A stretch of 42,530 nucleotides of DNA from IMG/VR virus record IMGVR_UViG_3300037515_000545, positions 1 to 42,530 of that record; one strand, 5' to 3'. Shown piece by piece: positions 1 through 42,530 of this stretch (position 1 is the first letter of the stretch; every line of letters starts with the position of its first letter). The position numbers and the translations under genes were made by a program. Under the pieces are notes generated by a model. The model saw only the letters and a list, made by a program, of their open reading frames with translations. It did not search any database and had not been told where the DNA came from. The stretch is from a virus. Lineage: Duplodnaviria; Caudoviricetes.

Positions 1-127
1 ATGTCGATCCGGCGGCGGTGGAGTAGGGCGGACTCGTCGTATCCGGATTCGTCGTCTTCTGGGAACGACGCGTGGATACCGGTGGCGGACACCATGTCCA
101 ACGCCGCATGCAAAGCTTCCGCCCCGG
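1..127. repeat. Terminal direct repeat, copy 1 (assembly overlap of a circular contig)
   Basis: 1..127 is identical to 42404..42530, and an ORF reads through the junction. Confidence 0.95.
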
Positions 128-353
128 ACACCGCGTCGGCGTACGAGTCAGCCCACACGTCGAGTTGGATACGCGCCCGTGTCAGGGGGACGTTCCCCGA
201 AGCCAGATTGTGCAGGGTTGAGATGCGTTGGTAGACGACCGCCGGCAATGTCGGGTTGTCGGGCAGGCGGGACGGGTGGATTCGTGATCCGACCAGATTG
301 GTCACCCCGGTTTGTGTGAGTAGATAGGTTCTCAAATCAGCTTCAAGCGACAT
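1..353 (-). CDS. Tail terminator / tail completion protein (DUF3168-like), 5' part; continues across the origin to the stop at 42382
   Basis: Hand translation MSLEADLRTYLLTQTGVTNLVGSRIHPSRLPDNPTLPAVVYQRIS...RIQLDVWADSY...RRRIDMFCWKVS (124 aa). ATG overlaps the upstream TGA; lies between the gp10-like and tail tube genes. Confidence 0.85.
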   Translation of the reverse strand, partial: MSLEADLRTYLLTQTGVTNLVGSRIHPSRLPDNPTLPAVVYQRISTLHNLASGNVPLTRARIQLDVWADSYADAVSGAEALHAALDMVSATGIHASFPEDDESGYDESALLHRRRID

Positions 354-721
354 CAGCGGCTCGCGATCCGGATGGCCTCTTTGAGACGCTTCGTGATCTT
401 CTTCTTGACGACAGCGTCGGCCTTGTCGGCTATCGGGCGGATCAGCGGGGTGGCGCCGTGAACGCTTGTACCGAATTCATGCCAGCGTACTATCGCCGCT
501 CGGCCGCCTGTCTTCGACGGGCCGACAGCGACAGCACCCTTCCGTCTTTGGATGATGAACGTGTCGTGGGCTACGTTCAACGTGTCCTCCCGGTTCATGT
601 CGGCGGCCATCTCCTCACCCACTTCGGCAAGCCCGTCCATGATCAGGGCTTCGAGTTGGTCGTCGATCTGTTTGAGGGCGGCGACCAGGTTGTCGGCGCC
701 TTTCAGTTCGACTTCGATCAT
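353..721 (-). CDS. HK97 gp10-like tail completion/neck protein
   Basis: N-terminal ELKGADNL and C-terminal WHEFGTSVHGATPLIRP motifs; position. Confidence 0.8.
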   Translation of the reverse strand: MIEVELKGADNLVAALKQIDDQLEALIMDGLAEVGEEMAADMNREDTLNVAHDTFIIQRRKGAVAVGPSKTGGRAAIVRWHEFGTSVHGATPLIRPIADKADAVVKKKITKRLKEAIRIASR

Positions 722-1041
722 GGTCCTATCTCTTTCGCGGGAAGTTCGAGTTTGCGGACCCGGCCTTCCCGGTCGATCGGCGGCCCGACAATCTCAAGAG
801 TTCGGGTGCCGTCGACGACCCGCATGCCCGACAGGATGCCGGTGCGATACCGGATGATGACCGTGGTGGTGATCTGTGCGGAGAACGACCCGTCGCGGAT
901 GGTTTCAGTGGAGGACAGGTCGGTGATGTCAGCCCAGACGGTAGCGAACGTCGTCCAAGTGTCGAGGGGTTCACCGAACGTGTCGAAGGATGCCGACCGT
1001 TCCTGGATGGTCACCCGCCTGCGGAGCGACCCGGCCCTCAC
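718..1041 (-). CDS. Head-tail adaptor / head closure protein (SPP1 gp16-like)
   Basis: MRAGSLRRRVTIQ...W..FATVWA...IRYR..I...MRV signature. Confidence 0.9.
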   Translation of the reverse strand: MRAGSLRRRVTIQERSASFDTFGEPLDTWTTFATVWADITDLSSTETIRDGSFSAQITTTVIIRYRTGILSGMRVVDGTRTLEIVGPPIDREGRVRKLELPAKEIGP

Positions 1042-1616
1042 AGTATGTCTCCGACACGCCGGTTGACCAACAGTGATTTGAGGGTGGGCAGTTGCGCGAA
1101 GATCGTCCCGACGATGATGGCCTCACGGTTCTCATACATTTCGCCGACCATCAGCAGGATGGCGGTCTTGAAGACTTCGGGCACGGCTGCGGCGGCCCCG
1201 TACCCAGCCGTGTAGAGAACTCGGACTGCGGAATAGACGCGGGTGTCCGTCGGCCAGGAGGCGGAGTCTGCCAGGATGATCCGGTGCCGGTCGAGGGTGT
1301 CCTGGTTGTCGAGGATGTAGTCGGCTGCTGGGACTGTGCCAGTGGTTTCGTCGGGTTTCGTGTAGGTGATCGACGTGACCGCGATGGCGGGCGGGCGGGG
1401 GAGGATGATCGGCCCGGAACCGAACCCGTCGAAGGTTGCCTGCCAGGTGGCGGTGACCAACTGGCGACCCGTGTACTCCTCGACCCAGGAGGTGGCTGCC
1501 TGCAGTTGGGTGAGGATCAGCCCGTCGTCGTCGTCGACATCCACCCGCAAATGGTCTTTGGTGTCCGACAGGCTGACCGGCGGTTCAGATGGGGCGACCG
1601 TTTGGGTGAATCTCAT
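1038..1616 (-). CDS. Head-tail connector (gp6-like / phiE125 gp8 family)
   Basis: PVSL...KDHLRVD..DDD.LI...AA...VE.YTGR; YTAGYG..A..VP...K.AILL.V...YENRE. Confidence 0.9.
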   Translation of the reverse strand: MRFTQTVAPSEPPVSLSDTKDHLRVDVDDDDGLILTQLQAATSWVEEYTGRQLVTATWQATFDGFGSGPIILPRPPAIAVTSITYTKPDETTGTVPAADYILDNQDTLDRHRIILADSASWPTDTRVYSAVRVLYTAGYGAAAAVPEVFKTAILLMVGEMYENREAIIVGTIFAQLPTLKSLLVNRRVGDIL

Positions 1617-1999
1617 GGTGTGAACGTCCCTGTCACGGTTGCAGTGTCATTCTCCTGGCTGACCGCCGACGTGCCGGTGTACGCCGGGGTTGTGGACGGT
1701 TCCGACCCGACGGTGAACCGGCCTTGGGCTACCGTGCGGACTTCGCCGGTCACAGTGGCGAGACACTCCCACCGGTAGACACCGACAGGCACATCCATGT
1801 CCGCGGCGGTGACCGTCAGGTCTATCGCCACGTCGCCGGTCAGGTCGGCGGGAGTCAACCCGGTTTTGCCGATGACATCACCGACACGGAAGGTGACGTC
1901 TGTCAGGTCGGCGGCCACTGCAGCCGTGTCGATGAGGATGCGCAGGTCGAGGCCACGGTTGCGGTAGGCGTGTAGGTGGGTGGTCGGAATGTGGCTCAA
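1613..1999 (-). CDS. Virion structural protein, Ig/BppU-like beta domain plus one 24-aa fibre repeat
   Basis: Beta-rich, G.Y.W...T...G.F.V pattern; C-terminal YTGTSAVSQENDTATVTGTFTP repeat; coupled to neighbours. Confidence 0.6.
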   Translation of the reverse strand: MSHIPTTHLHAYRNRGLDLRILIDTAAVAADLTDVTFRVGDVIGKTGLTPADLTGDVAIDLTVTAADMDVPVGVYRWECLATVTGEVRTVAQGRFTVGSEPSTTPAYTGTSAVSQENDTATVTGTFTP

Positions 2000-3816
2000 A
2001 GTTCTCCTTCCACGATGATCCGGCCGACCGTTCCAACTCCGACAAGACTGGGCAGACTCCCGGGTACCACGACCGGCAGGAACGGCCCGTTAGAGCTAAA
2101 GCTGCCGGTGGCCGTAGACGTCTGGTTGGCTTGGCTGGCGGCCGCCGTGCCGGTGCGGGTTGGGATGGTGAACGTGCCCATACCCAACCCGGTTTGGGCG
2201 TCTTGGAAGGCTGCCAGGCTGCCGGTGAACAGCGGCGGGGTGAACAACCCTGACGCGGCGCTCGTGTTGTCTTCCTGTGTCCCGGCTGCCGTACCGGTGA
2301 CAGGGCCAGGGACAAACGTGCCGGTCGCCGTGGATGTGTCGTCCTCTTCGACAGCAGCCGCAGACCCGGTGAGAGTACCCGAGACGAACGTGCCCGACGC
2401 GGTGGACGTGTTGTCGGCTTGGGTCACCGCGGCGGTGGCAGTGAACGTCCCCGAGTCGAAAGTGCCCGACGCGGCCGAAGTCTGGTCGTCCTGTGTGGCG
2501 GCTGCCGACCCGGTGAAGACCGGGGCGGTGAACGTGCCTGTCGCTGTCGAAGTCTCGTCCTGTTGGGCGGCTGCGGCGGAACCGGTGAGAGTCGGATTGG
2601 TGAACGTCCCCGACGCTGACGACGTGTTGTCAGCCTGAGTGACCGCGGCGGAACCGGTGAACGAGTCGGCGGGTCCCACCGTGATTTGAGCTACTTCGGA
2701 ACCGGACGTCCAGGTTCCCGACCAGCCGAACACCTGATAGTCGTAGGCGGCTTCCGCCGGGGCGACGTCGGTGTACAGGTTGGGGACAGTCCGGGCTAAC
2801 GGTGTGTCACCGTCGGGGTCGAACACTGCACCGGTTTGGGGGGTGCGACGGAACACTGCGTAGTCCCAGCGGACACCCGACCCGGCGGACGTGTCGTCTC
2901 CTTGGGTGGGGCTGGCGGCACCGGTAAAGACGGGGGCGGTGAACGTACCGTTGGCGGTTGAAGTCTGGTCGTCTTGGACTGCTGCGCTTGAGCCGGTGAG
3001 GGTCGGGGTTGAGAATGAGCCGCTGGCAGTCGAAGTCTGGTTGTCTTGACTGGCGGCAGCCGAACCGACCAGTGTCGGATTCGTGAACGTGCCGCTAGCA
3101 GTGGACGTGTCGTCCTGTTGGGTGGGTGAGGCAGCACCGGTGCGGGTTGGTATGAAGAACGTGCCCGACGCGGTGGGCGTGTCGGCCTGCTGGCTGACGG
3201 CTGCGGACCCGGTGAAGGTTGGGGGAGTGTGAGTTCCTGCCGCTGCACTCGTGTCTGAAGCTTGGGTTACGGCCGCCGAACCGGTGAAGGTGGTAGAGGC
3301 TGGCGTGTAGGTGCCGGTGATCTCAGCGGCGAACACCCGTTCTTCAATGGCGTCCCCAGCCATGCTCTTGGTGATGACAAAGCGAAGTTCAACGATCGCC
3401 TCATCCCAGTCGGCTTTCGTCGCCGCGGTGTCGAGGCCGGTGAACTCATGGACAGACGAGTTGGTGGGGATGGTGGCGGTGATCCCCCCCGTTACGATTA
3501 TGTCGGCGTTGGTGAGTGCTGTGACACCGTCAGACTTGAACACCTTCGCGTCGATGCGGTCCCATGTGTTGTTGACTGGCGTGTCCGAGTTGGCGTAGCG
3601 GACCTGGATGGACAGGGTGTCCATATTCCCCAGATCCGAGTTCACGTTCTCGAGGGTGAACTTGGCTATCCCCGTATGAGACGTATTTGCAGTGTCGTGG
3701 ACGTTGGTGTTGTCGTCTGCCGAGGCGATCTCTTGGAGGACCGGCTCGGTGCCGGTGATCGCCGAGTCGTTGCCGTTAGTGAAGGTGCCGAGGGCGAGAG
3801 TGTTCAGGGTTGCCAT
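1996..3816 (-). CDS. Repeat-rich fibre-like virion protein (14 x 24-aa repeats plus a partial FN3-like insert)
   Basis: Consensus FTGSAAxTQxDxTSxASGTFxxPT in blocks of 6 and 8; located between capsid and connector genes. Confidence 0.75.
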   Translation of the reverse strand: MATLNTLALGTFTNGNDSAITGTEPVLQEIASADDNTNVHDTANTSHTGIAKFTLENVNSDLGNMDTLSIQVRYANSDTPVNNTWDRIDAKVFKSDGVTALTNADIIVTGGITATIPTNSSVHEFTGLDTAATKADWDEAIVELRFVITKSMAGDAIEERVFAAEITGTYTPASTTFTGSAAVTQASDTSAAAGTHTPPTFTGSAAVSQQADTPTASGTFFIPTRTGAASPTQQDDTSTASGTFTNPTLVGSAAASQDNQTSTASGSFSTPTLTGSSAAVQDDQTSTANGTFTAPVFTGAASPTQGDDTSAGSGVRWDYAVFRRTPQTGAVFDPDGDTPLARTVPNLYTDVAPAEAAYDYQVFGWSGTWTSGSEVAQITVGPADSFTGSAAVTQADNTSSASGTFTNPTLTGSAAAAQQDETSTATGTFTAPVFTGSAAATQDDQTSAASGTFDSGTFTATAAVTQADNTSTASGTFVSGTLTGSAAAVEEDDTSTATGTFVPGPVTGTAAGTQEDNTSAASGLFTPPLFTGSLAAFQDAQTGLGMGTFTIPTRTGTAAASQANQTSTATGSFSSNGPFLPVVVPGSLPSLVGVGTVGRIIVEGEL

Positions 3817-4085
3817 CAGGTCTCCCTACAACAGACGCCAGGTTCCGGCTGCCACCCCCCACACGACGTGATGTTCGGGTGTGCATCCCAAAACCGTTGC
3901 ACATTCTCCTGATAGCCGGGATCAGCGTGGACCGCCTCCCACGACCCGAGGACACGTCTCAACCCGCACACCCAACGTCTGCCAAGGATGGTGTTCTCCT
4001 CCAGATAACGGCACCGTTGCCCGTTGACGTAGCAACAGTGGTCGCCGTCCAGGGAACCTCGGCCCGTACAGTTAGAAGCTGGCAT
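3816..4085 (-). CDS. Cys-rich small protein (8 Cys; loosely YkgJ/CxxCxxCC-like)
   Basis: HCCY...CRYL...WVCG...CGGW...CC; overlaps both neighbours. Confidence 0.65.
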   Translation of the reverse strand: MPASNCTGRGSLDGDHCCYVNGQRCRYLEENTILGRRWVCGLRRVLGSWEAVHADPGYQENVQRFWDAHPNITSCGGWQPEPGVCCRET

Positions 4086-4920
4086 CCCACGTCAGGTCGA
4101 CGTTGGCACCGGTTTGGACGGCGGCAAGGTTCAGCGGGTCGAACGAACCCGACACGAACGTGCCGCTTGCGGTTGGCGTGTCGTTCGCCTGGGTTAGGCT
4201 TGCCGTCCCGGTGAAGACCGGCGGTGTGGACGTTCCCGCCGCCGAGGAGGTGTCGTTCTCTTGGGTTACCGCCGCCGACCCGGTGAACGTAGAAGAGCCA
4301 ATCTCGGATACGGCGATGGCGACGAATGCAACATCATCTGTTGCGCCCGTCCAGCCGATAGTGTGGTCGGCGGCGTCAACTGTCGTTTCGTAACAAGAAA
4401 CCCCACACCAAGCCCCAAAATCCTCGTCCTGGTCACGGGTGTTCCCGGTCACTTCTGTCAGGCTGGCGGGTCCAGCCAGACCGCTGCCTATCAGGCCGAT
4501 GCTTATCTTGTCTCGTCCCCCTGCTTGGAGCGTAACCTGGGGGTTGGCCTGGTTGTCAGCCAGAGAGTCGGAGTCGATGACTTCAAGGTCGGCATCACCC
4601 GACAACTCCCACACGACAAAATAGATGTCGGTGCCCGTAGCGGATATGAGGTCGGCGACAACGTCTTGTGTGCCTGCCGGAACGCCCGTACCCAGGAACC
4701 ACAGTTGGGCCGTGTTGGCCTCGCCGCCCACATCCTGGGCTTGCACCACCATGGAGAGAGCTACACCACCATAGGTAATGGTGCTGACAAGGACGGTGGT
4801 GGCCGCATGGATAACACCAACAACTATGCCCTCAGGTGTGCCCCCCGCATAAGAGAACGTCCACGGATCAGTGGTATCGATCCTGAAGGATTCTGCGGAG
4901 GCAACCCTGGCAACAGCCAT
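4072..4920 (-). CDS. Fibre-associated beta-rich virion protein with two 24-aa repeats
   Basis: Beta-sandwich-like N-terminus, two repeats, ends in PLNLAAVQTGANVDLTWDASF; RBS GGAG. Confidence 0.7.
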   Translation of the reverse strand: MAVARVASAESFRIDTTDPWTFSYAGGTPEGIVVGVIHAATTVLVSTITYGGVALSMVVQAQDVGGEANTAQLWFLGTGVPAGTQDVVADLISATGTDIYFVVWELSGDADLEVIDSDSLADNQANPQVTLQAGGRDKISIGLIGSGLAGPASLTEVTGNTRDQDEDFGAWCGVSCYETTVDAADHTIGWTGATDDVAFVAIAVSEIGSSTFTGSAAVTQENDTSSAAGTSTPPVFTGTASLTQANDTPTASGTFVSGSFDPLNLAAVQTGANVDLTWDASF

Positions 4921-4944
4921 TCGGTTCTCCCTACCCGGTCAGGA

Positions 4945-5337
4945 TCAGGCGTTCCCTGCTGTGACGGTGAACGAGCTGATCGCCACAGTCCCACCAGCGA
5001 CAAACGAAATGCTGTCGAAGTTCAAATCTGAACCTGACGCGGCGACGTTGCCGTCCATCACGTGAACGGCACCAGACGATTCGATCCGGAACCACGAGGC
5101 GGTCCCGGTCGCGTCGGCTGACGTGTCGTCGGCAATGGCGTTCAACGTCAACACCCCACCGGAGGCGGCAGCGGCGAACGTGGCGTTGCACACCTGTTCG
5201 GACAGTTTCGTTGTCTCCGCACCACCCGTCGCCGGGCGGGTTCCAGAGAAGACCTTGAGCAGCGCCGAGGCGCCGGCCAGGCCGGTGATCTCGTCGAGCT
5301 GGTTGTTACGCAGGGTTGCGTTATAGCCGAGAGCCAT
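4945..5337 (-). CDS. Small fibre/bead structural subunit (conserved phage protein)
   Basis: RN..LD.I...L.VFSGT.P...ADATGTASWFRI...DG.V...GSDL..DS.....G..V.ISSFT pattern, typical of post-capsid fibre genes. Confidence 0.7.
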   Translation of the reverse strand: MALGYNATLRNNQLDEITGLAGASALLKVFSGTRPATGGAETTKLSEQVCNATFAAAASGGVLTLNAIADDTSADATGTASWFRIESSGAVHVMDGNVAASGSDLNFDSISFVAGGTVAISSFTVTAGNA

Positions 5338-5480
5338 TATGTATCTTCCTCACATGTGTCAGCGTGGACGAGGACGATGCCTTCGTATCCACAGTCGGGG
5401 TTACCGCACGGTGAAGGCGGCGGGGTAAACGAGCCGTAGGCTTCGATCTTGTAGTCGTCTTGTTTGATGTCGGCGGCCAC
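5337..5480 (-). CDS. Hypothetical 47-aa protein
   Basis: AGGAG RBS, GTG start, MAADIKQDDYKIEAYGSFTPPPSPCGNPDCGYEG...; TAATG coupling to the next gene. Confidence 0.55.
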   Translation of the reverse strand: MAADIKQDDYKIEAYGSFTPPPSPCGNPDCGYEGIVLVHADTCEEDT

Positions 5481-5482
5481 AG

Positions 5483-5758
5483 CTACTCCTCACCTTCCGG
5501 CGGGGCGACCGAATCTTCAACGACCTCAACGGCCACAGGCTCGGCAGGTTTGGGTGCTGCCGGTTTCCGGGCGGCACGCTTCTGGCCGGGGTTTTTGACC
5601 GCCTGTTCGATGCCGAGCACGTCGTCGATCGTCTCGAACAGGTCGGGTTGGGCTTTCACCGCCGGGTCGTCGGAACGGACAAGAGCACCTTCGTAGATGA
5701 ACCGGCCACCCGGGTAGGCGATGGTCGCTTTAGCCCGTAGGGCTCGAACTTTCGGCAT
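5483..5758 (-). CDS. Hypothetical head-region protein
   Basis: AAGGAG RBS before MPKVRALRA...; fills the gap in the operon. Confidence 0.7.
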   Translation of the reverse strand: MPKVRALRAKATIAYPGGRFIYEGALVRSDDPAVKAQPDLFETIDDVLGIEQAVKNPGQKRAARKPAAPKPAEPVAVEVVEDSVAPPEGEE

Positions 5759-5769
5759 GGTCAGCTCCT

Positions 5770-6159
5770 TTATGGAAGGAAGTAGGCTTGGATCGAATAC
5801 GTCTTGGCTGTGGCGTCGCTCTTGGCGGCCTCGACACGCCACTTGTAGAGGAGGGAGGTCTTCTCCACCGCATTCGCCCGATCGGTCGGTGCGGACGGGT
5901 GGAGTAGCAGCATCGTCGTACCCACATTGGTGATCGCAGAACCTACAAGCGCATCGTCAATACCCGCACCATCGTCAGTTTCGACCGTGAGCGTGACAGT
6001 CCCGGTAGTCGCTGCCGTCACATCAAGGACGATGAGGACACCCCGGTATTGGGATGGAATCCCGTCGTACCACTGAGACGTGGAAGTTTCGGTGTGGGCG
6101 GCGGAGGCGAGCACGGTGACAGGTTGGGGCGGGTCGAACCCGAATTGTGGTTTAGCCAT
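5770..6159 (-). CDS. Putative capsid decoration protein (beta jelly-roll-like)
   Basis: Directly after the capsid gene, AAGGAG RBS, beta-rich; resembles the C-terminal domain of 41667..42380. Confidence 0.6.
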   Translation of the reverse strand: MAKPQFGFDPPQPVTVLASAAHTETSTSQWYDGIPSQYRGVLIVLDVTAATTGTVTLTVETDDGAGIDDALVGSAITNVGTTMLLLHPSAPTDRANAVEKTSLLYKWRVEAAKSDATAKTYSIQAYFLP

Positions 6160-6169
6160 AGGAGGCTCC

Positions 6170-6215
6170 TTAAAAAGAGTGGGGTAGGGACCGGGGCTGA
6201 TCGCCCCGGTCCCTA
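6170..6215 (-). terminator. Hairpin/terminator after the major capsid gene
   Basis: 13-bp stem TAGGGACCGGGGC/GCCCCGGTCCCTA (6185..6215), followed on the minus strand by CCCCACTCTTTTT. Confidence 0.7.
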
Positions 6216-6226
6216 ATCCGGGGTTA

Positions 6227-7687
6227 CTAGGCAGCCGTCACGATGTTGAGAACGCGGAACGCGTCATCGACGATCGAGTCGGCACCGACACGCCAGTGGG
6301 CTAACCATCCACGCTCACCCGTCGGGAAGTTGGCGGAACCGCCAACCAGGTTCGGGATGAACTCGAGGGACAGGCCGATACGGTCGACGATCACGTAATG
6401 CTCGAAGTTGCCGTAGAGCAGGACATGGTTGTCCTCGGTGGCGGCCGTGTCGATGTCGGCGAAGGCGTCCATGTCCGAAGACTCGAACAGCCTCTTACCC
6501 AACATGACCGGCGGGGTGTCACCAGCAAGGTCGGTGAGGAACCCGTGGTAGTTGTTGGCCGTGGCGAACTGGCGGATCGTGTTGATCGTCGACAGTTCCG
6601 CAAGCCACACGGCTCCAGCCCGGTAGCGGGGCGGCAGCGCCTGCATCACCCGGTAGACGTCCGACACCTGCATCGAACCTTCAGCGCCGGAGTCGGCAAC
6701 TTCGGAGGCTGTACCGTCCAACGCGGTGAGAATCCCGGTCGGTTCGGTCGTACCGGCACCACGATGGAACGCGGTCCCTTCGAGACGGTCCTTCGCGTCG
6801 GCGATGACCACACCGATATCCGATTCAATCGCCTGGTAATCCTCGATGATCTCGAACGAACCACGCACGAACGCGAGGCCCTTGTAGACGGGAATGTTCG
6901 GCTGTGCGAACGTGACCGTCGACTCAGACGCTTCCGACGACTCGGCCAGCCACGCGGCGGTGGCACCAGCCGAAGACAGACCGTTCCACGCGTCGGACAC
7001 GATCGACACCTGGCGGGCCACCTGACGGATCGGGTTGGACGTTCCAGCGTTGGTCAGGATGAGCGTCGGGTCGAGGGTGAACGGGACGGCGAAACCGCCC
7101 TGCGAACCGGTCAAACCCATCGCAGTCCTGTACTCCTCGAGGGAGGCGACCGCGGTCCGCTCATCATGGGTCCACAGGTCCTGACGGCCGGCCATCGCCT
7201 TAGCGAAGGCCTTCCGGTAGTCGTCGTTGCCGGTGCGGATGATCAGGTTGGGGATGATCCCACGAGGATCGTTGACAGTCGACAGCTTCTGGCTGACAGC
7301 CTGCTTCTGGTCGTCGGACATGTACGACTCGACCTCTTCGACAGCAGTGTGGGCACGGCTGCGAAGCTCGCTGGTTGGAGTGTTCCAACGCAGGTCGTTC
7401 AAGTCGAACGGGTCCTTCTTTACATGCTGGTTGACCCGAAGGTCGACACCGTCGACCAGATGCTTCTTGTCGGCGGCGAGCTTGTCGAGACGGTCCAACC
7501 TTTGCAGTTGGCCGTCGATCTTCACCCGCTCTTCCGCGAGCTCGGCGAGGACGCCTTCACGTTCTGCGAACTTCTCTTCGTCCTGTTCGGACGTGTCCAA
7601 GTCGGCTTCGGTGCGTTGCTCTTCGATGAGCTGTTCTGCTTCTTCGGCGATCGCCACAAGGCGCGCCTCAAGCTTTTGACGGTCCAT
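6227..7687 (-). CDS. Major capsid protein, HK97 fold, with N-terminal delta (scaffold) domain
   Basis: Coiled-coil N-terminus; GGFAVP, W.AE, G.GT.EP.GI, LLYGNF..Y.IVDRIG motifs. Confidence 0.95.
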   Translation of the reverse strand: MDRQKLEARLVAIAEEAEQLIEEQRTEADLDTSEQDEEKFAEREGVLAELAEERVKIDGQLQRLDRLDKLAADKKHLVDGVDLRVNQHVKKDPFDLNDLRWNTPTSELRSRAHTAVEEVESYMSDDQKQAVSQKLSTVNDPRGIIPNLIIRTGNDDYRKAFAKAMAGRQDLWTHDERTAVASLEEYRTAMGLTGSQGGFAVPFTLDPTLILTNAGTSNPIRQVARQVSIVSDAWNGLSSAGATAAWLAESSEASESTVTFAQPNIPVYKGLAFVRGSFEIIEDYQAIESDIGVVIADAKDRLEGTAFHRGAGTTEPTGILTALDGTASEVADSGAEGSMQVSDVYRVMQALPPRYRAGAVWLAELSTINTIRQFATANNYHGFLTDLAGDTPPVMLGKRLFESSDMDAFADIDTAATEDNHVLLYGNFEHYVIVDRIGLSLEFIPNLVGGSANFPTGERGWLAHWRVGADSIVDDAFRVLNIVTAA

Positions 7688-7714
7688 TACGGACTCCTTG
7701 AAAACAGGCCGGAC

Positions 7715-8548
7715 TTATTTGCCGGCGGCGATGGCGAACAACACTTCGCTGTTCGCTATGGACACCTGCGGCTGCGCCAACGAGGCAGCGGCGGCGGCAG
7801 TGTCTAACGCGCAGACCTTGTCTCGGAGGTCGGGGTCCTGTAGAAACAGGGCCCGGATGTCCGGCTCAGGGTCGGCGAGAAATCTGAATGCGTAGGCGGC
7901 TTGGGATGCGCGGCGGGTTACCCCTGCGGCGGTTAGAGAACCGTCCATTGCGGCGAGAGCCGACCGCTTGTAACCGAGATGCCGGAAGCCGGCGGCGGAG
8001 GCTTCGGCGGTGGTCGTCGGAAACGCGGGGAACACGACAGGCCCGACTTCGTACAGGTCGGCCCGAAGGATCGTACGGAGAGGCACTTCGAGGTCGTTGT
8101 CCTCCGAAGGCTCCTCCCACGTCTCCTTTTCAACCCGGAACCAGACGCTCGAGCCGGTCACGTCCCCCCGTGCGACCCGGGCGTGGATGCCGACAGCGTT
8201 CGGGTCGTCAGGGTTGACGATCGCCTCGTAGTGCAAACCCTCGTCGTCGTCGGTGAGGGTGAGCGTGTCGGGGGTGCGGGCGATCAGATTGTTGAGGTCG
8301 TGGTTCATCGTCGAAACAATGTCGGCGTTGGCTCGGGTGATAGCCCCCCGCCAGGCGCCGACGGCGAGCTGCTCATCCCACTCCTCGAACCAGCCTTCAA
8401 TCCGAGTCACCTGGTCATACGGCGAGCCGAGACCGCTGATTGTCATGATGTCGTCGTCGGTGTCGGCGGACACGTCGCGGGTGTAGCCGCGGGCTTCCAG
8501 GCCGCCCGGGCCGAGCTCTCTTTGGAATCGGTCTCTGGTGTCAGTCAT
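7715..8548 (-). CDS. HK97-family prohead protease
   Basis: NHD, L.L.DD..GL, RGDVTGSSV.F, LYEVGPVVFPAFP motifs. Confidence 0.92.
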   Translation of the reverse strand: MTDTRDRFQRELGPGGLEARGYTRDVSADTDDDIMTISGLGSPYDQVTRIEGWFEEWDEQLAVGAWRGAITRANADIVSTMNHDLNNLIARTPDTLTLTDDDEGLHYEAIVNPDDPNAVGIHARVARGDVTGSSVWFRVEKETWEEPSEDNDLEVPLRTILRADLYEVGPVVFPAFPTTTAEASAAGFRHLGYKRSALAAMDGSLTAAGVTRRASQAAYAFRFLADPEPDIRALFLQDPDLRDKVCALDTAAAAASLAQPQVSIANSEVLFAIAAGK

Positions 8549-9914
8549 CTTCTACCTCAGGGTCGGGGTCTGGTTCCGCCATCATGGGTTCTGCTGCAGC
8601 AGCGTCAGGGTCTACGAGTTGGACGGACACCCGGCCCGTATGGACCAGCAGTCGCATGTCCTGGGCGACCACCGCAGCGATCGCCGACTCGGAGGTGAAC
8701 CCTTCACGGACGAAACCCATGATGATGTCGGCCTGCACCTTCTGGATTTCCGCAGCATCCTTCTGGTCTTCACGGAGGAAGGCGACACCGTCGAGGTCGA
8801 CCCACAGCCGTGCGGCGGACGGGGGTGGGACGATCGTCTCATACGACCCGCACAGGTCATTCCACATGGGTCGAAACACTGTGTCCGCGACACTCCGTCT
8901 CGCCGACCCGTAGTTACCGGCGTTCAAGCTCGAACCCTGCAGGCCTTCGGACAGGCCGAGCAGAGTCGCGTGGATGCCCGAAGCAACGGCTATCCGGTTT
9001 TCGCCCTTACCGGTGGTCGCAGCAAAGTCGATCTGTTGGAAGTTGGCTCCGACAACCGTCGCATCCGCCCCACCACCCAGATACAGGGTTTTGTAGGCGT
9101 TGGCCACACCCTCATGTTCCGCCTGGAACATTTCTTTAAACGCCTGTGCCTTGTCGGGTGAGATGGACGGGTCGAACTTGACGATCATGTTCGGGGTTGC
9201 ACCCTGGTTGAAAAACTTGTTTTTGTGGGTGGTTGTCGCCTTATCAGCTTCAATGTCCCGGAGGACGGGGGTCAGCCACGACATTCCCCGATAGTTGGCC
9301 AACGGGTCGGGGATCGGAGCGAAATGGGCGACCTGTTCGGCCGGGTAGGTGACCGGTTTCGCCTGCGAGTTCCGGCCGCCCGGATGGTAAATGTATCCGA
9401 CCACCTCGGCGTCGGGGTCGGCAGCCGGGTCCATTTCGGATTCGTTGTCCGACCCGAGGACGATCGACACCCAATCCGGCCGAAGGGGACGAATCCGGTC
9501 GCCTCGCCGGACTGCGAAATGGTTTCCGGCCAGGTCGGCTTCCAACATGGCTCTGCGGAGCAAATCCCCGGTTGTTCCGCCAGTCCACGGGTGTCTCAAC
9601 ACTTCCAGGTTGGGGGTGGAGAACAGGTCGCCGGGACGGCCGGAGCGGAGTTGCTGCCACATGAACCGGGCTTCCGAGAACACCATCATCCGAAGACGTT
9701 CGATACCGAACACGATCGGGCTTCCGAACAGGGCACCAGCCACATACGCCGGGTAGGTCGACCCGATCGTCTCCTTGTCACCCGTAATCGTCGTGTTCAA
9801 GTACATGTTCCACGGACTCGCCATCAGGTCGAGCCAATCCTGGAACGTCAGGGTCGACCGGGTTTCAGATTGTTCCCGGCCGAACATTCGACGCAGGCCA
9901 TCGCGGAATGACAC
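8541..9914 (-). CDS. Portal protein (HK97 family)
   Basis: L.GN.F, L.PD.V, YRGMSWL, FF.QGA.P motifs; follows the terminase. Confidence 0.93.
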   Translation of the reverse strand: MSFRDGLRRMFGREQSETRSTLTFQDWLDLMASPWNMYLNTTITGDKETIGSTYPAYVAGALFGSPIVFGIERLRMMVFSEARFMWQQLRSGRPGDLFSTPNLEVLRHPWTGGTTGDLLRRAMLEADLAGNHFAVRRGDRIRPLRPDWVSIVLGSDNESEMDPAADPDAEVVGYIYHPGGRNSQAKPVTYPAEQVAHFAPIPDPLANYRGMSWLTPVLRDIEADKATTTHKNKFFNQGATPNMIVKFDPSISPDKAQAFKEMFQAEHEGVANAYKTLYLGGGADATVVGANFQQIDFAATTGKGENRIAVASGIHATLLGLSEGLQGSSLNAGNYGSARRSVADTVFRPMWNDLCGSYETIVPPPSAARLWVDLDGVAFLREDQKDAAEIQKVQADIIMGFVREGFTSESAIAAVVAQDMRLLVHTGRVSVQLVDPDAAAAEPMMAEPDPDPEVEDD

Positions 9915-9933
9915 TGTGGGTTACCTCCACGAT

Positions 9934-11364
9934 TCAAAGAGCGAACGGAGTGGACTCGCTGTCCAACGCGGCGTTGTAGGCGAGGGACGCCGCCGTCAGA
10001 ATGTCCGCACCGGGAGCGTCACGGTTCCACTGCCACAAGTCTGCATGCTTCCGGCGTGCCGCCGCTGTGATCGCCTTGTCGAACCGTTCGTCACGGCGGA
10101 CCTGCAGCTTCTTCTGGTTCGGGTCCGCAACCCCGTCGTAGAACCGGGAGCACGCTTTCCGTACTGTCAGGTCGTCGACCCATTCGACGGTCAGACCGGC
10201 CCGAGTCATATCATCGCCTCGAAGGGACATCGGCCCGTTTTTGGCGACATGCACGCGGACGTTGGGCATGTTCTCCAAGAACGCGTCGACAACCCAGTCG
10301 GTGCCAGGATGTTGGGCGACAAGCACGATACGTCCGTCCCGGTCTGCCTTGCAGATCGCCGCCATCGACCGGTCCTCGAGAGCGTCGATCGCGTACACCG
10401 GTTCGGCGTTGGTGTCTAGACCGGGGACGTTGACCGCCAGCCACCATTCGACCGGGAACAGCCCGTCGGCGTTGGCGACCCACTGGCCGCCCACGTTACG
10501 CCGGTAGAGCGGTTCGGGTTTCCTCTGCTCTGCGTCAACGTATTCGTCGTGGACCAGCACCCCGTAGGCCGGCATTCGACGTCGAAGCACCTCTTTGTCG
10601 TATGGGTCTTCATCGTCTGCGACAGCGAACTCGAAGTAGCAGATCCCAGTGTTCTTGCCTGCGTTGACCGCCACCCGACCCTCGTCGACTTTCCGGCGGA
10701 AAAACACTGATTTCAGGTCGCCGGGTGTCGACGGAGTCCAAATCTGGGCTTCCCGGCGGGTGGCCGTAGTCGGAGACAAGGCCCGTTCGCGTCGGTCGTC
10801 CGAATCGGCGTGGGCCTCGTCGAAGATCAGCATGTCAATCTCCGACATGCCCTCACCCGACGACTCGGCGTTGCTCACCACCGACACTCGGGAGCCGTTG
10901 CGGAAGAGAATGTTCGTGTTGCCGTCCGACAGGTACGGCCGGTCGACCAACTGCCAGACCGGCGAACTCTTCAGGAGTGGGAGATGCTCCTCCTTGACCT
11001 TCTTCCGAGCATTGTGGCCGTCCTGCATTGTGTAGACGGCCCGCTGTGTTCCACCCCAGAGGAGACACCGCGCACAGTAGCCAGCCAAAATCAGGTGGGT
11101 TTTCCCCTGCTGACGCATCAGCGAGATGACCACATCCCGAAACGCCAGCCGACCGGTCTCAGAGTCGACCTCGAGGGCGACATCGGCGACAATCCGCTGC
11201 CACCATATGAGCGGACGGCCCAACTCCAAAGCCATGTTCTCAACGCGCCAGCCGAACGACTCCCTCTCCAAGGTCGGTCTCGTCGCGTACAGGGGTTCCG
11301 CCCACCCGGGGACGTCCCAGTCGGGCCAGGAGATCCGCGATTCCGTCGCCAATGCCATCGTCAT
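9934..11364 (-). CDS. terL: Terminase large subunit (start may be ATG at 11358)
   Basis: Walker A RQQGKT, Walker B LIFDEAH, coupling motif STPG, C-terminal nuclease AID...D. Confidence 0.92.
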   Translation of the reverse strand: MTMALATESRISWPDWDVPGWAEPLYATRPTLERESFGWRVENMALELGRPLIWWQRIVADVALEVDSETGRLAFRDVVISLMRQQGKTHLILAGYCARCLLWGGTQRAVYTMQDGHNARKKVKEEHLPLLKSSPVWQLVDRPYLSDGNTNILFRNGSRVSVVSNAESSGEGMSEIDMLIFDEAHADSDDRRERALSPTTATRREAQIWTPSTPGDLKSVFFRRKVDEGRVAVNAGKNTGICYFEFAVADDEDPYDKEVLRRRMPAYGVLVHDEYVDAEQRKPEPLYRRNVGGQWVANADGLFPVEWWLAVNVPGLDTNAEPVYAIDALEDRSMAAICKADRDGRIVLVAQHPGTDWVVDAFLENMPNVRVHVAKNGPMSLRGDDMTRAGLTVEWVDDLTVRKACSRFYDGVADPNQKKLQVRRDERFDKAITAAARRKHADLWQWNRDAPGADILTAASLAYNAALDSESTPFAL

Positions 11365-11578
11365 CCCTCGTCGCCTCCCGGAAAGCCTTCAACGCAAGGC
11401 GAAACTCCCGCCAGAGGTCCTTATCGAACGGCCGCGCCTCAACGGCCTCCGCGAGCATCCGAACGGCAGCAACCTCAGCGGCGAAGGCGGTCAGATCGCC
11501 GAGTTCGGCGAGCGTGGTTTCAACAGCAGCGGAGAGCATGGACGCTCCGGTCTCGGGAATCCCAGGAACAGCACACAC
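11240..11578 (-). CDS. terS: Terminase small subunit, actinophage type (start may be ATG at 11539)
   Basis: Small helical protein directly upstream of and overlapping terL; LA.AV.......REFR.AL..F pattern. Confidence 0.65.
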   Translation of the reverse strand: MCAVPGIPETGASMLSAAVETTLAELGDLTAFAAEVAAVRMLAEAVEARPFDKDLWREFRLALKAFREATRDDDGIGDGIADLLARLGRPRVGGTPVRDETDLGEGVVRLAR

Positions 11579-11708
11579 AAAGATTGGCCGGTCTTCCGGC
11601 GTCCGGGTGGGGTTTTACGGCGTTGGCCCCGCCCCCCCTACCGTGTCCCCTGCCTGCCCTCTCGAGTGTTCTGCCAGTATTCGGGGTCGTGTTGGGTGGG
11701 AGTGTCTA
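11579..11708. other. Probable cos/packaging-site region
   Basis: Non-coding gap between HNH and terS with a G/C run (GGGGGGGCGGGGCC on minus); this is the usual cos position in HNH-terS-terL HK97-like phages. Confidence 0.45.
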
Positions 11709-11993
11709 CTACCAGAATTCTCGGGTGGGGCGTACCCTGGTGGGTAGCTTCTTGTTTCGTTTCGCCTGGTTGCAGTCGAAGCAGGCGCCCCGGCAGTTCA
11801 TCTCGTCGAACCAGGCGCCACCGTCGAGTGCGTCGATGATGTGGTCGATGCACGTGGCCAGGTGGGTGCAAACGCCTGGTAGTTCGATGCGGCAGTGGGG
11901 GATGGTCTTACCCAGGGTTTGACAGAAGCGGGTGTCCCTGGTGAAGATGCGCCGCCTAAACCCTGGGGGCCACCTGTACTGTTTCGCGGCCAA
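11709..11993 (-). CDS. HNH endonuclease, terminase-associated (HK97 gp74-like)
   Basis: RD...C...CT..A..IDHI....GG......N....C..CN; TTG start after a G-rich RBS. Confidence 0.85.
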   Translation of the reverse strand: MAAKQYRWPPGFRRRIFTRDTRFCQTLGKTIPHCRIELPGVCTHLATCIDHIIDALDGGAWFDEMNCRGACFDCNQAKRNKKLPTRVRPTREFW

Positions 11994-12006
11994 GGTCCCC
12001 CCTAGG

Positions 12007-12711
12007 CTAGACGATGCGGGCACCCTTGGCTGCGTTGCAGGCGAAGTGAGCAGCCTGCACGTTGGCCGGTTCGTGCGTGCCGCCAACAGCGAGCGGGACG
12101 ATGTGGTCGATCGTGGATGACATGCGGTGGGGGAAGATCAGCGACATGACGATCGGCAGTGAACAGAGCTGACAGGTGTAGTCGTCTCTCTTGAAGATCT
12201 CATGGCGGTTGACGTCTTCCACGAAAGCGCCGACCTCTCGAGCCCGACGACGGTGAGACAATTCGCGGCGGGCTTCTTGGATGCATACCTCTGAGCACGT
12301 GCCCTCACCGTTGGAAGGGATGAACAGCCCAGCACATATGACACATGGAGCAACCATCGGCAGATACCGAGCTGAACGTTCCTCGTTGAAACAGTCGAGA
12401 CAAATGCCCGCGTACACCGACGACTCGTCATTACAGCAGCGACACAGCTCGGGGTTGGGGTCGGCTAGCGCTTCTTCCCGCCAGGCCAGAGCGCACTCCT
12501 CCGAACAGAAGATCTTCTGGTAGAGAGAGAACACATCAAGTTCCCACTCGCTCGGTTTCGGCGTTGCGTAGTTGTCACACTGGCTGCACCAAGAGCCGCC
12601 CGTTGTGCGTCTGTGGCCGACTCGAGAGTCCCGGTACAGACAAGTATCGCCCTCCCGGCAGTCATATACGTTTCCCGCCACCTCCACTTTCCTCGGGGCT
12701 GGCCTAGACAT
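12007..12711 (-). CDS. HNH endonuclease with N-terminal Cys-rich zinc-binding repeats
   Basis: IFKRDDYTCQLC...TIDHIVPLAVGGTH..ANVQAAHFACNAAKG. Confidence 0.9.
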   Translation of the reverse strand: MSRPAPRKVEVAGNVYDCREGDTCLYRDSRVGHRRTTGGSWCSQCDNYATPKPSEWELDVFSLYQKIFCSEECALAWREEALADPNPELCRCCNDESSVYAGICLDCFNEERSARYLPMVAPCVICAGLFIPSNGEGTCSEVCIQEARRELSHRRRAREVGAFVEDVNRHEIFKRDDYTCQLCSLPIVMSLIFPHRMSSTIDHIVPLAVGGTHEPANVQAAHFACNAAKGARIV

Positions 12712-12821
12712 AATCCGGTGCCTCCCTACTGCCAGAATTCCCCATAGCAGCAGCCAAGGGGACTATGCGGTGGAACGCGCACCCTACCGGTGTCCACCTC
12801 TGGCCAAGGTTGTCGTACACC

Positions 12822-12850
12822 AAATTACACGTTTGTGATTCTCGTGTCAA
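12822..12850 (-). promoter_or_regulatory. Sigma70-type promoter, probable late-operon promoter
   Basis: TTGACA (12850-12845), 17 nt spacer, TAATTT (12827-12822). Confidence 0.7.
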
Positions 12851-13470
12851 CCACTCGGATGTGGGACGACCACTTCGGCGCCGTTCACACTGAACGTAAG
12901 AAACGATTGCGGGCAGGCCGAACGGCGGTACCCACTGTTAGGGCATCCGTCGGCACGGCAACGCTTCGCTCCCGCAAGTATCCGAGTGCCGCACGTTTGA
13001 CAATAGGTCGACTCTCCCAGACGCCTGTGGCCGCAAGTGTCACAGGCCGCCCACGTTTTCGGATCGGTAGGACGGTTGAGGAACGCAACGACATTCTCGG
13101 ACAGCTCCCACAGTTGATTGTCAACCCGATTTTGCACGTTATCGGCCCACACCGGTTCGAATCGGGGCATCGGCGCATGTTGGGGTTTCCCCTTCACGGC
13201 CTCAAGGGTTTTCCCCTTCCCCGCAGATACGGATTCTGCAAGCCCGGCGAGAGCGTCGAGGAGCCGAGCGACAGTAGTGCCCAACGGAGAACCAAGGACG
13301 GTCAAAAGGTCCTCGGCTGTCGACGTTTTCGACGCAACCCGGTTAGTAACGGTGTGGTGGCGGAACTCGGATAGTCTGGCGAGCTCGACAGGCCAGTGTT
13401 TCGGACAGTTCCCGAGGTCGTCGAGCTCCCGTTCGCACTTGCCGCAGTATCGGGTTTGTGTCTCCTGCAT
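12847..13470 (-). CDS. Zinc-ribbon protein, possible late transcription regulator
   Basis: Several CxxC pairs; last gene of the early operon, abutting the late promoter. Confidence 0.6.
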   Translation of the reverse strand: MQETQTRYCGKCERELDDLGNCPKHWPVELARLSEFRHHTVTNRVASKTSTAEDLLTVLGSPLGTTVARLLDALAGLAESVSAGKGKTLEAVKGKPQHAPMPRFEPVWADNVQNRVDNQLWELSENVVAFLNRPTDPKTWAACDTCGHRRLGESTYCQTCGTRILAGAKRCRADGCPNSGYRRSACPQSFLTFSVNGAEVVVPHPSG

Positions 13471-13558
13471 TCCCTACCTTCCGTTTACGTTCTGACAGGT
13501 CGGGTCGTGGTCGGATTCGGTGACGACAACCCGGCAGGCCGGACATGTTTCGACAGTC

Positions 13559-13732
13559 TTACCCATCGGTCATCTCAGACTTCTCCGCTTCGCGAAGGAT
13601 CGCCCGCGCCTCGGCTTCCACCCAATTCCATCCACGGAGTGGCGGCAGCTCGCCGTTATAGAGCTTGGTTAGATACCGGCGCGCGTCTTCGACGGTCGGC
13701 TCATAACGGGGCTGTCGACGCAACCAGTTCAC
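13559..13732 (-). CDS. Hypothetical 57-aa protein
   Basis: GAGGA RBS, GTGA overlap with upstream stop; MNWLRRQPRYEPTVEDARRYLTKLY... Confidence 0.55.
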   Translation of the reverse strand: MNWLRRQPRYEPTVEDARRYLTKLYNGELPPLRGWNWVEAEARAILREAEKSEMTDG

Positions 13733-13890
13733 TCGTCCTCCTCAACTGGATGCACCGACAGCGAAATATGGCGAATCTCCCTACGTTCCACTCTCTCGGC
13801 CAGACATCGGAGGTAGTGGGCGATGTCATCGCTGCGGTGTTGCGGGTACTGCTTCACAAACTGGCAATCGCAATCGGTCGTGACGCTCAT
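13729..13890 (-). CDS. Hypothetical protein
   Basis: MSVTTDCDCQF...; tightly packed in the operon. Confidence 0.55.
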   Translation of the reverse strand: MSVTTDCDCQFVKQYPQHRSDDIAHYLRCLAERVERREIRHISLSVHPVEEDE

Positions 13891-13891
13891 C

Positions 13892-14017
13892 TCACTCGTC
13901 CTTCCTGTCTGACCCTTCGATCGGAATATCGAACTCGGCTTCGGTGTGATCCTGGCCGCGGACGCAAAGGCACAGAATCTCCATGCCGTCACTTGTGAAA
14001 CAGATGTGCAAGCTCAT
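13892..14017 (-). CDS. Hypothetical 41-aa Cys/His protein
   Basis: AAGGAG RBS, ATGA overlap; MSLHICFTSDGMEILCLCVRGQDH... Confidence 0.5.
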   Translation of the reverse strand: MSLHICFTSDGMEILCLCVRGQDHTEAEFDIPIEGSDRKDE

Positions 14018-14322
14018 TTCTCTCCTTCCAATATCAGCCTCGCCTGAGCCTCCCAAGGAGCACGAGCATGTCTACGCCAATCGTCGCCCAAAGGATCCGT
14101 CACATCGAAATTGGGAAGCCAACGCGCACGCAAGGCCAGGGCCATTGCTTCGAGGACAGCAGGGGAAGGAAGCCAGCCGATGCCGTTGCAGGAGGGACAG
14201 GGGTACTTCTGAGTGAACTCGGGTAGTGCGTTAGGGGGCCGTCCCGAATCAAGTTGCCCGCTCGTTCCGCATGTCTGGCAGGGCAGCCAGCCGAGACGAG
14301 AAGCAAGGTCAGCGGTGGTCAT
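14014..14322 (-). CDS. DnaJ-type zinc-finger motif protein
   Basis: CQTCGTSG and CPSCNGIG (CxxCxGxG-like). Confidence 0.65.
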   Translation of the reverse strand: MTTADLASRLGWLPCQTCGTSGQLDSGRPPNALPEFTQKYPCPSCNGIGWLPSPAVLEAMALALRARWLPNFDVTDPLGDDWRRHARAPWEAQARLILEGEK

Positions 14323-14575
14323 GACGCTTCCCCGCAAAGCACCCGTGGATATGAACGGAAGCCGGACAGGACGAACTGCCATCACATTCCGTCTCCCATT
14401 CATCGAACAGTGCGATTAGTTCACCCGTCGCCTCATTCACGACCAACCCGACTATGTAGAGGACGTCAGAAATGGCCCCATAGCTCGGGATCGGCCCACC
14501 CTCGGGAGAAACCCACTTAATGAATTGAGCACGAGCGTCCACCAACTGATCCTTTCCCATCCTGCCAACCATCAC
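14309..14575 (-). CDS. Hypothetical protein
   Basis: Coupled ORF with GAGGAG RBS and a C-terminal Cys/His cluster. Confidence 0.55.
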   Translation of the reverse strand: MMVGRMGKDQLVDARAQFIKWVSPEGGPIPSYGAISDVLYIVGLVVNEATGELIALFDEWETECDGSSSCPASVHIHGCFAGKRHDHR

Positions 14576-14844
14576 GTCTCCTCTCGTTCACCGACATCCG
14601 ACGAGAACAGGGCAGCGGTGAGAGCGGCACGGGCCACGTCACCGTCAGTCGGGCCCTTCTGTTCACAGCGCAGCTCATGAATGGTGATCGCTGCCCTCTC
14701 GACCATCTCCTCGGACGGTTCGGAGAGGACGATGCGCGAGCCGCCAGGGCAGATTCGGACAAGCCGCTGCTTCTCTGTGAACCAGGTGTGACCCTGCATC
14801 TCATGATGCTTACACGGCTCCTCGATCACGATGCGGCGGCTCAC
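14572..14844 (-). CDS. Hypothetical protein
   Basis: GTGA overlaps; EPSEEMVERAA...ARAALTAA motif. Confidence 0.6.
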   Translation of the reverse strand: MSRRIVIEEPCKHHEMQGHTWFTEKQRLVRICPGGSRIVLSEPSEEMVERAAITIHELRCEQKGPTDGDVARAALTAALFSSDVGEREET

Positions 14845-15128
14845 GTCTCCTCCTCAGCAGGGACGAGAAACTTCTTCACCATGCGGCAAGGCTCCCGCCA
14901 CGGCTTCACTTGTGCCGCCAACGCAGCCTCGCAACCATCGTCGTCGTTCACCCAAACCGACCCATGCGTCTCACACCATTGGACTTCGGGGGCTTCGACC
15001 ACGGCACGAGCAGCAGCAGCCACAATCTGAACCGGTGGACGACCCAACAGGCGATTTGCAACGGAATCAACCAGCGAAAGGGAACGCAACTCATCCAACG
15101 CTTCTTCTGTTCTTGTCCTATCCACCAT
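14841..15128 (-). CDS. Hypothetical protein (begins MVDRTRTEE)
   Basis: GGAG RBS, coupled; WCETH...C...C motif. Confidence 0.6.
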   Translation of the reverse strand: MVDRTRTEEALDELRSLSLVDSVANRLLGRPPVQIVAAAARAVVEAPEVQWCETHGSVWVNDDDGCEAALAAQVKPWREPCRMVKKFLVPAEEET

Positions 15129-15315
15129 CACTCCACCTGTTCTTCTCCACGCAGCGGTAACACAGACCGGTACGAAGCTTCTCGACCTCACGGATGGCCT
15201 CCTCCCATGCCTCCTTTGGCGTAATAGGCATAGCACCGTCGAACAGACCCACGGTTCTACGCAGTTCCAGTACAAGATCTATCAGGCTCGGCTCTGTGTG
15301 CGTCCTATCCACCAT
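15118..15315 (-). CDS. Hypothetical protein (begins MVDRTHTEP)
   Basis: GAGGAG RBS; 65 aa. Confidence 0.55.
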   Translation of the reverse strand: MVDRTHTEPSLIDLVLELRRTVGLFDGAMPITPKEAWEEAIREVEKLRTGLCYRCVEKNRWSDGG

Positions 15316-15352
15316 CACAGCGTCTCCTCGTAGGGGGTCACGGGGGTACCCA

Positions 15353-15514
15353 TCAGCCTGCGACCTCGCCATCTTCGGACTCGACGAGAACTTCATTGAA
15401 GATTCGCAACCAGTCCTCAGCCTCCCACCGCGCCATCTCCACGTCGCCATGCTGAGCTTCGGCGCTCTCCACATAGAGTTGCGCTGCACGGTCCAGATCG
15501 ATTCGTAATCTCAT
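15353..15514 (-). CDS. Hypothetical acidic protein
   Basis: ATGA overlap with upstream stop; MRLRIDLDRAAQ... Confidence 0.55.
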   Translation of the reverse strand: MRLRIDLDRAAQLYVESAEAQHGDVEMARWEAEDWLRIFNEVLVESEDGEVAG

Positions 15515-15729
15515 TTGGCTAGACACTCCTCCCATCCACACTGGTCGTGGTCACGACCATCGTTCTCAGTTGAGGAACACTTCAAGCCGAACAACGAACG
15601 GCAGAACCAGGTCGCCCTCAGATCACAAGGCAGACATTGCCAATACGGGTCACCAATGAAAGGAGAAACCCACGACAAATGCTCGCCACAACCAGGGCAA
15701 CGCTGCTCAAAGACGGTTCCCATCACCAC
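15511..15729 (-). CDS. Small zinc-finger protein
   Basis: CPGCG, CLPC and further Cys/His residues. Confidence 0.55.
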   Translation of the reverse strand: MVMGTVFEQRCPGCGEHLSWVSPFIGDPYWQCLPCDLRATWFCRSLFGLKCSSTENDGRDHDQCGWEECLAK

Positions 15730-15914
15730 ACCGTTTGCTTCCGTCCGTCACCCGTGCCACCACACGCCGAGCAGGGATGCATCTCCCCATCACAACCGCG
15801 GTAAGTGCATTGAATCCAGTCGTCGCACTCCTCCCAGGCATCGCCGCCGCACCATGAGCAGTTCAAGCCGTCCTCGTCGTAGTCGTCGTACCCATCTCCC
15901 ATAGGGATTCCCAT
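15723..15914 (-). CDS. Small DnaJ-type zinc-finger protein
   Basis: CSWCGG and CSACGGTG. Confidence 0.6.
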   Translation of the reverse strand: MGIPMGDGYDDYDEDGLNCSWCGGDAWEECDDWIQCTYRGCDGEMHPCSACGGTGDGRKQTVW

Positions 15915-16415
15915 CTAGCCCACCCCCTCACCACGAGCGCGTTTCAGGAATTTGAAAAATGGGTTGGATTCGTCAATCTCACTCTCACTGTCACTGTCGG
16001 TGTCACTGTCTCTCTCAGTGGTTAGTAAATCCGTCGTCTGACCTGGCGGTTTGTTGGTGTCTTTTAGGTCTCTTGGACGTGTGTTGAGCGTGTCATTCCA
16101 CTGTTCCCACGCTGTGATTTGCACGTCCGTGATGCGTCCGCGGCGTCTCTTCCGCGTCTTCTTCAACTGTCCCGTCACCTTCAAGAAGTCCACAAGCGGG
16201 AACGGAGGATTCAAAATCCCAAGTTCGAGCCACGCACCTTCCTCGCTGTGGTAGGTGAAGGTGCCCTGAATCGGAGCGCGTTTGGCAGCCGTCAACATGG
16301 CGACCCACACCGCCAATCCGGCTGGCCCGAACTCTTCTTGTAGGCGGGTGCCCGTCTTGTCATGCGGGAACTCAACTGAGAGTGGAATCCAACGGCGTCG
16401 GCGTCCATCACCCAC
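15915..16415 (-). CDS. Putative replication initiator / replisome organizer-like protein
   Basis: N-terminal WIPLSVEFPHD...GPAGLAVWVAML, I.AW..WN, and an ERDSDTDSDSESE low-complexity linker typical of the family. Confidence 0.6.
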   Translation of the reverse strand: MGDGRRRRWIPLSVEFPHDKTGTRLQEEFGPAGLAVWVAMLTAAKRAPIQGTFTYHSEEGAWLELGILNPPFPLVDFLKVTGQLKKTRKRRRGRITDVQITAWEQWNDTLNTRPRDLKDTNKPPGQTTDLLTTERDSDTDSDSESEIDESNPFFKFLKRARGEGVG

Positions 16416-16455
16416 ACCTAACCTGTCTCCCTGAGCTCGAGGTCGTACTGGGTGC

Positions 16456-17271
16456 TCATTGGGAGCCTTCTGGCAGGTTGAGGATGACGCCTTCACTGTC
16501 CCCCAACAATGTCTTGGGCAGTGCACCATCCCAACGTTGGAGCCACAGCCATTCCAGGTATTGGGCCGGGTTCAGGCCCAGCGAAGTGGCCCTGGCCTGC
16601 TCGGCTTGTGCTTGCAGTTCGATCTGGGCCTTCTTGGCCCTCTCAGCCTCCACCAACTTGAGTTGCTCTGCGGCTTCCTGGTCTGCGATCACCTTGTCCT
16701 TCACCGACTTGATGAAGTCGGGGTCGAACACAGCGTCCTCCAGGGCCACCGAGTGGACGGCAATGCCCCGCTCAGCGAGCTGCGGGGTGACGATATCCTC
16801 GATGTCCTCGGCTATGGAAGCCAGTTCTGAGGCGAAGGACAGGGCCACCCGTTGGCCGCTGGCCTCCTTGATGGCGTCGAAGAAAATGGGCTCGATGATG
16901 CGCAGGGTGTACTCTGGTCCCACCGCATCGAAGATCTCTGCCGCCTGGTCCGGCGTTATTGAATAGACTAACGATGCGCGGACAGTGATCTCCTGAAGGT
17001 CGGAGGATTGGACGAAGGCGTTGGCCTTCCCTTCGCCGTCGATGGTGACATACCGCTGCTCGCGGACATCGACCCGGTGGTAGCGCTGTACCAGTGGCAC
17101 CACGAAGGAGAGACCGGGCTGACGTTCAGCGTAGGAGACGCCGCCTACCGACCAGATCACCGAACGATGCCCAAATGGGGTGATAACCAACGTCGAGTAG
17201 ATCAGGCCGGCCACGGCCAACCCTGTACCGATCCTAAACAGAACCTTTAGTTTTGAGCCCTTAGTCGCCAC
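16456..17271 (-). CDS. SPFH/band 7/prohibitin family membrane protein
   Basis: N-terminal TM, PGLSFVVP.VQ....DVR, SSDLQEI, coiled-coil K.IA.QEA...EAE, C-terminal RWDGALP. Confidence 0.93.
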   Translation of the reverse strand: MATKGSKLKVLFRIGTGLAVAGLIYSTLVITPFGHRSVIWSVGGVSYAERQPGLSFVVPLVQRYHRVDVREQRYVTIDGEGKANAFVQSSDLQEITVRASLVYSITPDQAAEIFDAVGPEYTLRIIEPIFFDAIKEASGQRVALSFASELASIAEDIEDIVTPQLAERGIAVHSVALEDAVFDPDFIKSVKDKVIADQEAAEQLKLVEAERAKKAQIELQAQAEQARATSLGLNPAQYLEWLWLQRWDGALPKTLLGDSEGVILNLPEGSQ

Positions 17272-17746
17272 GGATGTTTCCCTCTCTGTCGTTTCCTTCC
17301 CGGTCCCCGGTTCTACTTTCCCCGCCCGTGATGGGCCTGGCTGAAGAGATCACATCCCCCGGATAGGGGAACCTGCGGTTCCACGATGCGGTGATGGTGC
17401 CTATGGCCGTGGGCCACATTTGCCTCTCGGCCATGACTATCTCGCAATCCCCCTGGGTGATGGCCAGTCCCTTGGCGATGATGCCACGGCAGAAGGCCGG
17501 CTGGACTGCCTGCCAGTTGACGGTGGCATCCTGACTGGTGGTGGCCATGCATTCGGCCATGTCTGACTCGGAGCCCTGGCCCTGCGTGGTGGCGTAGACC
17601 TCCCCGGCACATTGCCCTCCCGCTGCGGACTCCACAAGCACTTGCCGATTGGCGTCCAAAAGCGGGATGGAAGACACTGGTAGCACCAGAAGGGCTAACC
17701 CGACGACAAGGACAACGAACCCTCCTATGGCAAGTAGCCGGTTCAT
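17261..17746 (-). CDS. Single-pass membrane protein with a 4-Cys extracytoplasmic domain
   Basis: Hydrophobic N-terminus (LLAIGGFVVLVVGLALLVLPV); overlaps both neighbours. Confidence 0.75.
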   Translation of the reverse strand: MNRLLAIGGFVVLVVGLALLVLPVSSIPLLDANRQVLVESAAGGQCAGEVYATTQGQGSESDMAECMATTSQDATVNWQAVQPAFCRGIIAKGLAITQGDCEIVMAERQMWPTAIGTITASWNRRFPYPGDVISSARPITGGESRTGDREGNDREGNIRGD

Positions 17747-19713
17747 ACCCCGTGCCCCTCCAATAGTGAGTGAACCTCGTCGCCCATCATGGTCGGCTTA
17801 GCTACCAGGGCGTCCGCCAGCGCCGTCAGGGCGTCGGGGTGTTCGGCCAGGATCGAATGTGCCAGATCGAGCCCATCCTGAAGAATGTTCTCCCGCTCCT
17901 TATGGAACTCCTCAGGATCTCGACCCATGCTGAAAGAGATTTGGAGTCCATGCCCGTACAAGACCATCTTCTCAGCCAGCCAGGTGGCGTGAGGACCGTC
18001 ACCACCGTGACCGTTGGAGTATTGGCCGAGGATGATCCCTTCGGCTGCACGGCTGGCCAGGGAGATGGCCACATTGGCCAGCATCTCGTCGTGCTGTTGC
18101 TGCCAGTCGTCGTCCAGGGGGGAGCGGGCCACCATGCCGCCGGTTCGCCCCCGCTGTTCGATCGAAGCAAACCAGATGCGGACCCGATCCTTCAGAAGGT
18201 GGTGCATGACCACGGCGTGGCCGGCCTCATGGACCGCCACCGCCCGCACGTTGTCCGGGTTCTCGAATACTCCTTCGGACTCACCGAACCGTTTCCACAA
18301 CATCGCCTGGGTGGCGTTGTCAAAGCTGACGGTCCCGGCGTCGTTACCGTCCCTGAAGCTGATCAGTATGGCCTCGTTTACAATGTCCTGGATTTCCGCG
18401 CCTGTGCCCTTGTGATGGTTGCGGGCCAGCCACTCGATCTGTTCGGGCTCTAGCCCGTGTGTGACCTTTCCCAGATAGCCGTTGTAGGTTGCCAGTCGTC
18501 CGTCGTACTTCGGGAAGTCCACACGAATCTCTCTACCGAATCGGCCTGCTCGCTTAAGAGCAGGGTCAACCACTGAGGGTCGATTAGTTGCGCCAAGGTA
18601 GAAAGGTCGTACCTTGGGCGGGGGGAGGGGCTTAAAACCCGCCAATGCCAATAGCTTGTTAACCAGTCCACGGGGTTCCTCCATTCCGTCCATCATTGAC
18701 AGGAACGCTTCCAGCGTCCCCATATTCATCCCGCCGCCACCCGTCACGATGACCGGGTAGAACTGCGGATCGGAAGCCATACAACCCAACTCCGCGGCGG
18801 CGAACCAGGGATCGGTGCCCTCCACCTCACCACCACGGTGGCCCAACACGTCGATCTCGTCGAAGAAGACGATTACCCCCCCATGCCGTTTGGACAGCTT
18901 GCGGATGTACCGCCCGAGCTGCCACACCTTCAAGAAGTTGATGCCGATGAACGTGGAGGCGAACGCCCCCGGCGGAATCAGGATCAGAGGTTTGGTGGAG
19001 GCATTGGCCGCAGCCTTGGCCAGCATGGTCTTCCCGGTGCCGGGAGGGCCGGTGAGGAGCATGCCTTTCGGCATGTAGCCGCCCGCCTTGGTTACGGCGG
19101 CATCGTTCTCCAACAATGCGACCTGTTCGGACACCCTGTTACGGGCATGGTCCTGGCCGTAAATGTCATCGAAGGTGACGTCGATGGTGCCGGGCGGCAC
19201 GATCTTGACGAACCCGACCTTCGTCAGGGCGATGAACATGAAGGCCATCTGCATCAGGCCGAAGGCCACACCCAACAAGATTTGGAGCACCATCGGGATC
19301 TGCTCTATGAACAGGTTGACCGAAAGGAGGGCACACTGGAAACCACCGTCACAACGTTCCGTAAACAACGAAATGATTTGGCCGTACACCCATAGGCCAG
19401 CCAGGACGATGAGGACCCTGCGGACCCGGTATCGGGCGTTCTCGTCGATGCGGTCCTTGGCCGTCTCCCATGACTGCTTGTAGGCTTCAGCCCTAGCCAC
19501 CGCCTCAGTGCTGTTCTCCAACTTGAAACGGATGAACTGTTTAATGACCTCGAAGACGAGCATGGCGTAAACGAGCCATGCGCCAGGCGACTTCAACCAC
19601 GGGAGAGGGTCGACATACTCGAGGGCGTAGGCCAGAACCACCAGGAAGAGGACACGCTTGGTACGTTCAAAGGTGGGAAGCGGCGGGCGGAGTTTCATTT
19701 CCACCGCCGCCAT
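17743..19713 (-). CDS. ftsH: FtsH-like membrane-anchored AAA+ zinc metalloprotease (peptidase M41); true start probably ATG at 19698
   Basis: About 4 TM segments; VTFDDIYG; PKGMLLTGPPGTGKTMLAKA; pore loop FIG; VFFDEID; ATNRP..VDPALKRAGRFGR; TGAEI..IVNEA; AVHEAGH; RAAE; G..GD. Confidence 0.93.
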   Translation of the reverse strand: MAAVEMKLRPPLPTFERTKRVLFLVVLAYALEYVDPLPWLKSPGAWLVYAMLVFEVIKQFIRFKLENSTEAVARAEAYKQSWETAKDRIDENARYRVRRVLIVLAGLWVYGQIISLFTERCDGGFQCALLSVNLFIEQIPMVLQILLGVAFGLMQMAFMFIALTKVGFVKIVPPGTIDVTFDDIYGQDHARNRVSEQVALLENDAAVTKAGGYMPKGMLLTGPPGTGKTMLAKAAANASTKPLILIPPGAFASTFIGINFLKVWQLGRYIRKLSKRHGGVIVFFDEIDVLGHRGGEVEGTDPWFAAAELGCMASDPQFYPVIVTGGGGMNMGTLEAFLSMMDGMEEPRGLVNKLLALAGFKPLPPPKVRPFYLGATNRPSVVDPALKRAGRFGREIRVDFPKYDGRLATYNGYLGKVTHGLEPEQIEWLARNHHKGTGAEIQDIVNEAILISFRDGNDAGTVSFDNATQAMLWKRFGESEGVFENPDNVRAVAVHEAGHAVVMHHLLKDRVRIWFASIEQRGRTGGMVARSPLDDDWQQQHDEMLANVAISLASRAAEGIILGQYSNGHGGDGPHATWLAEKMVLYGHGLQISFSMGRDPEEFHKERENILQDGLDLAHSILAEHPDALTALADALVAKPTMMGDEVHSLLEGHGV

Positions 19714-19910
19714 CTCTGGTACCTGGTTTCCCCCACCTGACGGACTTTCACCATGAACTCCTCGAGGTCACGGTCGTCAGCCAGCCAACGGCCCGGTGCA
19801 CATTTGGCGTGCAAAGAGAAACCATGCGACACGACGTCCGCGCCGGACCGGTCGCAGACAACACAATCGGAATCCACGGCAGCCAACTTCGCCAACAGCT
19901 CGGTTGTCAT
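19695..19910 (-). CDS. Hypothetical zinc-binding protein
   Basis: ATGA overlaps at both ends; CVVC...HAKC. Confidence 0.6.
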   Translation of the reverse strand: MTTELLAKLAAVDSDCVVCDRSGADVVSHGFSLHAKCAPGRWLADDRDLEEFMVKVRQVGETRYQRWRRWK

Positions 19911-20230
19911 ACCCGGCACTCTGAGCATGATTCGACAACCCGTTTCCGGCCGACCAGCATCGGGTTGGCATACCCTTTCGCCCCGCACCGGCATTTGACC
20001 GCTTTGGGTTTCAGGTGGGAGTGCAACGGCAGCCAAGCACCACGACTACGGGCAGGCGGCTGCTGTCTCTTCTTCCTCTTCACCGCGCCAATCTGGAAGG
20101 CGACGTGGGCTGCCCTACAGGCCGGGCAGGTCGGCTCCCCGGCTTCAAGATGCCGGTCGTAGCCCCGTGGTGTCCCCGTCGCCGGTTTACCCTTATTCGG
20201 GCCGTGCTTAAGCGGGGCACGGCAGCTCAC
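19907..20230 (-). CDS. Zinc-binding protein with a GT..GY.RH..AGE..C..CR.AH domain
   Basis: Domain also found in 36992..37480 and 38417..38995. Confidence 0.7.
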   Translation of the reverse strand: MSCRAPLKHGPNKGKPATGTPRGYDRHLEAGEPTCPACRAAHVAFQIGAVKRKKRQQPPARSRGAWLPLHSHLKPKAVKCRCGAKGYANPMLVGRKRVVESCSECRV

Positions 20231-20658
20231 AGCTTGCCTCGGGTCATTGGGTTCAGCCCTCCAAGACGGCGTCGATAGCGAAGAAACAAGACACTGAACG
20301 TGAAGTCGGGAGATCTAACGCTGACATCTTCGGGTGCGAACCGCCCGTCCAACCGCAGCTTGGCGAAGTTGGATTGCAGTCGATACTCGGCGGTCCGTAG
20401 CGAAGAATACGAGGTGGGTTCGGCGGGTTCGATGGCCGTCAGACGTTCGGGAATCGCCGCATACAACACTGGTACGGCTCGAGATATCCGCCAGTCGTAG
20501 TCGACCTGGTCATCCGCACCATAAAGCCTCGCCAACACCACGTCCGCCTGTTCGCCAACAGGGCCACCCTCCCGCTCCAGCAGCACAGAAGGGTCGTTGT
20601 TGATGACGTATTCAGCCTGTTCACGAAGCAGCGGTTTTATTCTTGACCACTTGCTCAT
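20227..20658 (-). CDS. Hypothetical protein
   Basis: TGATG coupling; MSKWSRIKPLL... Confidence 0.6.
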   Translation of the reverse strand: MSKWSRIKPLLREQAEYVINNDPSVLLEREGGPVGEQADVVLARLYGADDQVDYDWRISRAVPVLYAAIPERLTAIEPAEPTSYSSLRTAEYRLQSNFAKLRLDGRFAPEDVSVRSPDFTFSVLFLRYRRRLGGLNPMTRGKL

Positions 20659-20927
20659 CACAAGGTTTTCCATTCGCTGCGGGTTTCCACCCCACCAATC
20701 CTCGACCCGTCAAACGGTTTCGCCGACTGGCGGGGCAACCCGGCCATCTGCACTACACGGTGGTCGACCAAACCCCGCATCCGAAGACGGAACAACGCTT
20801 TCTCCACCGACTCCTGAAGGGCGTCCGGGAGCATGAGGGTGACACCCGCTGTGGTCAGCCAAGAGCCGTCGGTTTCCAACACGTCGAGCACTCGAACCGG
20901 GAGTCCGTTGGCGTGCATGCTCTTCAC
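20658..20927 (-). CDS. Putative winged-helix DNA-binding protein
   Basis: VLDVL....WLT..........SV.KAL.RL...GLV pattern. Confidence 0.55.
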   Translation of the reverse strand: MKSMHANGLPVRVLDVLETDGSWLTTAGVTLMLPDALQESVEKALFRLRMRGLVDHRVVQMAGLPRQSAKPFDGSRIGGVETRSEWKTL

Positions 20928-21178
20928 GCCGCCCTCCTCCTAGCCCGCTCCTGTTGGCGTTGCTTCGGCGTCATCCCACCCCACACACCTTCAGGCTGAC
21001 GTGACGTAACCGCATAATCGCCGCATTCGACGGTCACAGGACAGCCACCGCAGACACGTTTCGCCTCTTTCGCCCTCGCCATGTCCGCCCGTTTACGGCC
21101 GCCAGCAGGACCCCCGGGAACCGCGAAAAACAGGTCAGGGTCCACACCCAGGCAGGCGGCATGGTCCCGCCAGTTCAC
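20924..21178 (-). CDS. whiB: WhiB-family Fe-S transcription factor
   Basis: W...AAC...DPDLFF...AK.VC.GCPV...C...GVWGGMT...R. Confidence 0.95.
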   Translation of the reverse strand: MNWRDHAACLGVDPDLFFAVPGGPAGGRKRADMARAKEAKRVCGGCPVTVECGDYAVTSRQPEGVWGGMTPKQRQQERARRRAA

Positions 21179-22635
21179 ACTGTCACCTCGTCGAAGAAGA
21201 ACGGTCCGACCCGCTCGCGGGCCAACTCCAGGTTCCGCTCGTCCAAGTCGATGCCGATGGAGTCGTGGCCGTGGCCGTGAGCGACCATCAGGGTCGTACC
21301 GGAGCCGGCGAATGGGTCGAGGACGAGTCCGGGGCGATAGTCGTCGTGGCCACAGTCAGTCCAGCCGAACTCCCTGGGGGTCTTGATTGTCCGGTTGTAC
21401 GCAAACCCGCCAAGCCTTCCCGCAGGGTTCACTTCATTGGGTGCAATGAGTGCCTTGACAGGTCGCTCCTTGTCTAGAGGCACCTGCTCGTAGGCATCAT
21501 CGGGCGGGAATGCGTCATCTAGGTCATCAATCAGGTCCAAAACGACCTTGACCTTCTGCCACATCTCCCAGGGAGGCAGGTGTCCACCGACCTCCCAGTC
21601 CCACACATTGTTCGCTCCTACGCCGAGCGCTGACGCCAAAGCCTGACGAGACAGACTCTTCGCTTCACGGGCTTTAACTACGACTTCCGGTATGAGTCGG
21701 CGAGAGGCAGACGAGCCGTGTGCGATCCGTCTGCTCGGCTGCCCGCACGTCCGGCAAACTTTCTCCGGGGTCATCGCCTTCACCAACGACACCACCAGTT
21801 CAGGCGGGAACACCGCGTAGTGGCTTCCCTTGTAGCCGCCGGGGGGTATCTCCCAGTAGTCGAGGAGGGGAGCGCCGCCGGTTACCTCGACGTTCGGGAA
21901 CGAATCCCAGTTGCCGTCGCGTCCCATCGCCGGTTCTCCCTGGCGTAGTCGTGGCCGTTCGACTCTCGGCGTGTCCTTCCTCGTCGCCAGGTCATCCCAA
22001 TACCGTTTCCCCGACAGGCACGCCACCACCACGTCGGACGTAGCCGGACGCCACTTATCCCCAAGAGCCCCTACAGGAGGGTTGGGGCGGCACCACGTCA
22101 CCACATTCCGTATCCGCCATTGTCCTGCCGGTGAGGGCTGACCGGTTAGCGGGTTGAACCCGTAGGCGAGGGCGATCCGGTACAGCTCGGGGATGAGGGT
22201 CTTGGACTTGGCGAGCGGCCAATCGCCCCCGGCCTTCGTGCCGCGGCTGTTGTTGGCCAAGTTGCGGGCATCAGCGCCTCGTCGTGAATCGCCTGCCGAG
22301 CGCTGCGCGTAGACGGGTTGTCCCTCCCGCCATCCGTCGTCGGCGTAGTCGCCACCAGCGCCACCAGACCCCGCATACGTGTCACCTAGTTCGATGGCGA
22401 TGCTCCCGTGCGGGGCCAACACCCGCCGCAGTTCGGCAGTCACCTTCAACAGGACGTCGATGAACTCGGCGGGGGTCGCCTCCGAGCCGATCTCCTTCGC
22501 CTTGTCCGGGTGATCGCTAGGCAAATAACTGCGAAGAGCTAAAAAGGGCGGACTGGATATGCAGACGTCCACGGACCCGTCGTCGATGGTGGCGAGCCCG
22601 TCGAACACGTCAGCCACCAGGTAGCGGACGGTCAC
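21175..22635 (-). CDS. Beta-class amino DNA methyltransferase (probably N4-C) with an inserted XRE HTH
   Basis: SPPF catalytic motif near the N-terminus, H.AVFP.ELV, VLDPFAGSGTT SAM motif near the C-terminus. Confidence 0.9.
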   Translation of the reverse strand: MTVRYLVADVFDGLATIDDGSVDVCISSPPFLALRSYLPSDHPDKAKEIGSEATPAEFIDVLLKVTAELRRVLAPHGSIAIELGDTYAGSGGAGGDYADDGWREGQPVYAQRSAGDSRRGADARNLANNSRGTKAGGDWPLAKSKTLIPELYRIALAYGFNPLTGQPSPAGQWRIRNVVTWCRPNPPVGALGDKWRPATSDVVVACLSGKRYWDDLATRKDTPRVERPRLRQGEPAMGRDGNWDSFPNVEVTGGAPLLDYWEIPPGGYKGSHYAVFPPELVVSLVKAMTPEKVCRTCGQPSRRIAHGSSASRRLIPEVVVKAREAKSLSRQALASALGVGANNVWDWEVGGHLPPWEMWQKVKVVLDLIDDLDDAFPPDDAYEQVPLDKERPVKALIAPNEVNPAGRLGGFAYNRTIKTPREFGWTDCGHDDYRPGLVLDPFAGSGTTLMVAHGHGHDSIGIDLDERNLELARERVGPFFFDEVTV

Positions 22636-22991
22636 GCTGACACCCCCAAAGAGTCCCTCAGCTTCTTCAACGTTTCATACCGGTAAGCCCAGTCGACCTT
22701 CCGATACTCCAAAGCCAACGTTTTCAGTTCGTCCCACTGGCCGGGAAACCGGGCTTCAACCCACTCCCGCCATTCGAGAGGCCGGTGGGTGAACTTCACA
22801 TGGCATCCCCGGCAGAGGGCGACAGCGTTGTGGAAGTCGGTTCGGATCGACTTGTACGACCGGGAGATCAGGTGGGCGCACTGCAGGTTGTCGGGTGAAC
22901 CACAGTTCTGGCAGACACGGTCCCGGTCTCTCACCAACTGTGAGAACAGGACGTCCGACTTGCGCATCCAGTCCTGCCGCTTCTTGGTCAC
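22632..22991 (-). CDS. NinG/Rap-like HNH-fold recombination endonuclease
   Basis: D.LFS..VR.RD..C..CG....LQCAH.ISR....R....N...LC..CH. Confidence 0.8.
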   Translation of the reverse strand: MTKKRQDWMRKSDVLFSQLVRDRDRVCQNCGSPDNLQCAHLISRSYKSIRTDFHNAVALCRGCHVKFTHRPLEWREWVEARFPGQWDELKTLALEYRKVDWAYRYETLKKLRDSLGVSA

Positions 22992-23344
22992 GCCGCGTCT
23001 CCCGGCCTAGTACGTGTGAACTCGGCTTCCGCCCGGTGGGCGTTCAACAACGTCTGCCACATGCTCACCTGAGTCGACCGAGCTCTCACCGATTCGAGGG
23101 CGGCCCGGCGTATCCCCTCAGCCACATCACGGGTGTACCTCAGGTCGGCGGTGTCAGCGTCCACTAGGGCGACACGCTCCGCCGCTGTACCGTCAGTACG
23201 GTGGACCCAGGCGAGCGCCTTCCCCTTCCGATACTCACGTTCCGCGCTGGCTGTCTCCTCAGCAGACGAACGCAACACATCCAAACCGGCGTCTAGGAGA
23301 CGGGACAGGCGCCTCACCTCTTCGACGGCTTCAGGAAGGTTCAT
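22988..23344 (-). CDS. Hypothetical coiled-coil protein of the recombination module
   Basis: Helical, GTAAER motif; AAGGA RBS. Confidence 0.65.
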   Translation of the reverse strand: MNLPEAVEEVRRLSRLLDAGLDVLRSSAEETASAEREYRKGKALAWVHRTDGTAAERVALVDADTADLRYTRDVAEGIRRAALESVRARSTQVSMWQTLLNAHRAEAEFTRTRPGDAA

Positions 23345-23804
23345 CCGACGTTTCCTTGTCCATCTGGTTAGCCAGGAAATAGTCGCCTTGTGACCACAGG
23401 TGGAGGCCCAGCCCAAGACGCATCCAACAACGCTTGAACGCATCCGACGACGCCTCTTTCAGATTCGCCCCGTCCGTCTGCGCCGCCGCCCCCTCCACAT
23501 CACCCACCTCGACAACCGACACTGCCCTGCCGTCGACCTCGACGGTCAGCATGGCGGTGCAGCCCACCACCGCTTCACGCGCCGGGTACGTGTGTTCGTT
23601 GTCTTTGCCCTTATTGACGGTCACCGCTTCGGCATAACCACGGATGACTTGATCTACAGCAAATGAGAATGGGCCGACAATCGACAGGGCACGTTCGTTG
23701 ACCGTCGAATGGGAGACGTAGGAACCGAACTTGCCTTTAGGCGGAGACTTGATGAGCCGCGGTGGGAACGGTTCAGCCAACTGGCGGAGCTGCGACTGGC
23801 TCAT
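23331..23804 (-). CDS. Rad52/Rad22-family single-strand annealing protein (Sak-like)
   Basis: L.EPFP...I...YV....V.ER...K.A.SDAFKR....GLG..LW. Confidence 0.85.
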   Translation of the reverse strand: MSQSQLRQLAEPFPPRLIKSPPKGKFGSYVSHSTVNERALSIVGPFSFAVDQVIRGYAEAVTVNKGKDNEHTYPAREAVVGCTAMLTVEVDGRAVSVVEVGDVEGAAAQTDGANLKEASSDAFKRCWMRLGLGLHLWSQGDYFLANQMDKETSDEPS

Positions 23805-24538
23805 GCCGTCCTCCACAACACCGGGCTCATGTCCACCCCCGCCTGTCTCCAATGCCAGGCGGCCAGACACCCCAGAAAACCTTCGTACGCTCCAGTAACG
23901 TCTATCTCTCGGACGTCGCAGCCGTCCGGGGTCAACAGGACACCAACACAGCCGTCTACGTCTTGGAGGGGGAGTAGCTCGTCGTTCCAGTGGATGTGGG
24001 TGGCATACCGGATGGCAGCCAACTGCAACGCAATCTCCGGGTACAACGCCTTCGACGTCTTGTAATCCCCGATGACAACCCGGCCGTTGATGACCGCGAG
24101 GAAGTCGGCGGTACCCGCATACCCGTCGCCGAACACGGTGAACTCGGTGAACCGGAATTCGGGTTTGTAGACGTGGAGGAACTCGTCGGCCGCCGCCTTG
24201 TAGCGGATGGCGTCACCCTCGAGTTCGGGTGCGTAGCCACCGTTGCCCACGACTTCGAGGTACTCGTGGATCGAAGTTCCCCGGCTGGCGGCACGCTGCG
24301 AGTTGCGCCACGGTGAACCTTTGAGAATGTCTATCGCCTCGTCGCGGCCCAGCTCGTCGAGAGTCGACCGTAAATCCCAGGCACGTTCGGCGACCAGTTC
24401 CGCCGCCCACCGGGGGAGGGCAGGCTTGTCTAAGACGCCGATGATGTTCGTCACCGAAGGGAGAAGCTCACCCGTCTCCGGGTGTTCGTAGTGGCGTCCT
24501 TTACCGCGGACGTTCTGAGCGAGAGCAGGGGTGCTCAC
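23801..24538 (-). CDS. PD-(D/E)xK exonuclease (YqaJ/Cas4-like), partner of the annealase
   Basis: PSVT.II, RGT.IH, YAGTAD, IGDYKTS, LQLAA. Confidence 0.88.
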   Translation of the reverse strand: MSTPALAQNVRGKGRHYEHPETGELLPSVTNIIGVLDKPALPRWAAELVAERAWDLRSTLDELGRDEAIDILKGSPWRNSQRAASRGTSIHEYLEVVGNGGYAPELEGDAIRYKAAADEFLHVYKPEFRFTEFTVFGDGYAGTADFLAVINGRVVIGDYKTSKALYPEIALQLAAIRYATHIHWNDELLPLQDVDGCVGVLLTPDGCDVREIDVTGAYEGFLGCLAAWHWRQAGVDMSPVLWRTA

Positions 24539-24768
24539 CGTTCGTAGCTCTCGAAGAGTTGCCGGATCGCCTCGTCGATCGGGTCATACTGTGAAGGGTG
24601 GCGAGCAGCGGCGTCGCGGACAATCCGCCTGCCACGTTCCGCACTCCCACCGCCGACATGCCGGAAGAACAACCATCCGCTGGCCTTGCAGTAGACAATC
24701 CAAAACGGGCGGGTCAACCGGTCCAACCAGACGTAGCCGGTCACAGTCGAAAGCCGGTCAGGTTTCAC
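24535..24768 (-). CDS. Hypothetical protein
   Basis: GTGA-coupled ORF in the operon. Confidence 0.5.
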   Translation of the reverse strand: MKPDRLSTVTGYVWLDRLTRPFWIVYCKASGWLFFRHVGGGSAERGRRIVRDAAARHPSQYDPIDEAIRQLFESYER

Positions 24769-25025
24769 CGGAGGGCCTCGAATGTGATCGGAGCAGCACC
24801 ATCCGATGCCTCGATGGGCCAGGGGAACCAGTCACGCCCACCCTCGGGTTCCTGTAGCATCACACTCACAAGGTCGGCGTTGCCAGCCTTGCCATACGCC
24901 TTGCCGACAACCGTCACTTCAACTTGGTCGTCGGGCAGGCCGACACCCTCCTGTCGCAGAATGTATCGACGGCCTTGGATCGGCTGGCCTGTCTTGGTGA
25001 ATCCTCTCACTGTGCGTCCACCCAT
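24765..25025 (-). CDS. Hypothetical protein
   Basis: GGAG RBS; coupled. Confidence 0.55.
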   Translation of the reverse strand: MGGRTVRGFTKTGQPIQGRRYILRQEGVGLPDDQVEVTVVGKAYGKAGNADLVSVMLQEPEGGRDWFPWPIEASDGAAPITFEALR

Positions 25026-25159
25026 TCGTCTCCCTCCCCCTGAGCCACCAGGTTCTCCAGTGCTTCAGCGATGCGGTCCAACAACACCAAACCAAGCGCG
25101 ATGGCCTCCGTTGGAGACTGTGCTACGTCGCGGGCTTCGCCGTACGACAGCTCGCTCAC
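25007..25159 (-). CDS. Hypothetical 50-aa protein
   Basis: GAGGAG RBS, GTGA overlap; MSELSYGEARDVAQSPTEAIALGLVLLDRIAEALE... Confidence 0.55.
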   Translation of the reverse strand: MSELSYGEARDVAQSPTEAIALGLVLLDRIAEALENLVAQGEGDEWVDAQ

Positions 25160-25470
25160 TCATCCTCCTCACTCGGGACGTCGTAAATGTCATCCTCCGA
25201 TGAGTCCCAATCCTCAGCGAGGGGGGCGAACAGCCCGTTGTTGTGGGGGGTATGTCGCACTTCGACCTCGGGTCGCCATCCCACCGTCACCGTGTAGGCC
25301 GAAGCGCCGGGATAGACCCGGGCGTGGTGGACGTTGTGTCGTTGCTCCATCAGCATCGACAGCGCCTCCTCGGCCGTGTCTGCAAGGAAATCGCTGCGCA
25401 TCCAGCCCTTGTCCTTACGTTCGGTCATCCCGATCGTCCGGTAGAAGACGTGCCATTGCGGGAGGCTCAT
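25156..25470 (-). CDS. Hypothetical protein
   Basis: ATGA overlap; MSLPQWHVFYRT... Confidence 0.6.
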   Translation of the reverse strand: MSLPQWHVFYRTIGMTERKDKGWMRSDFLADTAEEALSMLMEQRHNVHHARVYPGASAYTVTVGWRPEVEVRHTPHNNGLFAPLAEDWDSSEDDIYDVPSEEDE

Positions 25471-25691
25471 AGGGCGTCCACCCATGAGGCAAAGACAATC
25501 AGCAGCAGCCACACGGCCACCAGCAGGAACGGCCAAACCTCGGGGCCGGCCGTCGTCCAACGGAACCGGTCGTCCAAACGGGCGTACCGGTGGCAGTCGC
25601 GGCAGCGTGCCCGCCACAGGAACGAGGTGGCCGTGGTGACACGAAGTTCGCCACGGCAGGCGGGACACTCGTCACGGCGGACGTACGTCAT
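25467..25691 (-). CDS. Zinc-ribbon membrane protein
   Basis: CPAC and CRDC plus a C-terminal TM helix. Confidence 0.6.
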   Translation of the reverse strand: MTYVRRDECPACRGELRVTTATSFLWRARCRDCHRYARLDDRFRWTTAGPEVWPFLLVAVWLLLIVFASWVDAL

Positions 25692-26347
25692 GTGTTCTCC
25701 AGTGCAAGGACGCCTTGGGCGAGACGTTGGACAGCTATCTCGCAGTACTTCTCTTCGATTTCGATGCCGATAGCGCGGGAGCCTCGTGCGCGAGCAGCAA
25801 TAAGAGTGGAGCCGCTCCCCAAATATGGGTCCAAAACAAGTCCGTAGGGCGGCATGAACTCATCGAGGAGCCACCGCATTAGCGTGACGGGTTTCTGGGT
25901 AGGGTGCAGAAAGCCTTCGTCGGAATCTCGCTCCGATCCATCCCACTGAATTGCAGCCTTGTGAGTCCGGCCCGTGACATTCGACCAGGCCAACTCGACG
26001 TCGGAGGACATGAATCCTCGGCGCTTTCCCATCGGTTTCTTGTCCCAAATGATCCACCCGCCCGATATGGGGAGTCTGTTGGCGTACCAATTCGCTCCCC
26101 ACAGAATCACGTTCGGGAACCGAAGCAAGGGGGTGGGGTCGAACGTCTCATTGTCGCCAACCACGGAAGGAACTATCCATTGCGTCCGTCGGCTCCGTTC
26201 TCGCCCATCGCGCTGCGCCTTGTACGCCATCCCATACGGAGGGTCTGTGAGAACCAGCCCAACGTCCGCGACCTCAATAGAGGGCAGCACTTCTCGACAG
26301 TCGCCGTGGTAGATGGTGATCCCGTCCTCGTCGTAGTAGGGGGTCAT
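25688..26347 (-). CDS. Beta-class DNA methyltransferase (probably N6-adenine)
   Basis: TDPPYG, HPTQKP, VLDPYLGSGST. Confidence 0.93.
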   Translation of the reverse strand: MTPYYDEDGITIYHGDCREVLPSIEVADVGLVLTDPPYGMAYKAQRDGRERSRRTQWIVPSVVGDNETFDPTPLLRFPNVILWGANWYANRLPISGGWIIWDKKPMGKRRGFMSSDVELAWSNVTGRTHKAAIQWDGSERDSDEGFLHPTQKPVTLMRWLLDEFMPPYGLVLDPYLGSGSTLIAARARGSRAIGIEIEEKYCEIAVQRLAQGVLALENT

Positions 26348-26568
26348 CGGACCGCCTTCAACTTGTTGAGGATTCGTTCCAAGTGGGCTTGTTCGTCGAG
26401 GAGGACCATCCGGTATGCGGGTAGGAGGGCGCCGTGGCGTTCCGTGTCAACCTGCCGCCACCTCGCGTCGACCAGTTGTAGGAGGACTTGGACGTCGCCG
26501 CGGGTGAACGCGGTCGAAGGGAGCGTGTCGAGAGGCGGGAATTCGCCGAGAGTGAAACCGCCGCTCAT
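26344..26568 (-). CDS. Hypothetical protein
   Basis: ATGA-coupled ORF. Confidence 0.55.
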   Translation of the reverse strand: MSGGFTLGEFPPLDTLPSTAFTRGDVQVLLQLVDARWRQVDTERHGALLPAYRMVLLDEQAHLERILNKLKAVR

Positions 26569-26957
26569 CGGAGGGACCGCCTGCCCCGGTCTGTCAACGA
26601 CCAGTCACCGGTCCGACGGCTGTAGGAGACGTGGCCTTCCAGCCAGAGGACCCACAGGTGGTAGCGGAGGCGTTGAATGTGGAGCCAGCGTGTCATCGGG
26701 TTCCCCGTGCTCTCAGCAAGGCGGCTATCACCAGGCCGAAGTTGACACCGGCAATCACACCGGCCAGGAACAGGATCATCGGACTGCTCCCCCCACTTGG
26801 AGGGGGCTTTGGGGCTCAGAGGGAGCAGCCCGAAGGTTGCATGCAGGAAAGACTTTCAACGAGGCGGCGTATCCGGCCAGCCGGTCGCCAATCGGCGACA
26901 CGGTGGTTCTACGGAGGCGGGAGGTCAGCCGGTAGAAGCGGAGGCGCCAACGGAGGC

Positions 26958-27350
26958 TCACGCGGACACCCTGGCCTTGAGTAGTCGACGGCACTCCCGA
27001 CATTCACGCCACCCGCGGGCGTCTCGACCCGAGTACTGATGCCCCCGCGGGCAAAGGGTCTTTCTGGCGTTGACCGTGGTGACCTGAGTGGGGGAGCGGC
27101 GCAGATTCTCCCGATGCGTCACGGCCTCAAGATGATCGGGTCGGACGCAGTGCCGGACCCGGCAAAGATGGTCGATCGTCAGACCCTCAGGGATGGGGCC
27201 GATCACCCACTCGTAGGCGTAGCGGTGGATGTAGACCTTCTCACCCTCAGCGACGAACCTGGCATAGCCCGAAGGCTCGAGGGCCCCGGTCCACAGCCAG
27301 CAGTCGCCCGACGAGTCAACCTTCGACCAGAAGCGTTGTTCCGGTGTCAT
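26958..27350 (-). CDS. HNH homing endonuclease (HNH_3 type)
   Basis: RFWSKV....CWLWTG...GY...HR.AY....GPIP.GL.IDHLC....CV.PDHL..VT..EN; CPRGH. Confidence 0.92.
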   Translation of the reverse strand: MTPEQRFWSKVDSSGDCWLWTGALEPSGYARFVAEGEKVYIHRYAYEWVIGPIPEGLTIDHLCRVRHCVRPDHLEAVTHRENLRRSPTQVTTVNARKTLCPRGHQYSGRDARGWRECRECRRLLKARVSA

Positions 27351-27529
27351 GTCTTCGTCTCGTCGCGCTGGCTGGGGGCGGGGAGATGAAGCCTGTCGAG
27401 ATGCCAGTAGACGCCTTGGGGGCTCATGTTGAGGGCGTTGGCGATACGGATGGCCGACCATCCGGCCGTGTACAACCGAAGGACCGCGTCCGCCTTTGAC
27501 TCCCTACCGGTGGTTCGTAAAGTCGTCAT
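27347..27529 (-). CDS. Small HTH protein, Cro-like first gene of the early operon
   Basis: GWSAIRIANALNMSPQGVYWHL HTH; immediately downstream of a consensus promoter. Confidence 0.8.
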   Translation of the reverse strand: MTTLRTTGRESKADAVLRLYTAGWSAIRIANALNMSPQGVYWHLDRLHLPAPSQRDETKT

Positions 27530-27537
27530 TACGGAAG

Positions 27538-27566
27538 ACTGTAATTCCGAAGTGGGGGCTTGTCAA
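27538..27566 (-). promoter_or_regulatory. Leftward early promoter, likely near-leaderless
   Basis: TTGACA (27566-27561), 17 nt spacer, TACAGT (27543-27538); ATG follows 8 nt later with no RBS. Confidence 0.8.
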
Positions 27567-27588
27567 GTAGGCAATGTTCCGATATGGT
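27560..27588 (+). promoter_or_regulatory. Rightward promoter for the repressor-like gene
   Basis: TTGTCA (27560-27565), 17 nt spacer, TATGGT (27583-27588). Confidence 0.7.
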
Positions 27589-27658
27589 CTTACCTGTGAA
27601 GTGCTTCCGGGGCAGAAGCTCTGATGGAATCCCGGGTAGAGAGCAAGGAGGCTCGACA

Positions 27659-27982
27659 ATGGCACGCAGCACGACACAGCCGACAACCGAACTAGGCCGT
27701 CAACTAGAGAAGGAGCGGGTTAACCGCAACCTGAAAATGCAGGGGATGGCCGACTACCTCGGAGTGTCGAAACCGACCTACCTCGGCTGGCTACGAGGTA
27801 CCAGACCCCAATCACACCACCTTGAGCTCATCGCAGAGAAGCTCGACACCAAGCCTGGTTCGGTTCTCGGGTGGGTGCTTGTTTCCAGCGGACTTGTCAT
27901 AACGTGGAAAGAGGACCAGGGCGAATGGTTCCCCCGGCCTATCGACATTCAGGTTGACACTGCAACCCTGGTGGCCGCCTGA
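27659..27982 (+). CDS. XRE-family HTH regulator (CI-like, no peptidase S24 domain)
   Basis: AAGGAGG RBS; L...R..RNL....MA.YLGVS..T...W.RG.RP....L..IA..L. Confidence 0.85.
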   Translation: MARSTTQPTTELGRQLEKERVNRNLKMQGMADYLGVSKPTYLGWLRGTRPQSHHLELIAEKLDTKPGSVLGWVLVSSGLVITWKEDQGEWFPRPIDIQVDTATLVAA

Positions 27983-28003
27983 CCGCCACCCGAAGACCCG
28001 CCC

Positions 28004-28282
28004 ATGGCCTCGCCGTTCCACCGGGGAGATTTCAAACGTATCCGCCGCAGCATCACCATTGCTGTCCTCGAACTCGAAGGCCTCGAACCGCGGATGTTGT
28101 TGGCCTACAAGCGGGGACTGATCCCCTCCGAAGTGGCCGCCGACCTGACGTTGGCCAGGCTGATGGCAACAGAACTCGACGGGTTGTTGCGCGGGGCGTT
28201 GGACAGGTCGCTGGCCGACACCGGCCGGTACTATCAGGTCTACTCTGACGCCAGCTACCAGCGGAAGGGTTTGGTCGCCTGA
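28004..28282 (+). CDS. Hypothetical helical protein co-transcribed with the repressor
   Basis: ORF between the repressor and a strong hairpin. Confidence 0.6.
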   Translation: MASPFHRGDFKRIRRSITIAVLELEGLEPRMLLAYKRGLIPSEVAADLTLARLMATELDGLLRGALDRSLADTGRYYQVYSDASYQRKGLVA

Positions 28283-28289
28283 AAAGGGT

Positions 28290-28325
28290 GAGCCCCCCTT
28301 CGGCGGCGGGGGCGAAGGGGGGCTC
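28290..28325. terminator. Hairpin terminator between convergent transcripts
   Basis: 13-bp stem GAGCCCCCCTTCG/CGAAGGGGGGCTC; ACCCTTTT follows on the minus strand. Confidence 0.75.
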
Positions 28326-28383
28326 GGTCACGCACCAGGGACAGGCATACTGGCACGTGAAAGTTTCAGATCTGAGTGCAGGC

Positions 28384-28459
28384 ATCCGCGTTCCGACTTG
28401 AACGGAATCTCCAGGCCCTAGTCCCGGCGCTCTACCGCGGGCGTTGAGCTAACGCGGAC
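28384..28459 (-). tRNA. Non-canonical tRNA-like element (nominal anticodon TAG, Leu; possibly pseudo-tRNA or other ncRNA)
   Basis: Acceptor TCCGCG(T)/(A)CGCGGA, D arm GCTC..GGTA.GAGC, anticodon stem CCGGG/CCTGG with loop ACTAGGG, T arm TCCG-TTCAAGT-CGGA; no CCA. Confidence 0.65.
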
Positions 28460-28638
28460 ACCTGCACCCCTCGGCCCGTCGGCCAAGATTCACCGAATCA
28501 GACAGCGGCAGTGTCGATAGTTGGATTCACCTTTGAACCGGCAGGCGGTCACATGCCCGTCGCACGTCCAACACCAGAACCCGCCTTTCTTCGTACGGGC
28601 AAACGGGTTGTGGCAGATGCTGCAGCCAAGCGCCGTCT

Positions 28639-28719
28639 TCACACGGGGGCCGGCTCTTCGACCGGCACTTCAACAGGTACCACTTCGATGATTTCGATCG
28701 GGTCACCGATTTGGGCCAC
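28639..28719 (-). CDS. 26-aa acidic Pro/Val/Glu-rich peptide
   Basis: AAAGGAG RBS, GTG start: MAQIGDPIEIIEVVPVEVPVEEPAPV. Confidence 0.65.
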   Translation of the reverse strand: MAQIGDPIEIIEVVPVEVPVEEPAPV

Positions 28720-28731
28720 GATGGGCTCCTT

Positions 28732-29352
28732 TCAGAATGTCATCCACGAGATGAACTCGAGAGGCTGGTAGCGGGCGGACAGTTGCCGCACAGCCTCCCG
28801 GAAAAAAGAGACGGCTTCGATGACCGCCCCTTGACGGGGGGTGTGTTCGTCACACCAGCCGCGTATCCCCCCGGTGAGGACTTCAACCCGGGTGACATCC
28901 GCAGCACAGGTCGGCGTCCACCCGCAGTCGACGTCCAACACGACAGGCGATTGGATGGTCGCATGTTCCGCTTTGAACCCGAGTGTGCAGCGGATCACCC
29001 GGCCGGTGAGAGCCACCGTCCCGGAGGCGTGGACCAGACCGGCGACAACATGAGCCCACTCTTGTAGCGGGTGTTCGGGGAGGGCACAGTAGAAACCGCA
29101 TTGGCAGGAGAGGGAGGGGGCCGGGTCGTCATGCTGCGGGATGCCCATGTTTGGCCACGGCCACACCTGAGGAATGAAACATTGGGCCGTGTTGTCCACC
29201 GCCCACGTGTGGTTGACGTTCAACGACCGGAGCGCCATCCCACGTTCGTCCGGGTAGACCCGCCACAGCCGGTAGCCCACAACAGGTTTGGTTGACAGGG
29301 ACAGGGGGAGTTCGTCGCCGCCCATGTTCCGCGGGTTCATCCAAGGTGTCAT
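28732..29352 (-). CDS. Uncharacterised Cys/His-containing protein (GYRxW / CxCGFY type)
   Basis: VVGYRLWR..LRS....W....AQC...H..P...CQCGFY...G.V.LTG.VI....GFKA; ATGA overlap. Confidence 0.75.
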   Translation of the reverse strand: MTPWMNPRNMGGDELPLSLSTKPVVGYRLWRVYPDERGMALRSLNVNHTWAVDNTAQCFIPQVWPWPNMGIPQHDDPAPSLSCQCGFYCALPEHPLQEWAHVVAGLVHASGTVALTGRVIRCTLGFKAEHATIQSPVVLDVDCGWTPTCAADVTRVEVLTGGIRGWCDEHTPRQGAVIEAVSFFREAVRQLSARYQPLEFISWMTF

Positions 29353-29552
29353 CGTTCCTCTCCGAAATGCAGGTACAGCCAGACACCGGCAGTGCAGGCG
29401 ATCGCACGGCGTGCGAACTTCGGGAGTCGCGATACCAGTGTTGTAAACGTTGGTGTCCACCGGCGGTGCGCTATTAGCGCGATTAGCTCCCATGCGGCGA
29501 TACCGCCTATGACGTAAGGCTCGTACCTCACGTACGTCACGTACCTCACCAC
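29349..29552 (-). CDS. Small membrane protein
   Basis: Two hydrophobic segments, C-terminal WL.LHF. Confidence 0.65.
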   Translation of the reverse strand: MVRYVTYVRYEPYVIGGIAAWELIALIAHRRWTPTFTTLVSRLPKFARRAIACTAGVWLYLHFGEER

Positions 29553-30598
29553 CCTTCGGCTTTGCGATCCTGAACGAACACCTCCCCGTGGAACGTCGGC
29601 CCGTGTTCAGGGGTGTTCACCCAGAACTTTTGGGAGGGAGGCGACGGCAGGAAGTTGTGGTCAAACGCGAACTCGTCGTAACCCTTCAGACAGTTGCCGA
29701 CGATCAACCCGGGGAGGGTCAGGTTCTGGTGGAAGTGACCCATCACCATCGTGTCGTAGGGTTGGCCCATCGCCGTGTTCCGACGTGACTTGCGATGTTG
29801 GCCCAACATGAGCGGAGCCAACGCCCCAGAAATGCCTGTACCGCCGGAGAACTGGTCGCCGTGGGTCAGCAGGTAGGTGTGGTCGTGGAGGGTGAACGTC
29901 AGGTCGGCAGCCTCGGACGGTTGGATGGTCACCCTCGGATCGTCGGCGAACGCTTTCACCAACATGTGGTAGATCACCCATGTCACCGAGTTGCGGGCTT
30001 TGCTTTTCGACTTCTTCTTCTTCTCCCACCGGTCATGGTTTCCGGGGACCGCCGGGACGTACAGGTGGCCGAACTCGTCGGCGACCAAACGCAGGCCGGC
30101 TTCGAGCTGTTCGGACCAGTGGACGATCGACTCGGCCAGGGTTTCGTCGTTGGTCTCCCTGAGCTCGTCGTGGATGTACCCGGTGACAATGTCCCCTCCG
30201 AGTGGGATGCAAGCCCCGTCGTATTCGACCCCGGAAATGTGGTCGCGGGCCAAGACGATGAACTTCTCGAACGCCCGTCTCAGCCGTTTCTCAGCGATCG
30301 AATGGTTGTAGGCGGCGTAGTGGTTCGTTTCGGCGGGGTCGACCACCTCACCGAAATGGGTGTCGGTGATGAGCATGCAGGCGATACCCTGACGGATCTC
30401 CTTCGACCTAGACCTGACCGCCCACTTCGGAGCGGACGTGGACAAGGATTCCAACCGGTCGAGTAGGCCGAGACGGTTCTTCAACTCGCCGACCTCGACG
30501 GCCAGCCGTTTCGTCTTCTCCCGTTCCGTCCGCAGATCCCCACGCAGTTGGCCCACCTCAGTCGCCTCTTCGACCAACGCCTCGATGTCTACTTGCAT
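29546..30598 (-). CDS. Calcineurin-like metallophosphoesterase with N-terminal coiled coil
   Basis: DTH.G, GGD, GNHD, THGD and GHFH motifs. Confidence 0.9.
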   Translation of the reverse strand: MQVDIEALVEEATEVGQLRGDLRTEREKTKRLAVEVGELKNRLGLLDRLESLSTSAPKWAVRSRSKEIRQGIACMLITDTHFGEVVDPAETNHYAAYNHSIAEKRLRRAFEKFIVLARDHISGVEYDGACIPLGGDIVTGYIHDELRETNDETLAESIVHWSEQLEAGLRLVADEFGHLYVPAVPGNHDRWEKKKKSKSKARNSVTWVIYHMLVKAFADDPRVTIQPSEAADLTFTLHDHTYLLTHGDQFSGGTGISGALAPLMLGQHRKSRRNTAMGQPYDTMVMGHFHQNLTLPGLIVGNCLKGYDEFAFDHNFLPSPPSQKFWVNTPEHGPTFHGEVFVQDRKAEGW

Positions 30599-30831
30599 GG
30601 GCAGTTACCGTTGAGGTGTTTACGCAGGGCGTTTTCACCAATCGTCACATCCCACTCGCGTTTCAACACGGCTTGGATGGCGGTCCGACGGAACTTCAAC
30701 CCTTTCTGCTCTCGAGCTTGGACGCCTGCTATGAACGCGGCAGCGTCCCCCTCCAGTCTGAAACCCCAACAACTGCGGTCCGCCCCCGCGTGCGGCAGCC
30801 CGTCCAATAGCTCGTCGACGTGTGTACTCAA
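30589..30831 (-). CDS. Small HTH/zinc-binding protein paired with the phosphoesterase
   Basis: AI..VL..EW...I...ALRKH..GNCPC. Confidence 0.65.
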   Translation of the reverse strand: MSTHVDELLDGLPHAGADRSCWGFRLEGDAAAFIAGVQAREQKGLKFRRTAIQAVLKREWDVTIGENALRKHLNGNCPCK

Positions 30832-31020
30832 TCGTCACCTTCCCGCTTAGGTGTGTTCGATTACCTGAAGATTCTCATGAACCCGACGAACACGGCCAGG
30901 ATCACAAGACAGACAATGAGGTAGATCACAGGGCGAGGAGGAGCGCCGGAGTCACCACCGCGGCCACCACGATCAGGATCATGGCGACCACCACTTGGAT
31001 GAGGAACATGGCGACCCGTC

Positions 31021-31242
31021 TCACTGTTCGACAAGTGAGGGTGTGTTGGGCGCGCTGAACGGGGCGGAAGCCACCGACGTGAGCACGGAGACGGCGGCAC
31101 CGGCCAAAGCGAACCCGCCCGCGGCGACCAGGTCTACCTCGAGTATCGAGAAAGCGTCGGCACCGGCGAACACCAGAAGAAACTGTGCGGCAGTTTTCAC
31201 TGCTCGTTCTAAAGCTTGACGCCAGAAAACCCAGGAGGTCAT
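31021..31242 (-). CDS. Holin (r1t type)
   Basis: FW..ALERAVKTAAQ...SVLTSVAS signature. Confidence 0.9.
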   Translation of the reverse strand: MTSWVFWRQALERAVKTAAQFLLVFAGADAFSILEVDLVAAGGFALAGAAVSVLTSVASAPFSAPNTPSLVEQ

Positions 31243-31310
31243 ATCCGCTGCGCCACGTAGATGATGAGGACCACCACAAGGATGATCCAAAGAATGTTCT
31301 GGAGGTTCAC
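31239..31310 (-). CDS. 23-aa single-TM peptide in the lysis cassette
   Basis: AAGGAG RBS; MNLQNILWIILVVVLIIYVAQRI; overlaps at both ends. Confidence 0.6.
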   Translation of the reverse strand: MNLQNILWIILVVVLIIYVAQRI

Positions 31311-31690
31311 GGTTTGTCTCCTTGTTCGAGTGTTCCGAGTTCGTGTTTCAGGTCGTCCCCCCCAGGGTCAACAGCGTGAAGCCGTTCAGCGGTCGACACT
31401 GCGATGCCCGCCTTGTCTTTCAACCGGATGTTTTCGAGGAGGGCAGCCTGCAAAGCGTCGAGCGTTGACGTCAGACGGCTGTTGACCAGGACGTGGATCT
31501 CCTGCACTTTCACATCCTGGGCTCGCAGCTTCCGGCGTGTCAGCAGGTAGCCCACGACCACCGGGCCGATAGGAGCGATCAAAGCCAACAGCGCTACGAC
31601 TAAAGGTGAGCTGGCGTCGATGGCCGACTGTGCGAGCACCACCACCGACGCGCCGGCCACATAAACCCACCCGAAGTGGGTGTGTATCAC
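31307..31690 (-). CDS. Lysis-cassette membrane protein (TM plus coiled coil)
   Basis: GTGA overlap with the endolysin stop; TM followed by EIHVLVNSRL. Confidence 0.7.
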   Translation of the reverse strand: MIHTHFGWVYVAGASVVVLAQSAIDASSPLVVALLALIAPIGPVVVGYLLTRRKLRAQDVKVQEIHVLVNSRLTSTLDALQAALLENIRLKDKAGIAVSTAERLHAVDPGGDDLKHELGTLEQGDKP

Positions 31691-32559
31691 AATGCCGCTT
31701 TCAACACCTCGATGGTCCGGGCGGGCAACACGTCGAGCAGCCGGGCCACCCGGGCGTCCAGTTCCGCTTCGGACACACCCTCGATGTCGAGGGCAGCCAC
31801 CGCCGCTTCGGTCGCACGCACCAGCCGGTAAGTGCCAGAGATGAGCGACAAGAGCGGCGTGTTGTCGACCGACGTGCCGCCCGGATATGAGACGACGGCT
31901 TTGGCGATCTTCTGGATGTCTTCGTCGGTGAGTGGCATGTCCATTGCTCCTTGAGTGTCTTGTCGTATCAGCGGCATCGGGTTGGTGAACCCACTCCAAC
32001 GCGGGTCTATCTTGCGGGTCGTCCACTCCCGGTGGCCCAGCAGTCGGGTCGCCGGATCCCAGCCCATGTGGGCACAGATCGCCGCGTTGGAGCGGATGAG
32101 GGCGTCACGTTGGGCGGCGGCGATGTAGGTGCCGTTGCCGAGATGCTGGACTTCGTTGTCGATGAACCAGGCATTCCCGCCGACACCAGGGTTGGAACCG
32201 GCGGGCTGGCCGGAGCTGTTGTAGGTATCGGACGGAGCGGGGAGTGGAGTGTCGGAGCCAACCGCGCTTAACACTTTCCGGTCTCCGTAGCCTGAGTCGA
32301 ACGCCCACCCGGCATTGAGGATCACAACCACCCCATCCCCACGAATGGTCAGATTGCATTTCTCCTCGAGCGACCCGTTGAGGTAGTAGGGAGGGTTGGG
32401 ATAGTCGGTGAGGATCGAAGACCCTGCCGTGTGATGGTTGAGCAGCCCGATCGGTTTGTAGTCGTCGAACGGGCGCATGGTGCGGGTCTGCCAGCCGGTG
32501 TGTTCGATGACGGCGAGCCCGGCGTCCCGGTGGATGTCGGCCAGCCAGTCGAGTCTCAT
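31687..32559 (-). CDS. Endolysin, N-acetylmuramoyl-L-alanine amidase (Amidase_2)
   Basis: WLAD....GL.V....GW, HHTAG, GHREWT.RK.DP. Confidence 0.9.
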   Translation of the reverse strand: MRLDWLADIHRDAGLAVIEHTGWQTRTMRPFDDYKPIGLLNHHTAGSSILTDYPNPPYYLNGSLEEKCNLTIRGDGVVVILNAGWAFDSGYGDRKVLSAVGSDTPLPAPSDTYNSSGQPAGSNPGVGGNAWFIDNEVQHLGNGTYIAAAQRDALIRSNAAICAHMGWDPATRLLGHREWTTRKIDPRWSGFTNPMPLIRQDTQGAMDMPLTDEDIQKIAKAVVSYPGGTSVDNTPLLSLISGTYRLVRATEAAVAALDIEGVSEAELDARVARLLDVLPARTIEVLKAAL

Positions 32560-32743
32560 CCCACTCCTTTTCTGGCACGGGTAACAATCTCAACCACAGG
32601 AGCCTCCCTGCCGATACACTGGATGGACGGTGGCCTTCTACTCTGGAGGTCGCCGGGATAGCCCGACGGGGCGAAAAGGTCGAGTTCCATCCCGACCTTT
32701 CCCGGCATCACACAGGATGGAGGACATGATGGAGGTCCCCAAC

Positions 32744-33490
32744 ATGCTGATCGCGACACTGCTTCTAACGGCCACGCTGGCCTGCCCACAACCGGCATCC
32801 GGTATTCCCGACCTGGTTGCCCGGTTAGCATTAGGGATCTACCGCACCGCTGGGATTGAAATGGTTGCTCCACGTAACTCTGAATGGGCTTACCTATTCG
32901 GCACAGAGCGGCCTGACCTGCCAACCCAACCTGCGAAGGAAGCCGACAACATTGCCTATGGCGTGTGGGTGGACCCGATCTACGACGGGTGGTGCTTTGA
33001 GGAGTTCGTCGACGAGACGCTATCGGATGAGCGGTCGTGGCCCAATGTTCGGAAGAAACATCCGAACGAGGTCCCACAGTTTTGGGTCATGCTCACATCA
33101 CCTGCCGGAGCATGCGGCAATGAACGATACGTCCGTCTCACATGTGCATGGAACAACGGTGACGGGACCGGTCGAGTCACTTACAACGCTGTCCAATGGA
33201 ACCGCGGCTATCCCGGAGAGTCCACTGTCGAACGGGCCAGGCAACTTGTCGTCAACCATGAGGTCGGCCACATGTTGGGCTTCGGCCACTACCACTGTTC
33301 CGTCATGTCCTGGCGTGACGACTGTTTCCCTATCTCCTGGCCATCGAAGGATGAACAGAACGCTGCAGAGTGGGTATACACAGACCGGTGGCTGCTGGGC
33401 GGAGACGACTACGACACCTGGTCTGGATCTGATTTCGCTTCACGGTACGGCATAGAGCGGCCAGTTAGTTTCTCAGCCCTAGCTAGGTAA
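32744..33490 (+). CDS. Exported DUF3152-like zincin metallopeptidase (moron on the opposite strand)
   Basis: GGAGG RBS; signal-like MLIATLLLTATLAC; FVDETL.D.RSW, V.L.SP, VVNHEVGH.LG.GH..C.VM. Confidence 0.8.
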   Translation: MLIATLLLTATLACPQPASGIPDLVARLALGIYRTAGIEMVAPRNSEWAYLFGTERPDLPTQPAKEADNIAYGVWVDPIYDGWCFEEFVDETLSDERSWPNVRKKHPNEVPQFWVMLTSPAGACGNERYVRLTCAWNNGDGTGRVTYNAVQWNRGYPGESTVERARQLVVNHEVGHMLGFGHYHCSVMSWRDDCFPISWPSKDEQNAAEWVYTDRWLLGGDDYDTWSGSDFASRYGIERPVSFSALAR

Positions 33491-34283
33491 AGGCCGACCG
33501 GACGCCGATCACCAACACCTTCAGTGAGAACAGGTCGTCACTGAATGTTCCAGATGACAGGTGCGCCTCCTGAGTTATATTGATGGAACGACCGGCGGGA
33601 GACAGAGAGACCGTGGCCTCCTCAACAAGCATCGTATTGCTTATTCGGTTAGCTAGGACGTCTTGGTTGGCGGACACGGAATCTTCCCCCGAGCCTCCGT
33701 CGTCAAGGGTTAGACGGTGAACCAGAAGTATTTCACTCCCGGGGTTGGTGATAGTGGCGCGGGCGAACCCGAATATGGTCACTTCCTCGACGTAGTCGGG
33801 AGGGTCAATCGTGATGTCGCCTACCGTCTGCGGGCTGGTAGTCAGTGTGATGTTCGCGGTGACATCCTCTGACGAGGCGAACCACAGGGACTGCACCAAC
33901 CCACCCGCCACATGCAGCCCGTCGGCGTCGAGCACCACCAGTTCTGTCGTACCATTCGCGGCGTACAGCTTCTGCCCGCCCGCGGGTGTGATTTCGAGGG
34001 ACCGGGTGCCGTCGGACCGGTTGAACCGCAGCCGCGTCCCGTCGAGCACGGACAGTTGAGACCCGTCTGCTTCGAAGGTGATAAGCCCGTTCTCGTCGAT
34101 CGTGAACAGCACGTTCCCCGACGTGTCGAGGAAGCTGAGCTTCCCGCCGTCCTTCACGGTGATCCCACCGGACCCGACCGACGCTGAGGTGAGGCGGGCC
34201 GCGGTTTCCAGCTTGCCGATCCGCCGGTCGATGTCGGCGAAACGGTCGGCGAACGAACCCCGGTCGGGGTCTCCGGGTCTCAC
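33483..34283 (-). CDS. Minor tail protein
   Basis: N-terminal coiled coil (DIDRRIGKLET), beta repeats; last gene of the tail module. Confidence 0.75.
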   Translation of the reverse strand: MRPGDPDRGSFADRFADIDRRIGKLETAARLTSASVGSGGITVKDGGKLSFLDTSGNVLFTIDENGLITFEADGSQLSVLDGTRLRFNRSDGTRSLEITPAGGQKLYAANGTTELVVLDADGLHVAGGLVQSLWFASSEDVTANITLTTSPQTVGDITIDPPDYVEEVTIFGFARATITNPGSEILLVHRLTLDDGGSGEDSVSANQDVLANRISNTMLVEEATVSLSPAGRSINITQEAHLSSGTFSDDLFSLKVLVIGVRSAFT

Positions 34284-35296
34284 AGGATCGTCTCGAGGAT
34301 CAGGATGGCGCGTTCGTCGCCGGCCTCCCAGCGGATGTCGAAACCGATCATTCTCATGAACCGGTTGACCTCCTCATACGGTGAGTCGTACCGCAACTGG
34401 CCTTCTACGCCGAGTTCGTGGGAGAACGGGTTGAACGACCCGGTGCCGACTGAAACTTGGAAGGTTTCCGGTGGGGTTCGCAAGTAGGAGAGCTGGCGGC
34501 GGACCTGGTCTTGCAGGGTGGCCGCTACGCTCACATCCTTGTTCACATGCTTGCCTTGCGTCAGCCCGTATTGTGCGACAGCCCCGGAGTCTTGAAGGTT
34601 GAACACGAGCTGGTCGTCGCCTTCCCCTTCTCCCACACCGAGGATCTGGGAGGCCTGCGACGACGAGTCGATAGTCCGGGAGAAGCTGCGGATTCCATCC
34701 TCCCAGATGAGGTCGTTTTGCCGGGTGCCCTGCTGGGGGTAGTGGAGTTCGAGGAGTCGTGAGTTGGGGTTGATGTTCAGGTCGAAACCGTTGTCCACGT
34801 CGACCAGTTCGGTGAGGGCCTCGTAGATGCCTTTCCTTTGGAACCCTTCGTAGGTCCGGTCTCGGGTGACACCGGAGGTGTCCGCACCCGTAGTCAGCAG
34901 CCCGAAGTCGCCGCCTGCCTTGTCCTGATGGTGGTCTACCAGCGCCCTGGCGATGGTGAACTGGTCGACGGCGGCGAAGGTGAGTGTCGACGTGATATGC
35001 CAGCGTTTCGTGTAGGCCAGCAACCCTTCCCCACCGAAGGAGACTTTTTCGGAGTCCTCATCTGCGGTGAGAATCGGCCCTCTCCATACGATCGCCTTGT
35101 TCCTCTCAACGACAACCTCGTTGGTGCCGGGGGCGATCACATTCCGGGTGCAGAACGGGTGGTCGAGGGCAAGCGAGAAAGAAATGGCGCCCGGTCTGTT
35201 GAGCCTGAATGAGTAGCTTATAATCTCCGCTGGCAACTCTTCGACAGGTTCGCTGTCGCCTCTCAAAGTGGTGTACAAAATCGTCTCAACTGCCAT
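34280..35296 (-). CDS. Baseplate hub / Tal-like minor tail protein (ReqiPepy6 Gp37-like)
   Basis: S..LN.PG..SF, V.RN..IVW.G.I, GF.D..I, G.GEG; start MAVETILYTT. Confidence 0.8.
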   Translation of the reverse strand: MAVETILYTTLRGDSEPVEELPAEIISYSFRLNRPGAISFSLALDHPFCTRNVIAPGTNEVVVERNKAIVWRGPILTADEDSEKVSFGGEGLLAYTKRWHITSTLTFAAVDQFTIARALVDHHQDKAGGDFGLLTTGADTSGVTRDRTYEGFQRKGIYEALTELVDVDNGFDLNINPNSRLLELHYPQQGTRQNDLIWEDGIRSFSRTIDSSSQASQILGVGEGEGDDQLVFNLQDSGAVAQYGLTQGKHVNKDVSVAATLQDQVRRQLSYLRTPPETFQVSVGTGSFNPFSHELGVEGQLRYDSPYEEVNRFMRMIGFDIRWEAGDERAILILETIL

Positions 35297-35822
35297 CGGG
35301 CCACCCCGCATTTTCAGCCGTGCGGATACGATGGCAATTCGCACACCGGACTTCGCACTTATCCACTTCGGCCCACATGCGGTCTTCGGACCATGAGACG
35401 GCGCGCGCCAGGATGGCGGTCTTCTTGCCCCTCACGTGGTCGAACTCAAGGGCTGCAGGATGCTCCGTAAAGCCACAGTCGATACAGCCCATCGTCAGCT
35501 TGTATTCCGTCAGCTTCCGGCGGTTCGCGGCTCGGCGGGCTCGAGTGTCTGCCAATTCTCGCTCCCGATAACCGGGCTTGGCGCGTCGCCTCCGGTTCCA
35601 TGCGCGCATATAGTCACGCAACCCCTGAGCATCATGGCCGCCACACCAGCCACGCCCAATGGTCTGCTCGTTGCATCCCGCCACCTTGCAGAAGCCTTTA
35701 CGGACCACCTCGGGATCGCCGGTCCGATACCAGCGCTGATAGTGCATGGCGCCGCGAGATTTGACCGGCCCCCCGCAATCAGCGAGTTTGCACGTGGTGT
35801 AGAGGATGGTCTCGACGGCCAC
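35286..35822 (-). CDS. HNH homing endonuclease inserted at the 5' end of the hub gene
   Basis: C.DCG...ALEFDHV..K...EV.KCEV.CANCHRIRT; N-terminal C....C...H.QR zinc motifs. Confidence 0.88.
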   Translation of the reverse strand: MAVETILYTTCKLADCGGPVKSRGAMHYQRWYRTGDPEVVRKGFCKVAGCNEQTIGRGWCGGHDAQGLRDYMRAWNRRRRAKPGYRERELADTRARRAANRRKLTEYKLTMGCIDCGFTEHPAALEFDHVRGKKTAILARAVSWSEDRMWAEVDKCEVRCANCHRIRTAENAGWPDGS

Positions 35823-36991
35823 TATGCGTACAGGTCGAGGATGATGATACCGCCAGCACCGGCACCACCAGTACGGGCGGAGCCCTGGTTGGCGTGGTTG
35901 GCCGCCCCTGTACCTCCCCCTCCGTACTGTCCCCCGCCGGCACCGTTGCCACCAGCGATGGGAGCCGACCGGCCTCCGTTGAAATGCGAGGCCCCGCCGT
36001 GTCCTCCGATAACCGACTGGAGGGCCGAACCCACGTACACCAGGTGCCCGCCGGAACCGCCTTCATGAAGGATGTCCCCCGCAGTTCCGACACCGCCACG
36101 GCGAAGCGAAGTGTCGGACGACGCCACCGAAGGGGTGGCGGTGGCAGCACGAATCGAACCGCCTCCACCACCGTTGGCCGCCGCATGGGAACCGAAAGAC
36201 GAAGCGGTCCCACTACCACCGGCAGCACCCGACACCCCGGCGCCGCCGGCACCGACGGTCACCGTCGTTGAGGCGCTCAGAGCGTCGACGAGGACAAGCG
36301 CCTCCGCGTAGCCTCCACCGCCTCCACCGTCACCTGCGGACGCTTCACCTGCTGATGTGGTGGTCGCCCCACCTCCGGCACCACCACCCGCCTGCACCTT
36401 CGCCAGAACCTTGGCCAGATACGGGTAGTCGGCCTTCACGAACGAACCTGACGTGGTGAACTGGACGGTTTCGACGAACTGGCCGCGGACGGGGGCTTCT
36501 ACCCGTTCGTCGGTGATGTTCGCGTTGGTGATCGCGGTCACCCCTGCACCCACCGCGACCTGTGCTACCGAGATGGCGCTGGACGGGACAGCCGGTGCGG
36601 ACGGCGAACCGGCCGGGGTGCCTTGGACCACTTCGATGTCTGTAACGTCGTCGACACCACCCTCTTCGGCGTCGTCGACCCTTACGACAATCCGGTCGAT
36701 ACGCGGGTTCGACGGGTCCGACGCGGCGATCACAAGGGTTGCGGTGGCGTCCTGGTGTTCGGCGATGTACGTGCCTTGTGCGACAGAGTTGTCACCTTCG
36801 ACAACAACCAGGTCACCGGCTGAACCGGAGCCCACTTTCACAGCCATATTGCTGCCCGTATCCTGTGCGACCTTAAAACTGTTGCCCGCCTTGTCCACCA
36901 CCCCTTCGTTGAGGAGGGCGGTAGCGATGAATCTCGCCGTGTGCGCCGGGTTAGAAGCTGCCTGAATTGCCCAGGTCAAGATCGTGGCCAT
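35822..36991 (-). CDS. Minor tail / baseplate protein with a glycine-rich C-terminal domain
   Basis: NPRIDRIV, G.P..SP.AP..P, I..ANITDER; GGGGAGG...V.VGAGG...GG.G..G.II. Confidence 0.85.
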   Translation of the reverse strand: MATILTWAIQAASNPAHTARFIATALLNEGVVDKAGNSFKVAQDTGSNMAVKVGSGSAGDLVVVEGDNSVAQGTYIAEHQDATATLVIAASDPSNPRIDRIVVRVDDAEEGGVDDVTDIEVVQGTPAGSPSAPAVPSSAISVAQVAVGAGVTAITNANITDERVEAPVRGQFVETVQFTTSGSFVKADYPYLAKVLAKVQAGGGAGGGATTTSAGEASAGDGGGGGGYAEALVLVDALSASTTVTVGAGGAGVSGAAGGSGTASSFGSHAAANGGGGGSIRAATATPSVASSDTSLRRGGVGTAGDILHEGGSGGHLVYVGSALQSVIGGHGGASHFNGGRSAPIAGGNGAGGGQYGGGGTGAANHANQGSARTGGAGAGGIIILDLYA

Positions 36992-37480
36992 TTAGGAACT
37001 CCTTGTTAGATAATCAGTAGCGGCAGCGAGCCGCTCACGGTTGTCACCGAACTTCCCCAGCCCCATGTTGCAGTGCACACATAACAATCCACGGATGCAT
37101 TGACCGCAAGAACGTTGGCCCGGACAACAACGGTGGTCGTGATCCACCGAGAACAGCTCAACACGAGACCCCGGGTCCTTCGAGCCGCAGATGGCGCATA
37201 CCCCACCCTGTGCTGCGAGCAGTGCCTCGTATTCGTGAACCTCTAGATTGTACCGGCGCAACTTGGCGCGTCTCTGCTTAGCCAGATACTTCGGCCGGTG
37301 CTCCCGATAATAGGCCCTTAGGTAGGTGCGGTTAAGGAGGTTATGGGCCTCCCTGCACCATTCGCAGGCAGCCTCACCAGCGTTCCGATGGCGAAGGTAG
37401 CCCGCGTCAGTACCCGTAGCCAGCTGCCCCCTATTCGGGCCCCGCGTGATCGGCGCTTCGCAGACGGTAGGCTTGGCCAT
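36992..37480 (-). CDS. Endonuclease VII-family homing endonuclease
   Basis: Y..LL..QGG.CAIC...VDHDH.CC....C..C.RGLLC..CN.GLG.FGD. Confidence 0.92.
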   Translation of the reverse strand: MAKPTVCEAPITRGPNRGQLATGTDAGYLRHRNAGEAACEWCREAHNLLNRTYLRAYYREHRPKYLAKQRRAKLRRYNLEVHEYEALLAAQGGVCAICGSKDPGSRVELFSVDHDHRCCPGQRSCGQCIRGLLCVHCNMGLGKFGDNRERLAAATDYLTRSS

Positions 37481-37542
37481 GTCAACCTCCTATAGCTAGG
37501 TTGGCCAGCCCCCGGCCGTGGAAGCGGTGCGGGGGCACTTTG

Positions 37543-38415
37543 TCATATTCTAGCCGACCGGGCTTCGACTTCGACCGTTGCGCCCGTTGTCGTACCGGAA
37601 GCGCGGAACCTGAGCTCGTTGGAACCGGGGGCGAGGGGAAACCAGACCGAATCGGCTGACAGTTTGCCTCTTCTCGAGGCGCCGGTGGTGAAAGCGATAG
37701 AACGGCGGGCTGGATGCGTGTCGATCTGGAGGGCCTGCCCGGAGGTCATACTCACCCCGCCGTTGGCGGTCAACGCCAGCCGTTCACCAGCCGTGACCCC
37801 TTCGATAATCGGGTCGGTCATCGTCCCCGAGGTGGGGCCGTGGATCGTGTATACCGGCCAGGACTCCCAGTCTCCGCCGAGGACGATCGACACCCCACCG
37901 CCGGAACCTCCAGCACCCCAGTTGGCAGGCCAGACGATCGGCCACGACAACCCGGCGGGGGAGGTGAACGGGTCGAGTGTTTCAGTGAGAAGTGTGTCGT
38001 CGTAGACGGCCGGGTCGGAGGCGACCAGCCGGAACGGGACCTCTTCGGATTTGGAAGCCCAATCCTCCGGGGTCAAATCCGACATACCGTCTTGGGGACG
38101 GCATAGTATTCGCCGGTTGGTTTGGCCGGGTAGACCCCACACGAACGGGAGTTCGGAGTCTACGAGAGGTTGGAAGGCTGCGAACAAGGTGTCGAGGTTG
38201 GACACCAGATCGTCCGTCGTAGCACCCACCACCCCGAAGTCTATTTCGACGACACGGGCCACCTCGTAGGAGGCGCCGACCAGCCCGCCATGCCCGCGCG
38301 GTAGATCGGGAGTGAGGATGTTCGTCGCTCGCCTGTAGAACTTCAACCGTTGTACCCGATATGACGTGCCTTGGCCAAAAGTCAATCCGTTGAAGCTGCC
38401 CTGGTAGTCGGTCAT
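37543..38415 (-). CDS. Distal tail protein (Dit-like)
   Basis: FNG.TFG, R.VEI, F.LVASDP..Y, WF.L.PG.NE; follows the tape measure gene. Confidence 0.85.
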   Translation of the reverse strand: MTDYQGSFNGLTFGQGTSYRVQRLKFYRRATNILTPDLPRGHGGLVGASYEVARVVEIDFGVVGATTDDLVSNLDTLFAAFQPLVDSELPFVWGLPGQTNRRILCRPQDGMSDLTPEDWASKSEEVPFRLVASDPAVYDDTLLTETLDPFTSPAGLSWPIVWPANWGAGGSGGGVSIVLGGDWESWPVYTIHGPTSGTMTDPIIEGVTAGERLALTANGGVSMTSGQALQIDTHPARRSIAFTTGASRRGKLSADSVWFPLAPGSNELRFRASGTTTGATVEVEARSARI

Positions 38416-38416
38416 G

Positions 38417-38995
38417 TCACGCCACCAGTTCGTTGAGGGGCCACCAGCGATTGCCTTTGCTGCTGTTGCAGGATCGGCATGCGGGACGAAGATTTGACAG
38501 GCAGTGAGGCCCACCGGCGGCAAGAGGAATCACATGATCGACGGTGCCCGCTTCGCCGCCACACATCCAACACCGGTTACCCCAATAGGCCATACGAGCG
38601 GCAAGCTGACCAACGTTGAACGGGATGGACAGGGCTTGCCGTTTCCGGGCTTCTCTGCGGCGGCCCAGCTCCCTCTCTTTGTCAGGATTGGCTGCTCGCC
38701 AGTTGCGGCTGTACTGCGCATGCTTGTCGAGGTTGGCAGCCCGCCATCGGCGCATTCGTTCGTGTTCCCTATCCCGGTTGCGCCAGTAGTACGCCTTGGC
38801 GTAGTCGCGTCCCTTCTGCCGATTGGCGTCCCTGTACCGACGCTTGTACTCAGGCATCTTGGCGTTGTGGGCAACCCGGCAAGGCTCGCAGGCTGTTTCC
38901 CCGGCTCGACGATGTCGCAGGTATCCGGCATCGCTTCCGGTGGCAGGCTGGCCCTTGAGCTCTCCTCGCACGACGAGGGCTTCACAGGCCTGCAT
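38417..38995 (-). CDS. HNH homing endonuclease
   Basis: CWMCG....TVDHVIPL..GG.H...NL.PAC.SCNSSKG; ATG overlaps the tape measure TGA. Confidence 0.9.
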   Translation of the reverse strand: MQACEALVVRGELKGQPATGSDAGYLRHRRAGETACEPCRVAHNAKMPEYKRRYRDANRQKGRDYAKAYYWRNRDREHERMRRWRAANLDKHAQYSRNWRAANPDKERELGRRREARKRQALSIPFNVGQLAARMAYWGNRCWMCGGEAGTVDHVIPLAAGGPHCLSNLRPACRSCNSSKGNRWWPLNELVA

Positions 38996-40662
38996 CAGAT
39001 ACCGGCGGTCCTTAAACGCCACGCCAGGTAGTCGCCCACCTGAAGCGGGTCGGTGTTCCCCTGGACTACCACCGTTCCGATGATCGGGCCTTCGGTCCCG
39101 CGGGCCGGGGTGACCGTCTCCCGGTCCCGGAGGACGGCGAGGCCTTCACCGCCGGGGGTGGGGGCACGGAACACTCCACCCTTATGCAGCCGGGGGATGT
39201 TGGGGAAGTTGATGGTCTGCCCGCCGAACGCTGGCAGGCCGGGCAGGTCGATTTTCGGGAGGGTGATCGACAGGTTGTTCCACTTGTCGATGATCCAGTT
39301 GAGCACCGTTTTGAAAGCGGTTTTGATCCCATCCCACATGCCCGACACCGCATTGCCGATCCGGCCGGGAAGTCCTTTGAAGAAGTCGACGACAAAGTTG
39401 AACGAGGCGACGATCCAATCCTTCACACCCGTGGCGACGGCCTTGATCTTGTCGAAGTGTTTGATGATCAGCCCGAGGGGGGTGAAGTTGAGGAACAGTC
39501 CGACAAGGAAGTCGACGGCCTCTTTGAACTTGTCTTTCAACCATTTCCCGACAGCAGCGGAAGTGGTCTTGATCCACTCCCACACGCCTTTGAGGAAGCC
39601 GACGATCTTGTCCCAGTTGGCGACGATCAGAATGACGAGAGCGATGACAGCTGCGATGAGGAGGATCCACGGGTTGGCCATGAACAGTTTCGACAGGACC
39701 ATGAAAGCCTTGCCGACCGCACCGAACGACGAGATCAGTTTCCCGAAGACGAACAGGACCGGGCCTACCGCGGCAACAACGGCGATCATGATCCCGACCA
39801 CATTCTGACCGGCCGGACTGAGATTGTTGAACCAGTCGGCGGCCTTCTGAATCCACCCTGTCACCTTCTCAATCGTCGGGATCAGGGCAGTGGCCAACGT
39901 TTCGGTCATCGTCCCGAAAGCGTGTTTCGCCTTCTCGATCTTTCCGACCATCGTGTTCCCGAGCGCTTCAGCGGACCCGCCGAACTGTGTGGTCAGCTCG
40001 CCGAGGATGACCTTCTGGGCGCCCATCGTGTCGCCCGCCTCGACCATCGCCACGATCTGGTCCTTCTGCGCCTGGGTGAACTGGATGCCCGCCTTCGACA
40101 TGGCGGTGAGACCCTTGACCGGATCGTTCAACGCTTTACCAACCATGATCGACGCCGAGGTCATGTCGCTACCCATCGCGACGGACATGTCCAGAGCGGC
40201 CTTCGTGGCCCGGTCGAAAATGTCGTTCCCCTTACCGGCCTGGTTGCTGATCTTCGTGAAGGTGAGGAGAAGGTTCTGGCCTTCAGTAATCGTCTCGGCC
40301 TCAACGGAGGTCAGCGATTCCAGAGAGCCTGCCAGGTCGTCGATCTGTTGGCGGGAAACGTTCGCCGCTCCGCCCGTCGACTTGATAGCCGCGTCGGTTT
40401 GGGCACCGATCGTTTCTATCCGACCCAACGACTTCACTGCGAGACCCGCCGCAGCGATGATCGGAAGGGTGACACCGACAGCCATACCCTTACCGATCGA
40501 CGACATCTTGTCGCCAACCCGCTTCGTCCGCTCGGCCATCTTGTCGAAATGGCCGGAAATCTTTCCGGTTTCAGTACCGGCAGTCCGCTGGATTTCTTTC
40601 AGCTTGGCGGACAACAGGTCTCGGGCTTTGAGCAGCGCTTCGATCTCGGCGACGGTCGCCAC
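38995..40662 (-). CDS. Tail tape measure protein (555 aa)
   Basis: Ala/Gly-rich helical; VGKALNDP..G.TA; Trp/Phe periodic repeats; IPRLH.GG. Confidence 0.93.
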   Translation of the reverse strand: MATVAEIEALLKARDLLSAKLKEIQRTAGTETGKISGHFDKMAERTKRVGDKMSSIGKGMAVGVTLPIIAAAGLAVKSLGRIETIGAQTDAAIKSTGGAANVSRQQIDDLAGSLESLTSVEAETITEGQNLLLTFTKISNQAGKGNDIFDRATKAALDMSVAMGSDMTSASIMVGKALNDPVKGLTAMSKAGIQFTQAQKDQIVAMVEAGDTMGAQKVILGELTTQFGGSAEALGNTMVGKIEKAKHAFGTMTETLATALIPTIEKVTGWIQKAADWFNNLSPAGQNVVGIMIAVVAAVGPVLFVFGKLISSFGAVGKAFMVLSKLFMANPWILLIAAVIALVILIVANWDKIVGFLKGVWEWIKTTSAAVGKWLKDKFKEAVDFLVGLFLNFTPLGLIIKHFDKIKAVATGVKDWIVASFNFVVDFFKGLPGRIGNAVSGMWDGIKTAFKTVLNWIIDKWNNLSITLPKIDLPGLPAFGGQTINFPNIPRLHKGGVFRAPTPGGEGLAVLRDRETVTPARGTEGPIIGTVVVQGNTDPLQVGDYLAWRLRTAGI

Positions 40663-40666
40663 AATG

Positions 40667-40870
40667 TCACCTCCTCTTCGCTTTGGCTGCCGCCTGTAGG
40701 GCTTTCAGCCTGAGTTCCGCCGCTGCTGTCTCTTTCGCCGTTTCCGCTTCGGTTTCTTCGGCGAAGGCGAATGCCTCTTCGATCACATGAGGCGGTGTGG
40801 CCATCAGTTCAGCCCAGGACCACCCCATGTATTTGCAGAGGCTTAGGAGGGAGCGGCGTCCTCTTTTCCC
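40667..40870 (-). CDS. Frameshifted (-1) extension of the tail assembly chaperone (gpGT-like)
   Basis: The -1 frame after GGGAAAA reads GKRGRRSLLSLCKYMGWSWAELMATPPHVIEE... to TGA at 40667. Confidence 0.8.
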   Translation of the reverse strand, partial: GKRGRRSLLSLCKYMGWSWAELMATPPHVIEEAFAFAEETEAETAKETAAAELRLKALQAAAKAKRR

Positions 40871-41214
40871 TCGACCCCGATCTTTTCGATGTGGGCGTCG
40901 AGGGCGGCGATCAGTTCCGCCGCAGTGTCAGGGTGGAGGTTGCGGACCGCCGTTTTGGTGGGGGGTTCAGCCAGTCCGTCCCGGTCTTTGAACGACCAGG
41001 CGACAATCCAGGTGGACAGGCGTACCACCTCGTAGGACGGCCAGTCGATTTCCAACGCCAACGACTTGTCGGCGTCGAGTTTCCCGAGGATGGCACCCGA
41101 CTCGATCGCCTGGGTTTCCGAATAGGAGAGCTCCGACCTGAAGTCCACCCAGTCGTCGTCGGACAGTTCGACCCGGGTGACCGCCGAATGGTCGACGAAA
41201 CGAGGGCCGCTCAC
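40843..41214 (-). CDS. Tail assembly chaperone (gpG-like)
   Basis: Between tail tube and tape measure genes; IVAWSF.D..G motif. Confidence 0.85.
   Translation of the reverse strand: MSGPRFVDHSAVTRVELSDDDWVDFRSELSYSETQAIESGAILGKLDADKSLALEIDWPSYEVVRLSTWIVAWSFKDRDGLAEPPTKTAVRNLHPDTAAELIAALDAHIEKIGVEGKEDAAPS
40864..40870 (-). promoter_or_regulatory. Programmed -1 ribosomal frameshift slippery site G GGA AAA
   Basis: X XXY YYZ heptamer in the correct frame near the chaperone 3' end. Confidence 0.8.
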
Positions 41215-41618
41215 GCGGTCGCCCGGGTGAGATCCCCGGTGCCTTGCAGGGAGACGGGGGCCATGATCACTTCACCGATCGACCCGCCCAACGGCTGGTA
41301 GGAGGTGACGATCACCTGCCCCTGATATTCGGGGTTGGTCGGTCCGGTTGCAGCGCTGGTCGGCTTCAGTGCGAACGCCACTTCGGTGCCGACAATCGGG
41401 AACAGTTCGTCGTCGACATCGTTCGCCGCATAATCCTGGTTGAACTCGAGAGACACCGACCACTGTTTCAGGCCAGGCAGATACTCGCGGGTGCCGTCAC
41501 CGGAAGCGGTGAACTCTTTAGCGTCCGCATCGTAGGTGATGGTCCCGGATTTGAGGTTGTCGGTCAGGTTCTGGGCTGCCAGACTGACCGTGGGTGTGAG
41601 GAATACTAACTCACTCAA
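41211..41618 (-). CDS. Major tail tube protein
   Basis: E.TA.GD..R.Y.PGLK.W..SLEF.QD, TNPEY.G, G..G.V motifs; AAGGAG RBS. Confidence 0.85.
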   Translation of the reverse strand: MSELVFLTPTVSLAAQNLTDNLKSGTITYDADAKEFTASGDGTREYLPGLKQWSVSLEFNQDYAANDVDDELFPIVGTEVAFALKPTSAATGPTNPEYQGQVIVTSYQPLGGSIGEVIMAPVSLQGTGDLTRATA

Positions 41619-41666
41619 GGTGTGCTCCTTTATTGGAATGTGACGGCGGGCGCCGTCAGGGTTGTG

Positions 41667-42380
41667 TTAGGCGATGCCGACTGACACGGCGAACGTGAAC
41701 GACGGGTCAGTCCCGGCGATCACCCATTCGACCCGATACCAGGTGTCGGTGATCGGACCGTCCACCGTCAGCAGTTCTCCACCGGCGGCGGACCGTTGCG
41801 GGAAGGTGATCTGGGTTTCGGGTGTGCCCGCAAAGCTCTCGAGACTGTCGGAGGCGACAACAACATCCAACGTGTCAGCGGCCGAAGCGGACAGCACATG
41901 CAGCGAAGCCCGCAGTTTCTTCCCGGTGGCGACCGTCCCAAGGTTGAAAGCGGTCCCGTTACCGGTCGCAACCTCCACACCGTTTTGGAAGATGAGCCCG
42001 CGGGTGACAATCCCGGTCACCTGGTTCGAGTTCGAGAAGGCGAAGGCGTCGCCTATCGCCGCGCCCGGCGCATATTTGGTGCCGATCGAACTAAAGAAGA
42101 AGGCGACATCACCCTCGTCTCCACCGTCGGGGGAGAGGGTCGTGTTCCTCGCCGCCGCGGCAAGGCTGGTGAACAGGTCGGAGTCGACAGGGTCATCCCA
42201 AAACCCTGAATGTTCAGACCCGGCACCGACCAGACCACCCTTATAGGTGCGGGTGAAATCACCGAACGCGGTGAACTGGACGGCGTCGGCATCCAACACG
42301 AGGGCGTGTTGAGAGTAGGAGCCGGACAGGTCGAGGCCGGCCACATACTGGCGTGGATTCAAGAGGACTAGCTCGGGCAC
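41667..42380 (-). CDS. Second tail-tube-like protein with a C-terminal decoration domain
   Basis: N-terminal half aligns with 41211..41618 (DADA..FTA.GD.TR.Y..GL). Confidence 0.7.
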   Translation of the reverse strand: MPELVLLNPRQYVAGLDLSGSYSQHALVLDADAVQFTAFGDFTRTYKGGLVGAGSEHSGFWDDPVDSDLFTSLAAAARNTTLSPDGGDEGDVAFFFSSIGTKYAPGAAIGDAFAFSNSNQVTGIVTRGLIFQNGVEVATGNGTAFNLGTVATGKKLRASLHVLSASAADTLDVVVASDSLESFAGTPETQITFPQRSAAGGELLTVDGPITDTWYRVEWVIAGTDPSFTFAVSVGIA

Positions 42381-42403
42381 TTCAGCTCACTTTCCAGCAG
42401 AAC

Positions 42404-42530
42404 ATGTCGATCCGGCGGCGGTGGAGTAGGGCGGACTCGTCGTATCCGGATTCGTCGTCTTCTGGGAACGACGCGTGGATACCGGTGGCGGACACCATGT
42501 CCAACGCCGCATGCAAAGCTTCCGCCCCGG
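42404..42530. repeat. Terminal direct repeat, copy 2
   Basis: Identical to 1..127. Confidence 0.95.

What the first reader, a model, noticed from the sequence alone, without database searches (positions are those of the whole stretch)
16456..19713. Phage-encoded FtsH protease, membrane partner and SPFH protein: a self-contained FtsH-HflKC-like module
Seen: three consecutive overlapping genes (ATGA overlap at 17743-17746, 11-nt overlap at 17261-17271) inside the early operon of a 42-kb phage. The first keeps every FtsH motif: Walker A GPPGTGKT, pore loop FIG, Walker B FFDEID, second region of homology ATNRP..VDPALKRAGRF, zinc site HEAGH and a downstream Asp (GHGGD) at the third-ligand position. 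The third gene is a clear SPFH protein. The middle gene is a single-TM protein with 4 Cys. Established: in bacteria SPFH proteins (HflK/HflC) assemble with and regulate FtsH, and host FtsH-HflKC sets lambda lysis versus lysogeny by degrading CII; prohibitins partner the mitochondrial m-AAA protease in the same way. Lone SPFH genes occur in phages, but I do not know of a characterised small phage carrying its own FtsH with one. Inference: the phage installs its own membrane proteolysis machine, spending about 3.3 kb (~8% of the genome). Possible uses are destroying membrane-bound anti-phage effectors or receptors, superinfection exclusion, holin turnover, or control of its own regulators. The middle protein may be an adaptor.
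Basis: partly seen in the sequence, partly recalled or inferred. Interest (0 to 1): 0.93.

Follow-up and report, generated by a model that had tools for sequence, protein, structure and literature searches.

The report
Phage-made FtsH–prohibitin membrane protease module
A small uncultured phage, like five other phage records, carries three linked genes for a membrane-anchored FtsH-type protease, a prohibitin-type scaffold and a new small partner protein, which likely assemble into the phage's own machine for destroying selected host membrane proteins early in infection.

Summary
Three overlapping genes encode an FtsH-type protease, a 161-aa single-helix protein of no known family (Mid) and an SPFH protein. 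The protease's catalytic residues are invariant or nearly so in 102 relatives. The trio is a conserved phage module. All 5 other viral contigs found with this protease carry all three genes in order, across at least three unrelated backbones, and the genes co-diverge. The protease clade is sister to a chromosomal actinobacterial FtsH paralog with the same four-helix anchor; that paralog has an upstream lipoprotein instead. Mid was not found in 401 actinobacterial genomes searched, so recent capture is unlikely. Corrections: the SPFH protein is prohibitin-like, not HflK/C-like. The protease lacks the periplasmic domain through which HflK binds FtsH. Its start is probably 19698. Phage FtsH alone (jumbo phage MIJ3) and lone phage SPFH genes are published; I found no paper on the paired module. 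Best model (inferred): cytoplasmic protease, outer prohibitin cage, and Mid as the outer adaptor replacing the missing domain, acting on host membrane proteins in early infection. Substrate unknown. This scan reported the same module earlier on other DNA (e1-3440842).

The parts
17743..19713 (-). FtsH-type AAA+ zinc metalloprotease (656 aa from 19713; probably 651 aa from the ATG at 19698)
19219..19674 (-). Membrane domain of the protease (residues 14-165): four hydrophobic helices with two short outer loops and no periplasmic domain; homologous to the anchor of the chromosomal actinobacterial paralog
   Evidence: family mean K+R per segment 4.0 / 0.7 / 11.1 / 1.5 / 1.9 fits in-out-in-out-in
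19333..19353 (-). C121-C127 pair in the second predicted outer loop, a likely disulfide specific to the phage clade
   Evidence: 102 of 102 family members; absent from 18 of 18 aligned cellular paralogs
19027..19050 (-). Walker A GPPGTGKT
18943..18951 (-). Pore loop 1 (FIG)
18850..18867 (-). Walker B (F-F-D-E-I-D)
18541..18591 (-). Second region of homology with N377, R388, R391
18217..18231 (-). Zinc-binding HEAGH
17998..18000 (-). D572, third zinc-ligand position (GHGGD)
   Evidence: 102 of 102; role inferred from FtsH homology
17261..17746 (-). Middle gene (Mid): one N-terminal membrane helix, a predicted outer domain with four conserved Cys, and a conserved but predicted-disordered C-terminal RTGDR tail; new family
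   Evidence: Cys kept in 102, 102, 104 and 104 of 104
16456..17271 (-). Prohibitin-like SPFH protein with an N-terminal membrane helix

Best explanation
The three genes form a conserved phage module that likely builds a private membrane protease machine: a cytoplasm-facing FtsH-type hexamer, a prohibitin-type cage predicted to sit on the outer face of the membrane, and the small middle protein as the likely outer adaptor between them. Shown: intact ATPase and zinc-site residues, a four-helix anchor with no periplasmic domain, and fixed order and co-inheritance of the three genes. Inferred, in order of falling certainty: (1) the genes are expressed together in the early leftward operon; (2) the protease is active; (3) the SPFH domain and the Mid domain lie outside the membrane, while the ATPase and protease domains lie inside; (4) Mid stands in for the missing periplasmic domain, through which HflK binds FtsH in E. 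coli, and docks the protease to the cage, probably also selecting substrates; (5) the substrates are particular host membrane proteins, most plausibly defence effectors or entry and receptor proteins, removed early in infection.
For: Catalytic residues invariant across 102 sequences at 44-96% identity. Two relatives carry intein-like LAGLIDADG insertions, one in the pore loop and one just after the zinc helix; inteins favour conserved sites of needed genes (established knowledge, recalled). 5 of 5 other viral contigs with the family protease have protease, Mid and SPFH in that order on one strand. In 3 of those 5 the order survives inserted genes. At least three backbones: the window's capsid protein matches only 2 of the 5 records and its terminase 1 of 5. 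Pairwise identities of the three proteins correlate across 10 trios (rho 0.55-0.70, Mantel p 0.0002-0.004). Among 405 loci held, Mid and this SPFH clade occurred only beside the family protease. Charge distribution and four conserved Cys place Mid and SPFH outside. FtsH periplasmic domains contact HflK SPFH domains (PMC12048511, passages), and this protease has no such domain. The phage clade gained an outer Cys pair that the cellular sister clade lacks, and the sister clade has its own outer partner, an upstream lipoprotein in 14 of 16 loci read.
Against: Steps 3-5 rest on gene linkage, topology prediction and analogy; no substrate is indicated by anything in the sequence. Related genes share history, so co-divergence shows co-inheritance, not co-evolution at an interface, and 4 of the 10 trios were paired only by equal contig length. 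Only 9 of 20 long-enough Mid contigs and 8 of 15 SPFH contigs matched a length in the protease list, which was truncated to 120 of 1255 hits. Genomic context was read for only 6 members of a family of more than 100. Human prohibitin did not co-purify near-stoichiometrically with its AAA protease (10.1101/2025.04.21.649849, passages), so SPFH-protease pairing can be loose. Prohibitin-like genes also occur in cultured phages where no FtsH hit was found (10 records at 24-28% identity; none among the 36 records).
Confidence: 0.5

Rival explanations
1. Same machine, general purpose: an auxiliary membrane quality-control system that keeps a stressed or slow-growing host's membrane working until the burst, with no specific host target.
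For: Same linkage evidence. A horizontally moved FtsH2 sits on a stress-tolerance island (PMC10850787, passages). The MIJ3 authors speculate that phage FtsH maintains host viability (PMC6892783, passages). SPFH genes are common in huge phages beside membrane-stress genes (10.64898/2026.10.24.761521, passages).
Against: Actinobacterial genomes already carry canonical FtsH and often further paralogs. A dedicated, phage-only, disulfide-rich partner suggests specificity (inference).
Confidence: 0.2
2. A phage regulatory switch: Mid senses an outside cue (cell-wall state, a peptide or a superinfecting phage) and gates proteolysis of a phage or host regulator, internalising the FtsH-HflKC control of lambda CII.
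For: Divergent repressor-like (27560-27982, plus strand) and HTH (27347-27529, minus strand) genes head the operon. A tyrosine integrase-family gene is present in 2 of 5 records searched. Mid's outer domain is conserved.
Against: No tyrosine or serine recombinase in the window or in two other carriers. No CII-like target was identified. A sensor role is conjecture.
Confidence: 0.15
3. The three proteins serve one process but are not one complex; for example, the SPFH protein organises membrane patches on its own and the protease works alone or mixes into hexamers of the host's related paralog.
For: Lone phage prohibitin-like genes exist. Genes can be inserted between the three. The host paralog shares the membrane anchor.
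Against: Order and membership are kept in 6 of 6 genomes read, on unrelated backbones. Invariant catalytic residues argue against a purely poisoning subunit.
Confidence: 0.13
4. Recent passive capture of host DNA, or a chimeric assembly.
For: None found.
Against: The phage clade is distinct (SH-aLRT 99.5). The best chromosomal score is 562 bits against 938-1085 for viral members. Mid was not found in 401 genomes while the same search found it in 5 of 5 viral records. GC3 is 0.73-0.76, like core phage genes at 0.73-0.80. Both edges are bridged by contigs at depth 26.7 in run X1, which may be the source sample.
Confidence: 0.02

Closest known systems
E. coli FtsH-HflK/HflC supercomplex (PMC12048511)
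   Same: Membrane AAA+/M41 protease together with an N-terminally anchored SPFH protein; predicted opposite-face topology.
   Different: Phage-encoded and in one operon. A single prohibitin-like SPFH instead of an HflK/HflC pair. Four-helix anchor without the periplasmic domain that HflK binds. An extra conserved partner (Mid).
Mitochondrial prohibitin PHB1/2 with m-AAA protease (10.1101/2025.04.21.649849)
   Same: The SPFH profile's best solved relatives are prohibitins (E 1e-30); the protease model matches AFG3L2.
   Different: One SPFH gene rather than two; bacterial phage; Mid has no detected counterpart.
Chromosomal four-helix FtsH paralog of Actinomycetota (my label; I found no description of it)
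   Same: Sister clade (support 100), homologous membrane domain, full-length in 23 of 401 genomes sampled.
   Different: Lacks C121/C127, has a longer C-terminal tail and an upstream lipoprotein, and has no Mid or SPFH gene nearby.
FtsH of jumbo phages MIJ3/PA5oct (PMC6892783)
   Same: Phage-encoded FtsH of unknown function.
   Different: About 24% identical and on the canonical side of the tree. Genome of 288 kb. No SPFH or Mid within 5 kb.
Lone prohibitin/SPFH genes of phages (e.g. Fusobacterium phage Fnu1, Burkholderia phage CSP3; PMC10269572)
   Same: Same SPFH superfamily in phage genomes.
   Different: 24-28% identity; none of those 10 records appeared among the FtsH hits.

Membership tests
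FtsH / peptidase M41 | AAA+ module followed by an M41 domain in one chain | tested here: met
   Pfam above curated cut-offs; fold match to FtsH
FtsH / peptidase M41 | Walker A/B, aromatic pore loop, SRH arginines, HExxH plus distal Asp | tested here: met
   Invariant or nearly so in 102 sequences
FtsH / peptidase M41 | N-terminal membrane anchor | tested here: met
   Four hydrophobic helices
Canonical FtsH equivalog (TIGR01241) | Score above the curated cut-off; two helices flanking a periplasmic domain | tested here: not met
   212.6 bits against a cut-off of 600; no periplasmic domain; separate clade
FtsH / peptidase M41 | Hexamer with ATP- and zinc-dependent proteolysis | not testable with these tools
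   Needs biochemistry
SPFH superfamily, prohibitin-like | Band_7 domain after an N-terminal membrane helix, followed by a coiled-coil region | tested here: met
   PF01145 90.9 bits, cut-off 23.6; prohibitins are the best PDB matches; alignment
HflK / HflC | Score above the TIGR01933/TIGR01932 cut-offs; an HflK+HflC gene pair | tested here: not met
   21.3 and 29.3 bits against 159.4 and 134.4; one SPFH gene only
FtsH-SPFH supercomplex | SPFH cage physically enclosing the protease | not testable with these tools
   Needs co-purification or cryo-EM; inferred from linkage and analogy
Any described family for Mid | Sequence or fold match to a described family | tested here: inconclusive
   No hit in Pfam, PHROGs or NCBIfam; 83 unnamed relatives

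The most novel reading that the evidence does not exclude
Phages assembled de novo a three-part membrane degradation machine from a host FtsH paralog, a phage-type prohibitin and a new adaptor. The adaptor supplies in trans the outer domain that FtsH normally carries, and it aims the protease at membrane-bound anti-phage effectors. This would be counter-defence by targeted membrane proteolysis, and a minimal, single-operon FtsH-prohibitin complex.
Probability: 0.2. Interest if true: 0.92.

Novelty: new variant of a known kind. Interest (0 to 1): 0.72.

Why it matters
FtsH-SPFH complexes are known as cellular and organellar machines that phages depend on (lambda CII), not as something phages carry. 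A 3.3-kb single-operon version with one SPFH subunit and no periplasmic domain is a natural minimal system for an open question: how SPFH cages recruit the protease and pick membrane substrates. If it targets host defence or receptor proteins, it would be a new mode of host takeover. It also draws attention to an apparently undescribed four-helix FtsH paralog with a lipoprotein partner in Actinomycetota.

Tried and rejected
Complex prediction of the protease membrane domain (residues 8-175) with Mid gave 'no answer' (score 0.01, mark 0.32). Fold searches with the Mid model gave no match (Foldseek, none at E<=0.001; VIA-align best Z 2.9) and the Atlas gave no usable hit; these blanks do not show a new fold. 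No RNA holder listed. The Mid-based DNA scan gave 6 loci, of which only one already-known contig held Mid. The one Mid match (19 bits, three stops inside) is chance. The promoter and terminator scan was at shuffle level. The first tree build was killed and redone (the long-branch L020 and the duplicate P0114 were dropped, and 58 of 91 rows were used). The FtsH of Microcystis phage MaAM05 lies among glgX, proS and lepA and looks host-derived; I did not count it as a phage precedent. Most other GenBank 'phage' FtsH hits are unannotated fragments that may be host DNA (not checked). Superinfection exclusion by a lysogen and holin turnover were considered: the first is disfavoured by operon position, the second is untested (the holin lies in the late region).
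Full report
Context. The window is a whole virus record of 42,530 bases with a 127-nt terminal repeat. Almost all genes are on the minus strand: terminase, portal, protease, capsid, tail, amidase and holin, plus recombination, methylase and WhiB genes. An actinobacterial host is likely (inference): WhiB is present (and in 3 of 4 other carrier records searched), and the best cultured capsid matches are Gordonia and Mycobacterium phages at 37-38%. A repressor-like gene (27560-27982, plus strand) faces away from an HTH gene (27347-27529, minus strand). Downstream of the HTH gene run methylase, exonuclease, annealing protein, WhiB, the trio and further small genes, so the trio lies in what looks like the early leftward operon (inference from position). 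No tyrosine or serine recombinase was found in this record.

Observation. The three ORFs, both overlaps and all named motifs are present. The protease probably starts at 19698, coupled by ATGA to the gene upstream. It passes Pfam AAA and M41 cut-offs but not the canonical FtsH equivalog cut-off. Its model matches FtsH and AFG3L2.

Families. The protease search returned 1255 hits, of which the best 120 were listed (42-96% identity). I aligned 101 of those 120 with the query. K228, D285, E286, N377, R388, R391, H495, E496, H499 and D572 are identical in 102 of 102. Two further hits of about 1000 aa carry intein-like insertions with LAGLIDADG matches, one in the pore loop and one just after the zinc helix. 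Mid has 56 close hits and 83 profile hits among 50%-identity representatives. Four cysteines, two tryptophans and a C-terminal RTGDR tail are conserved in 104 aligned sequences. The SPFH protein has 54 hits at 40-85%, and its profile is far closer to prohibitins than to HflC. Of 118 distinct contig lengths in the protease list only 1 exceeds 100 kb. That fits a viral origin, but their contexts were not read.

Linkage. Five pattern scans of IMG/VR returned 148 loci. Those with the family protease came from 5 distinct contigs (23, 41, 43, 82 and 92 kb), and 5 of 5 carry protease, Mid and SPFH in that order on one strand. Three of the five have other genes inserted, including a methyltransferase and a DUF6197 gene. 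The window's capsid matches 2 of the 5 (71-73%) and its terminase 1 of 5, so at least three backbones are involved (three of the five records are linear and may be fragments). In the protein collection, identical longest-contig lengths link protease-Mid 9 times, protease-SPFH 8 times and Mid-SPFH 9 times, against jittered means of 0.4, 0.3 and 0.8; four lengths link all three. This test is one-sided: only 9 of 20 and 8 of 15 long-enough contigs matched, and the protease list was truncated. That shows co-inheritance.

Origin. Trees place the phage family as one clade (SH-aLRT 99.5), sister to a chromosomal actinobacterial paralog (100), apart from canonical FtsH and from MIJ3 FtsH. That paralog is full-length in 23 of 401 Actinomycetota genomes sampled. 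The best score there is 562 bits against 938-1085 for viral members (only 3 candidates per genome were scored, the sample includes the seed genome, and the tally includes genomes marked unpublished). It shares the four-helix anchor but lacks C121/C127 in 18 of 18 aligned. It has a lipobox-bearing gene upstream in 14 of 16 loci as I read them (one of the 16, L131, is from the unpublished G003). The Atlas places that lipoprotein among unnamed actinobacterial lipoproteins, with a weak PsbP lead (12% of one cluster, which rests on L131). Mid was not found in the 401 genomes searched (positive control 5 of 5). Only 4 of 301 genomes had an SPFH match at E<=1e-15, at 100-134 bits against 305-331 for module members, and none had FtsH or Mid in its short flank. 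The module therefore looks assembled in phages from separate sources (inference).

Assembly. In run X1, which may be the source sample, one contig spans 13000-16731 and another 19245-21870, both at depth 26.7, bridging both edges. No listed piece spans the whole module. Of the 21 listed differences inside the trio, 16 are synonymous (only the 40 best-supported of about 900 rows were shown, so this is weak). GC3 equals that of core genes.

Mechanism. Charge distribution gives an in-out-in-out-in path for the protease anchor, leaving the ATPase and protease in the cytoplasm, and an N-in topology for Mid and SPFH, with their domains outside (prediction). In E. coli the FtsH periplasmic domains contact HflK SPFH domains, and HflK/C both raises and lowers degradation of membrane substrates (PMC12048511, passages). 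This protease has no such domain. The simplest model is that Mid supplies the outer contact in trans, as the lipoprotein may do for the cellular paralog, and that the phage-specific outer Cys pair is part of the Mid-facing surface. Each of these steps is inference. I commit to targeted removal of host membrane proteins in early infection (0.5 for the whole model), ahead of general quality control (0.2), a regulatory switch (0.15) and no stable complex (0.13).

Prior knowledge. Phage FtsH is published for MIJ3/PA5oct with unknown function (PMC6892783, passages), with no SPFH gene annotated within 5 kb. An FtsH-annotated gene is mentioned in an Erythrobacter phage (PMC9127768, passages). Lone phage SPFH genes are described (PMC10269572, passages; 10.64898/2026.10.24.761521, abstract and passages, with no occurrence of FtsH in the main text; its supplementary tables were not seen and could list such neighbours). 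Also seen as passages: PMC10850787, PMC5994538, 10.1101/2025.04.21.649849 and 10.1101/2025.11.03.685801 (the last not relevant). Eight full-text searches (listings and abstract starts only, apart from the papers named) showed no description of a phage FtsH-SPFH module; the library lacks most subscription journals. This scan recorded the same module on another genome (e1-3440842), which is not independent evidence. It prompted my intein check; its count of at least 17 contigs I did not reproduce (5 here).

Verdict. Real, conserved and apparently undescribed in print. A new variant of a known kind of machine, with an unusual architecture and unknown substrate. Interest 0.72.

Noticed in passing
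L129, L130, L050, L385-L396 (Actinomycetota chromosomes): A four-helix FtsH paralog (HEACH/HEASH zinc motif) preceded by a conserved unnamed lipoprotein gene and often followed by a gene that reads like cysteinyl-tRNA synthetase (my reading, not scanned); full-length in 23 of 401 genomes. I found no description of this pair.
   Followed up: partly
P0090 and P0091: Family proteases with intein-like LAGLIDADG insertions that begin with Ala and end in HN, at two different sites (after the zinc helix; in pore loop 1).
   Followed up: partly
window 18600-18850 (protease residues about 290-370): Long insertion between Walker B and the SRH that splits the Pfam AAA match, with a Cys kept in 98 of 102 sequences (C311) and a conserved EPRG..N...GF.PLP segment.
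   Followed up: no
window 27347-27982: Divergent repressor-like and HTH gene pair in a circular genome with no detected integrase: a relic switch or a non-integrating temperate lifestyle.
   Followed up: partly
window 1996-4920 (minus strand): Two genes in the head-tail region built from 72-nt (24-residue) repeats, 11 copies, with no family hit.
   Followed up: no
window 12007-12711, 22632-22991, 26958-27461, 35286-35822, 36992-37480, 38417-39022: Six HNH or endonuclease VII genes, three of them among the tail genes, and two DNA methylases (21175-22635, 25688-26347).
   Followed up: no
L336:3-5840 and L337:107-5872: Giant (about 1900 aa) ORFs near the module; the L336 one has LPD1 and ADP-ribosyltransferase domain hits, as in phage polyvalent proteins (L337 not scanned).
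   Followed up: no
L009, L010, L011, L013, L021: Other viral contigs carry a separate clade of FtsH-like proteins that groups loosely with MIJ3 FtsH and has no Mid or module-type SPFH nearby.
   Followed up: no
L384 (Microcystis phage MaAM05, 196542-207621): The 'phage' ftsH lies among glgX, proS and lepA, which suggests host DNA in the record.
   Followed up: no
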